From: Chloroflexia bacterium
GTDB taxonomy: Bacteria; Chloroflexota; Chloroflexia; DTKN01
Direction of reading: 5' to 3'
DNA: 64,000 nt
Assembly (NCBI GenBank): GCA_034436115.1
Contig: DAOTVY010000020.1
Coordinates: 604 to 64,603 of the forward strand
Shown: one piece after another, positions 1-64,000 of the stretch
How positions within the stretch are numbered: the first letter of the stretch is position 1
Layout: each line of letters begins with the position of its first letter
Notes under the pieces: generated by a model
Told to the model about the DNA's origin: nothing
Database searches by the model: none
The model's input: only the letters and a program-made list of their open reading frames with translations
Translations under genes and position numbers: made by a program

Positions 1-17
1 CCCCCTTTGACGTCCAG

Positions 18-3000
18 GTGACCATCCCGACCGATGTCTGCCCTGGCGCAACGGACACGGTGGACATCCTGGTGCAGGCCCAGTCCTCGCCCTATACCGA
101 CACCGTCGTGGCGGAAACGCAGCTCTCCGCAAATACCAGCCCCACTTGGGAAGCTCGGGCCACCTCGCCCAACTCTTCGATGGATAACGTGGTCTACTAC
201 TGGGATGCCGGGGCCGGCCCGCGGGTCTACCGCATCGGCGGCTACGGCGCTGCCGGCACGGTCAACATCTATAACCCGGCCACCAACTCCTGGACCACCG
301 GCCCGACCGAGCCTTCCCCCGCCATCGCCTACACCGTGGACGGTTGCCTGGGGCAGAACGCCTCCGGCCAGGATGTGATCGCCATCTTTAACGACACCAC
401 CTCCGGGGCCACCACTTGGCACATCTACAACATCGACACGAACTCCTGGACGACGGCGGCGGTGCCCTCCGGCTTCCCCTCCAACGGCCTGTGGGCCACC
501 GATGTCGCTTCCGGTCTCCCCCACGGCGCGAACCTCTGCTACATCTCCGGCGGGGCCACCACCCCGGGCGGTGGAAACACCAGTGCCCTCTACCGCTACG
601 ACCCCGCGGCCCACACCGTCCAGAACCTGGGCAACTTTACCTTGCACCCGGCCGGCTTTGACTTCCACTCCTCCTGGTACATCCCGGCGGGCGTCCTCCC
701 CGGCCTTCCCAGCGGCGGGGTCTGTGTGGCCGGTGGGGTGGATTCGGCCAGCGTCGTCTTTGCTGACACCCAGTGCTACAACTTTGCCACCAACGCCTTC
801 AACGCCCCCAACGCCGACCTGGGGACGCTGCCCCTGGCCCACTGGGGCGGGGCCGACTTTGTCCTGGACCCGCCCGGCCCGGACTTTCAACTCTGGATCG
901 TGGCCGGGGTAGATTCCAGCTTTGCCCTCTGGCCGCACTCGATGTACTACAGCGTGCTGGACGGCCAGTGGCACTACGGCCCCGATCCCGTCGCCGGGGT
1001 CTACCGTGTCGAGGGCGATGCCTATGGGATGGATGCTTACGTCATCAACGGCTCCACGGGCGGGTTCTCCTATAGCAACCTGAACCAGCACCTCGAGCAG
1101 CCGTGTCCCTTCAACATGGGTGTCATCAACGGCTACGTGATGGATGCCCAGGAGGGCTGTGCTGCGGCCACCTGCACGCCGGCCGTGGTGCACCTGGAGC
1201 CGAGCGGCATCAACATCCCGGTGGGTGCGACCGGCTACTACACCGCCAGCGTGCCGGCCTGCACCTATGAGGCCACCGCATCGGCCCCCGGCTACGAGCC
1301 ACAGGGCCCCGTGTCGGTTCCGGTGACTCCGGGAGCTCCGGTACAGCAGGACTTTTGCCTGGCACGGCCGGATATCGAGGTCAACCCAACCGCCTTCGAG
1401 GTCTACTCTGCCGACCTCAACCCAATCACCCTGCCGCTGGAGATCACCAACGCCGGCAGCGGAGAGCTGACCTGGGAGATTCGGGAGATCCCGCCGGCCG
1501 TGGGGAAAGAGACCGACCTGATCTTCCGCCCGGCTTACTTTGGCGTGGATTCGTATATCGAGGAAGAGTTTGCTGCCTCGACCGACGGCAAGGCGGATGT
1601 CTTCCTGGCCTTCGCCGGCGAGGTGGACCTCAGCCCGGCTACCCGTATCAAGGACTGGGAGGCCCGCGGCCGCTGGGTGGTGGATACCCTGCAGGCCCTG
1701 GCCGACCGCTCCCAGGCAAATGTCCGCCGCTGGCTGGATAGCCAGGGGGTCGAGTACACCGTCAACCTGAACAACACCATCTTTGCCCGCCTGACCCGCG
1801 CGCAGCTCGAAGCGGCCCTGAAGTTCCCCGAGGTGGTTGGCGCCTTCGGCAACCGCACCTACACGATCGATCCGATCGTGGACCCGAATGCGCCGGTGCC
1901 CGAGGCCACGGTGGACTGGGGGCTGATTCAGGTTCACGCATCGGAGACCTGGGCCGACTTTGGCGCCCGCGGCCAGGGCATCGTGGTGGCCAACATCGAC
2001 ACCGGGGTGCAGTGGAACCACCCCGCCCTGGACCAGGCCTACAAGTGCCCCTCGAACCCCACCGATCCTTCCTGCTGGCTGGATCCCTCCAACGTCTGCG
2101 GCGGCAGCGTCTGCGACAACAACGGCCACGGCACCCACACCATGGGAACGATGGTTGGGGATGACGACGATACCCTCCAGTACATCGTCGGCATGGCCCC
2201 GGATGCCCAGTTCATCATGTGCAAGGGCTGCGAGTCCAGCTCCTGCTCCTCCACTGCCCTGACGGCTTGCGCGAACTGGGTGCTCCAGCCGGGCGGCAAC
2301 CCAGCCAACCGGCCGAACGTCGTGAACAACTCCTGGGGCGGCGGCGGGTGCAATACCTGGTACCAGTCGTATGTCACCGCCTGGCGGGCGGCCGGCATCT
2401 TCCCGGCCTTCTCCAACGGGAACTCCGGCCCCTCGTGCAGCACGTCCGGTTCTCCGGGAGACTATCCGGAATCCTTCTCCTCCGGAGCGACCGATTCCAG
2501 CGACGCCATCGCTTCCTTCTCCAGCCGTGGTCCCTCCTGCTGGAGCGAGATCAAGCCGGATGTCTCTGCCCCGGGGGTGAACATCTGCTCCTCCGTACCC
2601 ACCAACTCCTGGAACTGCGGTTACAGCGGCACCTCTATGGCCAGCCCGCACACTGCCGGCCTGGTGGCGATGCTTTGGTCGTGCAACCCGAACCTGGTGG
2701 GTAACATCGCTGCAACCGAGTACATCATCACCAGCACGGCCTCCTGCATCCAGGACCTCACCTGCGGCGGCACGGCCTGCCCCGACGGGGCGAACAACGT
2801 CTACGGCTGGGGCCGCATCGACGCGTATGCTGCGGCGGCGGTGGGCTGCATGCAGGACATCCCCTGGGTGTGGGAGTCCCCGATCACCGGCACGACCCCG
2901 GCGGGCGAGACCTCGATCGTGGACGTGACTTTCCAGTGCCCGACCACGGACACCGTCGACTTTACCGGGACGCTGCGCATCCTGAACAACGATCCGTGCG

Positions 3001-4391
3001 GCAATCCGGTGGATATCCCGCTCACGTTGCACTGTGGTGCAGCGGTACCGGATATCGCCGTCGACCCGACGAGCCTGTCCGCGGAAATCTGCCCGGATAG
3101 CACCGCCGAGGCGACGCTCTCCATCTGCAACAACGGCAATGCGCCGCTCGACTGGAGCCTGAGCGAGGTGACGTCGACGGTTATCTTGGGCCCCTCGACG
3201 CCGTTCGTACCGGCAGGCAAGCCCACGACGGGTCCAGTGCCGAATCTGCCCGTCAGCCCACTCGGCGGGAGCGCGAACCGCGTCCTTCCGGCTAATCCAG
3301 CCCCTGAGGACGTGCTCGTGGATCAGCCGGTCGGCAGCAACACGGCCTACGCGAATCAGGACTTTGAGACCATCTACGACGCCTATGACATCTTTATCGC
3401 CGACGACTTTACCAACGCCGACCCCTGGATCATCACCACGATCTTCGTCCCGGGCAACACCTGGAACTACGGTGGGGACCTGACCTGCGCCAACACCCTG
3501 AACTGGCAGATCTACGCCGATGCGGGTGGCGTACCAGCAGGAGACCCCTGGAGCGGGGGTGCGCTATGGAACCTCTCCTTGCCTCCGACCGACCCGCAGG
3601 TAGTCCTGAGCACCGGAGTGGGCGGCTACCTCTCCAACGTCACCCTGAACCTGAATACCCCCATCGTTCTGACGCCGGGGACCTACTGGCTGGTCTTCTA
3701 CCCGCAGATGGACTTTGACACCTGCTTCCAGTACGGCCGCCACGCCTCGAACACGACCAACGGCTACGACGCGCAGGTGATCAACCCGGGCGGCGGGTTC
3801 GGCTTCCCGACCACCTGGACCTCGGTGCGCGACCCGTCCACGTGGGGCCTGACGCTGCAGGACTTTGCCTTCCGCCTGGAGGGCACGGTCTATGCAGTGG
3901 ACGTCCCGTGGCTGAGCGAGAACCCGACGAGCGGAACGGTTGCGCCGGGTGCGTGCACGGCCGTCACCGTCCTCTTTGATTCCACCGGCCTGGCTCCCGG
4001 CACCTACACCGCCGGCCTGCTCATCTCGAGCAACGACCCCGACGAGCCCGAGGTAACCGTGCCGGTGACGATGACCGTGGATGCCCCGGCGAGCGACGCC
4101 GACTTCTCCTGGTCGCCGGTTAGCCCGGTGGTCGGCGAAGAGGTCCTGTTCCAGGGTACTGCGAGCGGGAGTGAGCCGCTCTCCTACGAGTGGGCCTTCG
4201 GCGACGGGAACTTCGGCAGCGGCCAGAGCGTCACCCACACCTACGCCGAGCCTGGCTCCTACGACGTGGTGCTCACGGTCACCAACGCCTGCGGCATCAG
4301 CACCGCAACGCACACCGTGGTCGTCCAGCCGGCGGGGCCGACCTACTTCTATATCTACCTGCCAATCGTCTTCAAGGGCTACAACCCCTAA
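18..4391 (+). CDS. Secreted multidomain S8 (subtilisin-like) serine peptidase: N-terminal Kelch-like beta-propeller repeats, S8 catalytic domain, C-terminal PKD domain. Probably 5'-truncated by the window edge, since the frame stays open upstream of 18.
   Basis: Catalytic triad motifs DTGVQWNHPAL (Asp), HGTHTMGTM (His), GTSMASPHTAGLVAML (Ser). PKD-like segment SYEWAFGDGNFGSGQSVTHTYAEPGSYDVVLTVTNACG. No stop between positions 3 and 18 in frame. Confidence 0.8.
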   Translation: MTIPTDVCPGATDTVDILVQAQSSPYTDTVVAETQLSANTSPTWEARATSPNSSMDNVVYYWDAGAGPRVYRIGGYGAAGTVNIYNPATNSWTTGPTEPSPAIAYTVDGCLGQNASGQDVIAIFNDTTSGATTWHIYNIDTNSWTTAAVPSGFPSNGLWATDVASGLPHGANLCYISGGATTPGGGNTSALYRYDPAAHTVQNLGNFTLHPAGFDFHSSWYIPAGVLPGLPSGGVCVAGGVDSASVVFADTQCYNFATNAFNAPNADLGTLPLAHWGGADFVLDPPGPDFQLWIVAGVDSSFALWPHSMYYSVLDGQWHYGPDPVAGVYRVEGDAYGMDAYVINGSTGGFSYSNLNQHLEQPCPFNMGVINGYVMDAQEGCAAATCTPAVVHLEPSGINIPVGATGYYTASVPACTYEATASAPGYEPQGPVSVPVTPGAPVQQDFCLARPDIEVNPTAFEVYSADLNPITLPLEITNAGSGELTWEIREIPPAVGKETDLIFRPAYFGVDSYIEEEFAASTDGKADVFLAFAGEVDLSPATRIKDWEARGRWVVDTLQALADRSQANVRRWLDSQGVEYTVNLNNTIFARLTRAQLEAALKFPEVVGAFGNRTYTIDPIVDPNAPVPEATVDWGLIQVHASETWADFGARGQGIVVANIDTGVQWNHPALDQAYKCPSNPTDPSCWLDPSNVCGGSVCDNNGHGTHTMGTMVGDDDDTLQYIVGMAPDAQFIMCKGCESSSCSSTALTACANWVLQPGGNPANRPNVVNNSWGGGGCNTWYQSYVTAWRAAGIFPAFSNGNSGPSCSTSGSPGDYPESFSSGATDSSDAIASFSSRGPSCWSEIKPDVSAPGVNICSSVPTNSWNCGYSGTSMASPHTAGLVAMLWSCNPNLVGNIAATEYIITSTASCIQDLTCGGTACPDGANNVYGWGRIDAYAAAAVGCMQDIPWVWESPITGTTPAGETSIVDVTFQCPTTDTVDFTGTLRILNNDPCGNPVDIPLTLHCGAAVPDIAVDPTSLSAEICPDSTAEATLSICNNGNAPLDWSLSEVTSTVILGPSTPFVPAGKPTTGPVPNLPVSPLGGSANRVLPANPAPEDVLVDQPVGSNTAYANQDFETIYDAYDIFIADDFTNADPWIITTIFVPGNTWNYGGDLTCANTLNWQIYADAGGVPAGDPWSGGALWNLSLPPTDPQVVLSTGVGGYLSNVTLNLNTPIVLTPGTYWLVFYPQMDFDTCFQYGRHASNTTNGYDAQVINPGGGFGFPTTWTSVRDPSTWGLTLQDFAFRLEGTVYAVDVPWLSENPTSGTVAPGACTAVTVLFDSTGLAPGTYTAGLLISSNDPDEPEVTVPVTMTVDAPASDADFSWSPVSPVVGEEVLFQGTASGSEPLSYEWAFGDGNFGSGQSVTHTYAEPGSYDVVLTVTNACGISTATHTVVVQPAGPTYFYIYLPIVFKGYNP

Positions 4392-4444
4392 AGGCAGGTA
4401 CCGCCTGGGGGACGTCCAGCCCTCCAGGGTGTGTGGCCCGACAG

Positions 4445-4484
4445 GATGCCGGGGAGGTTTCTCCCCGGCATCCTTGTTGGTTTC
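4445..4484 (+). terminator. Rho-independent terminator after the S8 peptidase gene
   Basis: Perfect 12-bp stem GATGCCGGGGAG / CTCCCCGGCATC with loop GTTT, followed by the T-rich run CTTGTTGGTTTC. Confidence 0.7.
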
Positions 4485-4558
4485 ACCCGCGGAAGTGCCC
4501 TCTGCTCCGCTAGGCTGAGCGGCCTTGGTCCCGGGCACAGCGGCTCCGGAAGTGGTCG

Positions 4559-4668
4559 CATGGAAAGGCGCAGAGCGTTGCCCAGCCTCGAAAACTCCAG
4601 ATTTTCGTTTTCGTGTATAGTGCATAGTTTCCATGGAAAGGCACGGAGCGTTGCCCAGCCTCGAAAAC
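4559..4668. repeat. Two 37-bp direct repeats (35/37 identical; 4559-4595 and 4632-4668) with 73-bp period, in an AT-richer intergenic region upstream of the hypA promoter
   Basis: CATGGAAAGGCGCAGAGCGTTGCCCAGCCTCGAAAAC versus CATGGAAAGGCACGGAGCGTTGCCCAGCCTCGAAAAC. The 73-bp period is not a multiple of 3, which argues against coding. Confidence 0.7.
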
Positions 4669-4706
4669 GGAAGGTCAAGTTTGGCACGGACAAGAACTCC
4701 CCCGAG

Positions 4707-4735
4707 TTGCGTTTTCGCGGAGGTTCGGATATAAT
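4707..4735 (+). promoter_or_regulatory. Sigma70-like promoter for hypAB (TTGCGT-17-TATAAT)
   Basis: -35 TTGCGT at 4707-4712, 17-nt spacer, -10 TATAAT at 4730-4735, about 40 nt upstream of the hypA ATG. Confidence 0.5.
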
Positions 4736-4775
4736 CCTACGCTACTGAACGGCCCATGCGTCAGTAGGGACACGG

Positions 4776-5120
4776 ATGCACGAGCTAGCTGTCACCCAGC
4801 GGATCCTTGAAATCGCCCTGGAACACGCGCACCAGGCTGGCGCGCAGCGAATCGGGGCCATCCATCTGGTGGTCGGGGACCTCTCCTCCATCGTCGACGA
4901 TTCGGTCCAGTTCTACTTCGACTACCTGACGCCGGGCACCATCGCCGAGGGGGCTCGCTTGACGTTTCAGCGCATCCCGCCGCGATGTCGCTGTCGCGAA
5001 TGCGGCACCGAATTCGCTCCTGAGCCGGGCATCCTGTGGCAGTGCCCTGCGTGCGGAGCCTGGGGGGGCGAGGTGCTCCAGGGACGGGAGTTCTACATCG
5101 AAAGCATCGAGGTGGAATAG
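4776..5120 (+). CDS. hypA: Hydrogenase nickel-insertion protein HypA
   Basis: N-terminal MHE, C-terminal zinc-ribbon CxxC...CxxC (CRCRECG...CPACG); length 114 aa; immediately followed by hypB. Confidence 0.85.
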   Translation: MHELAVTQRILEIALEHAHQAGAQRIGAIHLVVGDLSSIVDDSVQFYFDYLTPGTIAEGARLTFQRIPPRCRCRECGTEFAPEPGILWQCPACGAWGGEVLQGREFYIESIEVE

Positions 5121-5121
5121 C

Positions 5122-5793
5122 GTGCGCACCATACCGGTGATCCAGGAGATTCTGAGCGCAAACGACGAGCTGGCGCAGGAGAACCGCGAGCGCCTGAACC
5201 GCGCGGGGGTGCTGGCCGTCAACCTGATGTCCGCGCCGGGAGCGGGGAAGACGAGCCTCATCCTGCGTACGGCGCAAGCCCTTCGGGGCCAGCTCCGGTT
5301 GGGCGTTGTGGAGGGCGACGTGGCCTCCCAGGTGGATGCGGATCGGGTGGCGGCTGCAGGGTTGCCCGTGGTGCAAATCAACACGGGCGGAGGATGCCAC
5401 CTGGATGCAAACATGCTCCGGGCGGCGCTGGGCCGGCTCCCCCTGGAGCAGATGGACCTCCTGATCGTGGAAAATGTGGGGAACCTGATCTGCCCGGCAT
5501 CCTTCCGCCTGGGGGAGCACCTTCGGGTCGTCCTCACCAGCCTGGCGGAGGGGGACGACAAACCCCAAAAGTATCCCGATCTTTTCCTGCAGGCTGACGC
5601 TATCGTGGTCAACAAACTCGACCTGGAAGCCTACCTGGATTTCGACCGCCAGCGCTTCCGCAAACTGGTACAGGCGATGAATCCCCACGCGGCACTCTTT
5701 GAGCTATCCTGCCGCAACGGGGAGGGGGTGGAAGCCTGGACGACATGGCTGTACCAGCAGCGGCAAGCCTTGCTGGCGCGGCTGAACCCTTGA
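5122..5793 (+). CDS. hypB: Hydrogenase nickel-incorporation GTPase HypB
   Basis: P-loop GAGKTSL, EGD and NKLD-like motifs; CobW/HypB/UreG GTPase family features; translationally coupled to hypA. Confidence 0.85.
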   Translation: MRTIPVIQEILSANDELAQENRERLNRAGVLAVNLMSAPGAGKTSLILRTAQALRGQLRLGVVEGDVASQVDADRVAAAGLPVVQINTGGGCHLDANMLRAALGRLPLEQMDLLIVENVGNLICPASFRLGEHLRVVLTSLAEGDDKPQKYPDLFLQADAIVVNKLDLEAYLDFDRQRFRKLVQAMNPHAALFELSCRNGEGVEAWTTWLYQQRQALLARLNP

Positions 5794-5860
5794 CACAGAA
5801 ACGGGGATCGGATGTGCCCGGAAGAGGGATCCTGAACATCGCCGAACGGAGGAAGAGGCC

Positions 5861-6214
5861 ATGCTGAGCACAGAGGAACTGACGAGGCTGCGGCAGGATC
5901 TCGAGGCGGAGCGAGAGAGGATCCGGGCCCACATCGATGAGCTCCTCGACATGCTGCGTCTGGAAGATCGCGAGATCGGCTCCGGCGAGGACGACGCGGA
6001 CATCGCCGCCCGCGCCATCTCCTATAACGGCCTCCTGGCCCTGATGGAAAGCGAGCAGCAGACGCTGGCAGAGATCGAAAATGCCCTTCAGGCGATGGAG
6101 GAGGGCACCTACGGCCGCTGCTTGTCGTGCGGCCGGGAGATCGAACCAGCCCGCCTGCAGGCGAGACCCTTCGCCCGCCTGTGCATTACCTGCCAGGAAC
6201 GCGAGACCGGCTGA
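5861..6214 (+). CDS. DksA/TraR-family C4 zinc-finger protein
   Basis: C-terminal CLSCGREI...CITC four-Cys zinc finger preceded by a coiled-coil; about 117 aa. Confidence 0.7.
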   Translation: MLSTEELTRLRQDLEAERERIRAHIDELLDMLRLEDREIGSGEDDADIAARAISYNGLLALMESEQQTLAEIENALQAMEEGTYGRCLSCGREIEPARLQARPFARLCITCQERETG

Positions 6215-6242
6215 ACACCCTGCGCTTCAGACCGGGCTATCC

Positions 6243-6473
6243 TCAAGGGAGGAGGGGATATACCCCTTCGTAATCCAGGTTGGCCGCGCGTAACGTAGCC
6301 TCTACCTGATCCCGGTCGCTCCAGGGGATGCGAAGCGCGGTGCCACAATCGGAACTCAGCTGGCGCGGGGTCGGGATCAGTTTGCAGACGATACCCGCGC
6401 CGCGCACCAGGCTCTCCGCCCGCAGGGCGTGGCTCACCGAAGGCACCAACACCACCCCGTACGATGGCTCCAA
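6243..6473 (-). CDS. DUF3343 (putative Se/S carrier-like) small protein
   Basis: 76-aa protein last in the yedE/yedF/selD operon; reading-based resemblance to the DUF3343 family that co-occurs with YedE/YedF. Confidence 0.55.
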   Translation of the reverse strand: MEPSYGVVLVPSVSHALRAESLVRGAGIVCKLIPTPRQLSSDCGTALRIPWSDRDQVEATLRAANLDYEGVYPLLP

Positions 6474-6494
6474 CGGTGATCGCCTCCCACGCTC

Positions 6495-7088
6495 TCACAA
6501 GGATACCAGCCGGCCGGCCGTAAGCAGGGTCTCGGCAATGCTATACATGTTCGATACCGTGCCCACGGCAACCTTTTCTTTCAGTTCGTAATACCCCAGA
6601 CAGGTCCCACAGGCCAGGATCCGGATACCCCGCCCGGCAAGCTCCTGCAAGTCCTCGAGGATCGGCGATCCCTCGACCACCAGCTTGACCCCGCTGTTGA
6701 GAAAAACGATCACGTCGGGGCGCGGTTCCACCTCTAGAAGGGTGTGGAAGAAGGAGCGGATCAGCACTGCTCCCAGTTCGGCGTGCTCACCTCGTCCCAT
6801 CGTTTCCGAGGGCACGAGCAACACCCGTGGGCCCACAGACTCCTCGGGAGCCACCTCACACGTCTCAGGCTGAACCTCGGACCGGCGCACGAGATGCACG
6901 TACACCCCTTCTTCCTTGCCGTCCAACCGCACAACCCATCCCGCCTTCTCCGCCATCCGACGGACGTTCTCTGCCGAATCCGGTCCGTCCACGATGACAA
7001 TCACCTCATCGGCCTTTTGCATCGCTTCCCTGGCCCGCAGAACGGGTTGAGGGCAAGGCAACCCCCGCGCATCGACGATGCGTGCCAT
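6495..7088 (-). CDS. yedF: Selenium metabolism protein YedF (TusA-like N-domain with CPxP motif plus DsrE-like C-domain)
   Basis: N-terminal GLPCPQPVL (TusA CPxP motif), C-terminal DsrE/DsrF-like domain, about 197 aa; directly downstream of selD. Confidence 0.75.
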   Translation of the reverse strand: MARIVDARGLPCPQPVLRAREAMQKADEVIVIVDGPDSAENVRRMAEKAGWVVRLDGKEEGVYVHLVRRSEVQPETCEVAPEESVGPRVLLVPSETMGRGEHAELGAVLIRSFFHTLLEVEPRPDVIVFLNSGVKLVVEGSPILEDLQELAGRGIRILACGTCLGYYELKEKVAVGTVSNMYSIAETLLTAGRLVSL

Positions 7089-7114
7089 CGAACGCCTCCT
7101 ACCTCTGGCCTACT

Positions 7115-8170
7115 TTACGGGACCACCTCAATCCCCGCTCCTGGAACGGCTTCTCCGATCACCCACCCCTCCTCCCCCAGGGCCCTCAGCTGGGCGAGGA
7201 GCGTGTCCGCGCGCTCCGGGGCGACGGCCAGGAGAAGCCCACCGGAGGTCTCCGGGGTAAAAAGAAGCATCCGCATCTCGTCGGGGATCGAGGGGGCAAA
7301 GCGCACACGGTCCGTGTACGCATCGCGATTGCGGCAGCTCCCGCCCGGGAACAGCGACTGCTCCGCATACTCCCTCGCTCCCGGCAGCAGAGGCAGCGCC
7401 TCGAGATGGAAACGGAGGGCGACTTGGCTCTGATCCGCCATCTCCAATCCGTGCCCCAGGAGGGAGAAGCCGGTAATGTCCGTGCAAGCGTGTACTTCCG
7501 CCGCCCGGGCCGCCCGCGCGGCTCCGCGGTTCAGGCGCGCCATCGAGCGCACAGCTGCGGCCACGTGCTCCGGCTCGGCAACTTCCCCCTTCAATGCCGT
7601 GGTGATCAGTCCCACCCCGAGCGGCTTGGTCAGTACCAAGCGATCTCCTGCGCGTGCCCCGCCCTTGGTCCAAATGCGCTCCGGATGCACCAGTCCCATC
7701 ACGGCGAGACCATATTTCGGTTCCGGGTCCTCGATCGTGTGGCCGCCCGCGAGCACCGCTCCGGCCTCCGCCACCTTGTCTGCGCCGCCCCGCAGGATCG
7801 CCTGAACGACCTCCAGTGGCAGGTCTCGTGGGAAGGCGCAGATGTTCAAAGCCAGCACGACCTCGCCCCCCATCGCATATACGTCGCTCATCGCGTTGGC
7901 TGCGGCAACGGCCCCAAAATCGTAGGGGTCGTCGACGATGGGCGTGAAGAAGTCGAGCGTCTGGATGACGGCAACTTCCTCAGTGACCTGGTAGACGGCA
8001 GCATCGTCCGTGCCCTCCAGACCAACCAGCAGCTGCGGGTATTCCTCCGCGTGAAAGCGCTCCCGGAGTGGGCGCAGCACCTGCGCCAGGGCCGCCGGGC
8101 CCATCTTGGCCGCTCAGCCAGCTGCCGAAGCCATGCTCGTGAGGCGAATGCGTTCCCGTTCTTCCTCCAT
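7115..8170 (-). CDS. selD: Selenide, water dikinase SelD, a selenoprotein (Sec encoded by TGA at 8114-8116; the ORF caller started at 8104)
   Basis: Extending the minus-strand frame upstream of 8104 gives MEEERERIRLTSMASAAG-U(TGA)-AAKMGPAALAQVL. This matches the SelD N-terminal motif (E. coli ...SHGAGCGCK...), with Sec at the Cys17 position and the Lys conserved. ATG at 8168-8170 is preceded by GAGGAG. Confidence 0.85.
8058..8113 (-). ncRNA. Candidate bacterial SECIS hairpin immediately 3' of the selD UGA
   Basis: mRNA after the UGA reads GCGGCCAAGAUGG GCCCGG CGGCCCU GGCGCAG GUG CUGCGCC CACU CCGGG. Two nested stems (GGCGCAG/CUGCGCC and CCCGG/CCGGG) begin about 11-13 nt downstream of the UGA. 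Confidence 0.45.
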
Positions 8171-8261
8171 CGCTGCTCCTCAGTCCTTGTGCATGGGGCG
8201 GGGGCACTCAAACCCCCGCCCCATTTTCGCACACGATGCGCGCCCAGGCAAGTTGGCCGCA

Positions 8262-8474
8262 TCATCGCGTCAGCCGAAGCCGATACGCGGACCCTTCGAA
8301 AATGACCTCCGCCTGCCACCCCTCCCGCTCCGCTACGCGCAGGCAGTTCTCGCGCGCGGTGTCGGTGTCCACCAGTACTTCCACCTGGCCGCTCCCGGCA
8401 CGCCTCAACGCCTGGCGCGTGAGCAGCGCCGGATGGGGGCAGGCAAGGCCCCGAGCATCTACGACCGTGGTCAT
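8262..8474 (-). CDS. TusA-like sulfur/selenium carrier protein
   Basis: 70 aa with GLACPHP (CPxP motif) near the N-terminus. Confidence 0.7.
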   Translation of the reverse strand: MTTVVDARGLACPHPALLTRQALRRAGSGQVEVLVDTDTARENCLRVAEREGWQAEVIFEGSAYRLRLTR

Positions 8475-9610
8475 GGCTTTCCCTCCGTCGCACGCAAGCG
8501 CGCGGTCAACCCGAGGATCAGGCAGAAGGCCAGGCCAATCGCTACCGCGATCTGGCCATAGATGGTCGGGCCGCCGACCCGTAGCAGGCCGTTTTCCAGC
8601 CGCTGGTCCGGCACACCGGCGAGGGCAAAGTTGTGGGCAAAGCCGGCGCCCACGATCATCCCCAGAACAAAGACGGCCGCATCCCCATCTCCTTCTCCGG
8701 ACAGGAATAGCTGACGGCCAGGACAGCCGCCCGCCAGCGCAAAAGCGAGCCCGGCCAGCGCCATGCCCGCAAAGTTCCAGAAGTGGTTGCTGTGGGCGAC
8801 GGGCTGGTCAAGGAAGGACACACGGACGTAGGGCGTCCCGGTCGTCCAGGTGAGCACCAGGTTGGTGAGAAAGGCCGTCACCAGGAGCGCGATCACCCCT
8901 CCAAGAAGGTGGGTTTCGCCCATCAGGAAGAGGTCACGAAGCGCCCCCATGGTGCAAAAGCGGCTGCGCTGACCTAGGAAACCGACCACTAGCCCGACCA
9001 CGAGTGACACCACGAGCGCGGCGTGCGCGGCCCCCGGACCCTTGGTGCTGGCAAAGATCGGCAACCCTTCGCCGAAGACCGGGTGGAAGATGGCCAAGAG
9101 GAGCAGCCCGACCATCAAGCCCGGCATCAGCCATCCGATCACCGCGGGCTGGGGTGAAGCGCGGCCGAGCGCATAGCCCCCGCGCATGAGGAGGACCCCG
9201 ATCCCAACGCCCGTTGCCAGTCCTGCCAGGGCCAGAAGCGCGTTCAGGTCGCCCCCGGCCAGGCGAAGCAGGGCACGCCACGGGCACCCCAGGAAAACCA
9301 GGGCGCCGATCATAGCAAAGGCACCTAGAAGGAAGCGCGCAATCGGGGCCGAGCCGGCGCGTGGTCGGAACTCGCGAAAGAGCAGTGCGGCAATCGTAGA
9401 GCCGAGCACGAATCCGACGATCTCGGGCCGCAGGTACTGCGTGAGCGCGTTCCGGTGCAGTCCGAGCGCTCCGGCGATGTCCCGCTCGAAACAGGCCACG
9501 CACACCCCCATGTTTTTCGGATTGCCCCAATAGACGAGCAGCGCGGCCAGGATCCCGATGATCGCCCCGGCCACGATGGGGCCCCAGCGAGAGGCGAAGA
9601 AGCGCTTCAC
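8471..9610 (-). CDS. yedE: YedE/YeeE-family membrane protein (putative selenium transporter). Start set at the GTG preceded by AAGGAGG; the ORF track extends to 9739.
   Basis: Polytopic membrane protein with an AGGCPGRQLF segment; strong SD AAGGAGG 5 nt before the GTG at 9608-9610; lies in the Se operon. Confidence 0.7.
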   Translation of the reverse strand: MKRFFASRWGPIVAGAIIGILAALLVYWGNPKNMGVCVACFERDIAGALGLHRNALTQYLRPEIVGFVLGSTIAALLFREFRPRAGSAPIARFLLGAFAMIGALVFLGCPWRALLRLAGGDLNALLALAGLATGVGIGVLLMRGGYALGRASPQPAVIGWLMPGLMVGLLLLAIFHPVFGEGLPIFASTKGPGAAHAALVVSLVVGLVVGFLGQRSRFCTMGALRDLFLMGETHLLGGVIALLVTAFLTNLVLTWTTGTPYVRVSFLDQPVAHSNHFWNFAGMALAGLAFALAGGCPGRQLFLSGEGDGDAAVFVLGMIVGAGFAHNFALAGVPDQRLENGLLRVGGPTIYGQIAVAIGLAFCLILGLTARLRATEGKP

Positions 9611-9879
9611 AGCTACCTCCTTTTGTCCCGCAATCGATGCCCGAACAAGTCGATTCTTTCCCCGCTGCACCTCCTCTCTTCGCCCCCTGAGCGGCAAAAG
9701 GGCCACTGCCTCCCGACCCGGGACCGGGGTAGCCCACACGAAAGCCGGGGCGATCGAGCTTCGCTTGCAGGCTGCACCTCACCCGGTCGGGGGCGCAAGC
9801 AGACCCCGCTCCGCCCGGAGCCAACCGGCCCTTGGCGGAGAGGGTCATCGTTTCTCGTGAGGCCCGGTGCTGCGTCCGC

Positions 9880-11040
9880 TCATCCGCTTGTCCCGGAGGC
9901 CGCGAGCTCGGCAACTGCCTCAACCGCGGCCTCGATCTCTATACGCGTATGGAACGGCCCCAGGCTGAAGCGCACCGTGCCGGCCGGGAAGGTCCCCAGC
10001 GCCCGATGGGCGGCCGGCGCGCAATGCAGCCCGGGCCGGCACGCGATCCCGTAGCGTTCATCCAGCAGTTCCGCCACCTCCGAACACGGCCGGCCCACGA
10101 TGTTGAAGGAAACCACCGCCACCTGCTTTTCCGCCCGGCCGGTCCCATACACGACGACCCCCGGGATGCGCCCCAGGCCTTCCAACAGGAGCGCGGTCAA
10201 CGCCTCCTCGCGGGCGCGGATCTTCTCTACCCCCTCTTCCCGCAGGTAGCGGACCGCGGCCTGCAGTCCCGCCAAGCCGACGGCGTTCTGCGTCCCCGAT
10301 TCGAACCTGTCCGGAAGGAAATCCGGTTGCCTTTCCTCCTCCGAGCGGCTTCCCGTACCCCCGAACGTCAGGGGACGGAAACGGTCGAGCGGAACCCGCT
10401 CGCCAATGACCAGGCCCCCGGTGCCCGTGGGTCCCAGGAGCCCTTTGTGTCCAGCAAATGCCAGAAGATCGATCCCCAGCGCCTCTACCGCGATCGGGAT
10501 CGCTCCCGCTGTCTGAGCGGCGTCGACCAGTAGTAGCCGCCCTGCCTGCCGCACGATCTCGCCCACCTCGCCCACCGGCTGCAGGGTGCCGCAGACGTTG
10601 GACGCGTGGTTCAGGACGACCAGCACGGTCTCGGGGCGGATGGCGTCCGCAACTGCCGCTGGATCGAGTTCTCCCTGCGGGGATGCGGGCAAGACCGTGA
10701 GGCGTACACCGGTTGCTTCCAACGCACGCAGGGGGCGCATCACCGAGTTGTGTTGCATGGGCCCCACCACCACGTGATCTCCCGGGCGAAGCAACCCCTG
10801 CAACGCCAGGTTGAGGGCAAAGGTGGCACCAGGCGTGAGCACGACCCGCAAGGGGTCGCTTACGCCGAAGAGAGCCGCCAGCGCCTCGCGCGTCTGGTAG
10901 ACCACACGGCCGGCCTCTACAGACATCCGGTGTCCAGAACGGCCGGGGTTGGCACCGATATCTCTTAGGAAGGCGGCCATCGCTTCCAGTACCTGGGGCG
11001 GCTTGGGCCACGAAGTCGCGGCCTGATCCAGGTAGAGCAC
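9880..11040 (-). CDS. Class V aminotransferase-fold cysteine desulfurase / selenocysteine lyase (NifS/SufS/CsdA-like)
   Basis: 386 aa, aminotransferase class V features (MLYLDQAATSWPKP..., PLP Lys region ...AFAGHKGLLGPTGTGGL); first gene of the Se operon. Confidence 0.75.
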   Translation of the reverse strand: MLYLDQAATSWPKPPQVLEAMAAFLRDIGANPGRSGHRMSVEAGRVVYQTREALAALFGVSDPLRVVLTPGATFALNLALQGLLRPGDHVVVGPMQHNSVMRPLRALEATGVRLTVLPASPQGELDPAAVADAIRPETVLVVLNHASNVCGTLQPVGEVGEIVRQAGRLLLVDAAQTAGAIPIAVEALGIDLLAFAGHKGLLGPTGTGGLVIGERVPLDRFRPLTFGGTGSRSEEERQPDFLPDRFESGTQNAVGLAGLQAAVRYLREEGVEKIRAREEALTALLLEGLGRIPGVVVYGTGRAEKQVAVVSFNIVGRPCSEVAELLDERYGIACRPGLHCAPAAHRALGTFPAGTVRFSLGPFHTRIEIEAAVEAVAELAASGTSG

Positions 11041-11316
11041 CCGCTTCCTCCTTTCTCAACCATTTCACAAAAACAAGGCCGCCGGCAGGCTTCCTGCCGG
11101 CGGCCCGCTTCCGCGCATGGATGGCTCAGGGACCTGGGTCCCTCCCGGACTTGCGCACAGGAGGCCTGCACACCAAAAAGGCGGCTCCACTGGGGTGCCA
11201 CCCGGCACCCACGGGTCCGCCTCAAGTTCGCCGCTTCTCGCTATGCAGCCTGCGCATCGCGCTCTCCAACCTTGTTCGGTTTTACTTATTTTACGACCCG
11301 CAACGCGGGCTGTCAA
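11041..11316 (-). promoter_or_regulatory. Promoter (TTGACA-17-TAAAAT) plus ~230-nt structured leader ending in an intrinsic terminator directly before the csd SD. Candidate attenuator or riboswitch of unknown class for the Se operon.
   Basis: Minus strand: gtacTTGACAgcccgcgttgcgggtcgTAAAAT; then a leader containing a possible 11-codon uORF (AUG CGC AGG CUG CAU AGC GAG AAG CGG CGA ACU UGA) and the hairpin GGGUGCC-ggg-uGGCACCC; then the terminator GCCGCCGGCAGG-aagc-CUGCCGGCGGC + UUGUUUUUGUG only ~20 nt before AAGGAGG-GUG. Confidence 0.45.
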
Positions 11317-11347
11317 GTACCGCCGCGGCAGCCTCATTCCTGCACGC

Positions 11348-13072
11348 TCAGGCAGCTGCCCCAATGCCCTGGAGGAACTCTTCGGCGATCGCCTCAACCT
11401 CTGGCGCCCCGGGTTGCTGCATCGCCCTCTCCGCCAGACGCTGCGACTCGGGGATGGTCAGACGCCGAAGGAGCCCTTTGATTTCCGGGATTCGCTCCGG
11501 GGAAAGGCAGAACCCGTCGGCTCCCAGCCCCAGGAGGATCGCGGCCACCGCGGCATGGCCCGCGCTTTCCCCGCACACCTCCAACCGTTTGCCCACGCGG
11601 TGGACACCCCCGATCGCCTCCGCAACCAGCCGGAGCACCGTAGGATGAAGCGGCCGGAAGAGATGGGCGACACGGAGGTTATGGCGGTCGCAGGCGAGCA
11701 CGTACTCGGTCAGCCGGTCCATATCGAGGAAGAAGGCGTCGACCTCGTCCGCCATCGCGGCCAGGTTCAGAACCACCAGCGGAGTCTGGAGCAGAAGCCC
11801 GGTGCGGATATCTTGAGCGTGCGGCACGCCCGTCTTCTCCAGATCTTGACGCGCCCGTTTCAGCCATTCCAGCCCAGCACGCAGTTCGGCGAACGTCTCC
11901 ACCATGGGGAACACCACGAGCAACGGACGGCCCGCCGCGGCCCGCAGGATGGCCCGGAGCTGCTCCCGGAAGGCGGAAAGGTAAGCCAGAGAGAGCCGGA
12001 TCCCGCGCAATCCCAGCAGCGGATTGCGGATCTCAGGCTCCGCCGGGAAGGGAAGCGGTTCCTCCAGGCCCGCGGAAAGGGTACAGAAGCCCACCCGCCC
12101 CGGGGGAACCTGCTCCAGGAGTTCGCGATAGGCATCGACCTGCTCCTCCTCGCTCGGGGGCGTACGACGCCCACGGAAGAGGAAATCCGTGTGGGCCAGG
12201 CCGACTCCCTCGGCCCCGCGCGAGAAGGCGGCCAGCCATTCGTCGGGCCGATCCAACGCGGCACGCACATCCACTCGCCAGCCGTCGGCCGTTTGGGCGG
12301 GAAGGCTTGCGTCGTAACTGGGTTGCGCCGCACGTAGAACTTCCTGCCGCCTCTTGTAGCGAGCAAGGGTCTCGTCGTCCGGATGGACCTCCACGCTTCC
12401 CGTGCTCCCGTCAACGACCACCGTAGCCCCGTTCGGGATGGCTTCGAGGGCACTTTCGCCCAGGGCGATCACTGCCGGAAGCCCCAGGCGGCGGGCCACG
12501 GCGGCAACCGGGCTGGTCGGCACGCCTCGGGCGAGACACAACCCCAACGGCGGCTGAGCAGCCAGCTGCAGCGCCTCGGCAGGGCCCAGCATGGAGGCAA
12601 TCAGGATGGTGCCGCGGGCACCAGCGAACGGCATAGGCGAAGGCAACTGCAGCAAAGCTGCTAGCACCCGCTGCCCGACCTCCCGGAGGTCGGCGACCCG
12701 GGCTTCCAGATCTTCGTCCTGAATGGGGGTGAAGATGGAAAGATAGGCAGAGACCGCCTCCTGCCAGGCCGCTTCGGCACGCATACCGGTGCGAATGAGC
12801 GCGCGTGCGCGATCCACCAACCCCGGGTCCCCCAAGAGCAGGCTCTGTGCCTCTAGCAAGCGATCCGCCTCACGGCGCAGCACGCGATGCGCCGCGGCGT
12901 GAAGCGCCTCCACCTCTTGCCGCGCACGCTCCAGCGCGCTCTCGAGGCGCTCCAGTTCCTGCGCGATACGCCCTGGCTTTCCTGGGGGCACCGCCACTTC
13001 CGCCGGCCGATACCACAGGGCCGGCCCAATGGCGATCCCACGGGTAATCCCGGTCCCTCGTAGAACGGTCAT
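11348..13072 (-). CDS. PEP-utilising enzyme, PtsI (Enzyme I)-like paralog, apparently lacking the phospho-histidine (TSH to TSP)
   Basis: End-to-end similarity to Enzyme I (N-terminal LRGTGITRGIAIG, C-terminal AEGVGLAHTDFLFRGRRTPPSEEEQ, ...EVCGESAG...). The position aligned with the GGRTSH active site reads RGVPTSP. Start chosen at the internal M of MTVLRGTG. Confidence 0.6.
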   Translation of the reverse strand: MTVLRGTGITRGIAIGPALWYRPAEVAVPPGKPGRIAQELERLESALERARQEVEALHAAAHRVLRREADRLLEAQSLLLGDPGLVDRARALIRTGMRAEAAWQEAVSAYLSIFTPIQDEDLEARVADLREVGQRVLAALLQLPSPMPFAGARGTILIASMLGPAEALQLAAQPPLGLCLARGVPTSPVAAVARRLGLPAVIALGESALEAIPNGATVVVDGSTGSVEVHPDDETLARYKRRQEVLRAAQPSYDASLPAQTADGWRVDVRAALDRPDEWLAAFSRGAEGVGLAHTDFLFRGRRTPPSEEEQVDAYRELLEQVPPGRVGFCTLSAGLEEPLPFPAEPEIRNPLLGLRGIRLSLAYLSAFREQLRAILRAAAGRPLLVVFPMVETFAELRAGLEWLKRARQDLEKTGVPHAQDIRTGLLLQTPLVVLNLAAMADEVDAFFLDMDRLTEYVLACDRHNLRVAHLFRPLHPTVLRLVAEAIGGVHRVGKRLEVCGESAGHAAVAAILLGLGADGFCLSPERIPEIKGLLRRLTIPESQRLAERAMQQPGAPEVEAIAEEFLQGIGAAA

Positions 13073-13860
13073 CGGGACGCTCCTTCCTGCTCGGAGCGCG
13101 ACGCCTTGCACGCCGTCGCCAGGAGCATCGAACGAAGCGGCGGCACCACTTGGGCAATCGCCCAAAGTCCGAGCTTGGGAAAAGAACGGGCCAGGTGCCT
13201 TCGGGCGAGCCCCACTCCCTCCCGGGCCGCAACGTAGCGCAGCGTCACGTGATCAAATCCCGCTGTCCTCAAGAGCCAGCACACCTCCTCGGCCGTATAG
13301 AGCCGATGGTGCACCGTGTACCGACCCTCCCCCTCGAGGAGCATCCGGTGGCGAAACTCGGCTTCCGGTTCCAGACTCATCCAGCCGAGCAGCCGCGCGG
13401 CCAGCATCAGCCGGATACGCAGCGATCGCGCGTTCGGCGTACTGAGCACCAGAAGCCCTCCGGGAGCGAGCACCCGGTGGATTTCCCTTAGCGCAGGAAG
13501 GGGCGAGCCAGGCAGATGCTCCAGGACCTCCGAGAAAACGGCTGCGTCGAAGGTGTTGTCTTGGAAGGGGAGCGGATCGAACTCCAGGTTGCAGCGCCGC
13601 ACCTCTACTTCCAAGGCCTGCCAGAGGTCCGCGCGGTGCTCTGGGTCGAGGTCGATTCCATCGACGCGATAGCCGGCACGCACCAGCAGCTCCGTGAACT
13701 GCCCCGGGTTGCAGCCGATCTCCAGCACCCGGCTTCCCGTCGGCACCTGGAGCGCCTCCAGCAAGGCAACGTAACGGGTACGATGAAGGGCAAAATACTC
13801 CGGTTTGCGTTCTTGGGGAAGGAAGCGGCCGTAATCCTCCACCAGCCGGCGAGCATTCAT
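13069..13860 (-). CDS. Class I SAM-dependent methyltransferase
   Basis: Motif I VLEIGCNPGQFTELL; start taken at the internal M (MNARRLVEDY). Confidence 0.65.
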   Translation of the reverse strand: MNARRLVEDYGRFLPQERKPEYFALHRTRYVALLEALQVPTGSRVLEIGCNPGQFTELLVRAGYRVDGIDLDPEHRADLWQALEVEVRRCNLEFDPLPFQDNTFDAAVFSEVLEHLPGSPLPALREIHRVLAPGGLLVLSTPNARSLRIRLMLAARLLGWMSLEPEAEFRHRMLLEGEGRYTVHHRLYTAEEVCWLLRTAGFDHVTLRYVAAREGVGLARRHLARSFPKLGLWAIAQVVPPLRSMLLATACKASRSEQEGASR

Positions 13861-13862
13861 GC

Positions 13863-14516
13863 TCAACCTCCCGGCCGGACCGCGGCCGCAATCAGCCCGT
13901 TGCCCACGAGCGGTGGCCAAGGCAGGCCCACGGGCCAGCGCAGCGGAAGCCACAGGATCGGTTTTGCTCCCGCACGCAAGCGCACGTTCCCAAAGCCCGC
14001 CCGAAGCAGGGCCTGTCTCAGCTCCCACGGGCTATAGAGGTGGACGTGGCTGGGGTCCGCCCGGCCAGACCACCGCTGTCCCTGAAAGAACCGCCTGAAG
14101 TCCCAGCGGTTCACGGTGCTCAGGAGGAGATGCCCTCCTGGACGCAGCACGCGTCGACACTCCACAAGGAGGCCCCTGCTGTCGGACAAGTGCTCGATGA
14201 CATCCCCGAGCACCACCAGGTCAAAGGACGCTTCGGCAAACGGCAGGCCGGCCTGAAGGTCGGCCTGCACCAGCGCAGCTCCAGGAACCTGCCGGGACGC
14301 GCGCTGTAGCGCCACAGGCGAGCGGTCCAAGCCCACCACCCAGTGGCCACCTGCGGCAAAGAAACGCAGCCCCGGGCCGGCGCCGCAGCCGGCATCCAGC
14401 ACACGCAGCGGGCGATCGAGCTTCAGGCGGGCAAGCCGCAACAGCCGCCCATATTCCCAGGCGATCTTGCGCTCCGACTTTTGCTCCTGGGAGGCAAAGT
14501 AGGACGCCTCATCCAT
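13863..14516 (-). CDS. Class I SAM-dependent methyltransferase
   Basis: Motif I VLDAGCGAGPGLRFF; start chosen at MDEASYF, since the ORF is over-extended upstream. Confidence 0.6.
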   Translation of the reverse strand: MDEASYFASQEQKSERKIAWEYGRLLRLARLKLDRPLRVLDAGCGAGPGLRFFAAGGHWVVGLDRSPVALQRASRQVPGAALVQADLQAGLPFAEASFDLVVLGDVIEHLSDSRGLLVECRRVLRPGGHLLLSTVNRWDFRRFFQGQRWSGRADPSHVHLYSPWELRQALLRAGFGNVRLRAGAKPILWLPLRWPVGLPWPPLVGNGLIAAAVRPGG

Positions 14517-15750
14517 CGCGGCTTCCTCCCTCTTTGCGCACCCAGGCAATCGCTTCCTCATACGCCGCAACCACCTGACGGATGAGGCGTTCGCCATCAT
14601 ACCGTTCTCGCAAGGCGCGCTCGCCGCCCTCAACCAGGCGAGCTCGCAGCACCGGGTCGCCGAGCACACGCAGCAGGGCCGCTGCCAGTGCCTGGGGATC
14701 GTCTCGCGGCACCAGCAGGCCGTTCTCCCCGTCGCGCAAGATCTCGTGGATCACCGGTACATCGCTGGCCACGATGGGGGCGCCACAGGCCATCGCCTCC
14801 AACAGGGGAAGCCCGAATCCCTCGTAGCGCGACGGGAGGACGTAGACATCGCAGGCCCGCAGCAGGGCAACCTTTTCTTCTTCGGAGACCTGCCCCAGGA
14901 AATGGAGCGCTCCTCGTACACCGAGCGCCAACGCCCGCTGCTCGATTTCGGGCCAGCCGGTCGGGTTATGGCTGACGATCGCAAACGAGGCTGCGGGGTA
15001 GCGCCGAAGCACTCCCGGGATCGCCTCGAGCAGGACATCGGCCCCTTTGCGCCGGGTCAGCTGGCCAATGAAAAGGATCAAGGGCCGTGAGAAAAGCTGC
15101 TCCGGGGGACGCGCGGGCAAGGCTCGGATCTCCTCGGCCTCGATCCAGAGCGGGACAACCCGAATACGCTCCTGGGGCATCCCCAAGCGCGTTAGCTCGC
15201 GGGCTTCGTGCTCCGAACAGGCCAGGAAGAGATCGGCTTGCGCCAGGGGCCAGTGAAGGGCAAAGTTCCGCAGATTGTCCCGCAGGCCCTGGCCCTGCCA
15301 AAGCTGGCGCAGGAGTTTCCTGAGGGAGAAGATCGGGCGGTCATAGTGGGGAGGGGCCTCCAGCGGCGATTCGCGATCGTCCACCAGGTAGGGGTCGTGG
15401 AAAGGCCCGAGCCAGGTAAAGACCCGGGGGACATGCCATTGCCGCAGCAGGCGCGTGGCGGGAAAGGCGAGCACGTTGCGCGGGTGCATGAGATGGGCCA
15501 CATCCGGCATGAGGTTGCGCGCCATCTCCTTGCGCAGGGACCTCGCCGGCCAGAAACGCGGCGAAACCCGGCGCACCTGAATCCCCCCGATCTCTTCGCT
15601 ACGCTCTTTCAGGTGTGGAGACCGGGGATCGTGGTAGCCGTAAGCCACCACCGAATGGCCCAAACGAACCAGGCGCTCGCCGAGGACCCGCTCCGGCCAC
15701 TGGCGAAACGTGCGCGTGACCCCGCCGATCCCAAAGATCGCGACCTGCAT
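14509..15750 (-). CDS. GT4-family (GT-B) glycosyltransferase
   Basis: C-terminal EGFGLPLLEAMACGAPIVASDV motif typical of GT4/GT1 retaining glycosyltransferases. Confidence 0.75.
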   Translation of the reverse strand: MQVAIFGIGGVTRTFRQWPERVLGERLVRLGHSVVAYGYHDPRSPHLKERSEEIGGIQVRRVSPRFWPARSLRKEMARNLMPDVAHLMHPRNVLAFPATRLLRQWHVPRVFTWLGPFHDPYLVDDRESPLEAPPHYDRPIFSLRKLLRQLWQGQGLRDNLRNFALHWPLAQADLFLACSEHEARELTRLGMPQERIRVVPLWIEAEEIRALPARPPEQLFSRPLILFIGQLTRRKGADVLLEAIPGVLRRYPAASFAIVSHNPTGWPEIEQRALALGVRGALHFLGQVSEEEKVALLRACDVYVLPSRYEGFGLPLLEAMACGAPIVASDVPVIHEILRDGENGLLVPRDDPQALAAALLRVLGDPVLRARLVEGGERALRERYDGERLIRQVVAAYEEAIAWVRKEGGSRDG

Positions 15751-15863
15751 ACCACCCCCAAGGATTCCGGATGCATTCTATCACAGGAGAAGGTGGTTGC
15801 CAACCGCTGTGGACGTGGTATAATAAACTCGCAGGGCGCTCGGTGGCCCTCCGAGGTAATCCA

Positions 15864-18359
15864 ATGCGCCGTTGGTGGGAACTACCCGAAGGCTGGCTGT
15901 CCTTGCTCCTCCTGTTGCTGATCCTGCTCACGGTGGCGGGCTGCATGCAGCGATCCCAGTGGGCGCCGTCCCTCCAGGAGGCGCTGGGCATCCTGACGTG
16001 GGCGGCCGTCGTTGGGCTGGCGGCTGGCTTTGTCTTGACACGTTTGCGCTGGCTGCCACGGATCATTGCGCATCTACTGGGCCAGCTCGGCGGCGTGGCC
16101 TGGGTGGTCCACCTGAGCGGTTCGCTCCGGTCGGTGGAAGTGCCTGGCATGGCGCAGCCGGTTTCCTACCTGTCTCCCCTCCTGGAGGGTTGGAGAGACC
16201 TGGCGGCAGAACTCCTGATCCGTTCCATCCTGCTCGCTCGCACCTTCATTCGGGGAGGCACGGGCGAGGATGCCGTGCTCTTTGTCGTGGTCCTGGGGCT
16301 CGTGTTTTGGGAGCTTGGCTTCCTGGGCGCCTGGTTTGCCTTTCGGTCGCGGTTGCCGTGGCTGGCCGTCGGGCTTCCAGGGGTGGTGCTGGTGCTGGAT
16401 CTGATCTACGGCCCTGGAGTTGCGCCACGCTATTTTGACTACTACGCTTTCCTGGCCCTCCTTTTCCTTTTTTACTACCTCTGGAAACAACAGGAATGGC
16501 GCTGGGCTCAGGCGGACGTCCGTTATCCGGCGGAACTATCGCGCGCGGTGCTCTGGGCGGGACTGTTGTTTAGCGCGCTCCTGGTGCTGGGAACAGCCTT
16601 CCTTCCGGCCAGCGCTGCCAGCGAGGAATCGGCCAGCTTCTGGGATCGGATCATCCAGCCGTGGAAGGAAACGCGCGAGACGTGGGAACGGCTGTTCAGC
16701 GAGGTGGAAGGCACCGGGAGAGGCCGATATCGGGAGTTTGCTCCCACCTTCGAACTGGGCGGGGCACGCGTGGACCCCGAAGGGACGGCCTTCGAAGTCT
16801 ATGCGCAGCAGGCAGAGTACCTACGGGCGATCGTTTTCGACCAGTACGACGGGCGTGGTTGGACCAACACGGCCGAGCGCGGACCGGTGTGGCATTTGCC
16901 GGCACACCAGGGCCTTCCGGTCACGGCGCTGAGCCGGGAACCGGTCGCCCAGAGGATCGTCCCACGGCTCCAGGGCGGGAGCCTGCTCTTTGCCTACGCC
17001 GAACCGATCAGCCTGACCCTGCCGAGCGTGGTCGAGCTGGGGACAGCGGTCGAGCGGGCAGGGTTCGGGGACATCGTCTCGCTACGGGCTCGGAGCTCGC
17101 TTGGGGAAGGCCAGGCTTACCAAGTGGTGTCGCTGGTTCCTACGGTGGACAAGACGTCGCTACGCGGAGCGGGGCAAGAGTATCCAGCGTGGGTCCGCGA
17201 ACGCTACCTGCAGCTCCCTGAGAGGCTGCCCGAGCGCGTCCGGGCCTTGGCGGATACGATCCTGTTCGAGGCGGTGCGCGCTTCCGGCCGCCTTCCCCCG
17301 GAGGTCCAGGTCACCGAGGTTGCGCACGGTGTCTCCGGGGAACGCGAGGTGCACTTCCGCCTGCCCCAAGGGGCCGAGGTGGTTGCACGTCTCCAGGGGG
17401 AGCAACTGGTCGAGATCGCTCCGCCCGGTTCCCTCGTGCGCTCCGGTGTGATCAACCCTTACGACGCTGCAGAAGCCATCCAGGACTATTTGCGCAGCCA
17501 CTACTTCTACCGGACAGATATCGCTCCCCCGCCGACAGGGGTCGATGCCGTGGACTATTTCCTCTTCGAGAGCCGTGCGGGCTATTGCGACTACTTTGCC
17601 ACGGCAATGGCCGTGCTGCTGCGGGCCGAAGGGGTTCCCGCCCGCTTGGTGCGCGGATATGCCACGGGCCGGTACGACGGCCAGACCGGAGCCTATGTTG
17701 TGCCGCTACGCGCGGCCCACTCCTGGGTCGAGGTCTATTTCCCTGGCTATGAGTGGCAGCGTTTCGAGCCCACGCCGGCGGACTATACCTCGCTTCCCTA
17801 CAGGCCGGAGCGAGCTGTGGCCACGCCTCCGTCTGCGGCACGGACGCCTGGACCCAGGGTGGAGCGGGAAGAGCGCGACCCATTCGCTGATCTGGAGGAA
17901 GTCCAGCTGCCGCAAGGCGGGGCGTACGAACCGGCACCCACAAAGGTGCGCCTGAAGGCGATGGTGCTCGTTCCCACAACCGTTGCCGCCTTGCTGTTGG
18001 GTGGGCTCCTGGGGCTGACCGTGTGGAGCGGCCGGGGGTTGCGCGGACTGAGCCCCGTGGCCGCGCTCTACGAGCGGATGTGCCGCTGGGCACAGCTGGC
18101 GCGGCTCTACCCGGATGGACAGCCTACCCCGTATGAAACCGCCTGGAAGATCGCCGAAGCGTTGCCGGAGGAGCGAGCGGATGTCGCGCAGATCGTCACC
18201 TGGTATGTACAGGAGCGCTTCGGCCAGCGCCGGGCGCATGGTGAGGAGATCGCGCAGGTGAGGCGTGCCTGGTCACGCCTCCGCTGGGCGCTTTGGGGGC
18301 ATACCCTGCAACGGTTCAGGCACGTGTCCCCTCCCCAACTGGAGGAGGTTCAGGGATGA
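15864..18359 (+). CDS. Transglutaminase-like membrane protein (multi-TM N-terminus, transglutaminase core, DUF4129-like C-terminus)
   Basis: N-terminal hydrophobic segments; core AGYCDYFATAMAVLLRAEGVPARLVRGYA (Cys of the TGase triad); start at the ATG after a TTGCCA-16-TATAAT promoter. Confidence 0.7.
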   Translation: MRRWWELPEGWLSLLLLLLILLTVAGCMQRSQWAPSLQEALGILTWAAVVGLAAGFVLTRLRWLPRIIAHLLGQLGGVAWVVHLSGSLRSVEVPGMAQPVSYLSPLLEGWRDLAAELLIRSILLARTFIRGGTGEDAVLFVVVLGLVFWELGFLGAWFAFRSRLPWLAVGLPGVVLVLDLIYGPGVAPRYFDYYAFLALLFLFYYLWKQQEWRWAQADVRYPAELSRAVLWAGLLFSALLVLGTAFLPASAASEESASFWDRIIQPWKETRETWERLFSEVEGTGRGRYREFAPTFELGGARVDPEGTAFEVYAQQAEYLRAIVFDQYDGRGWTNTAERGPVWHLPAHQGLPVTALSREPVAQRIVPRLQGGSLLFAYAEPISLTLPSVVELGTAVERAGFGDIVSLRARSSLGEGQAYQVVSLVPTVDKTSLRGAGQEYPAWVRERYLQLPERLPERVRALADTILFEAVRASGRLPPEVQVTEVAHGVSGEREVHFRLPQGAEVVARLQGEQLVEIAPPGSLVRSGVINPYDAAEAIQDYLRSHYFYRTDIAPPPTGVDAVDYFLFESRAGYCDYFATAMAVLLRAEGVPARLVRGYATGRYDGQTGAYVVPLRAAHSWVEVYFPGYEWQRFEPTPADYTSLPYRPERAVATPPSAARTPGPRVEREERDPFADLEEVQLPQGGAYEPAPTKVRLKAMVLVPTTVAALLLGGLLGLTVWSGRGLRGLSPVAALYERMCRWAQLARLYPDGQPTPYETAWKIAEALPEERADVAQIVTWYVQERFGQRRAHGEEIAQVRRAWSRLRWALWGHTLQRFRHVSPPQLEEVQG

Positions 18360-19414
18360 AGGATACAACTCCGCTGGATGGGAATCTCTTGAAGGACATT
18401 CCCTTGCCTCGTCCGCTCAAAGAGATCCTGGTGGAAACGGACCGCAAGGTGGCAAGCGGAGACCTTGGATCGTATACGCCGCTTCCCACCGGGTTCCGGG
18501 AGCTCGACGAGATCATCGGCGGCGGCTTTAAACGGGGGGAGCTGATCCTGCTGGGTGGCGCGCAGGGGCTGGGGAAGACGATCTGGGCGCTCCAGGTGGC
18601 ACGGAACGTTGCCGCCCACACGCCGGCGATCGTGGTGTACCTGTCTTACGAGCACGACGAGGAACACATGATGTGCCGGCTGCTGGCCATGGAAAGCATC
18701 GACCCTACCGTGGATGGCCTGCAGCGGGGCCTGCGGCTGCGCGACCTGAACCGCGCCATCATCGCCTACCGCCAGCGCAACCCGAAAGCCGGGTTCTTCG
18801 ATGTGCTCCGGTCGCTGCCTCAGGCGGCCCCCTGCTTCGACAAGATGCAGCTCTATCTGAACAAGCTGTACCTCCTCAAAGCGAGCCCACAGAAAACCAC
18901 CCTTCCCGTCGTGCAGGCTATGGTGCAGCACATCCAGCAACAGCACAGCGGGGCGCCGCTCTTGCTGGTGGTCGACTACCTGCAGAAAATCCCCCTGCCG
19001 TACCTCACCGAGAACGAAGCGGAAAAGGTCACCATCGTGGTGGAGGGATTGAAGAATATTGCCCTCGCGCACGGCATCTCGGTGCTTTCGATCGTCGCCG
19101 CAGACCGGGAAGGGCTAAAGGCCCCCCGGCTGCACCTTCGTCACCTCCGGGGCAGCTCCGCCCTGGACTATGAATGCGACATCGCGATCATCATGAACCA
19201 GAAGTGGAAGATCCTCTCCAAGAAGCACATCACCTTCAACATCCAGCAGGCGGAAAAGTGGAAAAGCTGGGTGGTGTTCAGCATCGAGAAGAACCGCTCG
19301 GGTCGCGCGGAGATCGATCTGGAGTTCGAACTGCGCGCCGAGTACTTCTGCTTTAACCCCCACGGAGGGATCGTGGAGCAGACGCTGATCGACGAGAAGG
19401 TGATTGCGGAGTAA
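18356..19414 (+). CDS. RecA-superfamily ATPase consisting only of a DnaB-helicase C-terminal-like domain; translationally coupled to the transglutaminase-like gene
   Basis: Walker A GAQGLGKT; DnaB-C-like blocks (ALQVARNVA..., SYEHDEEHMMCRLLA, LSIVAADREG...LRGSSALDYECDIAIIM); ATG overlaps the upstream TGA (ATGA) with GGAGGAGG SD. Confidence 0.6.
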   Translation: MKDTTPLDGNLLKDIPLPRPLKEILVETDRKVASGDLGSYTPLPTGFRELDEIIGGGFKRGELILLGGAQGLGKTIWALQVARNVAAHTPAIVVYLSYEHDEEHMMCRLLAMESIDPTVDGLQRGLRLRDLNRAIIAYRQRNPKAGFFDVLRSLPQAAPCFDKMQLYLNKLYLLKASPQKTTLPVVQAMVQHIQQQHSGAPLLLVVDYLQKIPLPYLTENEAEKVTIVVEGLKNIALAHGISVLSIVAADREGLKAPRLHLRHLRGSSALDYECDIAIIMNQKWKILSKKHITFNIQQAEKWKSWVVFSIEKNRSGRAEIDLEFELRAEYFCFNPHGGIVEQTLIDEKVIAE

Positions 19415-19474
19415 CCACCGGGGGCCGGCCCAGATGTGCCGGCCCCAAAGTGCGAACGCGGAAGGGAAAACCTC

Positions 19475-20593
19475 TTAGGAAGCAGGAATCCCGGCAGCGC
19501 TGGTCACCTTCCAGCGCAGGTAGGCTTCGATAAAGTCGTCCAGATCGCCGTCCAGCACGGCCTCGGTGTCGCTCGTTTCATAGCCGGTACGCAGGTCTTT
19601 CACCAGGCGATAGGGGTGAAGGACATAGGAACGGATCTGGTTGCCCCAGCCGGCGGAGACGTGTTCCCCCTTCAGACGGGCCCGTTCCTCCTCCTGCTTG
19701 CGCTTCTCCAGCTCGTAGAGGCGTGAGCGAAGCACCTTTAAGGCGATTTCCTTGTTCCGCAGCTGGGAACGCTCGTTTTGGCAGGAGACCACAATTCCCG
19801 TAGGGAGGTGCGTGATGCGCACCGCGCTGTCGGTCGTGTTCACGCTCTGGCCCCCGTGGCCGGTCGAGCGGAAGACTTCGATCCGTAGGTCCTCCGGATC
19901 GATCTCCACCTCGATGGAGTCGTCCAGGGCCGGAATCACCTCCACTAAGGCGAAGGAGGTGTGGCGCCGGTGCGCCGCGTCAAAGGGGGAAAGGCGCACC
20001 AGGCGATGCACGCCGGCCTCGGCACGCGCATAGCCATAGGCATACTCCCCGCGGATCTCGATCGTCGCCGTCTTGATCCCGGCCTCCTCTCCGGGGAGGA
20101 TCTCGAGGATGTCGGTTTCAAAACCCCGGCGCTCAGCCCAGCGCAGGTACATCCGCAGGAGCATCTCGGCCCAGTCCTGGGCCTCCGTGCCGCCCGCTCC
20201 GGCGTGGATGGAAAGGAGCGCATCGTGGTCGTCGTACTCGCCGTTCAGCATCAGGCGAAGCTCCGCACGCTCGAGCTCGGCCTCGAGCCGACGCGCCTCC
20301 TGCTCCACCTCGGCGATCACGGCGGCATCGTCCTCCTGACGGGCCAGATCGTACAGCGCTTGCAGCTCCTCGACCTGGTGGGAGAGGGTTTGCTGCCGCT
20401 CGATCTCCTCGCGCAGGCGGGTCAACCGGCGCATCGTCTCTTGTGCACGGATGGGATCGTCCCAGAATCCCGGTTGCAGCGTGCTCTCTTCCAGGCGCGC
20501 GGCCTCTTCCTGCTTGCGGGGCAGGTCAAAGGTGCCTCCCGAGGGCCTCCACACGGATGCGCAAGTCCTGCAAAAGGCTCGCCGTTTCCGTCA
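19475..20593 (-). CDS. prfB: Peptide chain release factor 2 with programmed +1 frameshift (frame 0: 20593..20528; after shift: 20526..19475)
   Basis: Minus strand: AGGAGG-ATG ACG GAA ... CUC GGG AGG CAC CUU UGA C (MTETASLLQDLRIRVEALGRHL*). The canonical CUU UGA C slip site has an SD-like GGGAGG 3 nt upstream, and the +1 frame continues DLPRKQEE... into the 359-aa RF2 body (SPF motif, GGQSVNTTDSAVRITHLPTG). Confidence 0.9.
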
Positions 20594-20615
20594 TCCGATC
20601 CTCCTGTATCCCACA

Positions 20616-21260
20616 CTACAAGTTGCGCAGCACGTAGGGGCTGGATTCCTCCAGCATCGCCAGGATGCGTGCGACCACCATCTCCACGGCGATGGTATTG
20701 AAACCGCCCTCCGGGATGATCACGTCGGCATAGCGTTTGCTCGGCTCGACGAACTCCAGGTGCATCGGGCGCACGGTCTCCAGGTACTGGCGGATCACCG
20801 ACTCCATGGTGCGCCCCCGCTCGGCAATGTCGCGCTGGAGGCGACGGATGAAGCGGATGTCGGCGTCGGTGTCCACAAAGATCTTGACGTCCATCATGTC
20901 CCGCAACGTCTTGTCCGCAAAGATCAGGATCCCCTCCACCAGGATCACGCGGTGCGGGTAGACCGTGCGTGTCTCCGGACGCCGGGTATGGGTGGTAAAG
21001 TCGTAGATCGGCACTTCCGCCGGCCGGCCAGCGCACAACTGACGCAGGTGTTGCACGAGGAGCTCGTTCTCCAATGCGTCGGGATGATCGAAATTCACCC
21101 GCGCCCGCTCTTCCAGCGGCAGGTGGGACAAGTCCCGGTAATAGGAATCGTGCTGGATATAGGCGATGCGGTCGCGACCGACGCGTTCCAGGATCGCCTG
21201 GGCGACGGTCGTCTTGCCGGAACCGGTACCACCAGCCACCCCAACGATAATCGGCTTCAC
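20616..21260 (-). CDS. udk: Uridine kinase
   Basis: P-loop VAGGTGSGKTT and uridine-kinase blocks (IIEGILIF, DTDADIRFIRRLQRD). Confidence 0.85.
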   Translation of the reverse strand: MKPIIVGVAGGTGSGKTTVAQAILERVGRDRIAYIQHDSYYRDLSHLPLEERARVNFDHPDALENELLVQHLRQLCAGRPAEVPIYDFTTHTRRPETRTVYPHRVILVEGILIFADKTLRDMMDVKIFVDTDADIRFIRRLQRDIAERGRTMESVIRQYLETVRPMHLEFVEPSKRYADVIIPEGGFNTIAVEMVVARILAMLEESSPYVLRNL

Positions 21261-21414
21261 GCTGCGCCCCCATCATTCCTGTGCTAAATCGTAATTGTAC
21301 CATAAGGAAAGACGAACGGCAACTTGTCAGGACGTCCTCCCGGTGCTATACTCTCCCGCGCACAGTGAGGTGCTGCGCCCATGTCGATGACGAGAGCGAA
21401 CCCAAGGAGGAGCG

Positions 21415-22617
21415 ATGAGGAGCGAGGAGCTCATCCGCCTGGAGGAACAGTACGGCGCGCAGAATTACAAGCCGCTGGACGTCGTGATCGCGCGCGCACA
21501 AGGGGTGTGGATGTGGGACGTCGAAGGGAACCGCTACCTGGATTTCCTGAGCGCCTATTCGGCGGTGAACCAGGGCCACTGCCACCCACGCATCCTGCGC
21601 GCGCTGATCGAGCAGGCCGGCCGGGTCACCCTGACCTCGCGGGCGTTCCGCAACGACCAGCTCCCCTTACTGGAAAAGGAGCTGTGCGAACTTGCCGGCT
21701 ACGAGATGACCCTCCTGATGAACTCGGGAGCAGAAGCCGTGGAGACGGCGATCAAGGCGGCGCGCAAATGGGGATACACCGTCAAGGGGGTGGCCCGAGA
21801 CCGGGCAGAGATCCTCGTCTGCGCGGGGAACTTTCATGGGCGCACCACGACCATCGTGGGGTTTTCCACCGAACCTCAGTACCAGGACGGATTTGGTCCG
21901 TTCACCCCCGGTTTCCGCATCATCCCCTATGGCGACCCCCAGGCGTTGGAAGCGGCCATCACCCCGAACACGGTCGCCTTCCTGGTGGAGCCGATCCAGG
22001 GGGAAGGCGGCGTGATCGTCCCGCCGGCAGGATACCTGAAGGCGGTGCGTGAGATCTGCACGGCACACCACGTGCTTTGGATGGCCGACGAGATCCAGAC
22101 TGGGCTTGGGCGCACCGGGCGGCTGTTTGCCTGCGATTGGGAAAAAGTCCGCCCAGATGTCCTGATCATCGGCAAGGCGCTTTCCGGCGGCTTCTACCCG
22201 GTTTCCGCGGTGCTGGCCTCGCGGGAAGTGCTGGGCGTATTTCGTCCGGGCGACCACGGCTCCACCTTTGGGGGAAACCCGCTTGCGTGTGCCGTGGCGC
22301 GGGAGGCGCTGCGGGTGATCATCGAGGAAGACCTTCCGGCTCGGGCCGAGCAACTGGGCCGCTATTTCCTGGGACGGCTTTCGCGCATCGAAAGCGAGCA
22401 CATCCGGGAGGTACGCGGCCGGGGTCTCCTGGTCGGGGTAGAACTGAAGCCGGAGGCCGGCGGCGCCCGCCGCTTCTGCGAGATGCTCCTGGAAAAGGGT
22501 CTCCTTTGCAAGGAAACCCACCAACATGTGATCCGCTTTGCGCCTCCGCTCGTGATCAGCCAAGGAGAACTCGACTGGGCTTTGGAGCGGATCGAAGGCG
22601 TGCTCAGCCGGGCGTAA
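21415..22617 (+). CDS. rocD: Ornithine--oxo-acid aminotransferase
   Basis: Near end-to-end similarity to OAT/RocD ([42 protein letters not shown]); promoter TTGTCA-17-TATACT upstream. Confidence 0.85.
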
Positions 22618-22638
22618 CAGTACCGAAAGGGGAAGCAG

Positions 22639-23361
22639 ATGGGCCTCATCCGCATCGGTACCGCCGGATGGTCCATCCCGAAGGCGTATGCGGAAGCGTT
22701 CCCGGGCGAGGGGACACACCTGGAGCGCTATGCCCGGCGCCTGAACGCGACCGAGATCAACTCGTCTTTCTACCGCTCCCACCGGCCGGAAACCTACGCC
22801 CGGTGGGCAGAAGCCGTCCCTCCTGACTTTGCGTTCTCGGTCAAAGTGCCCCGAGAGATCACCCACCGGGCACGGCTCCGGGGATTCGAGGAAGCGCTGG
22901 CCGGTTTCCTCTACGAGGCATCGGCCTTGGGAGAGAAACTCGGGCCGCTCCTGGTCCAGCTTCCACCGAGCCTGGCCTTTGAGCCCGAGGTGGCAGCTGC
23001 CTTTTTTGCCTGGTTTCGAGCGCGCTTCGACAGGGGCATCGCCTGCGAGCCACGCCATCGGAGCTGGTTTTCTCCCGAAGCGGATGAGACGCTTTGGCGT
23101 TTCCGGGTGGCGCGGGTGGCGGCGGATCCGGCCCCCGAGGGTTGCTCGAGCGAGCCCGGAGGATGGCCTGGCCTGGTGTACTTCCGGCTGCACGGTTCAC
23201 CCCAGATCTATCGCTCCGCCTATGAACCCGCCTTCCTGGAGGAGCTGGCCGGCCGGCTGCACGCGGCATCGTCCGCCGGTGCTGAAGTCTGGTGCATCTT
23301 CGACAACACGGCCTCGGGAGCAGCCCTCGGCAACGCGGTGTTCCTACGGGAGCGTTGCTGA
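22639..23361 (+). CDS. DUF72-family protein
   Basis: GTAGWSIPKAY...YARRLNATEINSSFYR is the typical DUF72 N-terminus. Confidence 0.6.
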   Translation: MGLIRIGTAGWSIPKAYAEAFPGEGTHLERYARRLNATEINSSFYRSHRPETYARWAEAVPPDFAFSVKVPREITHRARLRGFEEALAGFLYEASALGEKLGPLLVQLPPSLAFEPEVAAAFFAWFRARFDRGIACEPRHRSWFSPEADETLWRFRVARVAADPAPEGCSSEPGGWPGLVYFRLHGSPQIYRSAYEPAFLEELAGRLHAASSAGAEVWCIFDNTASGAALGNAVFLRERC

Positions 23362-23410
23362 CACAGGATCAGCGCACTTCTTGACCCGTTCCCACGCAGG
23401 GGAAAAAGAA

Positions 23411-23442
23411 GCGGCAGGGGCATCTCCTTACGCCCCTGCCGC
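23411..23442. terminator. Bidirectional terminator hairpin between convergent DUF72 and AOR genes
   Basis: GCGGCAGGGGC-atctccttac-GCCCCTGCCGC (11-bp stem), with a U-run (UUCUUUUUCC) on the minus-strand side. Confidence 0.6.
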
Positions 23443-23456
23443 GGATTTCGCGAGAG

Positions 23457-25328
23457 TTAGCGGACCAGTTCGGTCAACCCGAGCTCGGCGAGTTTTTCCG
23501 GCGTGGGGATGCCGTTCTTGTCCCAGCCGCGCTGCTCATAGTACATATCGAGCAGCTGCTGCACTGCCTCGAAGGGCGTAAGCTGCCCCTTGGTCGGCCC
23601 CCCCGTGGAGGGGTGTTTATAGAAACGCGGGGCGGGATAGTCCCAGGTGCGGCCAAAGCCCTCGACCTCGCGGATCCAGTACATACGGGTCAGGTTCCAG
23701 GTTCGCTCCGAGATCTTCAGGAGGTCTTCCCAGGAGCGTTCGATCCCGGTAACCGCGGCCATCATCGGCGCATACTGGGTCACGTCGATGCCCAGTTCGA
23801 CCCACTGCAACCGGCAGGCGCCCATCGAATCGAAGAGTGGCCGGATGTGCTGCAGGAGGATCACCCGGGCGACTTTCTCTGGAGCCACCCGGTCCCGGCC
23901 AACCTGCAGGTCGTACGTGATCGCCCAGGCGCGGTTGTGGTGGGCGCCGACGTCCGCGGTCATGTAGGCGAGCAGCATGGCCGTGGCGTTGTGGGTCTCG
24001 TAGCCGCTCTGCTCCATCCCCTTGACCTGCACCGCGAACTCCTCGCTCCCCTGGCCGATCCGCTGGGAGGCGACCTTCACTCCCTCGGCGAGCAGGTTAC
24101 CGAGCCCCTCACGGCGGGCGATCTTTTCCAGAAGAGCGAAGGCCGCCTGCGCGTTTCCGAAGCGCAGGTCCAGGCCACCGGTATCCTCCGGGGTGAGCAG
24201 GCCGCGCTCGTAGCACTCCATGGCGAAAGCAACGGCGTTGCCCGCGGAGATGCTGTCGATGCCGAGCTCGTCGCACAGGTAGTTCCCGTAGGCGACGTCC
24301 TCGATGTCCCCCAGGGCGCAGTTGGAGCCCACGAGGGCGATCGTCTCGTACTCCGGTCCCTCGACAAAGACGCCGTGCTTCTTCGTGTAGGAGTACTTGC
24401 CGCAGGGGGAAGGGCAAGCGAAGCACCCCTTGTCGGTGATCACGATGCGCTCGCGCATGACCTGGCCGTAGAGGTTCGGGCCCTGCTCAAAGGACCCTTG
24501 CTGGAAGTTGCGCGTCGGGAGCGCACCGACTTCGTCACACCAGGAGGTGACGATCGTGGTGCCATACCGCTGCCAGGGGCCGAGACCTTCGGCTTCCTTG
24601 CAGGCGCGGAACATCGCATGAGCCAGTTCCCAGAAGCGCTCGGGGTCGGCCACCGGGATCGTCTTGCTACCCCGCACCGCCACCGCCTTGACCTTCTTGG
24701 CCCCCATCACGGCGCCCACGCCCCCGCGACCGGCCTGGCGGCCAAAGTCGTGGGTGATGCAGGCATACTTGACCAGGTTCTCTCCCCCCGGGCCAATGGT
24801 CGCGATCTGGAACTCCTCGCCCAGTCGCTTTTTCAGGATTTCTTCGGTGGTGATGGAGCCTTTGCCCCAGAGGTCGGAGGCGTCCCGCAGCTCCACCCGG
24901 TCGTCATCGATGAAGAGGTAGACCGGCTTGGGCGAGATGCCCTCGAAGATGATCGCATCGTAGCCGGCGTACTTGATCTCCGCCGTCAGGTGGCCTCCGA
25001 CGCTCGCGCCGGCATACCCTCCGGTCAGCGGCGACTTGCAGGCCCAATCCATCTTCCCTGCGCCCGGGACGAGCAGCCCGGAGAGCGGCCCGGTCGAGGC
25101 AACGAGTTTGTTTTCCGGCCCCAGTGGATCAGCCCCCTTAGGGACCTCCGTCCAGAGGTAGTAGATGCCCAGGCCTCGGCCGCCGAGGAAATCGCGAGCC
25201 ACCTTCTCGTCCAGCGGCTCTTTTCGGATTTCACTTGTGGTCAGGTTCACCCGCAGGATCGTACCGGCATATCCGTTCATGGTCGCTCCTCCGTCTGATT
25301 CGTCCCTATTCTGCGATGGACAGGACAT
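23457..25328 (-). CDS. Tungsten-type aldehyde:ferredoxin oxidoreductase (AOR family)
   Basis: 623 aa; AOR N-terminal MNGYAGTILRVNLTT...FLGGRGLG and overall AOR-family architecture. Confidence 0.8.
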   Translation of the reverse strand: MSCPSQNRDESDGGATMNGYAGTILRVNLTTSEIRKEPLDEKVARDFLGGRGLGIYYLWTEVPKGADPLGPENKLVASTGPLSGLLVPGAGKMDWACKSPLTGGYAGASVGGHLTAEIKYAGYDAIIFEGISPKPVYLFIDDDRVELRDASDLWGKGSITTEEILKKRLGEEFQIATIGPGGENLVKYACITHDFGRQAGRGGVGAVMGAKKVKAVAVRGSKTIPVADPERFWELAHAMFRACKEAEGLGPWQRYGTTIVTSWCDEVGALPTRNFQQGSFEQGPNLYGQVMRERIVITDKGCFACPSPCGKYSYTKKHGVFVEGPEYETIALVGSNCALGDIEDVAYGNYLCDELGIDSISAGNAVAFAMECYERGLLTPEDTGGLDLRFGNAQAAFALLEKIARREGLGNLLAEGVKVASQRIGQGSEEFAVQVKGMEQSGYETHNATAMLLAYMTADVGAHHNRAWAITYDLQVGRDRVAPEKVARVILLQHIRPLFDSMGACRLQWVELGIDVTQYAPMMAAVTGIERSWEDLLKISERTWNLTRMYWIREVEGFGRTWDYPAPRFYKHPSTGGPTKGQLTPFEAVQQLLDMYYEQRGWDKNGIPTPEKLAELGLTELVR

Positions 25329-25692
25329 TCATCCCGCAGAAGTTGACGCACTCGCCGCACAGGTCGCACTCGAACGGCTGATCGCGTCCCGGGATCTTGA
25401 AGATCACGTGCTCCGGGCAGGCGTCGATGCAGGCGTCGCAGGCGATGCAGAGCTCGGGATCGATGTAGTAGGCCCCCTTGTCATTCTGCGGGATCGCATC
25501 CACGGGGCAGACCTTGGCGCACTCGCCACATTGGGTGCAGACCCGTACTTCGTACTTCCCCGGGCTGGGGAAATGGGGAACGATGGCCAGGGCCGCCTTG
25601 CGGATGTTGTTCTCGCGGAAGTGGCTGAAGGCGCACGCAAGCAGGCAGGCCTTGCATCCGCTGCATTTGGAACTGTCGGCGTAGAGTCGCAT
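25306..25692 (-). CDS. 4Fe-4S dicluster ferredoxin-like protein (AOR partner)
   Basis: Multiple CxxCxxC...CP motifs in 128 aa; overlaps the AOR start by 23 nt. Confidence 0.75.
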   Translation of the reverse strand: MRLYADSSKCSGCKACLLACAFSHFRENNIRKAALAIVPHFPSPGKYEVRVCTQCGECAKVCPVDAIPQNDKGAYYIDPELCIACDACIDACPEHVIFKIPGRDQPFECDLCGECVNFCGMNVLSIAE

Positions 25693-25896
25693 GGTGCTCC
25701 TCCTGTGGGTGTGCGGGCATTGCCCATCCTCAGGGAACCAGGGGTAACAAGAAAGGCCGCCGGCCCCCGGAGAGGGGGCACCTCCGAAAACCGGCTGGCC
25801 CCAAGCTGCGACGTCTGGTCATCCGTGACCCCTTTGTCGCGTGACCCCATCGACGGCCAAGACTTTAGCATAAGAAAATCCGTTTGTCAAACCCTC

Positions 25897-25925
25897 TTGA
25901 CTTTGGTCTGCCCGTGCGCTATAAT
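25897..25925 (+). promoter_or_regulatory. Sigma70-like promoter of the lacI-family regulator (TTGACT-17-TATAAT) with an adjacent imperfect palindrome TGTGAACGATCAC (possible operator)
   Basis: TTGACT 25897-25902, TATAAT 25920-25925; the palindrome-like TGTGAACG/ATCAC lies immediately downstream. Confidence 0.5.
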
Positions 25926-25972
25926 GTGAACGATCACGAGACCGATCACATCGGTCCAATGCGAGGCCAGGG

Positions 25973-26998
25973 ATGCATTCTCGGCCCACCATCCGTGATG
26001 TTGCCGAGCGGGCGGGGGTTTCTCGCCAGACGGTTTCCCGGGTGATCAACGGCAAACCGGAAGTCAGCCCCCAGACGCGGCTCCGTGTACTCGGGGTAAT
26101 TGAAGAGCTCGGGTACCGGCCCAGCGCGGTAGCGCGCAGCATGGTGACAGGGCGCACCTGCCTGCTCGGCTGCATTTCCCCCAACCTGGTGGACTATACC
26201 TTCGCGTGCATGATCGAGAACGCTCAGGCGGAAGCGCGGCGCCTGGGCTATTTCGTGCTTACCGGGAGCGCGCCCGCGGTCGCCGACGTGGAGCCGCTCC
26301 TGGAAGAGATGCTAAACCGCCACATCGATGGGCTGCTGGTCATGAACCCGCACGCCGATGAGCGCTATCGTTTCGTCCTTCCCCTCGTGAAACGCGGCCT
26401 GCCCATCGCTTACCTGAACGACCGACCCCGGGAGGAGCCTGTTTCCTCCGTGCGTTGCGACGACGTAGACGGCGGCTATCAGGCGACCCGCTACCTGATC
26501 GGGCTCGGGCACCGCGCGATCGCTACCATCCACGGTCCGACGCGCGAAACCTGTACGACCGATCGCCTACTGGGCTACCGGCAGGCGCTTGCGGAGGCCG
26601 GCCTAAAGGTCGATCCGGCGCTTGTGGTAGAAGGTGACTGGTCCCCCGAATCCGGCCATCGGGCGGTCCAGCGCCTGCTTGCTTCCCAACGGCCTTTTAC
26701 CGCCATCTTTGCCCAAAACGACCGTATGGCGATCGGGGCGATCCGCGCCCTGCAGGATGCCGGGCTTGGGGTTCCGGAGGACGTCTCCGTGATCGGGTTC
26801 GATGACATCCCGCTGGCTGCCTATTGCCATCCACCCCTAACCACCCTCTACCAGCCCATGGAGGAGTGCGGACGACGCGCCGTCCGCCTGCTCGTGGAGA
26901 CGATTGGGAACCCACACCGGTCTCCGGAGCAGGTACTGCTCAGGGCGCGTTTGGTGGAGCGGGGCTCGTGCGCTCCACCACCCCCTGAAAGGAGGTGA
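25973..26998 (+). CDS. LacI-family transcriptional regulator
   Basis: N-terminal HTH (TIRDVAERAGVSRQTVSRVING) followed by a periplasmic-binding-fold sugar-binding domain. Confidence 0.85.
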   Translation: MHSRPTIRDVAERAGVSRQTVSRVINGKPEVSPQTRLRVLGVIEELGYRPSAVARSMVTGRTCLLGCISPNLVDYTFACMIENAQAEARRLGYFVLTGSAPAVADVEPLLEEMLNRHIDGLLVMNPHADERYRFVLPLVKRGLPIAYLNDRPREEPVSSVRCDDVDGGYQATRYLIGLGHRAIATIHGPTRETCTTDRLLGYRQALAEAGLKVDPALVVEGDWSPESGHRAVQRLLASQRPFTAIFAQNDRMAIGAIRALQDAGLGVPEDVSVIGFDDIPLAAYCHPPLTTLYQPMEECGRRAVRLLVETIGNPHRSPEQVLLRARLVERGSCAPPPPERR

Positions 26999-27073
26999 TG
27001 TGCAGGGAACGAAATCGGCTCATCCTTTGCCCCGGCAGAGCGATGGTGCCTGCCGCAAGCGAGGAGGAATGCG

Positions 27074-28108
27074 ATGAACGCCCGAAAGTTCGCTCTCTTG
27101 GCCTGCATCGGCGTGCTGCTGCCGCTGATCCTGTTGGCCTGCGGCCCGACACCGACCGCGGCCCCCGGTGGCGCCACCCCCGCAGCGCCGACCGGCCGGC
27201 TGTGTGAGGGGGTAAAGATCGTCTTCTTCCCCGGCGGCCCGCCCGGCTGACCGTTCGCCACCGTGGTATACAACGGCGCGGTCGCTGCCGCTTCAGACCT
27301 CGGTGCGAACGTAGAGTACGTCTTCTCGGACTGGGATCCAGAAAAGATGGTCCGCCAGTGCAAGGAGGCCATCGCCACCAACCCGGACGGGATCGCGATC
27401 ATGGGCCACCCCGGTGACGAAGCCCTCTCTGCCTGTGTCGATGAGGCCGAGAGCAAGGGGATCATCGTCACCAGCCAGAACACCACCCTGCCGAAACTGG
27501 AAGCCAAGTACAAGTCGAAGGGCTTTGGCTATGTGGGACAGGAGCTCTACCAGTCGGGTTACCTGCTGGGCCAGGAGGCCGTCAAGCGAGGGAACCTGAA
27601 GCCCGGCGACCGGGCGATGGTGTGGGGCCTTCTGTCTCAGCCCACGCGGGGCCTGCGCACCCAGGGAGTCATTGATGCCCTGAAGGAGGCCGGCCTGGTG
27701 GTCGACTATATCGAGATCGACCCGGCCACCAACGCGGACCCGACGAACGGTACTCCCGTCTTCACCGGGTACGTATCGGCCCATCCGGATGTCAAGGTCG
27801 TCTGCACGGATCACGGCGGGCTGACCTCTACCATGGAGACCTACCTCAAGGCGGCCGGCAAGGGGCCCGATGACATCTACGCCATCGGCTTCGACCTGTC
27901 CTCGGCCACCCTGGCGGCTATCCGCGGCGGCTGGACGGACCTTGTGCTCGACCAGCAGCCGTGGCTGCAGGGCTACCTGCCGATCGTGCAGATCTGCCTG
28001 ACCAAGAAGTACGGCTTCTCCGGGTTGCACATCGACACTGGCTCCGGCTTTGCCGATAAGAGCAACATCGAGATGCTCGCGCCGCTCGTGGAGAAGCAGA
28101 TCCGCTGA
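27074..28108 (+). pseudogene. Sugar ABC transporter substrate-binding lipoprotein interrupted by an in-frame TGA (27248-27250) between the lipoprotein signal peptide and the mature domain
   Basis: ATG at 27074 (SD GAGGAGG) encodes MNARKFALLACIGVLLPLILLACGP... (lipobox LLAC). The same frame continues after the TGA as PFATVVYNGAVAAAS... (ribose/galactose-type SBP fold). The stop falls at the position of the conserved x-PFF motif. Confidence 0.6.
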
Positions 28109-28151
28109 GCCGGATCCGTCCGGGAGTCCACCGGGCGGCTCATAGGACGCC

Positions 28152-28222
28152 GGGGCAAACGGCGCCAGGCCCGCCGGCGAGCCCGGCCCGTTGCCGCGGA
28201 GGCACCTGGCGTCGTTTGCCCC
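28152..28222 (+). other. Long intercistronic stem-loop (18-bp arms with one G-U, 34-nt loop) between the SBP and ABC ATPase genes
   Basis: GGGGCAAACGGCGCCAGG ... CCTGGCGTCGTTTGCCCC; no strong U-tract follows. Confidence 0.5.
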
Positions 28223-28303
28223 CATTTACGGGGAGCCATCTTCAGCTCCCCAGCCGTCGACGTGGCTCGTCGGCGAGGGCGGGCCACAAGGGGGTTCAGT
28301 GGT

Positions 28304-29110
28304 ATGGAATACCTACTCGAAATGCGGAATATCTCCAAGAGGTTCGGAGAGGTTCAAGCGCTCCGGAACGTGAACTTTTGCGTTCGCTACAACGAGGTCG
28401 TCGGCCTGCTCGGCGACAACGGGGCCGGGAAATCGACCCTGATCAAGATCGTCACCGGCTACCACCAGCCCGATAGCGGCGAGATCTATTTCAACGGCCG
28501 CAAGATCGAACGGCTTTCGGTCTCGGAAGCACGCCGATTGGGAATCGAAACGGTCTATCAGGAACGTGCTCTGGCCAACCTGCAGAGCCTCTGGCGCAAC
28601 ATCTTCATGGGACGCGAACTCACCACGATGCTGGGCTTCCTGGATGTCGCCAAGATGCGCCGCGAAACCGAAAAGCTGATGGTCGGCTCCATGGGCTTTA
28701 CCTCGGCGGCCGTGGTTCCCGATTCCGTGGTGGGGACATTTTCGGGGGGCGAAAAGCAGGGCGTGGCGATCGTACGCGCCCTTTACTTCGAGGCCGAACT
28801 GATCATCCTGGACGAGCCCACCATGGGCCTTTCGCTTTCGGAAACCCGCAAACTCCTGGATTTTGTCCGGGGCATCAAAGAGGCCGGCAAGTCGTGCATC
28901 TTTATCGACCACAATGTCTTCCACGTCTACTCGGTCGCAGACCGGGTGGTCGTTCTGGACCGCGGCGCTGTCGCAGGCGAGTTCTTGACAAAGGATATCA
29001 CCCTGGAGCAGCTGATGGACATGATGTACCGGGTCGCTCAGACGGGCAGGCTTTCCGAGAACAACACCGAATGCCTCCCTGCTGCTCCGATAGGTACGGA
29101 AACACCGTAA
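28304..29110 (+). CDS. Sugar ABC transporter ATP-binding protein (single ABC domain)
   Basis: Walker A GDNGAGKST, signature FSGGEKQ, Walker B LIILDEPT. Confidence 0.85.
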   Translation: MEYLLEMRNISKRFGEVQALRNVNFCVRYNEVVGLLGDNGAGKSTLIKIVTGYHQPDSGEIYFNGRKIERLSVSEARRLGIETVYQERALANLQSLWRNIFMGRELTTMLGFLDVAKMRRETEKLMVGSMGFTSAAVVPDSVVGTFSGGEKQGVAIVRALYFEAELIILDEPTMGLSLSETRKLLDFVRGIKEAGKSCIFIDHNVFHVYSVADRVVVLDRGAVAGEFLTKDITLEQLMDMMYRVAQTGRLSENNTECLPAAPIGTETP

Positions 29111-29120
29111 GGAGCCACTG

Positions 29121-30179
29121 ATGACAATGGACAAGCGAAACCCCGCCGCCACGGGAGCGAACGCCCATGCGGAAGCGCCGGCCGCCCTCGCCCGCCGCGT
29201 TGCGCCGCAAGCTGGGGGGGTCCCGCGCTGGATACGACGGAACGCCCTTCAGATCGGCATCACCTGTGTCTTGCTGCTCCTTTGGGGGCTGTTCCTCGTG
29301 CGCGCGCCGGCTACCTTCTTCAGCAAGAACATCTACGCCGCCTTGATGTCTACGGTGCCCTTCTTTGCCATCATGGCGCTCCCCCTGACGATGGTGGTCA
29401 TCGCCGGCGAGATGGACCTCTCGTTTCCTTCCATCATGGGGTTCGGCATGGTCGTTTTCGTGCACGTGTTGGAGGCCACGAAGAGCCCAGGCCTAGCGTT
29501 CCTGACCTGCCTGCTCTCCGGCTTTCTGGCAGGCCTCCTGAACGGCACGATCGTCGTGCGATTGGGGCTCCCCTCCCTGGTCGCCACCATCGGTACCCAG
29601 TTCTTCTGGCGCGGCGTCGTGGACGTGATCACCCAGGGACAGCCGGCCTCCCTTGTGTCGGTGAAACCCACCTTGCTCCAGCGACTGCTTGTCGGGCGTG
29701 TGGGCGGGTACGTTCCGGCTCAGGTGCTGTGGATGATCTTTGTGGCGGTCGTGGTGTGGGTCTTCCTGAACCGCCACCGCTTCGGCGCTCACGTCTACCT
29801 GATCGGAGATAACCGCGAGAGCGCCCGACTGATGGGTGTCAACGTCGACCGCGTCCGCATGCTCGTCTTTGCCGTCGTAGGCCTGGCGGCAGCGTTCGCT
29901 GGTGTGCTGGCAAGCCTCGAGGTCTCCTACTTCTGGGTGACCCTGGGCGAGGGATACTTGATGCGCACTCTGGCTTCCGTTTTCCTCGGCGGTACTTCCG
30001 TCTTCGGCGGCCAGGGAACGATCTACGGCACCTTCATCGGTTGCTTTATCATCGCGATCATCGAGCCCGGCCTGGTGGCCATGGGGTTGACCGGCTTCTG
30101 GACCAAGCTGATCTATGGCTTCATCATTACCGCCTCCGTCGCCATGCACGCCGTGCTGAGCCGCCGTCTCGCCCGGTAA
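29121..30179 (+). CDS. Sugar ABC transporter permease (ribose/branched-chain type, about 9 TM)
   Basis: Hydrophobic 352-aa protein with the conserved permease loop pattern. Confidence 0.8.
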   Translation: MTMDKRNPAATGANAHAEAPAALARRVAPQAGGVPRWIRRNALQIGITCVLLLLWGLFLVRAPATFFSKNIYAALMSTVPFFAIMALPLTMVVIAGEMDLSFPSIMGFGMVVFVHVLEATKSPGLAFLTCLLSGFLAGLLNGTIVVRLGLPSLVATIGTQFFWRGVVDVITQGQPASLVSVKPTLLQRLLVGRVGGYVPAQVLWMIFVAVVVWVFLNRHRFGAHVYLIGDNRESARLMGVNVDRVRMLVFAVVGLAAAFAGVLASLEVSYFWVTLGEGYLMRTLASVFLGGTSVFGGQGTIYGTFIGCFIIAIIEPGLVAMGLTGFWTKLIYGFIITASVAMHAVLSRRLAR

Positions 30180-30216
30180 CACGCAGGCCCATGGGCCGGC
30201 ACGCAGGAGGCCCACG

Positions 30217-31326
30217 GTGAAACACCGCGAACGGGTCTGGCTCGCCCTCCATCACGAGGAACCGGACCGTTGCCCGATGCAAATCAGCTTCACCCCGGAG
30301 TTCGCCGCCCGCTTGCGGGAGCAATTGGGCATCCGCGACGAGGAACTGTATAACCCCCACGGTGGCGGAAACACCTACATCCTGGAGCGCATGCTCGACG
30401 AGGACATGCTCCTCACCTCCGTCGGTTGGGCCAACTCCTATTACGCGACCGAGCGGTACAGCCAGGACGGCATTTCCTATACCGACGAATGGGGGGTGGG
30501 GTGGCGGAACGTTCCCTACCGGACGCGCTTCGGGATCGGCCACTACACCGAGATGGTCCACCACCCGCTTTCTGACGACGCCGCGATCGCCTCCTACCGT
30601 CCGCCGGATCCCAACCGGCCGGAGCTCTACGAAGAGGCCGCGCGTGTCGTGCGGGAGTTCAAGGACGAGTATTGGATCGTTGGGGTCACCGTGACGACGA
30701 TCTTCGAGACGGCCTGGGCCCTGCGCGGCTATGAACGGCTACTGATGGACCTGGTGGAGGACCCGGATCGGGCCGAGTACATTCTCGATATCCCGTTCCG
30801 TTTCCACCTCACTGCTGCGCAAAGGCTGGTCGAACTCGGGGTGGATATGATCTGGATCGGGGACGACGTGGGGGCCCAAGACCGGATGCTCATCTCACCG
30901 CGGATGTGGCGCCGCTTCCTCAAGCCGCGTATGGCCACCTTCATCGCTACCCTGAAAGCGATCCGGCCGGAGCTCCAGGTCGCCTACCACTCCGACGGCT
31001 ACATCTACCCGATCATCCCCGACCTCATCGAGATCGGGCTGGACGTGCTGAACCCGGTGCAACCACGCTGCATGGACCCGGAGCAGTTGAAGAAGGAGTT
31101 CGGGGCCCATCTTTCGTTCTGGGGCTCGCTGGACGAACAGCATACCTTGCCCTTCGGTACCCCGGAAGAGGTAGAGGCCGAGGTACTTGCCCGCCTGAAG
31201 ACGCTTGGCAAAGGCGGGGGCCTCATCCTGGGGCCCACCCATCACGTGCAGCTGGACACGCCTCTGGAGAACTTCTGGGCCATGGTACACACGATCACCC
31301 GCACGCCCTACCGTTCCCTTAGCTAG
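30217..31326 (+). CDS. Uroporphyrinogen decarboxylase (URO-D) family protein, paralog 1
   Basis: MKHRERVWLALHHEEPDRCPMQISF... and URO-D/MtaA-like TIM-barrel blocks (MIWIGDDVGAQDRMLISP, GLDVLNPVQP); 369 aa. Confidence 0.7.
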   Translation: MKHRERVWLALHHEEPDRCPMQISFTPEFAARLREQLGIRDEELYNPHGGGNTYILERMLDEDMLLTSVGWANSYYATERYSQDGISYTDEWGVGWRNVPYRTRFGIGHYTEMVHHPLSDDAAIASYRPPDPNRPELYEEAARVVREFKDEYWIVGVTVTTIFETAWALRGYERLLMDLVEDPDRAEYILDIPFRFHLTAAQRLVELGVDMIWIGDDVGAQDRMLISPRMWRRFLKPRMATFIATLKAIRPELQVAYHSDGYIYPIIPDLIEIGLDVLNPVQPRCMDPEQLKKEFGAHLSFWGSLDEQHTLPFGTPEEVEAEVLARLKTLGKGGGLILGPTHHVQLDTPLENFWAMVHTITRTPYRSLS

Positions 31327-31414
31327 CCCGTCGCCGCATCCCGAGTGGCGGTCTGGCCCGGGAGATCGCAAGGACCGTGGAACACCAAAAACACCGGTTT
31401 GCCCGGAGGAGGCA

Positions 31415-32452
31415 TTGGCTTTCCAGACGACCTTGACCCCCCGAGAACGTGTGCGCCGAGCGCTGGCGCGGGAACCCGTCGATCGGCTGCCGACTCAGGT
31501 GAACGTCACCGCGGCCTTGGGCCAGCGGCTGTGCAATGCCTGGGGCATTCCTCCAGAGGCCCTCGCTGCCCGGCTGGACAACCACCTCTTGAGGTTGGAA
31601 CTCACGTTTCCCAGCCGGAAAAGCCCGGACGGCCGCGTCGTCTACGACTGGTGGGGAGTGGGCTGGAGCACGGAGACCGAGGGCTATTGGCCTGTATACT
31701 CGCCCCTGGCGGAATCGAAGGACCTCGACCGATACCCCTGGCCCGATCCCAACGATCCGCATTTGCTGGACGAGGCCGCACGCGCACTAGCCTCGGACGC
31801 GGGGGAGCATTTCTCCTTGCCCAATTTCGGCTTCTGTCTCTTCGAGCGCGCCTGGGCGTTGCGCGGCTTCGAGCGTTTCCTTCTGGACCTCGTGGACGAT
31901 CCGGCGTTTGCGGAGGAACTGCTGGAGCGGATCGCCGAAATCCAACTGGTGCTGGCGCGCCGCTTCTTAGCCTTGGGGGTAGATGGGGGCTACTTCGGGG
32001 ACGATTACGGAGGGCAAAACGGCCCGCTCTTTTCGCCGCGCCTCTGGAGGAAACTGATCCAGCCCCGACTGGCCCGCCTGTTTGCGGTCTTTCGTGAGGC
32101 TGGCCGGCCGGTCATCCTGCATTCGGATGGCGACATCGCCCCGATTCTGCCCGACCTCGTGGAGATCGGCCTTTCAGCGCTGAACCCCGTCCAGCCCGAG
32201 GTGCTTGACCATGTCTGGCTCCAGGAGACCTTTGGGCACAGGCTGGCTTTCTATGGGGGCATCTCGAGCCAAAGCGTCCTCCCCCAGGGGACTCCGGACC
32301 AGGTGCGGGCTGCCGTCTACGCCTGCCGAACCAGCCTCGCCCCCGAGGGGACCGGACTGATCCTGGCGCCTTCCCATCGGCTGACCAGCGATGTCCCCGT
32401 AGCGAATGTGGAAGCGTTACTCGCCGCTTTCCGCGAAGGAGCTGAGATATGA
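31415..32452 (+). CDS. URO-D family protein, paralog 2 (start uncertain: TTG 31415, TTG 31433 or GTG 31451)
   Basis: LTPRERVRRALAREPVDRLP aligns with the N-termini of paralogs 1 and 3; conserved GLSALNPVQP block. Confidence 0.6.
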   Translation: MAFQTTLTPRERVRRALAREPVDRLPTQVNVTAALGQRLCNAWGIPPEALAARLDNHLLRLELTFPSRKSPDGRVVYDWWGVGWSTETEGYWPVYSPLAESKDLDRYPWPDPNDPHLLDEAARALASDAGEHFSLPNFGFCLFERAWALRGFERFLLDLVDDPAFAEELLERIAEIQLVLARRFLALGVDGGYFGDDYGGQNGPLFSPRLWRKLIQPRLARLFAVFREAGRPVILHSDGDIAPILPDLVEIGLSALNPVQPEVLDHVWLQETFGHRLAFYGGISSQSVLPQGTPDQVRAAVYACRTSLAPEGTGLILAPSHRLTSDVPVANVEALLAAFREGAEI

Positions 32453-33642
32453 CCGCTGGCGCTGCCCGAAGAAAACGGGTCACCGAGGCCTTCGAGGCTG
32501 CGTATGGAGATCGGCCGACCCTTTGGGTCCGCGCTCCGGGCCGCGTGGACCTCATGGGAAGCCACACGGACTATAACCAGGGGTTCGTGCTCACCCTCCC
32601 GATCCGCCGGGACACCTGGATCGCTGCGCGGCCGCGGCCGGACCAGATCGTGCGCATCCGCTCGCTCAACCTGGGGGGAGAAAGTTGCTTCGAGCTGCAT
32701 ACGATCGAACGAGACGAAGAGCACCGCTGGGCGAACTACGTGCGCGGTGTCGCTTTCGTCCTTCAGCGGGAAGGGCTTCCCCTGGTGGGGTTCGACGGAC
32801 TCGTCCATAGCACCGTCCCTCTGAGCAGCGGACTGTCCTCTTCGGCCGCGTTGGAAGTGGCCACCGCGGTTCTGTTCCGAGCGCTCGGGGGCTGGGAAAT
32901 CGAACCGCTTCGCCTTGCCCTCCTCTGCCAGCGGGCGGAGAACGAGTTCGTGGGGATGAACTGCGGCATCCTGGACCAGTATACCTCCCTCCTGGGGCAG
33001 GAGGGGTACGCCCTGCTGCTCGATTGCCGGGCGTTGACCCACCGCCCAATCCCGCTGCCCCAGGAACTGAGCGTGGTCATCTGCGACACCCGCGCCCGAA
33101 GGGAGCTCACTGGCTCCGAGTACGGACAGCGGCGGGCGCAGTGCGAGGAAGGGGTACGCATCCTTTCCGGTTTTCTTCCCGGCGTGAGGGCCCTGCGGGA
33201 TGTCTCGCGCGAGCAGTTCCTGCGGTATGAAGCGCAGCTTCCCCCCGTGGTCGCCCGCCGCTGTCGGTTTGTGATCGAGGAGAACGAGCGCGTGCTCCGG
33301 CTCGCCGAGGCGCTCGGGACTCACGACCGGGGGCAGATCCGAGAGCTGATGGTCGCTTCCTACCAGGGAGCACGGGACCTTTACGAGATCGGCTCGCCCG
33401 AGATGGCCGCGATGATCGAGGCGATGGAAAGCGCTCCGGGCGTCGTGGGAGCACGGCAGGCCGGGGCTGGTTTCGGCGGGTGCATGGTCGCGCTCGTGGA
33501 GCCAGCCCAGGTACCCGCGTTCGCGGAAGCGGTGCGCCGGCAATACCGCGCGATCACCGGAATCGAACCCGAGATCTACCCCGAGGGGGCAGGGGCCGGT
33601 GCCGGCCTACTGGCCGAATCGGCTGAGGAGGAAAGGGCATGA
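32449..33642 (+). CDS. GHMP kinase, galactokinase-like sugar-1-kinase
   Basis: Galactokinase signature GRVDLMGSHTDYNQGFVL, GHMP motif PLSSGLSSSAALEVA, C-terminal GAGFGGCMVALV. Confidence 0.8.
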   Translation: MTAGAARRKRVTEAFEAAYGDRPTLWVRAPGRVDLMGSHTDYNQGFVLTLPIRRDTWIAARPRPDQIVRIRSLNLGGESCFELHTIERDEEHRWANYVRGVAFVLQREGLPLVGFDGLVHSTVPLSSGLSSSAALEVATAVLFRALGGWEIEPLRLALLCQRAENEFVGMNCGILDQYTSLLGQEGYALLLDCRALTHRPIPLPQELSVVICDTRARRELTGSEYGQRRAQCEEGVRILSGFLPGVRALRDVSREQFLRYEAQLPPVVARRCRFVIEENERVLRLAEALGTHDRGQIRELMVASYQGARDLYEIGSPEMAAMIEAMESAPGVVGARQAGAGFGGCMVALVEPAQVPAFAEAVRRQYRAITGIEPEIYPEGAGAGAGLLAESAEEERA

Positions 33643-34787
33643 AGCCACGCGAGCGTGTCTTGTTGGCGCTGAACCACCGCGAACCGGACCGGGTCCCCAT
33701 CGACCTGGGCGGGACCATCTGTTCGTCCATCCATCGCCAGGCTTACGTGGCACTCAAAGAGCACCTGGGCATGGAAGTCGAGCCCCTACGGCTGGTCGAC
33801 TATGTGCAGCAACTTCCCTACCTGGACGAGGCGCTGCTGGAGCGACTGGCGGTGGACTTTCGCATGGTCCAGCTCCCCGCGGCAACCGCACCCCAAGTGG
33901 AGATCTTCCAGGAGGGCGACTACGAGGCGTTTTACGACCGCTGGGGATCCAAGCTCCGCCGGCCCAAGAGAGGGGGATTGTACTTCGACTGGGTCGAATT
34001 CCCGATCCGCGAGCCCACGCCAGAGGCACTAGAGGCTTACCGGTGGCCGGATCTCGATCCGCCGGAGCAGCTCGCGGAGCTACGCCGCCAGGCGGAGTAC
34101 CTTTACCATCACACCGACTATGCCCTAGTCGGGAGCGCCATCATCGGTGGGGGCATCTTCGAGCAGCCGGCCCGCATGATGGGGCTGGAGAACTTTTTCA
34201 TGGCCCTGGTCACCGAACCCCGGTTTGCCGACCGGCTGATGGAACAGATCACGGACCTGTATATCGAGTCGTGCGACCGCTACCTGGACCAGGTAGGGGA
34301 ATTCCTTCAGGTGTTCACCTATTGGGACGACCTGTGCGGCCAGGACGGATGGCTGATCTCTCCGGAGCTGTACCGCAAGATGATCAAGCCGAAACAGCGT
34401 CGGCTGCTGGAAGCCATCCGGAAAAAGACGCAGGCTAAGGTCTATTTCCACTCCTGCGGTGCGGTGTACGACCTTGTCCCGGATCTGATTGAGCTGGGGT
34501 TCGATATCCTGAACCCGGTCCAGGTGTCGGCACGGGGCATGGACACGCGGCGCCTGAAGCAAGAATACGGCCAAGACATCGTCTTTTGGGGCGGAGGCGT
34601 GGACACACAACACATCCTGCCGTTCGGCACCCCGCAACAGGTCCGCGACGAGGTGCGGCGGCGCATCGAGGACCTGGCCCCCGGCGGCGGTTTCATCTTT
34701 GCCGCCGTCCATAACATCCAGGCCGGAGTCCCTCCGGAGAACATCGTCGCAGCCTTCGAGGCAGCTCTCGAATACGGCAGGTACTGA
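33639..34787 (+). CDS. URO-D family protein, paralog 3
   Basis: MKPRERVLLALNHREPDRVPIDLGG..., GFDILNPVQV; 382 aa. Confidence 0.7.
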   Translation: MKPRERVLLALNHREPDRVPIDLGGTICSSIHRQAYVALKEHLGMEVEPLRLVDYVQQLPYLDEALLERLAVDFRMVQLPAATAPQVEIFQEGDYEAFYDRWGSKLRRPKRGGLYFDWVEFPIREPTPEALEAYRWPDLDPPEQLAELRRQAEYLYHHTDYALVGSAIIGGGIFEQPARMMGLENFFMALVTEPRFADRLMEQITDLYIESCDRYLDQVGEFLQVFTYWDDLCGQDGWLISPELYRKMIKPKQRRLLEAIRKKTQAKVYFHSCGAVYDLVPDLIELGFDILNPVQVSARGMDTRRLKQEYGQDIVFWGGGVDTQHILPFGTPQQVRDEVRRRIEDLAPGGGFIFAAVHNIQAGVPPENIVAAFEAALEYGRY

Positions 34788-34798
34788 GGCCTAGTCCC

Positions 34799-35458
34799 CT
34801 ACGATTGCGCCCGCGCCTCGAGGGCATCGGGCCGCAGGACCACCACCCTTCCCCGCTCCACGCGGACGATCCCTTCCTCCTGCCAGGTGCGGAGCACCCG
34901 CCCGACCATCTCCCGGACCGTCCCCAGCTGGGCAGCGATCTCCTCGTGCGTCCACCGCCGGCCGGGCGTGGCGTGTGCCTCGGTAAGCAGGAAGCGGGCC
35001 AGCCGGCCGCTCACTGTGCGGAAGGAAAGATCCTCGACCAGATCGACCAGTCGTCGCAGTTTCCCAGCAAAGTCCGCCAGTACGTTGATAGCCATCTGGG
35101 GGATCTCGCGGAGCAACCGCAAGAAGTCGCTGCAGGCAAGGGAGTACGCCACAACTTCGGTCAACGCCTCCGCGCTCGCCGGATTCGGCCCACCATCCAG
35201 CGCTGGGACCAAGTTCAGCCCTTCCCCGGGCCCAAGCAATGCAAGCACCTGGAGCCGTCCCTCCGGGGAGAGCTTGCTCACCCGCACGCGGCCCCGGGCG
35301 ATCCAGTAGACGGCCTCGCACGCCTCTCCTTCCCGCAGGAGAAAAACACCGCGCACGAACTGCTGACGGCGGGCCATCCGCGTGACTCGCGCCAAGTCGC
35401 GTTCCTCCAGGCCGCGAAACGGGGGGAATTGGGACAATGGAGGAAGGCACTCAGGCAT
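34799..35458 (-). CDS. Crp/Fnr-family transcriptional regulator
   Basis: cNMP-binding domain (RGVFLLREGEACEAVYWIARGRVRV) plus C-terminal HTH (THEEIAAQLGTVREMVGRVLRTW); start taken at the internal MPECLPP. Confidence 0.75.
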   Translation of the reverse strand: MPECLPPLSQFPPFRGLEERDLARVTRMARRQQFVRGVFLLREGEACEAVYWIARGRVRVSKLSPEGRLQVLALLGPGEGLNLVPALDGGPNPASAEALTEVVAYSLACSDFLRLLREIPQMAINVLADFAGKLRRLVDLVEDLSFRTVSGRLARFLLTEAHATPGRRWTHEEIAAQLGTVREMVGRVLRTWQEEGIVRVERGRVVVLRPDALEARAQS

Positions 35459-36392
35459 ACATTCCCTCCGCAAGCGCCTGCCGCGCCAGCCTCTCCAGGC
35501 GTTCCCGCCTTTCCTGCCACAGCGGATCTTGGGTCTCCAGGAGCACCGGGGCGCGAGAACCGGTTCCCAGTCGTACACGCAACGGTTCGGCACTTTCGGG
35601 TATCGTCACTTCGGCTTCGACCCCCATTTCCCCTACGCGAAAGCCCAGCAAGAAGAGCTCGTCTTCCCGCCACAAAGCCCGCTGGAATTCGATCAGAAAG
35701 GGCAGCCTTTTCCTGCGGGCCAGCCGACGCTGCGCGCGCGGCGATACCACCAGCCTCTGATCGAAGAGCGCCGTCACCCGGGCCTCCACCCGCGCCGCCA
35801 CCTGCTCGATGGTACCGGTGCCATCCACCGGCTGGATCGCCTCCTGTGGCTGCATGCGCTTGATCGCACGGTGATAATTCAGGCGAACCTGTTCCAGCGC
35901 CTCCCTCCGCTCGAAGAGTTCCTGCCGTTCCCCCTGCCGGTTTCCGATCCGTTCGAGACAGGTCGACACCGGCACGCGGAGAAAAACGGTCAGGTCCGGG
36001 AACAAGGCCAGGCGGTTGATTTGGTATACCCACGAGAAGGGCGGGTCGAGCGTCTGGTAGGCGAGGGAGGAGAGATAGTAGCGGTCGCACACCACCCAGG
36101 TGCCTTCACGAAGGCGAGTCAGAACCCCTTCCGGGCCGTAGAGGTGATCCAGGCGGTCGGCGGCAAAGAGGAGCGCCAGCGCCCGCAGGTCCGTGGCGAT
36201 CTCCCCTTGGAGCACCTTTCGGATCAAACGACCGGCCGGCCGGTCCGTGGGTTCGGCCGTCACCCAGACCGGAACCCGGCGCGCCAGCCATTCCCCCACT
36301 CGGCGCGTCTGCGTCGTGGTACCGGCACCGTCCAGCCCCTCGATCACGATCAGCCTGCCAGGTCCGGGGTTCGGACGCACGATCACCTCCAC
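35451..36392 (-). CDS. tmk: Thymidylate kinase with ~100-aa C-terminal extension of unknown function
   Basis: N-terminal IVIEGLDGAGTTTQ (P-loop) and dTMP-kinase blocks (AEPTDRPAGRLIR, LLFAADRLDH, VVCDRYYLSSLAYQ); 313 aa, whereas about 210 aa is typical. Confidence 0.7.
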   Translation of the reverse strand: MEVIVRPNPGPGRLIVIEGLDGAGTTTQTRRVGEWLARRVPVWVTAEPTDRPAGRLIRKVLQGEIATDLRALALLFAADRLDHLYGPEGVLTRLREGTWVVCDRYYLSSLAYQTLDPPFSWVYQINRLALFPDLTVFLRVPVSTCLERIGNRQGERQELFERREALEQVRLNYHRAIKRMQPQEAIQPVDGTGTIEQVAARVEARVTALFDQRLVVSPRAQRRLARRKRLPFLIEFQRALWREDELFLLGFRVGEMGVEAEVTIPESAEPLRVRLGTGSRAPVLLETQDPLWQERRERLERLARQALAEGMYA

Positions 36393-36414
36393 GGGCCCGA
36401 GGTGCCCCCAAGCC

Positions 36415-38097
36415 TTACCCTGAAAGAGGCTCGGCCAGCGCTTCTTCGGCCGCCCGGAGTACCTCTCCCCGGTGCACCAGTTCGGTCAATACCTCGATAT
36501 CCGGCTGGAGGAATCGATCCCGTTCCAGGAAAGGCACGTGGGAGCGAATCAGCCGGTACACGGCAGCGGTCCCCCGGCCCAGGGCGGGCGGCCCCTGCTC
36601 CGGGCCCAACAGGTCCACCGCCTGGGCAGCGCACAGGAGCTCGATGGCAACCACGTACTCTACGTTCCGAACCACCCGGCGGGCGTGCAGGGCCGCGTTG
36701 GCGCTCATGCTGACATGGTCCTCCTGATCCTCGCAGGTCGGGATGGAATCGACGCTATCCGGGTGGGCCAGGGTCTTGTTCTCGGACACAAGGGCTGCCG
36801 CAATGTACTGAGGGATCATCAATCCCGTGTTCAGCCCGCTTTCCCGGACCAGCATCGGAGGAAGCCCATCGCTCAGCTGCCGCGTGAGGAGCCGGAAGAT
36901 GCGTCGCTCGGCGATGCTGCCTACCTCGGCGATCGCAATCGCCAAAATATCCGCAGCCAGGGCAACCGGCTCCCCGTGGAAGTTGCCGCCCGAAAGGGCC
37001 TTGTTCTCCCGCTCCAGCTCGGGGAAGAGGAGCGGGTTGTCCGTCACCGCGTTCAGCTCCCGCTCCAACACCTGGCTCACGAACTTCAGGACGTCGGCTA
37101 CCGCGCCCAGCACCTGCGGGGCACAACGGAGGGAATAGGCGTCCTGCACCCGGAGAGCCGAGCCAACCAGGCGGCTTCCCTCGAGCAGCCGCCGCACCCG
37201 CGCGGCACAAGCTACCTGCCCAGGCTGGTTGCGCAGATGGTGGATTCGGTCGTCGTAGGCATCGGCCGCCGCCCGCAACGCCTCCAGAGAAAGGGCCAGC
37301 GCGATCTCGGACTGGAGCAGCAGCTGCTGCGCGTCGCAGAGCGCCAGCGCGGCGATCGCGGTGGAAACCGCGGTGCCGTTGTTCAATGCCAGACCTTCCT
37401 TGGCCCCCAAGACCACGCGCGAGAGGCCGGCCCGTCGCATGGCTTCCGCGCCGCTCACGCGCTCGCCGCGGTAGATGGCTTCACCGCTAGGTTCCTCCGA
37501 ACCCTCCGGATCCCGCGCGAGCACCAGCACCAGGTGCGAAAGGGGCGCCAGGTCCCCGCTCGCGCCCAGCGAACCCATCGCCGGAATCACCGGGTGCACT
37601 CCCCGGTTCAGCATCTCGAGAAGCGTCTCCAACGTTTCCAGCCGGATCCCGGAGTATCCCCGGGCCAGGGTGTTGGCACGGATGAGCATCGCCGCCCGCA
37701 CCACTTCCTCCGGCAGCGGATCGCCGACCCCACAGGCGTGGCTCACGATCAGGTTGTAGGACAGGCGATCGGCATGGTCCGCCGGGACCGACACGTTGGC
37801 CAGAGAGCCAAACCCGGTGTTCAGCCCGTACACCAACGGTTCCCCACGGCCGGCCACTTCGTCTACCCAGGCGCGACAGCGCCGGACTGCCCGCCGTGCC
37901 CCCTCCGCGAGGGCCACCGGGCGGCCGAAACGCGAGACCGCAACCAAGTCCTCCAACGTCAGGTGCTCGCCGTCGAGCAGAAGCGGGGCTTCGGAACGCT
38001 CCAGAGCCAAATTCGTACCTCCTCGTAGCGGATCGGCCCGCAGGAAAAGGCCTGGAACTATTCTACTATACCTGACGGGTGGCCGCAAACCGGGCAC
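36415..38097 (-). CDS. hutH: Histidine/aromatic amino acid ammonia-lyase (MIO-dependent)
   Basis: MIO-forming ASG triad in GSLGASGDLAPLSHL, and GLNTGFGSLANV; 560 aa. The histidine/phenylalanine/tyrosine specificity is not resolved. Confidence 0.75.
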   Translation of the reverse strand: MPGLRPPVRYSRIVPGLFLRADPLRGGTNLALERSEAPLLLDGEHLTLEDLVAVSRFGRPVALAEGARRAVRRCRAWVDEVAGRGEPLVYGLNTGFGSLANVSVPADHADRLSYNLIVSHACGVGDPLPEEVVRAAMLIRANTLARGYSGIRLETLETLLEMLNRGVHPVIPAMGSLGASGDLAPLSHLVLVLARDPEGSEEPSGEAIYRGERVSGAEAMRRAGLSRVVLGAKEGLALNNGTAVSTAIAALALCDAQQLLLQSEIALALSLEALRAAADAYDDRIHHLRNQPGQVACAARVRRLLEGSRLVGSALRVQDAYSLRCAPQVLGAVADVLKFVSQVLERELNAVTDNPLLFPELERENKALSGGNFHGEPVALAADILAIAIAEVGSIAERRIFRLLTRQLSDGLPPMLVRESGLNTGLMIPQYIAAALVSENKTLAHPDSVDSIPTCEDQEDHVSMSANAALHARRVVRNVEYVVAIELLCAAQAVDLLGPEQGPPALGRGTAAVYRLIRSHVPFLERDRFLQPDIEVLTELVHRGEVLRAAEEALAEPLSG

Positions 38098-38208
38098 CCC
38101 GGGTACAGCCTGAAATCCCGGGGCTCAGCCCGGTTTGACAGGGAGCGGAATCGGCTACATCATGGCGGAGAAATGCCTGGGCTAGCTGGCTCGGCAAGGA
38201 GGTAAAGC

Positions 38209-38619
38209 ATGGCGCGAACCTTCCGTTTGCTGGCCGTTCTCGGGCTGCTCTTCCTGCCCCTGGCCTGCGGCTCCGCACCAACCCTATCCTACACCGTCGG
38301 GCCGTGCCAGGAAAGCGCCTGGTCGCCGAGCATGCAGAACCGTGTGGAGGTCTTCGCACGCGGTTCGGACCTCTACCTTGAGCAGGACGTGGCCTATGTG
38401 TGTTGCGCCCGAATCGCGCTGCGCCTGGAATCTGAGGGCAACTTGCTGAAGGTCATCGAGACCAACGAGGGAGAGGTCTGCCGCTGTATGTGCGCCTACC
38501 ATGTGAGCGCTCGGGTGAGCGGCCTTGCCCGGGGAAGATACCGGGTGCAGGTATGGGGCATCCAGTACCAAGACATCCACCCGCTCGAACTGTTGGGAGA
38601 AGAGACCGTCGATCTCTAG
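38209..38619 (+). CDS. Small Cys-rich secreted lipoprotein, function unknown
   Basis: Signal peptide plus lipobox LPLACGS; 8 Cys in 136 aa. Confidence 0.5.
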   Translation: MARTFRLLAVLGLLFLPLACGSAPTLSYTVGPCQESAWSPSMQNRVEVFARGSDLYLEQDVAYVCCARIALRLESEGNLLKVIETNEGEVCRCMCAYHVSARVSGLARGRYRVQVWGIQYQDIHPLELLGEETVDL

Positions 38620-38689
38620 CCTGGCTTGACAGGAGCCCCTCGTCCGTGTATCGTTCCCGGCGCGAAAACATTGCCCCGAAAGGAGGCAC

Positions 38690-39778
38690 ATGGCCAGACG
38701 TGTCGCCTTCCCGCCGTTGGGCGTCCTGAGCCTGGTGGCAGAAAAGTATCTCCAGGTCCTCGGGACAGAAGTGGTTTCCACTCCCCCGGTGTCCCGGCGC
38801 ACCCTGGACATCGGAATCCAGCACACGCCCGAGATGCTCTGCATCCCGTGCAAGCTTCTGTTCGGGAGCTACCTCGAGGCTGCGGAACGCGGTGCGACCG
38901 AGCTGGTGATGCTCGGGGGTGCCGGCACCTGCCGCCTGGGCTACTCGGCGCTTCAACACGCCCGACAGCTGCGGGCACTTGGGTTCGACGTCCGGGTCCA
39001 CACCCTGGACCTCTACCACGTGCACCGGGATCTGCTCCGACTGACGCGTGCCTTCAGCGGGGGCCGGCCACTGCGCGAGCTGTTGACGCCTATCCGGTTC
39101 CTGTTGGGCCTGCTGGAACTGACCGACGCCATCGAAACGGAGACCCTCCGGCTGCGGCCCCGGGAATGTGTGCCCGGGGCGACGGATGCTGCCCGTGTCA
39201 GGGCGCTTGAGCAAGTCGCCCGGTTGCAGAACTACAGGGAATTGAAGGCGGAACAGGATGCGATCCTCGATCTCCTGCGCCGGGTAGAACACGAACCGGA
39301 CCGACCGGTGCTCCGGATCGGGCTGGTTGGAGATGTCTATACGATCCTCACCCCGTTCCTCAACCACAACCTGGAGCGGGAACTCGCCCGAATGAACGTA
39401 GAGGTGCGGCGGTGGTTCCACTATACCGGGCGTATCGTCCCGCCGCTGCCCGCCTGGTTGCGGCGAGACCGGAGAGCGCGGGCGCGGCTGGCCGGGAAGC
39501 GCTACCTGAAGCGGGATGTCGGCGGGTTCGCCCGTTCGGCGGTGGGGGAAGCAGCCCTTATGGCGCAAGAAGGGGAAGTCGACGGCTTGATCCACGTGGC
39601 GCCCTTCAACTGTACCCCGGAGCTGGTGGCCCAGAGCGCGCTGGTGGCGCTCCATCGCGACCGTGGCATGCCGGTGCTGAACCTGCTGTTCGACGAGCAG
39701 ACAGGCCGGGCAGGTGTATTGACCCGCCTGGAGGCGTTTGTGGACATGCTCTGGACAGCGCGTAGGGCGAGGGGGTGA
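38690..39778 (+). CDS. DUF2229-like protein (acyl-CoA dehydratase activase-associated family), paralog A
   Basis: 362 aa; shares conserved blocks with the downstream paralog (LDxGIQxTPExLCxPCKLLFG; GLVGDVYTILTPFLNHNLERELARMNVEV; GLIHVAPFNCTPE...RLEAFVDML). Confidence 0.55.
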   Translation: MARRVAFPPLGVLSLVAEKYLQVLGTEVVSTPPVSRRTLDIGIQHTPEMLCIPCKLLFGSYLEAAERGATELVMLGGAGTCRLGYSALQHARQLRALGFDVRVHTLDLYHVHRDLLRLTRAFSGGRPLRELLTPIRFLLGLLELTDAIETETLRLRPRECVPGATDAARVRALEQVARLQNYRELKAEQDAILDLLRRVEHEPDRPVLRIGLVGDVYTILTPFLNHNLERELARMNVEVRRWFHYTGRIVPPLPAWLRRDRRARARLAGKRYLKRDVGGFARSAVGEAALMAQEGEVDGLIHVAPFNCTPELVAQSALVALHRDRGMPVLNLLFDEQTGRAGVLTRLEAFVDMLWTARRARG

Positions 39779-39781
39779 ACC

Positions 39782-40735
39782 ATGCGCGTGGGTGTTCCTC
39801 GAGCGCTGGCCTTCTTCCGCTTCCACCCCGGGTGGGACGGCTTCCTGCGCTCCCTGGGGATCGAGGTGGTGGTCTCGCCGCCCAGCAACCGCTCTATCCT
39901 GGAAGCCGGGTTGCCCTACACGGTCCCGGAGGCCTGCCTCCCCCTCAAGCTCTTCTTCGGCCATGTGCGGGCACTGGTGGGAAAGGTGGACGCGCTCCTT
40001 GTCCCTTCCATCCAGCGCTTTGCCGCGGGTTCCACGAACTGCGCCAAACTGATCGGATTGCCGGACCTGCTGCAAGCCACGATGGAGGACTTGCCGCCGC
40101 TGATCGCCCCGGACATCGACCTGAGCGCGGGCTCTGCTGGCCTGTGGAAAGCGGCGTTCGAGGTGGGGAAGGTGTTGGGCCGCAATCCCATCCAGCTCCG
40201 CGAAGCGGCCCAGGCCGGGTGGGCCGCCTATCTGCGTGCCCGCGCGGCGATGCTCGAGGGCAGCCTGACCCCTGCGGCCTTTGACCAGCCCATCCGTGCG
40301 CCCTCGCCTCCCCCGGGCGGTCCTACCGTGGCTGTCGTAGGACACCCATACAACCTCTACGATCCCTTTGTCAACCACAACCTGCTGGCCCGTTTGACGC
40401 GACTGGGCGTGGATGTGCTGACCCCCGAACGGCTGGGCCCCTGGCCATCGGCCGAGTATTGGACCTTCGAGTACGAACTGGTCGGGGCCACCCGGTTGGC
40501 GATGGAGCGGGAACAGGTGGAAGGACTGATCGCCGTCGCTGCTTTCGGCTGCGGGCCCGACGGGGTGATCCTGGAGGAAGTGCGTTCCCTGGCGGGGCAG
40601 GCTGGCCTTCCGGCGATGGTGCTCACGGTCGACGAGCATAGCGGCGAGGCTGGCTGGGTCACGCGCGTCGAGGCCTTTGTGGATATGCTCCTTTGGCGCC
40701 GGCGAGGCGAGCATGTCCGGGCATCGGAGGGATGA
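39782..40735 (+). CDS. DUF2229-like protein, paralog B
   Basis: AVVGHPYNLYDPFVNHNLLARLTRLGVDVL; LIAVAAFGCGPDGV...RVEAFVDMLL; start 4 nt after the upstream stop. Confidence 0.55.
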   Translation: MRVGVPRALAFFRFHPGWDGFLRSLGIEVVVSPPSNRSILEAGLPYTVPEACLPLKLFFGHVRALVGKVDALLVPSIQRFAAGSTNCAKLIGLPDLLQATMEDLPPLIAPDIDLSAGSAGLWKAAFEVGKVLGRNPIQLREAAQAGWAAYLRARAAMLEGSLTPAAFDQPIRAPSPPPGGPTVAVVGHPYNLYDPFVNHNLLARLTRLGVDVLTPERLGPWPSAEYWTFEYELVGATRLAMEREQVEGLIAVAAFGCGPDGVILEEVRSLAGQAGLPAMVLTVDEHSGEAGWVTRVEAFVDMLLWRRRGEHVRASEG

Positions 40736-40738
40736 AGC

Positions 40739-41695
40739 GTGGGCAAAAAGATCTACCTGGGCATCGACGTAGGCTCGGTAACGACCAAGATCGTCGCTAT
40801 GGACGAGGCAGGAACTCTGGTGAGCTCGCTCTACCGGCGGACGGCCGGCCGCCCGATCGAGACCATCCAGGAGGGATTGCGTTGGCTGCAGGGGCACCTT
40901 CCGCCCCAGGTGGAAGTGGCCGGTGTGGGGACGACCGGAAGCGGCCGCCAGTTGTGCGGCGTGATCGTCGGCGCCGACGTCGTGAAGAACGAGATCACCG
41001 CCCATGCGGTGGCCGCCTTGCACTGTGTTCCCAACGTTCGCACGGTCATCGACATCGGGGGACAGGACTCCAAACTGATCGTGCTCGAGAACGGGGTCGT
41101 GGTCGATTTCGCGATGAACTCGGTCTGTGCCGCCGGCACCGGCTCCTTCCTGGAGCAACAGGCGAACCGGCTGGGCATCACGCTGCAGGAGCTTGGGCAG
41201 CGGGCCTTGCGCTCGCACCACCCGGTGCGGATCGCCGGGCGCTGCACGGTCTTTGCGGAATCGGACATGATCCACAAGCAGCAGATGGGCTTCCCTCTAG
41301 ATGACATCCTCTATGGGTTGTGCCAGGCCCTGGTGCGCAACTACCTGAACAACCTGGCCCTTGGCAAGACACTCCACCCACCGGTCGTGTTCCAGGGAGG
41401 AGTGGCTGCGAATGTCGGGGTGGTCCGCGCCTTTCAGGAAGCGCTGGGAACCGAGGTGATCGTACCCCAACACCACGAGGTCATGGGTGCAATCGGGGCC
41501 GCCCTGCTGGCACGGGAGTGGGTGGACGGCCGGCCTACCCGCTTTCGCGGGTTCGACGCAGCCTGGAGCGACTATCGCGCCTCTTCCTTCGAATGCCGTG
41601 CCTGCCCGAACCGTTGTGAGATCGTACAGATCCAGATGGGCGGGGAGATCGTTGCCCGCTGGGGCGGCCGCTGCGAGCGGTGGGACGTGAGCTGA
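40739..41695 (+). CDS. BadF/BadG/BcrA/BcrD (HgdC-like) ATPase, a CoA-substrate-specific enzyme activase homolog
   Basis: N-terminal YLGIDVGSVTTKIVAMDE (actin-fold ATPase), FAMNSVCAAGTGSFLE, C-terminal Cys motifs CRACPNRC. Confidence 0.7.
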   Translation: MGKKIYLGIDVGSVTTKIVAMDEAGTLVSSLYRRTAGRPIETIQEGLRWLQGHLPPQVEVAGVGTTGSGRQLCGVIVGADVVKNEITAHAVAALHCVPNVRTVIDIGGQDSKLIVLENGVVVDFAMNSVCAAGTGSFLEQQANRLGITLQELGQRALRSHHPVRIAGRCTVFAESDMIHKQQMGFPLDDILYGLCQALVRNYLNNLALGKTLHPPVVFQGGVAANVGVVRAFQEALGTEVIVPQHHEVMGAIGAALLAREWVDGRPTRFRGFDAAWSDYRASSFECRACPNRCEIVQIQMGGEIVARWGGRCERWDVS

Positions 41696-41721
41696 GGTAG
41701 GTTGGGGATAGAACCTGTCCG

Positions 41722-42528
41722 CTATTGCGCCCCGTCCGCAGAAAGGTCGCCGGAGGCGCGGCAAAGCCGCTGGCCCGCGCGCATGGCGAGGGGATCTCCT
41801 GGGCAGGGCGCGGCAGCGAACGCGCATCCCCCCAACAACGGGCAGCCCTCGCAGCGCGGCACCCGCTTGCGGCAGCGTTCTTTCCCGTGCCGCACGATGA
41901 GGGCATGGTACTCGTTGAACATAGCCGCATCGGGCGGGAGGTGCGCCATAAAGAGGGCGCGGAGCGCCTGGTAACTCGCCTTTTCTTGTGCAAGCCCAAG
42001 CCGCGCCAAGAGCCGCGCGGTATAGCCATCGACGACGAAAGTCGGCTGTCCTGCCCCGTACAGCAGGATGCTATCTGCCGTCTCCGGACCGATGCCAGGC
42101 ACCGCAAGCAGTTCGTTGCGCAACGTTTTCAGATCGCCAATCGCAAGCCTTTGCGGGTCCCCTGCGTGCACGCGAAACAGGTAGTCGAGGAAAGCGCGCA
42201 AGCGAACCGCCTTCACCCGGTAGGTCCCCGCCGGACGGAGGCGCTCTGTCAGTTCTTCCACCGGAAGTGTGTACAGCGCCCCCGGGGAAAGAAGCCCTTC
42301 GGTTTTCAGCCGCTCGAGCGCGCGCTCCACGTTGCGCCAGGAGGTGTTCTGGGCCAGGATGGCACCGACCATCACCTCGAACGGGGTCTCCCCGGGCCAC
42401 CAGCCCTGAGGGCCGTAGGCGTCCAACAGCTGCCGGTAGATCTCCAGAAGGCGTTCCCCGACTTCCACCGCCTCACCTCCGGCGCCGCACCCAGAACCAA
42501 AGCGCCAGGAGCAGAAGGAGCATCCCAC
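41722..42528 (-). CDS. Endonuclease III-like HhH-GPD DNA glycosylase-family protein with C-terminal Cys cluster
   Basis: LAVPGIGPETADSILLY (HhH-GPD motif) and C-terminal CEGCPLLGGCAFAAAPC. Confidence 0.6.
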   Translation of the reverse strand: MGCSFCSWRFGSGCGAGGEAVEVGERLLEIYRQLLDAYGPQGWWPGETPFEVMVGAILAQNTSWRNVERALERLKTEGLLSPGALYTLPVEELTERLRPAGTYRVKAVRLRAFLDYLFRVHAGDPQRLAIGDLKTLRNELLAVPGIGPETADSILLYGAGQPTFVVDGYTARLLARLGLAQEKASYQALRALFMAHLPPDAAMFNEYHALIVRHGKERCRKRVPRCEGCPLLGGCAFAAAPCPGDPLAMRAGQRLCRASGDLSADGAQ

Positions 42529-43267
42529 CGAATGCCCAGGCCTCGGGTGAAACCCTTAAAGATCCGCTGGCCTCGGTCGTGCTTGGAGGAGGGAAGGGAT
42601 AGGCAGCCGTTGCCGATGCCGATGCAGAGGGCAGAGGCGAAGGAGTCGCTGTCGCGGGGAGGATCGTACGGGCCGGCACCGGGCTCGCCAGGGCAGGCGT
42701 AATCGAAGGCAAGGGACTAGGGGCAGACGAGGGGGTGGGAGTGGGGGAAGGAGACGGCGCGGTTGTGGCGGGAACGTCCGCCCCGGCCCGCGCCAGGATC
42801 TCCTCCCAACCGCCGATGGCAGGAGGCGTCCGTCCATCTCCCCAAACCCAGCCGTCGATATCCCCATCCCGCAGCCACCGGTCGCCCGCCCCGACCGGCG
42901 AATAAAGCCAGCGGCCGTCGCTCCACTGGAAGTAGCTCCAGTAATGGCAGGGTGTCCCCCGACAGGCGCAGAAGCATTCCTGGGGCGTCGGAGGACACCC
43001 TACCCCTTCGATCGCGCACAGCGCCGTGCCCGTGCCAAAGCCTGGAAGCAGGGCCACCTCAAGCCCGGAGCGCTCCAGGAGATCGACCCCACGGATCGAC
43101 TCTTCGGCGAATTCGACCAGACGCACGAGCACCCGGCCATCCCCGAAGTCGACCACCAGCGCCGCCCGATGGGGCGCCTGAGCACGCAGCGGCCCCGGAA
43201 ACGCGAGTCCTGCCAGGCCCAGGAACAGGAGCACGATCGTCCACCGGATGCGCTTCTGTAGGGCCAC
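42473..43267 (-). CDS. Secreted, C-terminally membrane-anchored protein with ~150-aa globular domain and a Pro/Ser/Thr-rich linker; proposed corrinoid-binding partner (transcobalamin beta-domain/DUF4430-like?)
   Basis: Signal peptide MALQKRIRWTIVLLFLGLAGLA; PSPSPTPTPSSAPSPLP linker; C-terminal hydrophobic anchor followed by RRRR; lies in the riboswitch-controlled operon. Confidence 0.45.
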   Translation of the reverse strand: MALQKRIRWTIVLLFLGLAGLAFPGPLRAQAPHRAALVVDFGDGRVLVRLVEFAEESIRGVDLLERSGLEVALLPGFGTGTALCAIEGVGCPPTPQECFCACRGTPCHYWSYFQWSDGRWLYSPVGAGDRWLRDGDIDGWVWGDGRTPPAIGGWEEILARAGADVPATTAPSPSPTPTPSSAPSPLPSITPALASPVPARTILPATATPSPLPSASASATAAYPFPPPSTTEASGSLRVSPEAWAFGGMLLLLLALWFWVRRRR

Positions 43268-43281
43268 CGATCCCCCCGCGG

Positions 43282-43824
43282 CTAGTACTCGATCCCCGCC
43301 CGCGCAGGCACTCCGGCGGCATAGGGGTGCCGGATCTCCCGCATCTCGGTCACCAGGTCGGCCCGTTCGAGCAATTCCTGCGGCGCGCGCCGGCCGGTAA
43401 GGATCAACTCGACCCCCTGCGGCCGCTCATCCAATAGCGCCAGGACCTCTTCCAGCGAGAGCAGCCCGAAGTAGACGGCCACACAGACCTCGTCCAGCAC
43501 CACGATGTCATACTGCCCGCTGTGGAGAGCCTCCCGCGCCCGTGCCAGGCCGTCGTGGGCACAGCGGATGTCTTCGGGGGTGGCGCGCTCGACGTGGACG
43601 AAGGAAGGCCGCCCGTACTGTTCGATCGTCAAATACGGTGCGAGCCGCCGCGCCGCCTCCAACTCCCCGTAGGGGAGGCCCTTCATGAACTGGCCGATGT
43701 AGGTGTACAGGCCGTGGCCGGCCGCGCGCAACGCCAACCCCAGGGCGGCGGTCGTCTTGCCCTTACCGTCCCCGGTGTACACCTGCACAAGCCCACGACG
43801 CTTCGTCTCCTTGCTTTCGGACAC
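43282..43824 (-). CDS. cobO: Cob(I)yrinic acid a,c-diamide / cob(I)alamin adenosyltransferase (CobO/BtuR type)
   Basis: GLVQVYTGDGKGKTTAALGLALRAAGHG P-loop and DEV...YGLL blocks typical of CobA/CobO. Confidence 0.8.
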   Translation of the reverse strand: MSESKETKRRGLVQVYTGDGKGKTTAALGLALRAAGHGLYTYIGQFMKGLPYGELEAARRLAPYLTIEQYGRPSFVHVERATPEDIRCAHDGLARAREALHSGQYDIVVLDEVCVAVYFGLLSLEEVLALLDERPQGVELILTGRRAPQELLERADLVTEMREIRHPYAAGVPARAGIEY

Positions 43825-43848
43825 GGGACCCTCCAGTGCCGGGCCGGG

Positions 43849-44931
43849 TCAATGGCGCGTGCGGGCGTACCAACGCAAGGCCAGACCTAGCAAGACGGCT
43901 ACACCGCCCCCGACCCATGCGGGCATCGCCGATCCTCGTTCGGGCAAGCCGGTCTTGGGAAGGAGTGCCGGCGCCGAAACGACCGTGCGGGCGAGCGGGA
44001 ACGGTCGCAACATGAGCGCGACAATCGCCTGATAGGTAGCCAGCGCGTTTTCACCCGGGACGGCCGCTTGCCACTGCAGGGCCCCGCTGGGCAATTGCAG
44101 GCTCAGGAGCGCGCTCAGCGGCGTCTTCCCCTGCCGGGTCCAGGCCGGCCCTTCGGGGTCCTCCCCGGCCGCGACCAGCGCCTGGACGACGTAGGCGGTG
44201 GAGTTGGCGTCGGTGTCCGTACCCCACGGGCTGGGCTTCTGATAGGGGAAGCCTCCGTCGTCGTTCTGCTGCGTATGGAGATAGGCGAGGGCGCGCTGGA
44301 TGGAGGCGTCCCCCGACGGCACGCCGGCCTCCACGAGCGCCTGGATGGCCAGCGCGGTGGAATTCGTGTCCGCGCTGCCAGGCGAAGCGTCCCCGCTCCA
44401 GGACCAGCCTCCCTCCGGGGTCTGCGCCTGGCGAAGCCAGACGATCGCCGCTTCGGGAATCGGCCGTCCTACGGACGCCAGCGCCAGCAGTGCGAAGGCG
44501 TGGCCGGCCAGATCGCTTCCGTAACGCCCGGTTGCCGGATCATAGGCCTGTTCCAGGGCAGCGATCAGATCTACTCCGCCAAACGCCCGTGGGTCCTTGC
44601 CGGCGCAGACCGCTGCCAGGATGGTCTTGCCCGCGCTGCCCGCGTTTTTGGCCATCTCGGACGCGTGTGCGCCGAGGAAGGAGATCGGGGACTGTCCATC
44701 CCGAAGGAATCCGTTCGGGTCGCCGCCTACAGCGCAAATCGCAAAGACGGCATCCGCCGTGGATCCGGCCCCGAATCCGGGGAAACTTCCGTCCGGGAGT
44801 TGCTGGGTTGCCACCCAGGCCAGGGCGCCCAGCGCCGCATCTCGGTAGGGGCCGGCCGCCCCTGCGATGCCCGCCGGGGCGATCGCGGCCACCAGGAGCA
44901 CCGCAACAAGGAGAACACGATGGGTGCGCAT
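43849..44931 (-). CDS. Secreted prenyltransferase/squalene-oxidase-repeat (alpha-alpha toroid) protein with C-terminal TM anchor; first gene downstream of the cobalamin riboswitch
   Basis: Signal peptide MRTHRVLLVAVLLVAAIAPAGIAG; repeated QxxDGG[WF] motifs (TQQLPDGSFPG, RQAQTPEGGWSW, HTQQNDDGGFPY); C-terminal hydrophobic helix. Start at the ATG 8 nt after AGGAGG (the ORF track over-extends to 45015). Confidence 0.65.
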   Translation of the reverse strand: MRTHRVLLVAVLLVAAIAPAGIAGAAGPYRDAALGALAWVATQQLPDGSFPGFGAGSTADAVFAICAVGGDPNGFLRDGQSPISFLGAHASEMAKNAGSAGKTILAAVCAGKDPRAFGGVDLIAALEQAYDPATGRYGSDLAGHAFALLALASVGRPIPEAAIVWLRQAQTPEGGWSWSGDASPGSADTNSTALAIQALVEAGVPSGDASIQRALAYLHTQQNDDGGFPYQKPSPWGTDTDANSTAYVVQALVAAGEDPEGPAWTRQGKTPLSALLSLQLPSGALQWQAAVPGENALATYQAIVALMLRPFPLARTVVSAPALLPKTGLPERGSAMPAWVGGGVAVLLGLALRWYARTRH

Positions 44932-44947
44932 GCGGGATCCTCCTGTT

Positions 44948-45165
44948 TGCGAAACAAAATAACCCCCTCCTTTCGGAGGGGGAAGGACAGCCAACCAGTT
45001 CTTCTGCTCTCTCACCCCCTTTCCGCGAAGGTGGAGAAGAGATCGGGCGAAGGTGGGCGACCTGGCTTGGACGGTAGCCTTACGGCCCCGCCCTTACAGT
45101 TGCGGGACAGCACCGGACTCGCACCGGTTTCCCCCTGGGTAGCCCTAGCATCCGGGCATCGGGCG
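44948..45165 (-). ncRNA. Cobalamin (AdoCbl) riboswitch with intrinsic-terminator expression platform
   Basis: Minus strand: ...CCCAGGGGGAAACCGGUGCGAGUCCGGUGCUGUCCCGCAACUGUAAGGGCGGGG...CCAAGCCAGGUCGCC.... Compared from memory with the E. coli btuB aptamer core (GGGAAUCCAGUGCGAAUCUGG...CGCAGCGGUAAGG / CAAGCCCGAAGACCUGCC), it carries the B12-box-like GCAACUGUAAGGG. It is followed by the terminator CCCCCUCCGAAAGGAGGGGG + UUAUUUUGUUU right before the SD. Confidence 0.8.
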
Positions 45166-45253
45166 CCTTCGCCGGCCTACTTGCCAAGGTGCCAAGCATT
45201 GCAGAGGTTACTTTAGCACAAGAGCGGCCCTCTGTCAAACGGCAGCCACGGAT

Positions 45254-45282
45254 TTGACAAAGGGCCCTACCTCTGTTATCAT
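45254..45282 (+). promoter_or_regulatory. Promoter of the rplU-rpmA-rpmE cluster (TTGACA-17-TATCAT)
   Basis: TTGACA 45254-45259; TATCAT 45277-45282. Confidence 0.5.
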
Positions 45283-45325
45283 AACGGCTTGCGAAAAGAA
45301 CTCAACGGAATACGAGGAGTGGGCG

Positions 45326-45637
45326 GTGTTCGCGATTGTTCGAACGGGGGGAAAGCAATATCGGGTCGAACCCGGGCAGACGATCCTGGTGGAACGGATG
45401 CCTTTTGAGGCCGGACAGCAGATCGAGCTCGACCAGGTGCTGCTGGTCTCCGGCGCTGAAGGGGTAAGGACCGGTTCTCCGGTGGTTCCCGGAGCACGGG
45501 TGCGCGCGACCGTTCTGGCCCACGAACGCGGGCCCAAGATCGTGGTCTTTAAGTACAAGCCCAAGAAGCGGTACCGGGTCCGCTCCGGGCACCGACAGGA
45601 ATTGACCCGCTTGCTCATCGACACCATCGAGGCCTAG
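45326..45637 (+). CDS. rplU: 50S ribosomal protein L21
   Basis: GTG start after GAGGAG; (V)[17 protein letters not shown] is the typical L21 N-terminus; the ORF track over-extends to 45254. Confidence 0.85.
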
Positions 45638-45655
45638 CAGGCGAGGAGGGAAACG

Positions 45656-45913
45656 ATGGCCCATAAGAAAGGCGTAGGCAGCACGCGGAACGGTCGGGAC
45701 AGCCACTCCAAACGGCTGGGCGTAAAGCGCTTCGGCGGACAGTGGGTGCGCGCCGGCACGATTCTCGTCCGCCAGCGGGGAACCAAAATCAAGCCCGGCA
45801 ACAACGTCGGTCTGGGGCGCGATTATACCATTTACGCGCTGATCGATGGCTATGTGCGCTTTGAGCCGCACTCGCGCCAGCAAAAGCGCGTCAGCGTCTA
45901 CCCGACTGCCTGA
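45656..45913 (+). CDS. rpmA: 50S ribosomal protein L27
   Basis: [29 protein letters not shown] is the canonical L27 N-terminus. Confidence 0.9.
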
Positions 45914-45924
45914 GGAGGGTTCCT

Positions 45925-46239
45925 TTGAAACCAGGGATTCACCCGGAATATGTAGAAGCAACCGTCATCTGCGCCTGTGGCAACACCTGGAAGACGCGTT
46001 CCACACGCCCGGTGCTCAAGACGGACATTTGCTCCAAGTGCCATCCTTTCTATACCGGTGAACAGCGCATCGTCGATACGGCCGGACAGGTGGAACGCTT
46101 CATGCAGCGCGTCGAGACCAGCCAGCGCTTGCAGCAGGTTTCCGACGAGCGCCGCCGGGCAAAGGAGGAACGGCGCCGGGCACGGCAGATCATCGAACTT
46201 CCAGACGAGCAGCGCTCGCCTGCGGAGGAGGCCGACTAG
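45925..46239 (+). CDS. rpmE: 50S ribosomal protein L31 (Zn-ribbon type) with basic C-terminal extension
   Basis: MKPGIHPEY..., four Cys (CACG...[10 protein letters not shown]); about 30 extra Arg/Glu-rich C-terminal residues. Confidence 0.85.
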
Positions 46240-46352
46240 TTGCCTCCTGCCGATTGGAAGCACCCAGAAGGAGGAGGCAGTGTAGCCCAAAGCCTCCTCC
46301 TTTTCTTTAGGCTTTGGCTGGGGCGCTGACGGTCAAGGAGAGGAGCCGGACA

Positions 46353-46937
46353 ATGAGCGGCACACCCCACCGCGGCCAAATCGAGGTGATCTGTGGCAGC
46401 ATGTTCAGTGGCAAGACGGAGGAGTTGATCCGGCGCGTGCGCCGGGCTCAGATCGCCCGCCAGAAGGTCCAGGTCTTCAAGCCCAGCCTGGACGCTCGCT
46501 ATACCACCGAACAAATTGCCTCCCATAACGGACTTCGGGCCGCTGCGGTGCCCGTGGACAACGCCGGCGAGATCGCTTCCCGGGTAGAGCCCGACACCGA
46601 CGTGGTCGCCATCGACGAAGCGCAGTTCTTCGACGATACCATTGTGGAGGTCTGTGAGGAGCTGGCCAACCGTGGCATCCGCGTCATCGTGGCTGGCTTG
46701 GACATGGACTTTCGCGGTGAACCGTTCGGGCCGATGCCGTTCCTGATGGCCCGGGCGGAGGAGGTCGACAAGCTACGGGCGATCTGCGTGCGGTGTGGCG
46801 CTCCGGCCAGCCGTACCCAACGCCTGATCGACGGCGAACCGGCCTCCTATGATGATCCGGTCATTCTGGTCGGCGCCGCCGAACGCTACGAGGCCCGCTG
46901 CCGGCACTGCCACGAGGTGCGGCGGAGCCAGCCTTAG
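46353..46937 (+). CDS. tdk: Thymidine kinase
   Basis: [15 protein letters not shown]-loop, [11 protein letters not shown]-terminal Zn-ribbon CVRCG...CRHCH; start at the ATG after AAGGAGAGGAG. Confidence 0.85.
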
Positions 46938-46953
46938 GAGGAGCAGGCGGCCG

Positions 46954-47463
46954 ATGCCGGAGGCACGGGTACACGATGCGCTCACCCTGGCAGGAGCAGC
47001 ACTGCTCATCCCGGCAACGTGGGCCGTGCCATCCGATCATCGTTGGCTTTCCTGCGCGATGGTGAGTGGCGGGCACCTCCTTTCCGGATGGATGTTCTCC
47101 TGCGACCTGGATGTCTCGGGAGAGCTGGCACACCGCTGGGGACCGTTGCGTTGGATCTGGTGGCCCTACGAGCGCTGGATCGCGCATCGAAGCTGGCTTT
47201 CCCACGGGCTGGTCGTGGGGCCGCTGCTGCGGGCGCTGTACCTTGCGGCGCTGGTGGAAACCGCTCTCCTCGGGCTGTGTCTGGCGTTAGAGGCGGTGGG
47301 CGGCCCGGGACTCCTGTGGCTGCAGGAGTGGCACCGTTTCTGGGGGAATCTTGGGCTGCGCTATCCGCGCCGCTTTCTGGAGTTCGCGGTGGGATTCGTG
47401 CTTGCCGGAGCGTCCCACTCCCTGTTGGACTGGATCCAGACAGGGATCCGGCGGGCCATTTGA
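46954..47463 (+). CDS. Membrane-bound metal-dependent hydrolase (YdjM/DUF457-like)
   Basis: Multi-TM 170-aa protein with conserved His residues (SHGLVVGPLL); start at the ATG after GGAGGA. Confidence 0.5.
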   Translation: MPEARVHDALTLAGAALLIPATWAVPSDHRWLSCAMVSGGHLLSGWMFSCDLDVSGELAHRWGPLRWIWWPYERWIAHRSWLSHGLVVGPLLRALYLAALVETALLGLCLALEAVGGPGLLWLQEWHRFWGNLGLRYPRRFLEFAVGFVLAGASHSLLDWIQTGIRRAI

Positions 47464-47510
47464 AAGGGGACCGTCCGACCCTTTGACCAAGGCAACCGGA
47501 GGGTAGAAGG

Positions 47511-48935
47511 ATGGCACAGAAGGTCACTCCAAGAAGCAAGGACTATTCGCGTTGGTATACCGACGTGGTGCAGATGGCAGAACTGGCCGACTATGCCCCG
47601 GTGCGCGGCTGCATGATCATTCGCCCTTACGGCTACGCGTTGTGGGAGAACATCCAGCAGGGCCTCGACCGGCGGTTCAAGGCCACCGGCCATCAGAACG
47701 CCTACTTCCCACTCTTCATTCCCATGGGCTTTATCCAGAAAGAATCCCAGCACGTGGAGGGCTTTTCGCCTCAACTCGCGGTGGTCACGCACGGCGGTGG
47801 GGAAAAGCTGGAAGAGCCTCTGGTCGTGCGGCCGACTTCGGAGACGATCATCAATGCGATGTTCGCCCAATGGATTCGCTCCTATCGCGACCTGCCCCTG
47901 CTGATTAACCAGTGGTGCAACGTGGTGCGCTGGGAGATGCGCACGCGCCTCTTCCTGCGCACAACCGAGTTCCTCTGGCAGGAAGGCCACACCGCACACG
48001 CCACCGAACAGGAGGCGCGCGAGGAAACACTGCGCATCCTCGAGCTCTACCGTGACTTTACCGAAAACGAGGCCGCCATCCCGGTAATCACCGGCCGCAA
48101 GAGCGAGTCGGAAAAGTTCGCCGGAGCAGTAGAAAGCTACTCCATCGAGGCCATGATGGGGAATGGTTGGGCCCTACAGGCCGGAACCTCCCACTTCCTC
48201 GGTCAAAACTTTGCCCGGGCGTTCGGCACGCAGTTCCTGAACGAGCGCAACGAACAAGAGTATGTCTGGCAAACCTCCTGGGGCGTGAGCACGCGGATGA
48301 TCGGGGCAATCGTCATGGTCCACGGGGATGACCAGGGGCTGATGCTGCCGCCGCGCCTGGCGCCGATCCAGGCGGTGCTCGTCCCGATCTGGAAGAACGA
48401 AGCGGAGCGGACCCAGGTCCTGGAGGTGGCTCACCGGGTAAAGAGCATCCTGGAGGGAGTGCGGTTCCGCTTGGACGACCGCGAGGGCTACACTCCGGGT
48501 TGGAAATTCAACGACTGGGAGATGCGCGGGGTGCCGCTGCGCCTGGAACTCGGCCCGCGCGATGCTGCGGCCAACCAGGTCACGCTTGTCCGGCGCGATC
48601 TCCAGGGTGTCCGGGAGGCCGTCCCACTCGAGGGGCTCCGGGAGCGGGTCCTGAGCCTGCTCGACGAGGTACAGAAGAGCCTCTTTGAGCGCGCGCTGCG
48701 CTTCCGGGAGGAGCACACCCACTACCCCGACGACTATGGCGGGCTGGTCGAGGCGGTAGAAGACGGCTTTGCGTGGGCGTGGTGGTGTGGTTCCGCCGAG
48801 TGCGAAACCAAAGTCAAGGAAGAAACCAAGGCCACGATTCGCAATATCCCGCTGAATCAGCCCGGGGGAAGCGGTCGGTGCGTCGTTTGCGGGGCACTGG
48901 CCCGGGAGCAGGCCGTTTTCGCCCGAGCCTATTGA
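47511..48935 (+). CDS. proS: Prolyl-tRNA synthetase, archaeal/eukaryotic-type (class IIa, no editing insertion)
   Basis: 474 aa; class II motifs (MIIRPYGYALWE, FRAE..., WQTSWGVSTRMIGAIVMVHGDDQGL) and the C-terminal Zn-binding domain typical of ProRS-A. Confidence 0.85.
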   Translation: MAQKVTPRSKDYSRWYTDVVQMAELADYAPVRGCMIIRPYGYALWENIQQGLDRRFKATGHQNAYFPLFIPMGFIQKESQHVEGFSPQLAVVTHGGGEKLEEPLVVRPTSETIINAMFAQWIRSYRDLPLLINQWCNVVRWEMRTRLFLRTTEFLWQEGHTAHATEQEAREETLRILELYRDFTENEAAIPVITGRKSESEKFAGAVESYSIEAMMGNGWALQAGTSHFLGQNFARAFGTQFLNERNEQEYVWQTSWGVSTRMIGAIVMVHGDDQGLMLPPRLAPIQAVLVPIWKNEAERTQVLEVAHRVKSILEGVRFRLDDREGYTPGWKFNDWEMRGVPLRLELGPRDAAANQVTLVRRDLQGVREAVPLEGLRERVLSLLDEVQKSLFERALRFREEHTHYPDDYGGLVEAVEDGFAWAWWCGSAECETKVKEETKATIRNIPLNQPGGSGRCVVCGALAREQAVFARAY

Positions 48936-48948
48936 TGGCCGGAACGCG

Positions 48949-49290
48949 ATGGCACGAGAAAAGGTCCTCTGGATCCGGGAGCCATACCTGGCGCAGATCC
49001 TCTCGGGATTTAAGACCGTCGAGGTGCGGGTAGCCTACACGAATATCGCCCGGCTGGAGCCCGGGGACATGTTGCGCCTGAACGATCGCTACCGTGCGCG
49101 CATCCGCCGTATCGGGCGCTACCGTTCGTTCGAGGAACTTCTGGCGCACGAGGACCCTCAGGCCATCGCACCTGGCCTGGGATGCAGCGAGCTGCTTGCT
49201 GCTTTGCGGGAGCTCTACCCGCCAGAAAAGGAAGCCCTCGGGGCGGTCGCGCTCGAACTGGAGCTTTTGGAAGGCGCGGAATGTCCGTAG
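48949..49290 (+). CDS. ASCH-domain protein
   Basis: REPYLAQILSGFKTVEVR is the typical ASCH beta-barrel start; 113 aa. Confidence 0.6.
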   Translation: MAREKVLWIREPYLAQILSGFKTVEVRVAYTNIARLEPGDMLRLNDRYRARIRRIGRYRSFEELLAHEDPQAIAPGLGCSELLAALRELYPPEKEALGAVALELELLEGAECP

Positions 49291-50309
49291 AACGCTTCGG
49301 CCTAGAGGAACGGGAGCGCTGGGATGCTTTTGTGGCCGGCCACCCGGAGGGACACCTGCTGCAGTCGTTCGCCTGGGGGGAGCTGAAGGCACGCTTTGGC
49401 TGGGAACCGGTACGGCTCGCCTTGGTGGAAGCAGGGCAAATCCGTGCCACCGCTCAGATCCTGCTGCGGCGGTGGCCCTTCTTCACGATTGCCTACGTGC
49501 CCCGCGGTCCGGTCGTCGACTGGGGGGACGAAGGTGCGGTGCGGGCCCTGCTCCGGGCGCTCGCGGACGTCGCCCGGAGGCGAAACGCCCTGTTCCTGCG
49601 CATCGAACCGAACCACCCGCATCCGCTCCCCGTTCCCCTGGACGTCCACGGCTTCCGCCCGGGGAGGGCGGTGCAACCTCAAAGCAGCCTCGTGGTCGAC
49701 CTGACGGCGGATGAGGAGGCCCTTCTGGCACGCATGAAGCCCAAAACACGCTACAACATCCGCCTGGCTCTCCGCCGCGCGGTAACCGTACGGTCGGCCA
49801 CGGGCCCCGCAGAGGTCCCGACCTTTTACCAGCTACTCCAGGAGACCGCGCGGCGCGACCGCTTCGGCATCCATACCCTGGCCTATTACCAGGCCTTCTA
49901 CCGGCTGTTTAACCAGGCTGGCAACGCAGAGCTCTTCTTTGCCGAGCGGGAGGGGGTCGTGCTGGCCAGCTTGTGGGTGGCCGGCTTCGGTCCCGAGGCG
50001 ATCTACATGTACGGCGCCTCCCGCACCGAGGGCCAGGAACATATGCCCTCCTACCTCCTGCAATGGGAAGCCATGCGCTGGGCACGGGCACGCGGCTGCA
50101 CGCGTTACGACCTTTGGGGGATCCCGGACAGTGTGCTGCGGGGCCAGGACCCACGGGAGCAGCGGCGCAAAAAGAACGTGCGGGACGGTCTGTGGGGGGT
50201 GTACCGTTTCAAGCAGGGCTTCGGGGGAAACCTGGTGCGCACCGTCGGTGCCTGGGACCTTCCCCTCTCTCCCGTGCTCTACCGCCTCTACCGCTGCACC
50301 GGGCGGTAA
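49281..50309 (+). CDS. FemAB/FemX-family aminoacyl-tRNA-dependent transferase homolog
   Basis: FemAB-like tandem GNAT fold blocks (FLQSFAWGELKARFGWEP, YVPRGPV, YQLLQETARRDRFGIH, MYGASRTEGQEHMPSYLLQWEAMRWA); ATG overlaps the ASCH stop. Confidence 0.7.
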   Translation: MSVERFGLEERERWDAFVAGHPEGHLLQSFAWGELKARFGWEPVRLALVEAGQIRATAQILLRRWPFFTIAYVPRGPVVDWGDEGAVRALLRALADVARRRNALFLRIEPNHPHPLPVPLDVHGFRPGRAVQPQSSLVVDLTADEEALLARMKPKTRYNIRLALRRAVTVRSATGPAEVPTFYQLLQETARRDRFGIHTLAYYQAFYRLFNQAGNAELFFAEREGVVLASLWVAGFGPEAIYMYGASRTEGQEHMPSYLLQWEAMRWARARGCTRYDLWGIPDSVLRGQDPREQRRKKNVRDGLWGVYRFKQGFGGNLVRTVGAWDLPLSPVLYRLYRCTGR

Positions 50310-50351
50310 CCCCCCGTGTGCGCTGTCCGCCTTTCTGGGGCGCCCGATGTC

Positions 50352-51428
50352 TCACGTCACAGGAGGCAGGGTGTCCCCCGATTCGGGCACCTCGGCGGCA
50401 GGCGCACGGCCGCGGAATGTCGGCAGAGAACGCGTGAGGAAGAAACCAGCCAGAAGAGGAATCCAGAACGCCACCCCCCGGTACGCCAGCGTGACGGCCC
50501 AGGCACCGTCCCGTGGGAGGCCCAGGGAGCGCAGGACGGTCACCATGGCGCCTTCCGTGAACCCGATGCCTTGGGGGGTCGGGGAGATGTTGGTGACCAC
50601 ACTGCTCAGGCTGTAGCCAACCAGCACGAGCGGCACGGTGGTGGGTTGTCCAAGTGCGCGCAGGACGAGGAAGAGGACGAGCGCGCTCGCCCCTTGTCCC
50701 AGCAGCGCCCAAAGGGACGCCCATGCGAGCCGCCGCGGCTGCCCGGCGATCTCCCGCACCGCCTGGTGGAGCTGTCCCACGGCGAGCCGGGCACTACGGA
50801 ACGGACGTCGGGACGGACGGCCCATCCGTTCCCTCAGACGGCGGAACGCCCTTTGCACCCCGTCGAAAAGGCCGATCAGCCACCCCGGAGCCCACCCGGC
50901 CAGCCCCAGGAGCGCAATCAGCGCGGCCAGTCCCAGCCCCAATACCAGGCCCGACCATTTCTGATAGGAACGCAGCAGCCCCTGCTGATAGAGGTCCACC
51001 AGCGCGATCGCAAAGACCACGCCCAGGCTGCCGTAACAGAAGGCAACGTAGGTGACTCCGGCGATGATCGCCCGCTCTGCCCGCATCCCGCGCTGACGAG
51101 CATCGTCGGCCAGAAGCGCGATCGCCGAAACCCCGCTGCTCGGAGCCACCACGCTCATAAACGGCATCACGATCACGAGCGGCAAGAGATGACGGTAGCG
51201 GTAGGAGAGTCCCACCGACCGGCTGATCTCCCCGTAGAGGCCAGCCTGGGCGAGGTAATAGCCGAACTGCGCCACACAGGCTAGCACGAGGAGGTCGGGA
51301 GCACAGCGGACAAGCACCCGGCTGACGCGCACCGCCTCGTCCCAGCGGATGACCACAGCCAGCGCGAACAACACCAGCACGGCCATATAGAGGAGCGAGC
51401 GAAGGGGGAAGGCCTTGCGCTCGGCCAT
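50352..51428 (-). CDS. Flippase-like / lysyl-phosphatidylglycerol-synthase-TM-region (UPF0104) membrane protein
   Basis: 358-aa polytopic membrane protein with the UPF0104 pattern (Arg-rich loops, GIGFTEGAMV). Confidence 0.6.
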   Translation of the reverse strand: MAERKAFPLRSLLYMAVLVLFALAVVIRWDEAVRVSRVLVRCAPDLLVLACVAQFGYYLAQAGLYGEISRSVGLSYRYRHLLPLVIVMPFMSVVAPSSGVSAIALLADDARQRGMRAERAIIAGVTYVAFCYGSLGVVFAIALVDLYQQGLLRSYQKWSGLVLGLGLAALIALLGLAGWAPGWLIGLFDGVQRAFRRLRERMGRPSRRPFRSARLAVGQLHQAVREIAGQPRRLAWASLWALLGQGASALVLFLVLRALGQPTTVPLVLVGYSLSSVVTNISPTPQGIGFTEGAMVTVLRSLGLPRDGAWAVTLAYRGVAFWIPLLAGFFLTRSLPTFRGRAPAAEVPESGDTLPPVT

Positions 51429-51431
51429 CGG

Positions 51432-52280
51432 CTACTCCAGTCCGGCAAAGAGGTCATCCTCGGCCCCGCCGAACGAGACGCCCCGGCCTGATGCCAAGGT
51501 AAACCACTCGTAACCCCATAGTTCAACCATCTCTTCGGGTGGCAACCGGAGCCAAGGGCTGTTCGGCGGCAGCTGGGTGCGATGGCAGCGCAGCGCCTGG
51601 CGTTTGACCTCTAGATAGGGACGGATGTCGAGCTGGGTCGTCACCTGGTCGTCCGGGAGGCCGAAACGTTCTATCTCCTCTTCATCCGGCGGGCGATCGA
51701 TCAACCCCAATTCCCACATCTTGAGCCGCAGCCGTCGCAACGCCCCGCGGGGGCGGGCCAGGTAATAGAGCTTGCGCGGCGGTCTCTCGAGCGCGTCGGC
51801 GCGCTCCCAGGCCACACGGGTGTGGTTGTGGATGGCGATATGGTCCGGGTGTCCATAGCCTCCGTCCGGACCGAAGGTGACAACCACTTCCGGGCGGAAC
51901 TCGCGAAAAAGCGCCACAATGCGGGACACGACCTCCTCCGGATCAGCCCGGATGAGCGCCCGGGGATGGTCGTTGTCCGGAGCGCCCGCTATGCCGGAAT
52001 CGCGGTAATCCAGGAAACGCAGCTCCTCTACCCCAAGCACCCGGCAGGCGCAGCGCAGTTCCTCCTCCCGCACCTTTCCCATGTCCTTCGGAGGAGGGAC
52101 TCCTTCCTCGTGCACGATCCCGGCTTCCCCACGGGTAGCGCAGGCGAGCACTACCCGTACGCCCGCCTGCGCATATCGCGCCAGGGTGCCGCCGGTGGCA
52201 AAAGATTCGTCGTCGGGATGGGCAAAGACGGCCAGAAGCGTCCTCCGCATCGCGCCTCGCCTCATTTCAGATCCCCCCAA
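51432..52280 (-). CDS. PIG-L/LmbE-family N-acetylglucosaminyl deacetylase-like protein
   Basis: AHPDDESF... zinc-binding motif, HPDH; translationally coupled to the flippase-like gene. Confidence 0.75.
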   Translation of the reverse strand: MGGSEMRRGAMRRTLLAVFAHPDDESFATGGTLARYAQAGVRVVLACATRGEAGIVHEEGVPPPKDMGKVREEELRCACRVLGVEELRFLDYRDSGIAGAPDNDHPRALIRADPEEVVSRIVALFREFRPEVVVTFGPDGGYGHPDHIAIHNHTRVAWERADALERPPRKLYYLARPRGALRRLRLKMWELGLIDRPPDEEEIERFGLPDDQVTTQLDIRPYLEVKRQALRCHRTQLPPNSPWLRLPPEEMVELWGYEWFTLASGRGVSFGGAEDDLFAGLE

Positions 52281-55063
52281 GTGGGGCCGGTATGCGCCTC
52301 CACCCGCAACGGGGCCTCCAGCGGATAGGCGCCTTCCATGATTTCGACCACCATGGGGACCACGGTCTCCGCCTCGTCCTCGGGGACCTCGAGCACCAGC
52401 TCGTCGTGCACCTGGAGCAGCATGCGGCTGCGCAGTCCGCCTTCCTTGAGCGCACGATGGAGGCGCACCATGGCGATCTTGATGATGTCCGCCGCACTCC
52501 CCTGGATCGGCGCGTTGATCGCCTCGCGCTCGGCGGCGGCACGCACGTTGCGGTTGCTCGCGTTCAGTTCGGGGATGTAGCGGCGCCGCCCCAAGATCGT
52601 GGAAACATAGCCCAGCTGCCTCCCCTGGCGTACGGTCTCTTCCAGGTAGCGCCGCACCGCCGGATAGCGGTTGAAATAGGTCGCAATGAAGCGCGCTGCT
52701 TCTTCCTGCTCGATGCCCAGCCGCTGAGCCAGCCCGTACTCGCTCATCCCGTACATCAAGCCGAAATTCACCGTCTTGGCCACGCGGCGCTGTTCGGGAG
52801 TGACCTGATCCGTCGGGACACCGAAAAGGGTGGAAGCGGTGCTCGCGTGGATGTCCTCTCCGCGGGCAAAGGCCTCCAGCAGGCCCGGATCCCGGGAAAG
52901 GTGAGCCAGGATGCGCAGTTCCACCTGGGAGTAATCGGCGGAAAGGAGCACCCAGCCCGGATCGGCGATGAACGCCCGCCGTACCTGCCTTCCCATTTCG
53001 CCGCGAACGGGGATGTTCTGCAGGTTCGGATCGGAGGAAGAAAGCCTGCCCGTGGCGGTAATCGTCTGGTTGAAGGAGGTGTGTACCCGGCCCGTGCGCC
53101 GGTTGACCAGCAGAGGGAGCGCATCCACATAGGTCGACTTGAGTTTGGCCAGTTCCCGATAGTTCAACACCGCCTCCACGATCGGGTGCGCGCCCCGAAG
53201 CTTCTCCAGGACGTCACTCGCCGTGGAGTAGCCCCCGGACTTGAGGCGGCTCCTGGCGCTCGTCGGAAGCCCCAATTCCTGGAAGAGCACCTCGCCGAGC
53301 TGCTGCGTGGAGTTGATGTTGAACGGATGGCCGGCCATCCGGAAGATCTCCGCCTCCAGGGCGGACATCTCCTCGTACAGGCGCCGCGACATCTCGTGAA
53401 GGAACGGGACGTCCAGCCGCACCCCGGTGCGCTCCATCTCCATCAGCACTTCTACCAGCGGCATCTCCAAGTCCGTGAAGAGCCGCTCGAGTTCCGGCTC
53501 CTCGGCCATCCGGGCTGCCAGGACCCGCTGCAGGCGGCAGGTCATGTCCGCATCGGCGCAGGCGTAGGGACCGACCTCCTCGATCGCCGCGCGGTCCATC
53601 GTGCGCTGGCCCTTCCCTTTGCCCAGGATGTCTCCGATCTCCTGCATCTGGACGCCCAGATAGAGGAAAGCCAGGTTCTTCAGCCCCACCGAGCGATCGG
53701 CCCGCTGCGCCGCACCGAGCGCGGGTTCGCCTTCTTCCGCCGGAAGCCCCGGACGCCCTCCCAGGAGGTAGGCAGCGATCATCGTGTCGAACACCACGCC
53801 ACGCACGGGTAGCCCATGCTCCAGCAGGACCAGCATGTCGAACTTGGCATGGTGTGCATACTTGGGCACCGCCGGGTCGCCTAGGAGCGGCTCCAGCGCT
53901 TCCCGCACCTCCTCCCACGGGAGCTGCCCGGGGACCAACCGGCCGGCTGGGTCCCGATGGCCCACAGGGATGTACCAAGCCCGGCCGTCCGGAGCCGCCA
54001 GTGAGAGGCCCACCAGGTCAGCCAGAAGCGGCTGAAGCGAAGTGGTCTCCGTGTCCAGCGCCAGCGGTCCGCGACCGAGGCCAGCCAGCATCTCCCCGAG
54101 TGCCTGCCGATCCCGTACGATGTGGTAGGGCGGCGGGGCCCCTTCCGGGGCAAAGAGCGGCAACTGCCGTGTGGTCGGGGGCTGCTCCCTTTCCTTCGGC
54201 TTGGGCAAGCGGCTTAAGAGGCTGCGGAACTCCAGTTCGCGAAAGATCTCGAGTGCCGTGGCCTGGTCGTAAACGCCGAAGCGGCTTTGCTCCAGCTCCA
54301 GTTTCACCGGCGCATCCGTACGGATGGTCGCCAGATCCCGGCTAAGGAAGGCCTGGTCGCGATGCGCCTCCAGCATCTTCCGGTAGCGTTCGGGCACCTG
54401 CTCCAGGTTCCGGTAAACCCCGTCCAGGTCCCCAAACCGCAACACAAGCTCCTGGGCGGTCTTGTCACCGATGCCGGGAACGCCCGGGATGTTGTCCGAA
54501 GGGTCGCCCTTGAGCGCCTTGAATTCGATCAGCTGGCGCGGGGAAAAGCCGTAGCGCTCGCGTACGGCCTCGGGGTCGTAGCGTTGGGTATCCGCGTACT
54601 TGCGACCGGGCACCAGGACAAACGTCTGCTCATCCACGAGCTGCAGCGCATCGGCATCTCCGGTGACGATAAGCGTCTGCAGGCCGGCCTCCCTCGCCTG
54701 ACGCGCCAGGGTGCCGATCAGGTCATCCGCCTCGTAGCCGTCGAGGCCACAGACCCGGATGCCAAGCGCCTGGAGCACTTGCTCGGTGCGTTCGACCTGA
54801 GGGCGGAGGTCATCCGGCATCTTGGCGCGGTGGGCCTTGTACTCGGGGTACAGGTCGTGGCGGAAGGTCGGTCCCCGGTCCATACAGACGATCACATACT
54901 CGGGATTCTCCTCGGCCAGCACCTTCAACACGGTAGAAAGAAAGCCGTAGATGGCGTTCGTCGGCTCGCCTTTGGAGGTGATCATCGTTGCCGGAAGCGC
55001 ATGGTAGGCCCGGTAGAGCAGGGCATGCCCATCGATCAGCACCAGCTTCGCACGCTCGGCCAT
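52262..55063 (-). CDS. polA: DNA polymerase I (5'-3' exonuclease, 3'-5' exonuclease-like and polymerase domains)
   Basis: N-terminal LVLIDGHALLYRAYHALP, C-terminal motifs (RRAAKTVNFGLMYGMS, LLQVHDELVLE); start at the internal MAERAKL. Confidence 0.9.
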   Translation of the reverse strand: MAERAKLVLIDGHALLYRAYHALPATMITSKGEPTNAIYGFLSTVLKVLAEENPEYVIVCMDRGPTFRHDLYPEYKAHRAKMPDDLRPQVERTEQVLQALGIRVCGLDGYEADDLIGTLARQAREAGLQTLIVTGDADALQLVDEQTFVLVPGRKYADTQRYDPEAVRERYGFSPRQLIEFKALKGDPSDNIPGVPGIGDKTAQELVLRFGDLDGVYRNLEQVPERYRKMLEAHRDQAFLSRDLATIRTDAPVKLELEQSRFGVYDQATALEIFRELEFRSLLSRLPKPKEREQPPTTRQLPLFAPEGAPPPYHIVRDRQALGEMLAGLGRGPLALDTETTSLQPLLADLVGLSLAAPDGRAWYIPVGHRDPAGRLVPGQLPWEEVREALEPLLGDPAVPKYAHHAKFDMLVLLEHGLPVRGVVFDTMIAAYLLGGRPGLPAEEGEPALGAAQRADRSVGLKNLAFLYLGVQMQEIGDILGKGKGQRTMDRAAIEEVGPYACADADMTCRLQRVLAARMAEEPELERLFTDLEMPLVEVLMEMERTGVRLDVPFLHEMSRRLYEEMSALEAEIFRMAGHPFNINSTQQLGEVLFQELGLPTSARSRLKSGGYSTASDVLEKLRGAHPIVEAVLNYRELAKLKSTYVDALPLLVNRRTGRVHTSFNQTITATGRLSSSDPNLQNIPVRGEMGRQVRRAFIADPGWVLLSADYSQVELRILAHLSRDPGLLEAFARGEDIHASTASTLFGVPTDQVTPEQRRVAKTVNFGLMYGMSEYGLAQRLGIEQEEAARFIATYFNRYPAVRRYLEETVRQGRQLGYVSTILGRRRYIPELNASNRNVRAAAEREAINAPIQGSAADIIKIAMVRLHRALKEGGLRSRMLLQVHDELVLEVPEDEAETVVPMVVEIMEGAYPLEAPLRVEAHTGPTWGDLK

Positions 55064-55404
55064 CGTACACCTCCTGGCTTCCCGCCGTAGGCGCATTGTA
55101 CACCATCGGCGCGGGGTGCGCAAACGGGTCGGTTGACTTTTGGGGCGCCCCCGCTACATGAAGGCGTCTTTCCCTTGGGAAGGGCAAGCCGCCTGAAAAC
55201 GCTGGCTTGTGCCCGAGGGGAAAGCCTGGGGGCGTAAGAGCAACCCAGGACGGCCCCATGGTGAGAGCGGTGATGTCGGGAATGGTAGGACTGCGGGCCT
55301 GCGCCTCTCCGCGGTCCAGATGCGGGGAAACAGGCCCCGTCCCGGTCGGCTGATGACGCCGGAGAGCAGCGCTTTGAGCTGCGGTAGCAAAAGGAGCCTT
55401 TCCT

Positions 55405-56127
55405 ATGCAACCTTCCTTCGCTAAATGCCTTGCGGACATCCGGCACCTCCTGAGCGAGGGCAAAAAGGACCAGGCCCTTGCCGTGGTAGAATCGTTCCTC
55501 ACAGAACACCCCGATAGCATCCCGGCCCTGCTGTGGTACGCCGCCCTGACCCCGAACCTGGAAAAGGGCGTGCGGGCCCTGGAACACGTCCTTCAGCTGG
55601 ATCCGGGGAATGCGAGAGCTCAGGCCGGCCTGAAGGAGCTGCGAGCACGGCTGGCGGCCCAAGCGGCTGCGCCAATGTCCGCTCCAACGGAACCCCCGGC
55701 GCTTGCCCCTTGCCAGCCTCCTTCGCGAGAGGCAACCGGGGGACCCCCTTCGGGAGGGAGGCCCGGTACGGAAGGGATCAGCACAGGCGAAGCCCCACAA
55801 CCCGTATCGACCATCCAAGCGGAAACCATCCTGGACGCGGCAAGAAGCATCCTCTGGCCCTTCCGCGGACTGAATCGCCCGATTGGACAGCTACTGTCAG
55901 AAGGCCGGATCCAGAACAAAGACCTGGCCTGGGCCGCGCAGCACGCTCAGGACCCTTCCGTCCGCTGGGCGGCAGGGATCTTGTTGCGCCAGGAGGAGCT
56001 CGAGGGACGGCAGTTCCGTCTGGAGCAGGTCACGACGACTGTCTGGCCGTACAGGGGTCTGAAGCGGCCGGTAGGGGAACTTGTGCGCACAGGGACGGTG
56101 GATCTGGGGACCTGGCCTATGCCCTGA
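55405..56127 (+). CDS. TPR-like protein with internal duplicated 19-aa motif WP[FY]RGL[NK]RP[IV]G[QE]L
   Basis: N-terminal helical repeats; ILWPFRGLNRPIGQLLSEGRI and TVWPYRGLKRPVGELVRTGTV occur about 65 aa apart. Confidence 0.5.
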   Translation: MQPSFAKCLADIRHLLSEGKKDQALAVVESFLTEHPDSIPALLWYAALTPNLEKGVRALEHVLQLDPGNARAQAGLKELRARLAAQAAAPMSAPTEPPALAPCQPPSREATGGPPSGGRPGTEGISTGEAPQPVSTIQAETILDAARSILWPFRGLNRPIGQLLSEGRIQNKDLAWAAQHAQDPSVRWAAGILLRQEELEGRQFRLEQVTTTVWPYRGLKRPVGELVRTGTVDLGTWPMP

Positions 56128-56183
56128 TGCGGAGCTAGGACGTCTCCCTGCGACACGCCGCCGCTGTCCTGGGCTATTCCATC

Positions 56184-57155
56184 GTGGCATCGGCGCCGCT
56201 CGCTGCCAGCTCCCCACGCTTGGCAGACCCGTCTCTCCCCTTGAGCACTGCGGTGGACAGCCAAGCAGGGCGTGTCGGGAACGCCTTTGAGGCCGGCGTG
56301 CCGGCCCGGGGTGTGGCGAAACCACAAAGACCCTCCGCTCCCTCCAAGGCGGAAGGCAGCGCGCCCCAGCGTTCTCCAGCCCCGGGAACGCTCGAGGTCG
56401 TCCTGGGAAGCGGTTACCTGGAGAAGCAACGAAAGTTTCTTAAGGAAAAGCGCAGGAGTACCAGGCGGCGGCTGATCACCCTCGTCCTGGTGCCGGTTAT
56501 CGGGGTGATGGTGACCGCGGTGCTTCTCGTGACGCGCAGGATCCCCCTTTGGGTTCCCGTGGTGTCGCTGTTCGCTTTGTGGGGAATCGGCGCGGTAGTG
56601 GAGCGAATCGGGTTTCCACTCCTGGACCGACTGCGGGAGGAAGAAGAGTCCTACGCGCGCGGGAAGGCGGCCGAGGATCGTCTGACGGAAATCCTGAGCC
56701 GTCACCTGGACTCCCGCTGGACGCTCTTCCGCAACGTCGTCCTTCCGGATCGGCCGGACGACATCGATGCGATCCTCTTGGGCCCTCCCGGAGTGTTGGC
56801 GCTTGAGGTCAAGGCCTATCGGGGGCTGTACCGCAACATCGGGGATCGGTGGGAAACGCGTAGAGGACGCCAGTGGCAAGCGGCGAGCTCCAACCCCACC
56901 ACCCAGGCGCTCGGAAACGCGGCCCGCCTGCGCGCGTATCTGCGGGGCATCGTGGGGGAAGAAGTCTGGGTAGAACCGCGAGTGGTCTGGGCAGGCACCC
57001 GTCGGTTGATCTACGAGCGGCCGCGGGTGTATATCTGGCAGCTGGAACGATCGGAAGACTGGCTGCGGGAACTAAGCAACGACCGGGCTCTGGCCGAGGA
57101 GACGTTGGCTCGGATCCGGGTAGCGTTAAGGGCGCTCTGCTCCACGCTGCGCTAG
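56184..57155 (+). CDS. NERD-domain (nuclease-related) protein with low-complexity N-terminus and two TM helices; start uncertain
   Basis: WTLFRNVVLPDRPDDIDAILLGPPGVLALEVKAYRG matches the NERD core; the hydrophobic segment LITLVLVPVIGVMVTAVLLV precedes it. Confidence 0.55.
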   Translation: MASAPLAASSPRLADPSLPLSTAVDSQAGRVGNAFEAGVPARGVAKPQRPSAPSKAEGSAPQRSPAPGTLEVVLGSGYLEKQRKFLKEKRRSTRRRLITLVLVPVIGVMVTAVLLVTRRIPLWVPVVSLFALWGIGAVVERIGFPLLDRLREEEESYARGKAAEDRLTEILSRHLDSRWTLFRNVVLPDRPDDIDAILLGPPGVLALEVKAYRGLYRNIGDRWETRRGRQWQAASSNPTTQALGNAARLRAYLRGIVGEEVWVEPRVVWAGTRRLIYERPRVYIWQLERSEDWLRELSNDRALAEETLARIRVALRALCSTLR

Positions 57156-57213
57156 AGGAGACTGCCGCTTTGTGGTATAATAGGAATTGTCCAGCATGTC
57201 CAGCCCGAGGTTG

Positions 57214-57253
57214 GGGCACCCAGCTGGTTTTCGGCTGGGTGCCCGTTCTTTGC
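57214..57253 (+). terminator. Hairpin (11-bp perfect stem) plus weak U-run between the NERD gene and the downstream SBP gene, downstream of a TGn-TATAAT -10 element
   Basis: GGGCACCCAGC-tggttttcg-GCTGGGTGCCC GTTCTTTGC; extended -10 TGGTATAAT at about 57168-57178. Confidence 0.45.
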
Positions 57254-57271
57254 AAACAGGAGGAAGCAGAA

Positions 57272-58231
57272 ATGGCCAGGACTCTGGGAATCCTCATCCT
57301 CTCTGTGCTGCTCCTTGCCGCCTGCGGGCGGGCGCAACCGGTCGCTCCACTCCAGATCGGCGTCCGTACCGCAAACGACCACGTCCCCTTTTACATCGCC
57401 GACCGGGAAGGCCTCTACCGACAGGTGGGTCTGGAAGCGAAGGTGCATCTGATCCCCAGCAACACGGAAATCGTCGAAGCGCTACAGCGCGGGGACCTCC
57501 AGGTCGGCGCCATCCCGGTCACCACCGCGATCACCGCCATCGATCACGGCGCCGACCTGCGGATCATCGCCATGACCGGCCGCGGCAGCGACGGCCTGCT
57601 CGTGCGCCGCGATAGCGGGATCACGAGCTGGACCGACTTGAAAGGGAAGCGCATCGCGACCATCCGCGCCTCCATCCTGGATGTGCTTCTCCTCCAGGCG
57701 CTCGAAGCCCATGGCCTCGACCCGAGCCGCGATGTCTCCTTGGTCTACTTCCAGAAGTTGGGCGACATGATCAGCGCGCTGAAAACCGGCCAGGTCGATG
57801 CCACATCGAACACCGAGCCCTTCATGACCGACGCCGTCCGCCAGGGGTGGGGCCAGATCCTGGGATACTACACCGAGCAGTGGCCCGACCATCCCTGTTG
57901 CGTGGTCGTAGCCCGCGGCGACCTGCTGCGAGAGCACCCCGAAACCGTGGAACAGGTGCTGAAGGCACACGTCCTCGCCGTAGAACGGGCCTGCGCCGAC
58001 CCGGCCTATACGGCGCGCGTGATCGTGGAATACCTCCAGTCCTTCGACCCGGAGCTGGTAGAGGCCTCGCTGGCCCCGGAAAAGATGCGCGTGGACTATC
58101 ACCTCACGCAGGAGGAGATCGCCCGTATGGCGGAGCTGATGTACCGACAGGGCCTGCTGGAGCATCGTCCGGAAGAGACCGAATTCACCGACCTCAGGCC
58201 GCTGGAGCAGGTGCTGGAGGGGCAAAAATGA
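57272..58231 (+). CDS. NitT/TauT-family ABC transporter substrate-binding lipoprotein (aliphatic sulfonate/nitrate/bicarbonate type)
   Basis: Signal peptide plus lipobox LLAACG; SsuA/NMT1-like fold; start at the ATG after AGGAGGAAG. Confidence 0.7.
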   Translation: MARTLGILILSVLLLAACGRAQPVAPLQIGVRTANDHVPFYIADREGLYRQVGLEAKVHLIPSNTEIVEALQRGDLQVGAIPVTTAITAIDHGADLRIIAMTGRGSDGLLVRRDSGITSWTDLKGKRIATIRASILDVLLLQALEAHGLDPSRDVSLVYFQKLGDMISALKTGQVDATSNTEPFMTDAVRQGWGQILGYYTEQWPDHPCCVVVARGDLLREHPETVEQVLKAHVLAVERACADPAYTARVIVEYLQSFDPELVEASLAPEKMRVDYHLTQEEIARMAELMYRQGLLEHRPEETEFTDLRPLEQVLEGQK

Positions 58232-59010
58232 GGCTGCGGCTCGCCCGATGGCGAGGGGGGGTGCTGCTCGCAGGCCTGCTGGTCTGCTGGGAATCGCTTC
58301 CCCGACTGGGGTGGGTCGACCCGATCCTCCTCCCGCCCTTCTCGCGCGTGGCCGGCCGGCTGATCTCGCTCGCCCTCTCCGGGGACCTGGTGCAGCACGC
58401 TGTCGCAAGCCTGGGACGGGTGCTCGCAGGGTACGGCCTGGCCCTAGCCGCGGCCCTCCCACTCGGTTTCTTCCTGGGGCTGAGCGAGCCGGCGGAGCAG
58501 TACGCGCGTCTGGCCGTCCAGCTGCTACGGCCGCTTTCGCCCCCTGCGTGGATCCCGCTCGCCATCCTCTGGTTCGGGATCGGCAATGCGCCCGCGATCT
58601 TTATCATCTTCGTGGGGACGTTTCTTACCCTACTCACGGGCACGATCGCCGCCGTTCGCGGGGTGGACCGGCGTCTGGTGCAGGCGGCTCGTACACTGGG
58701 CTGTAGCCGTCGGGGCACCGTCGTGCGGGTGGTGCTGCCTGCCGCCCTCCCCGAGCTGCTGACACTGATCCGCCTGGGCCTGGGGCTCGCATGGATGTGC
58801 GTGATGGCCGCCGAGATGGTCGCCGTCTCGCGCGGCCTCGGCTTCCTGATGCTGGAGGCACGCAACTTGTTTCGCACCGACACCGTACTTGCGGGCATGC
58901 TGACCGTGGGAAGCCTCGGCCTGCTCCTGGACGGGCTGCTGCGCCTCGTCCAGGGGCGCCTCTTGCGTTGGCAGGTGGGAAGGAAGGCCTATGAAATGTC
59001 TCGAGATTGA
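58228..59010 (+). CDS. NitT/TauT-family ABC transporter permease
   Basis: Six-TM permease with the EAA-like loop (ARTLGCSRRGTVVRVVLPAALP); ATGA overlap with the SBP stop. Confidence 0.8.
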   Translation: MRLRLARWRGGVLLAGLLVCWESLPRLGWVDPILLPPFSRVAGRLISLALSGDLVQHAVASLGRVLAGYGLALAAALPLGFFLGLSEPAEQYARLAVQLLRPLSPPAWIPLAILWFGIGNAPAIFIIFVGTFLTLLTGTIAAVRGVDRRLVQAARTLGCSRRGTVVRVVLPAALPELLTLIRLGLGLAWMCVMAAEMVAVSRGLGFLMLEARNLFRTDTVLAGMLTVGSLGLLLDGLLRLVQGRLLRWQVGRKAYEMSRD

Positions 59011-59761
59011 GGCTCTCTCCAAAGTGTACGCCGGGCCGGATGGTCCGATCGAGGCGATCCGACGTGTGGACCTGGTGGTTCGCGAGGGCGACTTTGTGGC
59101 TATCGTGGGCCCCAGCGGGTGCGGCAAGACCACGCTGCTCCAGATTGTGGCCGGCCTGGAACCGCCGACGAGCGGCCGGGTGCTCTTCCGGGGCCGCCCT
59201 GTACGGGGAAGTAGCCATGAACGCACGCTGATTTTCCAGGAGAGCGCCCTCTTCCCCTGGCTTACGGCCCAGGGGAACATCGAGTTCGGGCTGCGCAGCC
59301 TGGGCCTGCCGGCCTCCGAGCGCCGCGAGCGTGCCCGAGAGGCGTTGCACTGGCTCGGACTGGAGGGGTTTGCCGGGCTGTACCCTCACCAGCTCTCCGG
59401 GGGAATGCAACAGCGCGTGGCGCTCGCCCGCGCGCTGGCGGTCGACCCCGTGCTCCTGCTCATGGACGAACCGTTCGCCGCATTGGACGCCCTCACCCGA
59501 AGACGCCTCCAGCAGGAGGTACGGCGCATCCAGGAGGCGCGCCGCCAGACGGTCCTTCTGGTCACCCACAGCGTACGGGAAGCGCTCTCGCTGGCCGATC
59601 AGGTGGTCGTGCTGAGCAGCCGGCCGGCCGAGGTGCGCATGGTGCTTCCGGTTCCCCGGCCGCTCTCCCCAGCGGCGCTGGCGGAGTGGGAAGAGGCAAT
59701 CCACCGGTGCCTGACCGAGGAGAACGGCGAGCCGGGCACCTGGACCCCGTCTTCCTTTTGA
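58991..59761 (+). CDS. NitT/TauT-family ABC transporter ATP-binding protein
   Basis: Walker A GPSGCGKTT, signature LSGGMQQR, Walker B LLLMDEPF. Confidence 0.85.
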   Translation: MKCLEIEALSKVYAGPDGPIEAIRRVDLVVREGDFVAIVGPSGCGKTTLLQIVAGLEPPTSGRVLFRGRPVRGSSHERTLIFQESALFPWLTAQGNIEFGLRSLGLPASERRERAREALHWLGLEGFAGLYPHQLSGGMQQRVALARALAVDPVLLLMDEPFAALDALTRRRLQQEVRRIQEARRQTVLLVTHSVREALSLADQVVVLSSRPAEVRMVLPVPRPLSPAALAEWEEAIHRCLTEENGEPGTWTPSSF

Positions 59762-60092
59762 CCGAGGCCGTCCGCGGACGGGGGTGAATCCCGGAACACG
59801 GTCGGCGAGGGAGACCTTCCAACGCGCTTCCGACAGCCGCGTGGGAGATCGCCTCGGGCCCAGCTGCGTCACGGGATCTTCTTACGGGAGGTAGGAAGCC
59901 CTTCGCTCCATTGCCGCGCAGGCAAGAGGTCGTCTGGCCCTCCTTTGCCTGGCCGGAAAGGGAAAAAACGGGGTTTGTCGGGTCCAGGCCAGGATCGGGG
60001 TTGCCCTGGAACAAGAGGGTTTTGCGCGATGGGGAGTGTTCGGGTAAAATAGTTTCATCACGTGCTCCGGATGGCGCATCCGAGGAGGAACG

Positions 60093-63317
<3,225 letters not shown>

Positions 63318-63322
63318 GGCGC

Positions 63323-64000
63323 TCAACGGTCGTTGGCAAAGCGCCGTCGGAGTACCGCCCACGCTTCCGCGGGCTCCGGGCTGCGCACCAGGACGGCCAC
63401 CAGGAGGTACACAGCCGCTCCTGTGGCCGCGGCTCCCGCCAGTTGCACAAGCTCTGCTGAACTCGCTCCAGGCAGCAAGCGCTCCAGCATCGGGAGCGCG
63501 ATGCTTGCAGCCAGGCCCGCCAGTGCGGCGGCAAGCGTCCCCCGTACCGCACTGCGCAAGAGTGTTTCTTCCTCGAGCCCGGCCGTCCGCTTACGGAGCA
63601 AAAGCAGCAAGATCCCCATCTCAGCGGTATTGGTGACGCTGAAGGCGAGCGCCAGGCCGGCCGCTCCCAAAAGCGGCAACAGCCCAGCTCCCAGGGCGAT
63701 GTTCGCCGTGACGATCCCCGTTCCCACCCACACCGGCGTGCGCGTGTCGTGCAGCGCGTAGAAGGAACGGAGGACGATCTCGGTCACACAGGCCGCAGGT
63801 AACCCCAGGGCAAAGAACAGGAAGACATGGGCCGTCGCCCGGGTGTCGGCGGCAGTGAACGCCCCGTGCTGGAAGAGAAAGGCAACGAGCGATGTACGGA
63901 GCGCCATCATGAGGGCAGCCAGGGGCAACGCCAGAAAGAGCGTCACCCGAAGCAGGCGGCTGAGCGTGTGCCGAAAGTCGTCTTGCCGACCCTCGTTCGC
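63323..64000 (-). CDS. murJ: Lipid II flippase MurJ/MviN, C-terminal portion (the gene's 5' end lies beyond the window)
   Basis: C-terminal TM helices with SFYALHDTRTPVWVG (conserved MurJ block). Confidence 0.65.
   Translation of the reverse strand, partial: ANEGRQDDFRHTLSRLLRVTLFLALPLAALMMALRTSLVAFLFQHGAFTAADTRATAHVFLFFALGLPAACVTEIVLRSFYALHDTRTPVWVGTGIVTANIALGAGLLPLLGAAGLALAFSVTNTAEMGILLLLLRKRTAGLEEETLLRSAVRGTLAAALAGLAASIALPMLERLLPGASSAELVQLAGAAATGAAVYLLVAVLVRSPEPAEAWAVLRRRFANDR

Follow-up and report, generated by a model that had tools for sequence, protein, structure and literature searches.

A selenium-utilisation gene cluster in Chloroflexia with leaders that probably act as selenocysteine-sensing transcription attenuators

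We analysed a 64,000-nt stretch of DNA from a Chloroflexia bacterium (GCA_034436115.1 DAOTVY010000020.1:604-64603; hereafter the window), in which six selenium-utilisation genes occupy positions 6243 to 11040. What is new here is an apparent switch of this operon: two short leader ORFs, each with a candidate selenocysteine (Sec) UGA, which probably gauge selenium through read-through of that codon. The explanation that we consider probable from the sequence comparisons is an ordinary selenium cluster governed by ribosome-mediated transcription attenuators, with the Sec UGA as the sensing codon and the operon off when Sec-tRNA is plentiful. The leaders, which were absent from the original prediction, are the interesting part of the locus; the gene set itself is of a known kind.

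As originally predicted, all six genes are on the minus strand, and family models match each:

9880..11040, minus strand: csd, class-V PLP cysteine desulfurase/selenocysteine-lyase-like; PF00266; TIGR01977, 448 bits (cutoff 377)
8471..9610, minus strand: yedE, putative selenium transporter; TIGR04112, 452 bits; GTG start after AAGGAGG
8262..8474, minus strand: tusA-like carrier; PF01206; CPHP motif
7115..8170, minus strand: selD, selenophosphate synthetase, predicted selenoprotein; TIGR00476, 398 bits; ATG at 8170; TGA at 8116-8114
6495..7088, minus strand: yedF, TusA and DsrE-like domains; TIGR03527, 191 bits
6243..6473, minus strand: DUF3343/Se_S_carrier; PF11823, 81 bits; TTG start after GGGAGG

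The YedE, YedF and DUF3343 matches beside selD all exceed their curated cutoffs. The yedE start is the GTG at 9610 and not the ORF-list start at 9739, and metagenome gene callers concur at 379 aa. In the csd protein, the PLP-binding K199 (GHK) and the catalytic C340 (GLHCAP) are invariant among 21 homologues, and by these Lys and Cys residues the product is predicted to have the class-V PLP cysteine desulfurase fold. An assignment to SclA (NF040779) was rejected, the score of 379 bits being below the curated cutoff of 525; the protein falls in the broader TIGR01977 family. The name of that model (am_tr_V_EF2568) points to Enterococcus faecalis EF2568, which we take to be an SclA adjoining selD. 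The in-frame TGA of selD is codon 19, at the position of the catalytic Cys/Sec, in the context SAAG-U-AAK, and two conserved hairpins lie 3′ of it within 45 nt. TGA occupies this position in all 46 selD genes recognised among the loci compared, in keeping with Sec decoding in these organisms. By the in-frame UGA and downstream hairpins, selD is predicted to encode the Sec form of the enzyme; its putative SECIS in these genomes, GGCGCAG-GUG-CUGCGCC, has a loop starting 34 nt past the UGA and looks unlike the leader hairpins described below.

Reading the six genes as a route of import, carriage, mobilisation and activation of selenium agrees with these assignments. Clusters of these genes were seen at 60-odd of 80 genome loci spanning many phyla, most commonly in the order yedE-tusA-csd-DUF3343-(yedF)-selD. 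The csd-like lyase and additional TusA, which the original prediction had singled out, both belong to this commonest arrangement and had already been published (PMC5322559). The co-occurrence of YedE, YedF and DUF3343 with SelD, which the original prediction gave as known, is indeed in print: Lin et al. 2015 (PMC5322559) found Sec lyase and SirA-like genes co-localised with selenium genes alongside those three. The window resembles their neighbourhoods in its six protein families and in the clustering with selD, and departs from the YedE/YedF/DUF3343/SelD neighbourhoods in its clade-restricted gene order and in a csd that scores below the SclA cutoff. The order csd-yedE-tusA-selD-yedF-DUF3343 was found only in a small Chloroflexia clade (the window and loci L003, L083 and L084). 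Because permutations of the six genes occur in many phyla and their co-occurrence is published, the set is not unusual, and the window simply has an ordinary example of the widespread yedE/tusA/csd/DUF3343/yedF/selD selenium-utilisation cluster.

The neighbouring hypA, hypB and DksA-like genes lie, as described, at 4776-6214 on the opposite strand; the original prediction took them as a possible hint of a [NiFeSe] hydrogenase elsewhere. In the remainder of the window, Pfam scans detected neither a hydrogenase or further hyp gene nor selA/selB, selU or yqeB/C, and no tRNA was found in the window. The dksA-hypB-hypA neighbourhood is seen again in L003, and hypB-hypA adjoins the cluster in L077.

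The description of the junctions as tiny or overlapping holds for yedE/tusA (4-nt overlap), yedF/DUF3343 (21 nt) and selD/yedF (26 nt), but not for csd/yedE (269 nt) or tusA/selD (91 nt), and in both of these spacers the four clade members share conserved blocks. A single compact transcription unit is likewise too simple, since there are two terminator-containing leaders, one ahead of csd and one in the csd-yedE spacer, as well as a candidate internal promoter ahead of selD:

8195..8251, minus strand: candidate internal promoter TTGCCT-17-(TG)CGAAAAT (8251-8223), then a GC hairpin GGGGCGGGGG/CCCCCGCCCC (8222-8195)

This promoter and hairpin block is invariant in the four clade members, with variable flanks.

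In the 307 nt 5′ of csd, a promoter close to consensus and a strong terminator hairpin bracket a 240-nt leader (unit 1):

11288..11316, minus strand: promoter-like TTGACA-17-TAAAAT for leader unit 1 and csd, 11/12 matches
11222..11257, minus strand: leader ORF 1; SD GGAG 11267-11264; ATG 11257; MRRLHSEKRRT; first UGA 11224-11222
11180..11221, minus strand: SECIS-like hairpin 1; stem GGGUGCC/GGCACCC; loop GGGU 11203-11200, 19-22 nt past the UGA
11158..11169, minus strand: antiterminator box GCAGGCCUCCUG, read from the sequence; 11/12 complementary to the terminator apex CAGGAAGCCUGC
11126..11128, minus strand: second in-frame stop, UGA, 31 codons past the first
11066..11106, minus strand: intrinsic-terminator-like hairpin and UUGUUUUUGUG; 14 bp, 12 of them G-C; 26 nt before the csd start

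The fold of leader 1 has a z-score of -4.5. L003, L083 and L084 retain the TTGACA and a -10 element (TAAAAT or TACAAT), together with the ATG, UGA, hairpin, second stop and terminator. The ATG, length and TGA of ORF 1 are invariant in the four clade members, where the ...SEKRRT end is preserved via synonymous changes; the L083 leader carries a 6-nt in-frame deletion. In this clade a U5 run follows hairpin 1, a feature that we count against the mechanism proposed below.

The csd-yedE spacer holds the second unit:

9845..9883, minus strand: leader ORF 2; ATG overlapping the csd stop (ATGA); MSGRSTGPHEKR; UGA 9847-9845
9805..9844, minus strand: SECIS-like hairpin 2, GGGCC-GGUU-GGCUC; loop at +19
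9696..9735, minus strand: terminator-like hairpin and UUUU, read from the sequences

ORF 2 has 12 codons in 4/4 clade members (with a GTG start in L084), and its frame is open for 21 codons past the first UGA, up to the UGA at 9781-9779. The length, UGA, covarying hairpin (the stem is GGGGACC/GGUCCCC in L084) and stop are conserved in the four sequences, and the spacer is collinear with the yedE leaders of L094 and L005. The terminator of unit 2 has 7 bp in the window, where it is weak, against 11 bp in the stronger versions of L083 and L084; the terminator scan that found that of unit 1 did not pick it up, and the fold of the spacer does not surpass those of shuffled sequences (z = -0.47).

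The leader was collected in about 45 distinct copies, from genome loci of Chloroflexota and from taxonomically unassigned metagenome contigs, every organism concerned being an uncultured MAG; all the copies sit before the first selenium gene (yedE, csd or selD). At other Chloroflexota loci the architecture is the same whichever of these genes comes first, and the upstream genes can be unrelated. When metagenomes were scanned for the DNA pattern irrespective of gene content, there were 54 matches, 49 of which had enough downstream sequence; yedE or selD lay 170-361 nt downstream in 46 of the 49. Over 1.24 Mb, a covariance model matched only directly upstream of selenium clusters and only in Chloroflexota loci, and it recovered sites outside its training set (L017, L060 and a second copy in L025). 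Rfam 15 gave only chance-level matches (E > 2) for the window leader, the spacers and the L008 leader, and a literature search found no paper describing the leader.

Covariation was scored on a MAFFT alignment of 39 distinct leaders, comparing each helix with slid registers, which scored lower; shuffle controls overstate significance here because the aligned sequences are related. Four helices covary: the SECIS-like hairpin (94.1% paired, compensatory changes at 6/10 pairs), the antiterminator (94.1%, 5/7), the terminator (94.3%, 8/10) and a small hairpin, H3 (86%, 5/8). With the partner register slid, pairing of the SECIS-like hairpin and antiterminator structure drops to 31-56%. The antiterminator and terminator have columns 249-255 in common and are mutually exclusive. 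In divergent clades the box and apex sequences are wholly different yet complementary (GCAGGCCUCCUG:CAGGAAGCCUGC in the window, CACAUACGUGGG:CCCGCGUAUGUG in L060).

The reading frame is conserved alongside the structure. The homologous second stop is in frame with the first UGA in 35 of the 39 leaders, over seven spacing classes (75, 78, 81, 90, 93, 96 and 102 nt), and is TAA instead of TGA in three; in L087 and L135, 1-nt deletions move the frame onto an earlier stop. The extension past the first UGA is 20-58 codons long, and its peptide is poorly conserved beyond the hairpin-encoded residues. The RRT end of the first ORF is kept via different codons in three clades (CGC CGY ACC; CGS CGA ACY; CGC CGA ACG), and in the leader ORFs examined a purine-rich SD-like sequence lies, by eye, a few nt 5′ of the ATG or GTG. 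The apex of the hairpin is the best conserved part, and its RGKU loop starts at +19 from the UGA (18 nt between) in nearly all copies. Bacterial SECIS elements, as defined by bSECISearch and E. coli fdhF, are hairpins 3′ of an in-frame UGA with G/U in a loop some 16-37 nt away; the fdhF loop, GGUC, is at the same distance from its UGA as the leader loop. The leader hairpins thus fit bacterial SECIS geometry and may bind SelB, against which stands the different look of the putative SECIS of selD. With an apparently translatable ORF behind an SD, and with covarying, mutually exclusive antiterminator and terminator helices, the leaders also have the makings of a ribosome-mediated attenuator.

In the mechanism that we propose, the ribosome would load at the SD, translate an ORF of 7-12 codons ending in ...RRT or ...KR, and meet the UGA and the SECIS-like hairpin with its loop ~19 nt beyond; the in-frame extension of 21-33 codons would then carry it over the antiterminator box and H3 to the second stop, ahead of the intrinsic terminator. 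The supply of SelB-GTP-Sec-tRNA(Sec), i.e. the end product of the pathway fed by SelD, would decide between a halt at the first UGA and Sec insertion with onward travel to the second stop. The position of the ribosome would in turn determine whether the box pairs with the terminator apex, giving read-through into the operon, or the terminator forms. In the preferred direction, plentiful Sec-tRNA would let the ribosome read through and disrupt the antiterminator, so that transcription terminates and the operon is off; with selenium limiting, the box would pair with the apex and the operon would be on. A point against this is that RF2 would release the ribosome where Sec-tRNA is lacking, so that the limiting state would amount to an untranslated leader. 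The window would have two such units, the second translationally coupled to the csd stop codon. A prior for this direction comes from Methanococcus maripaludis, hereafter M. maripaludis, where yedE mRNA rises by 5.3 log2 on selenium starvation (PMC11097638). Constrained folding favoured neither direction: sequestering the terminator 5′ arm gave a stabilisation of -8.9 kcal/mol on the ribosome-free leader, -9.7 when a ribosome sat at the first UGA and -8.6 when it sat at the second stop (p = 0.07).

A ribosome parked at the second stop leaves the box uncovered. It could instead release the H3 5′ arm, allowing the antiterminator to lengthen and so inverting the logic. We regard this opposite direction as possible, if on balance unlikely. 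Read-through would park the ribosome on the H3 3′ arm; the freed, G-rich 5′ arm (GGGGGCGGUG, which resembles the terminator 3′ arm) would extend the antiterminator over the whole terminator 5′ arm, and abundant Sec-tRNA would turn the operon on. Failing read-through, H3 would form, the terminator would gain a free toehold and transcription would stop. H3 is conserved and covaries, and in nearly all leaders the second stop adjoins its 3′ arm; by eye, its 5′ arm is complementary to the proximal terminator 5′ arm, and L025 shows what looks like an A-U compensation. Formally, the scheme is that of the 1:2 versus 2:3 choice of the trp attenuator and, SelD being itself a predicted selenoprotein, its mRNA would be futile without Sec. 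However, the box-apex helix (94% paired) should form by default, which would leave the operon on in both states; folding with the ribosome at the second stop gives no rise in sequestration of the terminator arm; and selenium starvation induces, rather than represses, yedE in M. maripaludis (PMC11097638).

If read-through did not occur, the hairpin could be a SelB-binding operator or a protein or ligand riboswitch, and the short ORF either incidental or a conventional leader ending at the UGA. There is a precedent in E. coli, where Thanbichler and Bock in 2002 reportedly saw the SelB quaternary complex bind a SECIS-like element in the selAB 5′ UTR and repress translation, and a best-conserved hairpin apex would suit such a site. 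We consider this improbable given the invariant UGA at a fixed 18 nt from the loop, the SD-like sequence and start codon before the leader ORFs examined, the RRT kept through different codons in three clades, and the second stop held in frame over seven spacing classes, as TAA in three leaders.

Read-through could instead serve a product: the ORF and its extension would be a small selenoprotein gene (~40-45 aa) co-transcribed with the operon, the terminator/attenuator hairpin being unrelated. A selenoprotein gene would have just this set of features (SD, ATG, UGA, SECIS-like hairpin and a conserved stop in frame), and a Cys follows in some extensions (...FLVCRPP in the window). Yet the extension varies from 20 to 58 codons and is poorly conserved past the hairpin-encoded residues, the hairpin of L034 is in a different frame, and conservation follows RNA pairing, with compensatory changes that alter amino acids. 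The covariation of the in-ORF box with the terminator apex ~60-90 nt downstream is explained only by a structural switch, and we hold the selenoprotein reading to be very improbable.

That nothing here is regulatory, the terminator at 11106-11066 ending the upstream PEP-utilising-enzyme gene (11348-13165, of which it is indeed downstream) and the spacers being neutral and conserved by close kinship, in keeping with the csd-yedE fold score and the lack of an Rfam match, is scarcely credible when the promoter comes after the stop of that gene and ahead of the terminator and the same leader stands beside unrelated upstream genes and before different first genes, and it is contradicted by the covariation of four helices, the metagenome association with selenium genes and the specificity of the covariance model.

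The Sec-sensing attenuator that we favour has its closest relatives in the amino-acid operon attenuators (trp, his, leu, thr, pheA), which have the same order of promoter, SD, short ORF, alternative hairpins, U-run and first gene, and in which the position of the ribosome likewise signals how much of a charged tRNA, the pathway's end product, is available. In place of stalling on a run of sense codons, we propose here a single UGA recoded by SelB-Sec-tRNA(Sec) with a SECIS-like hairpin. The alternative to decoding would be RF2 termination and not a stall, which would give the leader two nested ORF lengths. The E. coli selAB element also places a SECIS-type hairpin in the leader of selenium genes, with feedback by SelB-GTP-Sec-tRNA. 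It is not known to be preceded by a translated UGA and acts on translation initiation, whereas here the hairpin follows a UGA inside a proposed translated ORF and is associated with an antiterminator and a terminator. Short regulatory ORFs are also found in tnaC (UGA stop, RF2 inhibition, Rho) and in the leaderless polycysteine ORF attenuators of mycobacteria (bioRxiv 10.1101/834739), where the efficiency of decoding or termination at a specific codon likewise controls the downstream operon; the conserved C-terminus of the leader peptide (..HRRT) recalls stalling peptides. Neither of those is known to involve Sec or a SECIS, and termination in tnaC depends on Rho, not on an intrinsic terminator. 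In Treponema primitia, selenium is reported to affect transcription of a gene through translation-transcription coupling (translational uncoupling; PMC3892789); here the UGA lies in a dedicated leader 5′ of the operon, with antiterminator and terminator hairpins.

The six genes at 6243-11040 lie co-directionally on the minus strand, and each fits the family named for it in the original prediction:

9880-11040, minus strand: csd, class-V aminotransferase fold (TIGR01977, 448 bits; cutoff 377)
8471-9610, minus strand: yedE (TIGR04112, 452 bits)
8262-8474, minus strand: TusA-like protein of 70 aa with a CPHP motif
7115-8170, minus strand: selD (TIGR00476, 398 bits)
6495-7088, minus strand: yedF, a TusA plus DsrE fusion (TIGR03527)
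6243-6473, minus strand: DUF3343/Se_S_carrier protein

The csd product scores too low for the SclA selenocysteine-lyase model (379 bits versus a cutoff of 525). In selD, which begins with ATG 8170, codon 19 is an in-frame TGA within the motif SAAG-U-AAK; this is the catalytic Cys/Sec position. For yedE, we rejected the start at 9739 given in the ORF list; the start is GTG 9610, which follows AAGGAGG, and metagenome gene callers likewise give a protein of 379 aa. The description of the cluster as a compact single unit with tiny or overlapping junctions is right only in part: three junctions are of this kind (a 4-nt overlap, 26 nt and 21 nt), but 269 nt separate csd from yedE and 91 nt separate tusA from selD. 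On the opposite strand, hypA, hypB and a DksA-like gene occupy 4776-6214 as proposed, and the rest of the 64-kb window indeed has no further hyp gene or hydrogenase; nor did we find selA, selB, selU, yqeB/C or a tRNA there. The source is an uncultured Chloroflexota bacterium, the nearest relatives of which are MAGs labelled Chloroflexia.

A csd-profile scan of genomes gave 80 loci, from Chloroflexota, Thermodesulfobacteriota/Syntrophaceae, Acidobacteriota, Zixibacteria, Myxococcota, Bacteroidia, Gammaproteobacteria and other groups. Using tblastn with the six window proteins, permutations of the same six genes were seen in most of these loci; yedE-tusA-csd-DUF3343-(yedF)-selD was the commonest order, and the order in the window was found only in the near relatives L003, L083 and L084. 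The linkage of YedE, YedF and DUF3343 to SelD, and the co-localization of Sec lyase and SirA-like genes with selenium genes, have been described (Lin et al. 2015, PMC5322559). The proposal that the cluster forms a complete selenium pipeline is reasonable as a functional reading but therefore offers nothing new. The cluster is an ordinary new member of a known neighbourhood and, being routine, is in itself of little import. Linkage of hypA-hypB to the selenium cluster is recurrent but rare, with no hydrogenase seen, and takes two arrangements: convergent and with dksA (window 4776-6214, plus strand, and L003), or co-directional upstream of yedE (comparison locus L077, 6652-7681).

Other features of the window include a cobalamin riboswitch (RF00174, 59.7 bits; 45035-45185, minus strand) upstream of an ORF at 43849-45015 with a weak SQHop_cyclase_C/prenyltransferase-like match, and also upstream of a corrinoid adenosyltransferase gene (43282-43824). 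A sugar-type ABC transporter, three URO-D-like (MtaA/CmuA-type) paralogues and a galactokinase lie behind a LacI regulator at 27263-34787 (plus strand); a tungsten-type aldehyde:ferredoxin oxidoreductase and its ferredoxin are at 23457-25692 (minus strand); and at 18-4391 (plus strand) a protein that enters from the window edge combines Kelch-like repeats with a subtilase S8 domain and PKD domains over at least 1457 aa.

The sequence upstream of csd proved to be of more interest. A promoter/terminator scan, together with the leader sequence and its alignment with L003, L083 and L084, gave the following order of elements (unit 1):

11316-11288, minus strand: near-consensus promoter TTGACA-17-TAAAAT, located past the stop of the PEP-utilising-enzyme gene that precedes it
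11257, minus strand: ATG of the leader ORF after the SD sequence GGAG; eleven codons, MRRLHSEKRRT
11224-11222, minus strand: the TGA that ends these codons (UGA#1)
11106-11066, minus strand: terminator, a 14-bp G+C-rich hairpin plus U-run, 26 nt before the csd start

The leader of ~240 nt folds better than its shuffles (z = -4.5). N-terminal residues of the leader peptide differ among the relatives, and ...SEKRRT is retained through synonymous changes. Directly after UGA#1 there is a hairpin with a 7-bp upper stem (GGGUGCC/GGCACCC) and a GGGU cap beginning 19 nt past the UGA, the predicted geometry of which is that of a bacterial SECIS; in Escherichia coli fdhF, GGUC lies at the same distance from the UGA. 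The frame after UGA#1 stays open for 31 more codons, to a conserved CCCUGA (11128-11126) that is followed by the terminator; in L083 it is open for 29 codons, through an in-frame 6-nt deletion. In the window's clade only, the hairpin is followed directly by CCGCC-UUUUU (window 11172-11180, minus strand) and so also resembles a terminator or pause site, ~100 nt ahead of the main one.

Searched by BLASTN against 84 loci, the leader and spacers matched the closest relative only. The leader family was recognized instead by a script scan for an ATG, ORF, TGA and hairpin upstream of the first selenium gene in the 80 genome loci. Many Chloroflexota loci share this design irrespective of which gene (csd, yedE or selD) comes first, and their leader peptides end ...(Y/H)HRRT. 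We also scanned metagenome contigs with a gene-independent pattern built from the invariant part of the leader. There were 54 matches, and in 46 of the 49 with enough downstream sequence, yedE or selD followed on the same strand within 170-361 nt. One match (L103) arose by chance inside a gene, and in another (L130) yedE is disrupted. In a third, L122, the region that begins ~60 nt upstream of the leader UGA and reaches 1620 nt beyond it has a complete leader (MLYHRRT-UGA, hairpin, box and terminator) that precedes not yedE but a 262-aa TIM-barrel-like protein and an ABC substrate-binding protein, which may be new selenium-regulated genes. Once near-duplicates were removed, there were ~45 distinct leaders.

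A covariance model of the leader core (R1), searched over both strands of the window and the 80 genome loci (1.24 Mb), matched only directly upstream of selenium clusters and only in Chloroflexota-labelled loci. R1 recovered three sites on which it had not been trained (L017, L060 and a second copy in L025) and gave weaker matches at the expected place in Dehalococcoidia and in another Chloroflexia locus. Rfam 15 gave no relevant family at either gathering score or permissive E-values for the window, its 6-11.5 kb region or the L008 leader. Several leaders are unusual. L025 has two copies in one locus (7069-7150 and 8401-8482), one before selD and one before yedE, with the U-run of the second copy degraded. 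The divergent Dehalococcoidia leaders (L030, 8184-8247; L032, 2548-2611) have MLMNRRT-UGA and the hairpin GAGAGC-GUG-GCUCUC ~380 nt upstream of yedE; their 3-nt GUG loop resembles that of a second hairpin downstream of the selD UGA.

For structures that we specified, base pairs were counted in a MAFFT alignment comprising 39 distinct full leaders. The antiterminator is formed by the box, a strand of 7-12 nt that closely follows the SECIS-like hairpin on its 3' side (main clade: GCAYACGCCAG), and the distal 5' arm and loop of the terminator (CUGGCGUGUGC); H3 is a small hairpin before the second stop.

SECIS-like hairpin: 94.1% of cells paired; both-side changes at 6 of 10 pairs
Intrinsic terminator: 94.3% of cells paired; both-side changes at 8 of 10 pairs
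H3, with its 3' arm ending exactly at the second stop: 86% of cells paired; both-side changes at 5 of 8 pairs
Antiterminator (box to terminator apex): 94.1% of cells paired; both-side changes at 5 of 7 pairs

When the partner register was slid, pairing fell to 31-56% (SECIS-like hairpin and antiterminator scored together). Of these predicted helices, the antiterminator is the most telling. Box and apex sequences are wholly different among divergent clades, with complementarity retained: GCAGGCCUCCUG with CAGGAAGCCUGC in the window (11/12 complementary), GUACAUACCAG with CUGGUAUGUGC in L012, and CACAUACGUGGG with CCCGCGUAUGUG in L060. The box helix and the terminator use common alignment columns and are therefore mutually exclusive. 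Mean box-terminator duplex energies were -24.0 kcal/mol for cognate pairs, -20.4 for non-cognate pairs and -16.4 for shuffled sequences, a genuine effect, though one blunted by the likeness of most terminators. A helix between the SECIS 3' arm and the box, which looked good by eye in L008, is not supported (65% paired, no better than shuffles).

Is the region after UGA#1 translated? In 35 of the 39 leaders, the second stop that is homologous by alignment column shares the frame of UGA#1. The spacing between the two stops falls into seven classes (75, 78, 81, 90, 93, 96 and 102 nt), and the indels are therefore multiples of three. Since the second stop is TAA rather than TGA in three leaders, what is conserved is a stop codon and not a particular sequence. 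Among the exceptions, 1-nt deletions in L087 and L135 bring a stop into frame earlier. In the other two frames, open stretches are often of similar length, so ORF length alone is no evidence. Suitably spaced SD-like sequences precede the uORFs displayed (read by eye), and RRT before the UGA is retained via different codons in three clades. TGA occupies the Sec position in all 46 selD genes recognizable in the fetched loci, and these organisms therefore decode Sec. In L093 and L108, CCTGAGC-repeat-rich insertions extend the read-through ORF to 50 and 58 codons with the frame kept, and further CCTGAGC copies follow the terminator.

The csd-yedE and tusA-selD spacers have features of their own:

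9847-9845, minus strand: first UGA of a second leader (unit 2) in the csd-yedE spacer, kept in 4/4 window-clade members
8195-8251, minus strand: invariant block in the 91-nt tusA-selD spacer, TTGCC(T/C)-17-TGTGCGAAAAT followed by a 10-bp GC hairpin without a U-run, in four relatives

The 269-nt csd-yedE spacer is collinear with the yedE leaders of other Anaerolineae. In all four window-clade members, the unit 2 ORF begins with an ATG (GTG in L084) that overlaps the csd stop as ATGA, has 12 codons and ends (H)EKR; exactly 21 more codons lead to a conserved GGGUGA (9781-9779). The hairpin has a GGUY loop at +19 and a covarying stem (GGGCC/GGCUC, GGGGGCC/GGCCCCC and GGGGACC/GGUCCCC). A terminator-like hairpin follows; its ~7 bp in the window fall short of the 11 bp in L083 and L084. 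R1 has no match in this spacer of the window, and unit 2 is based on manual and MAFFT collinearity and on four sequences only. Given these elements, the operon seems to have a pair of sensors, one after the other, and ribosomes that finish csd would feed the second. The tusA-selD block may act as an internal promoter driving selD-yedF-DUF3343, with a putative stabilizing 5' hairpin.

The leaders share their elements, covariation, a conserved frame and an exclusive association with selenium genes. We infer that the leader ORF is translated, that Sec is inserted at UGA#1, and that a switch results. Ribosomes would translate the leader ORF up to UGA#1, where they would either be released or, with SelB-GTP-Sec-tRNA(Sec) on the hairpin, insert Sec and pass the box and H3 to the second stop. 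Release or read-through would then set the antiterminator/terminator decision. The trp, his and leu attenuators follow the same logic; here the sensed molecule would be Sec-tRNA(Sec), in which the SelD-SelA pathway ends.

Among attenuator models, we slightly favour termination when Sec is plentiful and read-through into the genes when selenium is limiting, because, behind a folded SECIS hairpin, the box would be expected to pair with the apex by default, because translation through the box and H3 requires that the ribosome melt both, and because yedE mRNA rises on selenium starvation in Methanococcus maripaludis (+5.3 log2; PMC11097638). The opposite direction is also coherent: a ribosome on the H3 3' arm would free the G-rich 5' arm, extending the antiterminator. 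MFE folding and energy calculations with ribosome masks at UGA#1 or the second stop did not discriminate between the two. That the leaders are a conserved RNA/ORF element is well supported, and they are probably selenocysteine-decoding attenuators; our confidence is moderate to good in the regulatory reading and low in termination at plentiful Sec as its direction. Overall, we lean towards a dedicated cis-acting RNA device by which Chloroflexota gauge their selenium status: the single UGA of a leader ORF would be read as Sec only if SelB-Sec-tRNA(Sec) is at hand, and ribosome position would flip an antiterminator/terminator switch ahead of the operon for selenium uptake and activation, with two serial copies in the window, the second coupled to the csd stop.

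Such leaders are apparently undescribed so far: no Sec-decoding leader or attenuator was found in the literature searched, which is that outside subscription-only papers. How bacteria sense selenium and regulate its use is largely unknown, as stated by Lin et al. (2015, PMC5322559), whose only proposal was a LysR-type candidate. If our reading is true then, as far as this literature shows, the leaders would have no precedent, either as an attenuator that works by codon recoding or as a cis-regulatory selenium sensor in bacteria. By reading Sec-tRNA(Sec) directly, they would give selenium metabolism the feedback logic of the classical amino-acid operons, add recoding to the signals sensed by attenuators, and supply a compact (~200 nt) selenium-responsive genetic part. 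The leader also serves as a practical annotation marker for selenium-related genes, such as the L122 ABC transporter and TIM-barrel protein, which otherwise have no selenium link.

Among the known systems closest in mechanism are the leader-peptide attenuators, the tnaC and mycobacterial polycysteine leader ORFs, and the E. coli selAB 5' UTR, where a SECIS-like element leads to SelB-mediated translational feedback. Treponema primitia also belongs here, where transcription is reported to be under selenium-dependent control via translational uncoupling (PMC3892789). The Chloroflexota leaders would differ from each of these, to the extent that the sources describe them, in combining a recoded UGA and a SECIS within a dedicated leader that carries an antiterminator/terminator switch.

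Follow-up and report, generated by a model that had tools for sequence, protein, structure and literature searches.

The dependence of selenophosphate synthesis on its own product has long been noted for the selenocysteine (Sec) type of the selenophosphate synthetase SelD. This Sec-type SelD is itself well known; no bacterial selenoproteins are more widely distributed than SelD and FdhA, and among the prokaryotic selenoprotein families SelD ranks second in spread (PMC1794560, PMC13188914). The consensus described for the bacterial SECIS (bSECIS) comprises 3-9 nt in the apical loop, 4-16 bp in the upper stem, a G as the first or second loop nucleotide that is usually followed by G or U, a distance of 16-37 nt from the UGA to the apical loop and a minimum free energy (MFE) of -7.5 kcal/mol or lower (PMC13188914). 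Regarding regulation, the sensing of selenium status in bacteria and the control of the genes for selenium uptake and activation are described as unresolved (PMC5322559). Set beside these systems, the selD gene of the window (i.e., the whole 64,000-nucleotide stretch of Chloroflexia DNA analysed here) is an ordinary new member of the Sec-type SelD that has been mis-called as a protein of 329 aa, and the comparison with its relatives makes it very probable that it codes for a Sec-containing selenophosphate synthetase. In addition, the same operon holds two short leaders, each with a small upstream open reading frame (uORF) ended by UGA and followed by a hairpin; this leader pair represents a more consequential point than the annotation of selD.

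The selD reading frame and its conservation

The selD frame on the minus strand opens with the ATG at 8170-8168 and ends at 7115 (Table 1). The sequence 5' of this ATG, cTGAGGAGcagcg, contains both the AGGAG motif (8180-8176) and a TGA (8183-8181) that closes the frame on the 5' side, and 8170 is therefore the earliest possible selD start. From there, the N-terminal translation reads MEEERERIRLTSMASAAG, then the in-frame TGA, then AAKMGPAALAQVL. The preliminary description had placed in this region the TGA, an ATG at 8168-8170, a GAGGAG-type ribosome-binding site (RBS) and the arms of a hairpin, and all of them are indeed present in the sequence.

Table 1. Positions of the selD gene, its candidate RNA structures and the surrounding operon, from 5' to 3' on the minus strand
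Feature	Positions	Strand	Remarks
Operon promoter, sigma-70-like	11288..11316	-	TTGACA-17-TAAAAT, 11/12 matches
Leader 1 uORF	11222..11257	-	MRRLHSEKRRT then UGA (11224-11222); GGAGAG 5 nt 5' of ATG
Leader 1 nested hairpin	11180..11221	-	directly 3' of UGA; outer GGCGG/CCGCC; then UUUUU 11179-11175
T2, intrinsic terminator-like hairpin	11076..11106	-	14 bp, 12 GC, plus UUGUUUUUGUG
sclA-like, first gene	9880..11040	-	cysteine desulfurase / selenocysteine lyase family; TIGR01977 448 bits (cutoff 377)
Leader 2 uORF	9845..9883	-	MSGRSTGPHEKR then UGA (9847-9845); ATG overlaps sclA stop (ATGA)
Leader 2 hairpin	9802..9846	-	45 nt, begins inside UGA; inner GGGCC-GGUU-GGCUC (9831-9818)
yedE, putative selenium transporter	8471..9610	-	TIGR04112 452 bits; called 379 aa
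TusA-family small gene	8262..8474	-	70 aa, CPHP motif; PF01206 E 3e-13
Shine-Dalgarno AGGAG	8176..8180	-	5-nt spacer to ATG 8170
selD, full CDS	7115..8170	-	351 codons + stop; selenophosphate synthetase, predicted Sec at residue 19
In-frame UGA, predicted to be read as Sec (U19)	8114..8116	-	aligned at E. coli Cys17 position
Hairpin A	8089..8102	-	GGGCC-CGGC-GGCCC; starts 11 nt, loop 16 nt after UGA
Hairpin B	8071..8087	-	GGCGCAG-GUG-CUGCGCC; loop 32-33 nt after UGA; inner hairpin of the preliminary description
yedF, selenium metabolism protein	6495..7088	-	TIGR03527 191 bits (cutoff 110)
DUF3343 / Se_S_carrier	6243..6473	-	76 aa; PF11823 E 3e-23

The protein scores 398.3 bits with the selD profile TIGR00476 (cutoff 125), whose model position 1 matches at residue 9, and 369.6 bits with NF002098 (cutoff 299), while the called gene is annotated with the AIRS and AIRS_C domains (PF00586, PF02769). 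The predicted SelD would carry selenophosphate synthesis activity. Its alignment to E. coli SelD (PDB 3u0o; E 2e-81) is gapless over residues 6-346 and sets U19 on Cys17 and K22 on Lys20 (AAG-U-AAK vs GAG-C-GCK), which agrees with the earlier placement of the TGA at Cys17 with the Lys conserved; SelD 2yye reads SSG-C-AAK-VGP where the window has AAG-U-AAK-MGP. A census of 161 related loci gives TGA at the homologous codon in 110 and TGC or TGT in 51, with TAA and TAG both absent. Each of the 24 unique relatives with at least 55% identity is of the TGA type and keeps the upstream peptide, and the flanking motifs RLT...AG and AxK are conserved around the TGA/Cys column. At 69-89% identity, orthologs retain M..E(E/R)(I/V)RLT(A/S)(M/L)xSAAG before the TGA and AAK after it, each with its own ATG and RBS; as an example, a purine-rich GGAGG- or GGTGA-like motif lies a few bases before the respective ATG in L173-L176, L179 and L181. 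Six synonymous changes and a single I>V replacement separate the upstream stretch of the window from that of L173. The pattern of substitutions indicates that the peptide upstream of the UGA is under purifying selection. The codon census, the upstream conservation and the Cys17 alignment together bear out the claim that selD is a selenoprotein gene with UGA at the catalytic Sec/Cys position. Note that a close genome was absent from the genome and metagenome collections scanned, in which the best relatives stood at 62% and 72%.

The value of the selD result lies mainly in annotation. Gene calls in all public assemblies start selD at 8104, giving 329 aa, and the same truncation affects nearly all of the 120 closest homologs in the databases (328-329 aa), which are thus recorded without the catalytic loop. 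The names on the best homologs point to Chloroflexota as the probable phylum.

RNA structure downstream of the selD UGA

Plain folding energy was uninformative at the GC content of these genes (65-80%): the fold of 8120-8050 was no better than shuffles (z +0.34), and the dinucleotide z-score did not differ between Sec-type and Cys-type genes (p 0.12). Synonymous recoding was used instead, with Cys-type genes as the control, so that the support for structure comes from comparative tests and not from folding energy alone. Pair counts downstream of the UGA amount to 81%, compared with 34-55% when slid, and none of 500 shuffles was as high.

Hairpin A, which spans +12..+25 relative to the UGA and which the preliminary description had missed, gave in the recoding test a median z of -1.69 for Sec-type genes (p 1.5e-11) compared with +0.15 for Cys-type genes; the window sequence alone gave z -1.5 (p 0.13-0.14). 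Counting pairs in fixed columns over all phyla did not work for this hairpin, as codon choice shifts the helix by one register. Hairpin B can also adopt an alternative form of 6 bp with the loop GGUGC, and its recoding in the window alone gave z -2.3 (p about 0.05). Over 24 relatives it is 87% paired, with four of its seven pairs changed on both sides, and its core was recovered unaided by RNAalifold, while it is absent from most Sec-type genes of Dehalococcoidia and Bacillota. The SECIS drawn earlier consisted of this hairpin nested inside a CCCGG/CCGGG stem. The inner part (8087-8071) holds within the clade through its compensatory changes, and the outer stem falls away, since it pairs in 11-39% of Sec-type sequences and does no better there than in the Cys-type controls.

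A search of Rfam at gathering and at permissive thresholds gave no match to a SECIS or leader family. The comparison with the bSECIS consensus that had been proposed for the inner hairpin places both hairpins within the published constraints: hairpin A has a loop of 4 nt (CGGC), a stem of 5 bp, a spacing of 16 nt and an energy of -8.8 for the stem alone, and hairpin B has a loop of 3 or 5 nt (GUG or GGUGC), a stem of 7 or 6 bp and an MFE of -9.4 to -11.3. The same constraints hold for 88 of 103 Sec-type sequences and for 15 of 50 Cys-type sequences. Hairpin A is selected across the family and is the family-wide SECIS candidate, with an E. coli-like spacing. Hairpin B is, on the covariation seen, real but restricted to one clade, and its GGU loop is more canonical than the loop of hairpin A. 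One of the two presumably serves as the SelB site.

Decoding of the UGA and alternative explanations

We propose that translation would start at ATG 8170 and meet the UGA (8116-8114) eighteen codons later, where a SECIS hairpin within the next ~45 nt of coding RNA would recruit SelB carrying Sec-tRNA(Sec); Sec would be placed at the position equal to E. coli Cys17, and elongation would continue to 7115. The product of SelD, selenophosphate, would then be needed for making SelD itself. The in-frame UGA would mark this uncultured lineage as a selenocysteine user, and we infer that SelB, SelA and tRNA-Sec are encoded in this genome. Indirect backing for this comes from two further UGA-plus-SECIS-like elements within the operon and from the tRNA-Sec genes that adjoin Sec-type but not Cys-type selD in relatives. 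The corresponding genes (selA, selB, tRNA-Sec) were looked for in the window and in the 10 kb that follow its end, and none was found. Two ORFs of the window whose lengths would suit selB and selA (23457-25328 and 21667-23193) were rejected, as they correspond to an aldehyde:ferredoxin oxidoreductase and to an unassigned protein.

The alternative that survives best, although very unlikely, is that the UGA is decoded without Sec machinery, either by a reassignment in this lineage or by near-cognate read-through inserting Trp or Cys. The negative search for such machinery would fit this explanation, as would the gene of a substrate-binding protein (27074-28108), which also has an in-frame TGA at a position where homologs have Cys or Gly. 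However, TGA stops 36 of the 60 confident genes in the window, in which it is the main stop codon, and the prfB gene of the window has the usual UGA frameshift site (GGGAGG-CAC-CUU-UGA-C), where the +1 frameshift of RF2 works only if RF2 reads UGA as a stop; therefore, the code is not reassigned. Moreover, selected RNA structure just 3' of the codon is found in TGA-type genes only, and tRNA-Sec genes adjoin the Sec-type selD in 10 relatives and the Cys-type selD in none (p 0.019), which likewise argues against decoding without Sec. Regarding the substrate-binding protein, its TGA was reached through one entry of a GC3-based scan for coding signal across TGA codons, a scan that was too noisy and in which selD was unlisted. 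The hairpin that goes with it scores better than dinucleotide shuffles (z -2.5), though not better than synonymous recodings (z -1.34 and +0.31), and a relative at 89% has TGC at that codon. The TGA of the substrate-binding protein was set aside as independent proof of Sec decoding.

Still less likely is that selD is truncated or a pseudogene, starting at ATG 8104 and preceded by a non-coding stretch. The ATG at 8104 does exist, the ORF is intact from there on, and every public gene call follows it, but a start at this position removes two residues of the G-(C/U)-x-x-K loop, the Sec/Cys and the Lys (Cys17 and Lys20 in E. coli), both of which are essential for catalysis. In addition, relatives from several phyla conserve the 18 upstream codons at the protein level, with mostly synonymous changes, and L093 has CGC (Arg) at the codon matching ATG 8104, which means that a start at the internal Met is not conserved. 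The question raised by the preliminary description, whether 8104 could be the conserved start of close orthologs, is thereby answered in the negative. Finally, decay of the gene would not leave 110 loci with TGA and none with TAA or TAG. TGA and TGC are one base apart, but an error of sequencing or assembly has a practically negligible probability, as the same TGA is present in five assemblies from different samples (ENA, Logan and JGI sources and pipelines) whose sequences differ at other selD positions, and in every ortholog at 55-89% identity. Decoding of the selD UGA as Sec is thus the reading that we retain.

The selenium operon and its two leaders

The selD gene lies in an operon with the order sclA-yedE-tusA-selD-yedF-DUF3343 on the minus strand, in which the ATG of tusA overlaps the stop of yedE. 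The sclA-like gene scores 379 bits against the SclA profile NF040779, below the cutoff of 525. An equivalent of the operon promoter is found with 11 of 12 matches in L173 and with 12 of 12 in L174, and is visible in L179 and L181.

Both leaders are kept in five species. Leader 1, upstream of sclA, has in all five an equivalent basic uORF of 11-14 codons ended by UGA. The inner stem of its hairpin (GGGUGCC-GGGU-GGCACCC, 11210-11193) presents its loop 18 nt past the UGA; the hairpin matches the covariance model with 48 bits, the whole leader folds with a z of -4.49, and the outer and inner stems show compensatory changes in L174, L179 and L181. The terminator-like hairpin T2 ends 36 nt before the sclA start; the same element occurs in L173, while L174, L179 and L181 keep the sequence of its stem but have weaker U-tracts. 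By eye, a complementarity can also be seen between the apex of the leader hairpin and the 5' arm of the terminator. In leader 2, the ATGA overlap with the sclA stop is shared by L173 and L179, and the uORF starts 2-4 nt after that stop in L174 and L181. Its hairpin (38 bits with the covariance model) likewise has its loop 18 nt past the UGA, as have the homologous hairpins with a GGUC loop in L173, L174 and L179 and with GGA(G) in L181. The hairpins of leader 2 toward the next gene have only 4-U tracts, and the terminator scanner made no call there. The loops of the two leader hairpins (GGGU in leader 1, GGUU in leader 2) both begin with GG, in line with the G that the bSECIS consensus has as first or second loop nucleotide.

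Outside the five close species, no additional leaders were detected with the covariance model R1. In three Dehalococcoidia loci, yedE or selD is preceded by variants that have a CGUGU loop and directly follow a tRNA-Sec gene; they were found only with a descriptor and by eye. The uORFs were also considered as small selenoprotein genes, which was rejected since neither the post-UGA peptide nor the position of its stop is conserved between species.

We tentatively read the two leaders, with slightly less than even confidence, as Sec-sensing attenuators that control the selD operon, a kind of regulator that we have not found described. Each leader would combine a uORF of 8-14 codons with a basic C-terminus, its UGA, a SECIS-like hairpin, a structured spacer and a terminator-like hairpin. 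At the uORF UGA, Sec insertion by SelB and Sec-tRNA(Sec), as opposed to termination by RF2, would set the distance that the ribosome covers in the leader, and this distance would decide on transcription or translation onward into sclA and into yedE-tusA-selD-yedF. The read-through frames of leader 1, of which four out of five end shortly before the terminator stem while that of L174 crosses the stem onto the sclA start codon, hint that Sec insertion would switch the operon on. If true, a leader using Sec decoding as its sensor would be a direct read-out of selenium status with a concrete and testable mechanism, and would constitute a compact selenium-responsive genetic switch.

Compared with other Sec-type SelD (e.g., Haemophilus influenzae and Aquifex aeolicus), the window gene belongs to the same TIGR00476 family and shares the G-U-x-x-K loop, in which UGA occupies the Cys17 position; their SECIS lies inside the CDS just 3' of the UGA, which is also where the candidates of the window gene are found. 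Nothing essential differs, except that the window clade has two adjacent hairpins and not one. E. coli SelD has Lys20 and the domain architecture in common with the window SelD and a Cys (TGC) in place of the UGA, and the Cys-type selD genes, unlike the Sec-type genes, have no selected hairpin downstream. Regarding the bacterial SECIS, whose prototype is that of E. coli fdhF, both window hairpins fit the consensus model, although in tandem and not as a single element. The minimal fdhF SECIS starts 11 nt after the UGA, like hairpin A, whose loop nevertheless lacks the GU dinucleotide; the distance of hairpin B from the UGA exceeds that of the fdhF element by about 14 nt.

For the leaders, the closest analogue is the known SECIS-like hairpin in the 5' leader of selAB, which probably senses charged tRNA-Sec through SelB. 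Here, in contrast, the hairpin follows at decoding distance (loop 18 nt after the UGA) the UGA that ends a translated uORF of 8-14 codons, and is itself followed by a candidate intrinsic terminator, whereas the selAB hairpin abuts the Shine-Dalgarno sequence; moreover, the leaders occur twice per operon and would control sclA, yedE and selD and not selAB. The trp, his and pyrBI attenuators also combine a promoter, a short translated uORF with the sensed codon, a structured leader and, before the first gene, an intrinsic terminator, for which the present leaders have a candidate, but the sensing codon of the present leaders would be a UGA with its SECIS instead of a run of sense codons.

The selD reading frame and its in-frame TGA

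Our results support the reading of selD, the selenophosphate synthetase gene of the window, as an ordinary Sec-type SelD (i.e., with TGA at the position of E. coli Cys17); the in-frame UGA noticed in the preliminary description was confirmed, and the interpretation as a selenoprotein is supported. The minus-strand sequence of the start region (cTGAGGAGcagcgATGGAGGAAGAACGGGAACGCATTCGCCTCACGAGCATGGCTTCGGCAGCTGGCTGAGCGGCCAAGATGGGC) reproduced exactly the extended translation and the TGA and ATG positions proposed earlier and, since an upstream TGA closes the frame, translation cannot start before position 8170. The full 351-residue SelD, written with C in place of the TGA, scored 398 bits against TIGR00476 (cutoff 125), and the match begins with its residue 9 on the first position of the model. 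When compared to solved structures, the alignment with E. coli SelD (3u0o) is gapless over residues 6–346 and places the TGA codon at Cys17 and Lys22 at Lys20, which bears out the earlier assignment of the TGA and of the conserved Lys. The E. coli enzyme requires both Cys17 and Lys20, so a product begun at the ATG chosen by the gene callers would be without both. In addition, SSG-C-AAK-VGP in 2yye/2zod corresponds to AAG-U-AAK-MGP in the window; we take 2yye to be the Aquifex aeolicus SelD, natively Sec-type and crystallised as a Cys mutant.

Among 161 related loci with a locatable motif (from one genome scan, one metagenome scan and contigs encoding specific homologs), the homologous codon is TGA in 110, TGC or TGT in 51, and TAA or TAG in none; each of the 24 unique relatives sharing ≥55% identity is TGA-type. 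The motif M..E(E/R)(I/V)RLT(A/S)(M/L)xSAAG*AAKMGP is kept in orthologs at 69–89% identity, each with its own ATG and ribosome-binding site, and between the window and the relative L173 the extension differs by one I>V and six synonymous changes. The preliminary description had allowed that 8104 might be the conserved start, with an unconserved stretch upstream. Of the 120 closest proteins in the databases (68–87% identity), almost every one is 328–329 aa long, a length indicating that gene callers cut them at the same place. A conserved start at 8104 is ruled out by the conserved upstream peptide and by CGC at the matching codon in the relative L093. A pseudogene is ruled out by the codon census and the conserved extension, and a sequencing error by the orthologs and by the TGA being kept in five assemblies of this organism, which come from different samples and differ elsewhere.

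Note that the real stop (7115–7117) is TAA in the window and TGA in three strain variants (L083–L085), which therefore have one recoded and one terminating UGA in the same gene. The stretch from the tusA stop to the selD ribosome-binding site contains a perfect 10-bp GC hairpin (GGGGCGGGGG-TTTGAGTG-CCCCCGCCCC, 8195–8222), without a U-tract on the coding strand and with a sequence not conserved in L173.

Among bacterial selenoprotein families, FdhA and SelD are the two most widespread, and every selenoprotein-containing bacterium surveyed has one of them, or both (PMC1794560); SelD has been described as the second largest selenoprotein family of prokaryotes, with Sec in the N-terminal loop (PMC13188914). 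Sec-type SelD being already widespread, the finding correctly identifies one more ordinary member, mis-annotated by gene callers.

Features of the selenium operon and positions of the leaders in related loci
Feature	Position	Strand	Remarks
Leader 1	11316–11041	minus	
Promoter of leader 1	11316–11288	minus	TTGACA-17-TAAAAT, past ptsI end
Terminator-like hairpin of leader 1	11106–11076	minus	14-bp hairpin + U-tract, 36 nt 5′ of sclA start
sclA-like	9880–11040	minus	cysteine desulfurase / Sec lyase family
Leader 2	9883–9611	minus	between sclA and yedE
yedE	8471–9610	minus	
TusA gene	8262–8474	minus	70 aa
TGA closing selD frame upstream	8183–8181	minus	in frame
AGGAG	8180–8176	minus	5′ of selD ATG
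selD ATG	8170–8168	minus	
TGA inside selD	8116–8114	minus	in frame
ATG chosen by ORF callers	8104	minus	
Hairpin A	8102–8089	minus	GGGCC-CGGC-GGCCC; begins 11 nt, loop 16 nt after UGA
Hairpin B	8087–8071	minus	GGCGCAG-GTG-CTGCGCC; inner hairpin of the preliminary description
yedF	6495–7088	minus	
DUF3343 / Se_S_carrier	6243–6473	minus	
Leaders 1, 2 in L173	6794–7069, 8227–8493		
Leaders 1, 2 in L174	6883–7124, 8278–8550		
Leaders 1, 2 in L179	2860–3100, 4252–4513		
Leaders 1, 2 in L181	1450–1776, 2948–3169		

RNA structure downstream of the selD UGA

Plain folding energy gave z +0.34 at the candidate SECIS of the window and p 0.12 for Sec-type versus Cys-type sequences. Since energy is uninformative in this GC-rich RNA, a recoding test was used instead, in which the 18 codons after UGA/UGC were recoded synonymously with each gene's own codon usage. 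The region of hairpin A (+9..+30), a hairpin absent from the preliminary description, is far more structured in Sec-type genes than the encoded protein alone would demand (median z −1.69, Wilcoxon p 1.5e-11), in contrast to Cys-type genes (z +0.15; difference p 9e-9). Hairpin B (+25..+47) is favoured only within one subclade, marked by the peptide AQVL (z −2 to −4.8), which includes the window and close relatives, Photobacterium, some Anaerolineae, Spirochaetaceae and Chitinivibrionales MAGs, where it shows compensatory changes (GCGCAG/CUGCGC, GCACAG/CUGUGC, GCACAA/UUGUGC). Of the SECIS proposed earlier, the inner hairpin therefore holds within this subclade, whereas the outer stem CCCGG/CCGGG falls, as it is paired in only 11–39% of sequences, much as in Cys controls.

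In 24 relatives chosen by protein identity, 81% of the cells of helices A and B are paired versus 34–55% when slid, and both-side changes occur in 8 of 12 pairs (0/500 shuffles as high); RNAalifold recovers the core of hairpin B unaided. In the comparison with the bacterial SECIS consensus suggested earlier, made under the limits set in PMC13188914 (Fig. 2 legend), 88/103 Sec-type and 15/50 Cys-type sequences conform, and so do both window hairpins. Judged from sequence, either may be the SelB site: hairpin A is universal with an E. coli-like spacing, and hairpin B has a GGU loop, more canonical than that of hairpin A.

UGA use and genomic surroundings

Of 60 genes called with confidence in the window and its surroundings, 36 end in TGA. 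In addition, prfB (RF2; 19475–20554, within 19475–20620, minus) carries GGGAGG-CAC-CUU-UGA-C after a 22-codon first frame (MTETASLLQDLRIRVEALGRHL), the classic programmed +1 frameshift site of RF2 genes; such a site functions only when UGA is a stop for RF2. UGA is not reassigned and, being a normal stop, needs a local recoding signal in selD; RF2 and SelB are competitors at every Sec codon. The window holds no tRNA gene, and selA and selB were found neither within it nor in the 10 kb following its end. Among relatives, 1.96 Mb of selD flanks yielded 22 tRNA genes, 10 of which are tRNA-Sec, and tRNA-Sec adjoins selD in 10/109 TGA-type versus 0/51 Cys-type loci (p 0.019). The organism is uncultured, the best-named homologs being from Anaerolineae, Thermoflexales and Chloroflexota MAGs, and the Sec-decoding trait has been reported for Chloroflexota (PMC5322559).

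A lipoprotein sugar-type substrate-binding gene (Peripla_BP_4; 27074–28108, plus) is split by an in-frame TGA (27248–27250) within the motif FFPGGPPG-x-PF, at a site occupied by Cys in 7 homologs and by Gly in 5. The 58-nt hairpin 3′ of it, with a GGUC loop 29 nt past the TGA, gave z −2.5 against dinucleotide shuffles and did not beat synonymous recodings (z −1.34 and +0.31); this TGA may encode Sec, or it may be a nonsense mutation that became fixed in this population. The protein is neither SaoX nor SaoB. Its 89% relative in L178 (~70–80) has TGC at that site and TGA at the lipobox cysteine (LVVA-TGA-GPT), more likely through damage or assembly error than recoding. The genes beside the split one (~28.3–34.8 kb, plus), all under a LacI-family regulator, encode ABC transporter proteins, three URO-D family (methyltransferase-like) proteins and a GHMP/galactokinase-type kinase. 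A cobalamin riboswitch (RF00174, 59.7 bits; 45035–45185, minus) lies upstream of gene 43849–45015, adjoining a CobA/CobO/BtuR gene.

Two leaders in the selenium operon

selD is gene 4 of a minus-strand selenium gene cluster, and what makes this locus interesting is a pair of leaders, each with a uORF ending in UGA, a SECIS-like hairpin and a terminator-like hairpin before the next gene. In leader 1 (245 nt, folding z −4.49), 5′ of sclA, the uORF MRRLHSEKRRT has its own Shine-Dalgarno and ends in UGA (11224–11222), directly followed by a nested hairpin (11221–11180; inner GGGUGCC-GGGU-GGCACCC, loop 18 nt after the UGA). In leader 2, the uORF ATG (9883) overlaps the sclA stop codon (ATGA), and the peptide MSGRSTGPHEKR ends at UGA 9847–9845, with a 45-nt hairpin (9846–9802) whose GGUU loop lies 18 nt after it. 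No Rfam family matched leader 1, and none matched the leaders.

Both leaders are conserved in five species (the window, L173, L174, L179 and L181; relatives' SelD 76–89% identical), L179 and L181 having been added afterwards as a test of this conservation. The promoters are consensus-like in the relatives, the uORFs have 8–14 codons and basic C-termini, the stems show compensatory changes across the five species, and the hairpin loop is exactly 18 nt after the UGA in all their leaders. A covariance model of six leader hairpins matches both L179 copies (E 2e-5 and 2e-4). A fixed descriptor (RBS, 7–16 codon ORF, UGA, qualifying hairpin) matched 12 times in 3.67 Mb versus 2 in reversed sequence, and 6 of these 12 matches fall in the 600-nt zones that precede selenium genes and amount to ~3.5% of the sequence. 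Three Dehalococcoidia loci (L022 2679–2975, L120 830–1395, L131 1142–1580) have what looks like a distant variant, in the order tRNA-Sec gene, short basic uORF ending in UGA (MFVRRFEK, M..IISRRKN, MIIRRRQT), hairpin (CGUGU loop 19–28 nt downstream of the UGA), intrinsic terminator, and yedE or selD. As a side observation, leader 2 of L181 is followed (3170–5950) by HGD-D and BcrAD_BadFG genes (2-hydroxyacyl-CoA dehydratase-like plus activase), a deaminase and then selD; homologous gene types (DUF2229/HGD-D, DUF2229, BcrAD_BadFG) occur at 38690–41695 of the window, and this gene set may be linked to selenium metabolism.

Neither the peptide past the uORF UGA nor its stop position is conserved between species, which rules out that the leaders are small selenoprotein genes. 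We consider them candidate selenocysteine-sensing attenuators, a mechanism and a direction that we infer. With or without this role, they are the second and third UGA-plus-SECIS-like sites of the operon and independently support Sec decoding here. Our literature search found no description of a uORF-UGA-SECIS leader, and the nearest described counterpart is the SECIS-like element of the E. coli selAB 5′ UTR, to which SelB binds, thereby repressing expression (PMC13449736).

Follow-up and report, generated by a model that had tools for sequence, protein, structure and literature searches.

The UroD superfamily contains several methyltransferases that exchange methyl groups with corrinoid cofactors. 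By sequence and predicted fold, the closest relative of the three enzymes considered here (U1, U2 and U3) is MtaA, a methylcobamide:CoM methyltransferase that adopts a TIM barrel and has His/Cys/Cys at its zinc-ligand positions (PDB 4AY7). The MT I components of bacterial and archaeal O-demethylases and dehalogenases, such as the vanillate/veratrol enzymes OdmB, MtvB, MtoB and CdmB, belong to the same superfamily and share a logic of MT I, corrinoid protein and pterin-type MT II; a single genome encodes multiple MT I paralogs, and some are zinc dependent (PMC13222342). The compounds they are known to demethylate or dehalogenate, aryl methyl ethers and methyl halides, have good leaving groups. 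For carbohydrates, one O-demethylase route was found in the searched literature, the O2-dependent P450 system that demethylates 6-O-methyl-D-galactose in marine Bacteroidetes (PMC6292453), and no corrinoid-type, oxygen-free demethylation of sugars was found there. The only Sec-containing ABC substrate-binding protein found in that literature is SaoB, a nitrate/sulfonate/taurine-type protein with Sec or Cys in its ligand pocket, within a CU motif (10.1101/2022.07.06.499078).

The window analyzed here is a 64-kb stretch of DNA from a Chloroflexia bacterium, in which a single plus-strand operon fills positions 25973–34787 (Table 1). The operon encodes a LacI-family repressor, a CUT2-type sugar-binding protein, a half-size ABC ATPase, a permease, U1, U2, a GalK-like kinase and U3. 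All of these genes lie where the original prediction had placed them, with the kinase between the second and third paralogs; the 4-nt overlaps proposed at its two ends are real ATGA junctions with U2 and U3 and suggest translational coupling. The shared N-terminal motif claimed for the paralogs, RERV..AL...E.DR.P, is likewise present in U1, U2 and U3. A gene-neighborhood comparison, for which 86 related loci were fetched (82 with a called U1 gene), supports the expectation that the cluster is conserved. The arrangement is kept across many Chloroflexota and beyond, and its presence in independent genomes means that it is not a chance juxtaposition. The core of binding protein, ATPase, permease and U1 is found again in about 35 related loci, and a lacI gene lies upstream of the transporter in 23. 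Besides the sigma-70-like promoter ahead of lacI, a divergent promoter-like site, also a consensus match only, may serve ferredoxin and aldehyde:ferredoxin oxidoreductase (AFOR) genes.

Table 1. Features of the operon and its upstream region (coordinates counted from the first base of the window)
Feature	Position	Strand	Remarks
Sigma-70-like promoter, TTGACT-17-TATAAT	25897..25925	+	11/12; ahead of lacI; consensus match only
LacI-family repressor	25973..26998	+	PF00356 6e-20, PF13377 1.6e-42
CUT2-type sugar-binding lipoprotein (Peripla_BP_4)	27074..28108	+	reads through in-frame TGA; candidate selenoprotein
In-frame TGA, candidate Sec codon	27248..27250	+	β1-α1 ligand loop, FFPGGPPG-U-PFATVVYNGA
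Small GC hairpin, GGCGC-GGUC-GC(U)GCC	27275..27289	+	27 nt after UGA; possible SECIS core
Half-size ABC ATPase	28304..29110 (alternative GTG start 28262)	+	one ABC_tran domain
ABC permease	29121..30179	+	BPD_transp_2
U1, UroD superfamily, MtaA-like putative corrinoid methyltransferase	30217..31326	+	PF01208
U2, UroD-superfamily paralog	31415..32452	+	best start TTG 31415, behind GGAGGAGG
GHMP sugar-1-kinase, galactokinase variant	32449..33642	+	TIGR00131; GSHTDY instead of GEHTDY
U3, UroD-superfamily paralog, H-S-C-G motif	33639..34787	+	PF01208

As predicted, all three paralogs are members of PF01208, with E-values of 5e-29, 6e-25 and 1.6e-25 and scores of 101.8, 88.4 and 90.3 bits for U1, U2 and U3, respectively, against a gathering threshold of 23.9. 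Their pairwise identities are 39% (U1/U2), 33% (U1/U3) and 32% (U2/U3), or about 31–39% overall. The best NCBIfam matches of all three are MtaA/CmuA methyltransferase models, and among solved structures only MtaA (4AY7) gives a significant sequence match (4e-14 with the U1 profile, 3.6e-6 with the U3 profile); CdmB is barely detectable (E 0.28). An AlphaFold model of U1 (pLDDT 79.8) likewise has MtaA as its top Foldseek match (4AY7/4AY8, E 2e-15, TM 0.69–0.74), and MtaA and UROD structures together overlay on it with TM values of 0.61–0.74. The paralogs are nevertheless distant from MtaA and MtbA, with about 20% identity and scores far below the family cut-off (TIGR01463: 77.0, 67.2 and 52.8 bits versus 235.4), and their setting, a bacterial sugar operon, shows no connection to coenzyme M. 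HemE shares the superfamily and fold (Foldseek TM 0.61–0.70). One of the two findings that would have refuted the original prediction, that the paralogs are HemE, was not made, and the other, a lack of conservation in relatives, does not hold either. The HemE equivalog model TIGR01464 responds to U3 only, at 21.6 bits versus a cut-off of 303, the paralogs are in no heme context, and they are not HemE.

A metal site is inferred for U1–U3 by alignment to MtaA. At the zinc-ligand columns of MtaA, U1 has an invariant His258/Asp260/His342, U3 has His/Cys/His, and U2 and its relatives have His/(Asp or Cys)/His; the window sequences read H-S-D...H in U1 and U2 and H-S-C...H in U3. MtaA and MtbA have an H-x-C-G zinc motif, of which the His is kept, whereas the two Cys ligands of MtaA are replaced by Asp/His or Cys/His, and the His-x-Cys...Cys pattern of the MtaA/CmuA subfamily is not met by any of the three paralogs. 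Among 150 family representatives, His/Asp/His is dominant.

The original prediction stated that no corrinoid protein is present. This is correct for the 64-kb window, in which a tblastn search with the corrinoid protein of an orthologous locus detected none, but not for the family. In 19 of the 82 U1 loci, a corrinoid protein of ~210 residues is encoded beside U1 orthologs that are 66–79% identical to U1 of the window, always adjacent to U1 or within about 2 kb of it. This protein is of the MtaC/MtgC type; at 209 residues, it combines B12-binding_2 and B12-binding domains with a DxHxxG motif, and the model for "methyltransferase cognate corrinoid protein" gives it 206.8 bits. The UroD-type genes are its sole candidate partners in those loci, and an MtaC-like partner is a feature shared with MtaA and MtbA. 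U1 is the constant partner of both the transporter and the corrinoid protein, U3 orthologs (68–81% identical) adjoin U1 in 21 loci and often flank the corrinoid protein, and the pair of U2 and kinase is found in seven loci besides the window. In addition, a Pterin_bind homolog of methyl-THF:corrinoid methyltransferases (MeTr) is encoded near U1 in three loci (L006, L015 and L070), one of which, L015, has the gene order U1-U2-kinase-MeTr. Recurrent neighbors of the related loci are AraA, AraB, AraD, GalK, GalM, GH42, GH51 and GH127, including a ribulokinase (788 bits versus a cut-off of 583) and an L-ribulose-5-phosphate 4-epimerase; no uronate or aldarate pathway genes are among them. The proposal of a sugar-acid or methyl-sugar substrate is thereby narrowed: the corrinoid and pterin genes beside U1 favor the methyl sugar, and the galactose and L-arabinose neighbors disfavor the sugar acid, with function inferred from context.

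The kinase meets the galactokinase model TIGR00131 (316.9 bits versus a cut-off of 226.65), contains all three Pfam domains (GalKase_gal_bdg, GHMP_N and GHMP_C) and matches human GALK1 at 2e-71. Its signature, GRVDLMGSHTDYN, carries Ser in place of the Glu of canonical galactokinases, and the canonical G-E-H-x-D-Y pattern is therefore not met. U2 is always found with this Ser variant: GSHTDY is present in all eight U2-linked kinases (the window and seven others), whereas five unlinked GalKs have GEHTDY. The change had not been mentioned in the original prediction.

From gene context alone, we propose, at roughly even odds, that the operon carries out corrinoid-dependent demethylation of an imported O-methylated sugar of the galactose/arabinose type. 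LacI would hold the operon off without substrate, and the lipoprotein binding protein, half-size ATPase and permease would import a small methylated neutral sugar with galactose or L-arabinose stereochemistry, whose methyl group or groups would be removed without oxygen. U1, U2 and U3 would act as substrate:corrinoid methyltransferases (MT I) with the UroD fold, in which a metal on His-x-Asp/Cys...His may polarize the sugar-O-CH3 bond in the way that MtaB polarizes methanol with zinc. The methyl group would be accepted by cob(I)amide on the small corrinoid protein and handed to tetrahydrofolate by a pterin-type methyltransferase. The U2-coupled kinase would then phosphorylate the freed galactose-type sugar at C1, and in sister loci L-arabinose would pass through AraA, AraB and AraD. 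Which way the reaction runs, the O-methylated sugar as substrate, the metal site, the dependence on cobamide and the part played by each paralog are all inferences, and a U1 that stays constant while its companion paralogs vary would also be compatible with a role like that of MT II.

This system would do the same job as the P450 demethylase, freeing galactose for central catabolism, with an unrelated protein. The P450 needs O2 and releases formaldehyde (PMC6292453), whereas the proposed system would work without oxygen and keep the methyl group on cobamide and folate. The organism has AFOR, a BcrAD-type activase and a corrinoid adenosyltransferase (CobA); AFOR and the activase indicate an anaerobe, to which the O2-dependent route would be closed. 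In contrast to the aryl methyl ethers and methyl halides used by known MT I enzymes, the substrate suggested by the gene context here is an aliphatic sugar methyl ether, and some of the clusters lack the corrinoid protein. Characterized O-demethylase clusters usually hold the corrinoid protein next to MT I. The 63 of 82 U1 loci without an adjacent corrinoid protein count against a demethylase, as do the low MtaA/CmuA scores of the paralogs, their lack of the Cys ligands of MtaA and the frequent occurrence of U1 alone among unrelated genes outside Chloroflexota. No pterin methyltransferase or RamA-type activase is found in the operon or the rest of the 64-kb window, and the scanned neighbors of related loci likewise included no RamA-like gene. 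The corrinoid protein, second methyltransferase and reductive activase would have to be encoded outside the window.

The absence of the corrinoid protein from the window and most loci would also suit cobamide-independent enzymes, with U1–U3 acting as metal-dependent sugar-acid decarboxylases, isomerases or epimerases on a UroD/MetE barrel and the corrinoid adjacency being incidental. UROD works without a cofactor, His/Asp/His triads are typical of Lewis-acid sugar enzymes, and weak matches to xylose isomerase barrels occur far down the Foldseek list. Corrinoid genes are uncommon, however, and yet one lies beside U1 in 19 loci that offer no other methyltransferase candidate. Together with the pterin methyltransferase genes of three loci, neighbors that lack uronate or aldarate functions, and HemE models that barely score, this adjacency makes cobamide independence unlikely.

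The importer on which the proposed demethylation would depend resembles CUT2 systems, in which a Peripla_BP_4 binding protein and a BPD_transp_2 permease work with an ATPase of two fused domains. The first two components agree with this description, but the ATPase (~268 residues) has a single nucleotide-binding domain that matches positions 1–234, the first half, of ~500-residue CUT2 ATPase models. The same form is observed in about 34 related loci.

The binding-protein gene was listed as an open reading frame of only 27263–28108, but it begins at ATG 27074, encodes a lipoprotein signal peptide and contains an in-frame TGA, which the original prediction did not mention. The TGA is kept in the window, in L007 and L087 and in two independent assemblies (L089 and L090), and at this position 50 of the 120 closest homologs have Cys and 63 have Gly. 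Downstream of the TGA, the window and L007 differ by 75 synonymous and three nonsynonymous codons. Two criteria for selenoproteins, a conserved UGA with purifying selection on the downstream frame and Cys homologs at the UGA column, are thus met. The selD gene of the window has its own Sec codon (UGA at 8114–8116, in the active-site G-x-G-(C/U)-x-x-K motif). Because the in-frame TGA is conserved where close homologs have Cys, and selD has a Sec codon of its own, the binding protein is a candidate selenoprotein, as judged from sequence. A SECIS element should form a hairpin that lies 16–37 nt after the UGA and contains G/U in its apical loop. The hairpin listed in Table 1 resembles one after the selD UGA (GGCGCAG-GUG-CUGCGCC), and hairpins with a GGUC or AGUG loop are present in all three UGA variants, but some Cys/Gly orthologs fold alike, so the feature is not specific. 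An Rfam search gave no match, and selA, selB and tRNA-Sec were not found within the 64-kb window. Like SaoB, the protein binds substrate for an ABC transporter and would place Sec, or Cys in homologs, in the ligand pocket; it differs in being of the CUT2 sugar type, with a single U/C/G column in place of the CU motif. A selD-yedE-yedF selenium cluster is located 16–21 kb from the operon.

The Cys or candidate Sec in the ligand loop of about half of the close binding-protein homologs, and the nearby selenium cluster, raise a still slimmer prospect: that the same corrinoid chemistry acts on an S- or Se-methyl (methylthio- or methylseleno-) sugar, or that one paralog is an MtaA-like MT II with a thiol or selenol acceptor. 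MtaA, the closest characterized relative, is a thiol methyltransferase, a Cys is kept at one zinc-ligand column by U3 and by the U2b group (a ~35%-identical relative of U2 in sister loci), and MtaA-like gene clusters have been proposed for methyl-sulfur or methyl-selenide compounds (PMC10418091). The His/Asp/His of U1 and U2 is a hard-ligand site, however, unlike the thiolate-activating His/Cys/Cys, and the identity of U1 to MtaA is under the >25% that defines the Mlp family. Gly, moreover, takes the Cys/Sec position in 63 of the 120 closest binding proteins, and the neighbors GalK, GalM, AraA, AraB and AraD require ordinary hydroxyl sugars. Although the kinase passes the galactokinase cut-off and galactose or arabinose is common cargo of CUT2 transporters, an ordinary galactose/arabinose uptake and Leloir-entry operon, with the UroD paralogs as unrelated housekeeping genes for heme synthesis or methionine-related methyl transfer, is very improbable: in about 35 loci U1 comes straight after the permease gene, the kinase gene shares 4 nt with each of U2 and U3, the kinase linked to U2 forms a variant of its own, the paralogs do not reach the cut-off of the HemE equivalog model, and neither galT nor galE is in the operon.

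Demethylation of an O-methylated sugar may extend beyond this operon. We suggest, tentatively and with more doubt than confidence, a widespread uncharacterized oxygen-independent pathway in which cobamide-dependent UroD-fold enzymes cleave the aliphatic methyl ethers of galactose/arabinose-type sugars, fed in this lineage by a sugar-binding protein with Sec in its ligand pocket. If true, corrinoid demethylases would gain such sugar ethers as a new class of substrate, and the pathway would answer how anaerobes use methylated sugars.

The operon at 25973-34787 is a single plus-strand unit in a genome of 65% G+C, bordered upstream by a divergent pair encoding a ferredoxin and an aldehyde:ferredoxin oxidoreductase (AFOR) and downstream by a convergent Crp-family gene. 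The original prediction had described three UroD-family paralogs, here U1, U2, and U3, surrounding a galactokinase-like kinase downstream of LacI and a sugar ABC transporter. This gene content and arrangement is borne out in every particular, including the gene coordinates, the Pfam and NCBIfam assignments, the ATGA overlaps at both the U2/kinase and kinase/U3 junctions, and the N-terminal RERV..AL...E.DR.P motif common to the three paralogs. No convincing palindrome was found in a search for the LacI operator. The transporter ATPase has a single nucleotide-binding domain (~250-270 residues) and is accompanied by one permease gene, both in the window and in ~34 related loci; in textbook CUT2 systems the ATPase is a fused, double-domain protein of ~500 residues. 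The upstream pair comprises a tungsten-type AFOR and a 2x[4Fe-4S] ferredoxin (23457-25692, minus strand, divergent from lacI), an arrangement kept only in L007, a metagenome-assembled genome (MAG) of a close relative. A role for this AFOR as a formaldehyde or aldehyde link was set aside, and its proximity is regarded as coincidental.

Features of the LacI-headed operon and of the selenium cluster (window positions)
Feature	Position	Strand	Remarks
Strong sigma-70-like promoter	25897-25925		TTGACT-17-TATAAT
LacI	25973-26998	+	Pfam, NCBIfam
Peripla_BP_4 binding lipoprotein	27074-28108	+	Pfam, NCBIfam
Single-domain ABC ATPase	28304-29110	+	Pfam, NCBIfam
BPD_transp_2 permease	29121-30179	+	Pfam, NCBIfam
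U1	30217-31326	+	PF01208 5e-29
U2	31415-32452	+	PF01208 6e-25; TTG start behind GGAGGAGG
GHMP kinase	32449-33642	+	Pfam, NCBIfam
U3	33639-34787	+	PF01208 1.6e-25
yedF-like TusA+DsrE gene	6495-7109	-	
selD		-	TGA at 8114-8116, exactly at active-site motif SAAG-U-AAK (G-x-G-(C/U)-x-x-K)
yedE-like Sulf_transp gene	8471-9778	-	
Class-V aminotransferase (cysteine desulfurase/selenocysteine lyase type)	9880-11055	-	

U1, U2, and U3 are 31-39% identical to one another. Canonical HemE, an identity that would have undone the original prediction, is ruled out by the model scores: the hemE equivalog model matches U3 only, at 21.6 bits versus a cut-off of 303. The best NCBIfam models for the three proteins are those of MtaA/CmuA methyltransferases, with scores (53-77 bits) far under their cut-offs. 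The sole significant relative of solved structure is MtaA from Methanosarcina mazei (4AY7), which is matched by U1 alone (4.8e-12), by a U1 profile (4e-14), and by a U3 profile (3.6e-6); HemE and the new CdmB structure give marginal matches only. Similarly, a Foldseek search with an AlphaFold2 model of U1 (mean pLDDT 79.8, pTM 0.83) returns MtaA as the best match (E 2e-15, TM 0.69-0.74), followed by UROD structures and then MetE. The columns that hold the zinc ligands of MtaA (H-x-C ... C) are occupied in U1 by invariant His258, Asp260, and His342/343, in U3 by His271, Cys273, and His358, and in U2 and its relatives by His, Asp or Cys, and His. The wider U1 clade comprises 1,222 representatives of 50%-identity clusters at E <= 1e-30, and among 150 of these representatives an H-[ST]-D-G motif with a distal His predominates.

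U1 is unusually conserved, with 94% identity in L007 and 66-79% identity among relatives that include hundreds of metagenomic proteins and MAGs (Anaerolineae, other Chloroflexota, Acidobacteriota, Spirochaetia, Desulfobacterales, and others); the 66-79%-identical orthologs originate from sediments, peat, and digesters. A total of 86 related loci were fetched, and their ORFs were called, clustered, and named by Pfam and NCBIfam, with a called U1 gene in 82. Conservation of the gene neighborhood, the lack of which would also have counted against the original prediction, is observed: the binding protein-ATPase-permease-U1 module is present in ~35 loci, with binding proteins that are 59-98% identical, U3 orthologs (68-81% identical) adjoin U1 in 21 loci, and the U2-kinase pair is found in seven loci besides the window. 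Recurrent neighbors include ribulokinase (13 loci; 788 bits versus a cut-off of 583), L-ribulose-5-phosphate 4-epimerase (nine loci), canonical or FucI-like arabinose isomerases, galactose mutarotase, canonical galactokinase, and GH51 and GH127 arabinofuranosidases, and U1 is immediately preceded by a GH42 beta-galactosidase in three loci of Acidobacteriota. Uronate pathway genes do not recur among the neighbors in the fetched loci.

Additional genes were observed near U1 in these loci. A creatinase/prolidase-like M24 protein recurs in sugar/methyltransferase clusters of eight related loci (e.g., L003:14236-15333); it shares a locus with a GH51 alpha-L-arabinofuranosidase in L001 and L008, the former also containing a GH127 beta-L-arabinofuranosidase. 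In L029 (11110-13952), L081, and L085, the genes immediately after U1, or after U1 plus a corrinoid protein, encode a PFL-like glycyl-radical enzyme (696 residues) and its radical-SAM activase. A conserved protein of ~365 residues, c7, adjoins U1 in L006 (11111-12208) and 13 other loci. No Pfam, NCBIfam, or PDB match was found for c7, and a UroD-like fold is not claimed, since the hhalign probability against U1 is only 5%, even though the motifs line up, weakly, in register; c7 may be a very divergent methyltransferase partner.

The corrinoid protein (CP) of the related loci is a 209-residue protein with B12-binding_2 and B12-binding domains and a DxHxxG motif, and its score for the "methyltransferase cognate corrinoid protein" model is 206.8 bits. 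CP is encoded directly beside U1 in 19 of the 82 loci, typically in the orders U1-CP-U3, U3-CP-U1, U1-CP-c7, and CP-U1-c14-c15, where c14 is an aldose-epimerase-like protein and c15 is another UroD paralog. In CP-bearing loci, no candidate methyltransferase partner is encoded other than UroD paralogs. Three loci, L006, L015, and L070, encode a Pterin_bind homolog of methyl-THF:corrinoid methyltransferase (MeTr), and the order in L015 is U1-U2-kinase-MeTr. By tblastn, no CP, c7 family member, or pterin methyltransferase was found in the 64-kb window. The original remark that no corrinoid protein is present thus holds for the window and fails for the family.

Because the ~70%-identical U1 orthologs beside CP would almost certainly share their chemistry with U1 of the window, U1-U3 are read as putative corrinoid-dependent methyltransferases. 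They would be substrate:corrinoid methyltransferases (MT I) whose substrate is whatever the adjacent transporter imports, and the neighboring sugar genes indicate that the product sugar would have the galactose or L-arabinose configuration. The leaving group of an aliphatic sugar methyl ether is poor, and zinc in MtaB activates methanol; by analogy, a hard His/Asp/His Lewis-acid site would suit activation of the ether oxygen and would be less suited to activation of a thiolate. Of the two substrates originally floated, the sugar acid is left without recurrent uronate pathway genes, and the methyl sugar is favored by CP adjacency and the galactose and arabinose neighbors. The overall model, corrinoid-dependent demethylation of an imported methyl sugar, is supported by genomic context alone, with both the activity and the sugar identity inferred, and is judged equally apt to prove right or wrong.

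Other assignments were considered. An MT II-like role for U1, that of the second methyltransferase, would also fit, with U1 constant beside variable paralogs (U3, c7, c15, and U2b, a relative ~35% identical to U2); in several loci, however, no UroD gene other than U1 follows the permease. The window contains no CP, MT II, or activase, and most related loci likewise lack them nearby, as could be expected of sugar enzymes that do not use a cobamide, a reading that is considered unlikely given the loci in which CP adjoins U1. Chemistry on S- or Se-methyl sugars is rated slightly less likely still.

The kinase scores 316.9 bits on the galactokinase model, above the cut-off of 226.65, and its closest match is human GALK1 (2e-71). 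Every U2-linked copy (8/8: the window, L007, L015, L021, L027, L044, L045, and L078) reads GRVDLMGSHTDYN, with GSHTDY in place of the canonical GEHTDY, such that the position corresponding to GALK1 Glu43 holds Ser instead of Glu, whereas the galactokinases without U2 linkage in the same loci (n = 5) keep GEHTDY. This Glu presumably contacts the sugar, with the hydroxyl involved unconfirmed. Given Ser in all U2-linked copies and Glu in unlinked ones, U2 and the kinase seem to have evolved together as one module. An altered sugar specificity is suggested, and a modified galactose may be the favored substrate of the kinase. The galactokinase match would also be accounted for by an ordinary operon for galactose in which the UroD genes play an unrelated part, a reading that is scarcely credible beside this pairing and the recurrent transporter-U1 module.

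The binding-protein gene encodes a lipoprotein signal peptide (MNARKFALLACIGVLLPLILLACG) followed by an in-frame TGA (27248-27250) inside FFPGGPPG-*-PFATVVYNGA. The same TGA is present in L089 and L090, which are independent ENA assemblies of the same organism, in L007 (87% nucleotide identity there, with synonymous changes in flanking codons), and in L087, a contig that is more distant. On the 3' side of the TGA, the window and L007 differ by 75 synonymous and only 3 nonsynonymous codons, so the downstream part of the protein is translated and functional. Sequencing error and recent pseudogene formation are ruled out by the independent assemblies, the two diverged relatives, and this purifying selection. 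Of the 120 closest homologs, 63 have Gly and 50 have Cys (GGPPGCPF) at the TGA column, and alignment to a CUT2 binding protein of known structure places this column at the polar residue of the beta1-alpha1 ligand loop. The TGA in selD coincides with the active-site motif, which makes it very probable that UGA is read as selenocysteine (Sec) in this organism; selA, selB, and tRNA-Sec are not encoded in the window. A hairpin 27 nt past the binding-protein UGA (27275-27289; GGCGC-GGUC-GC(U)GCC) resembles that after the selD UGA (GGCGCAG-GUG-CUGCGCC), and L087 retains a hairpin with an AGUG loop. As a SECIS element this hairpin is only suggestive; some Cys/Gly orthologs fold alike, and an Rfam search for SECIS gave chance-level matches only. 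Sec at this position is favored, if modestly. SaoB, which according to Haft and Gwadz (10.1101/2022.07.06.499078) was the first Sec-containing protein known among ABC binding proteins, is from a different family, and a Sec-containing CUT2 sugar-binding protein would therefore represent a new selenoprotein family and hint at a chemically unusual ligand or ligand handling.

A crude scan for other TGA-split genes in the window gave only ordinary gene boundaries, and the same scan missed selD. In L088 (JGI Ga0129297_10037549), an 89%-identical binding-protein homolog has Cys at the loop column and a TGA at the lipobox cysteine codon (L088:77-79; LVVA-*-GPT versus LLLACGPT); in this single contig, error, pseudogene, or recoding is possible. 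Elsewhere in the window, two DUF2229/HGD-D-like genes and a BcrAD/BadFG-type ATPase (38690-41695, plus strand) together resemble a 2-hydroxyacyl-CoA dehydratase-like system and its activator. These genes lie beside an aromatic amino-acid ammonia-lyase (36415-38097, minus strand), and a corrinoid adenosyltransferase (43282-43848, minus strand) is located beyond them. A very large secreted protein (3-4391, plus strand; >1,462 residues, cut at the window edge) contains Kelch, S8 subtilase, and PKD domains.

Characterized UroD-fold MT I enzymes pair with a CP and a pterin-type MT II, and their zinc dependence varies (PMC13222342); they demethylate aryl methyl ethers or methyl halides, unlike the sugar methyl ether proposed here. 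A full-text literature search (UroD, corrinoid, methyl sugar, sugar operon) did not turn up any account of a UroD/corrinoid system in a sugar locus, and the only carbohydrate O-demethylase found in the searched literature is an O2-dependent P450 for 6-O-methyl-galactose (PMC6292453). The MtaA-like "mlp" clusters (Kountz and Balskus) are a different group, delimited by >25% identity to characterized coenzyme M methyltransferases and without a sugar context. The operon is real, conserved, and unexplained by any characterized system found in this search, and, judged by gene neighborhood only, its most fitting place is among the corrinoid-dependent demethylase systems, as a new variant.

Algal galactans, plant walls, and microbial polymers all contain methylated sugars, whose methylation blocks ordinary sugar catabolism. 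If the operon does what its context suggests, candidate genes can be named for anoxic sugar demethylation. Aliphatic ethers, handled at a His/Asp/His metal site, would then join the substrates of corrinoid methyltransferases, and sugar fermentation would be linked to C1/folate metabolism.
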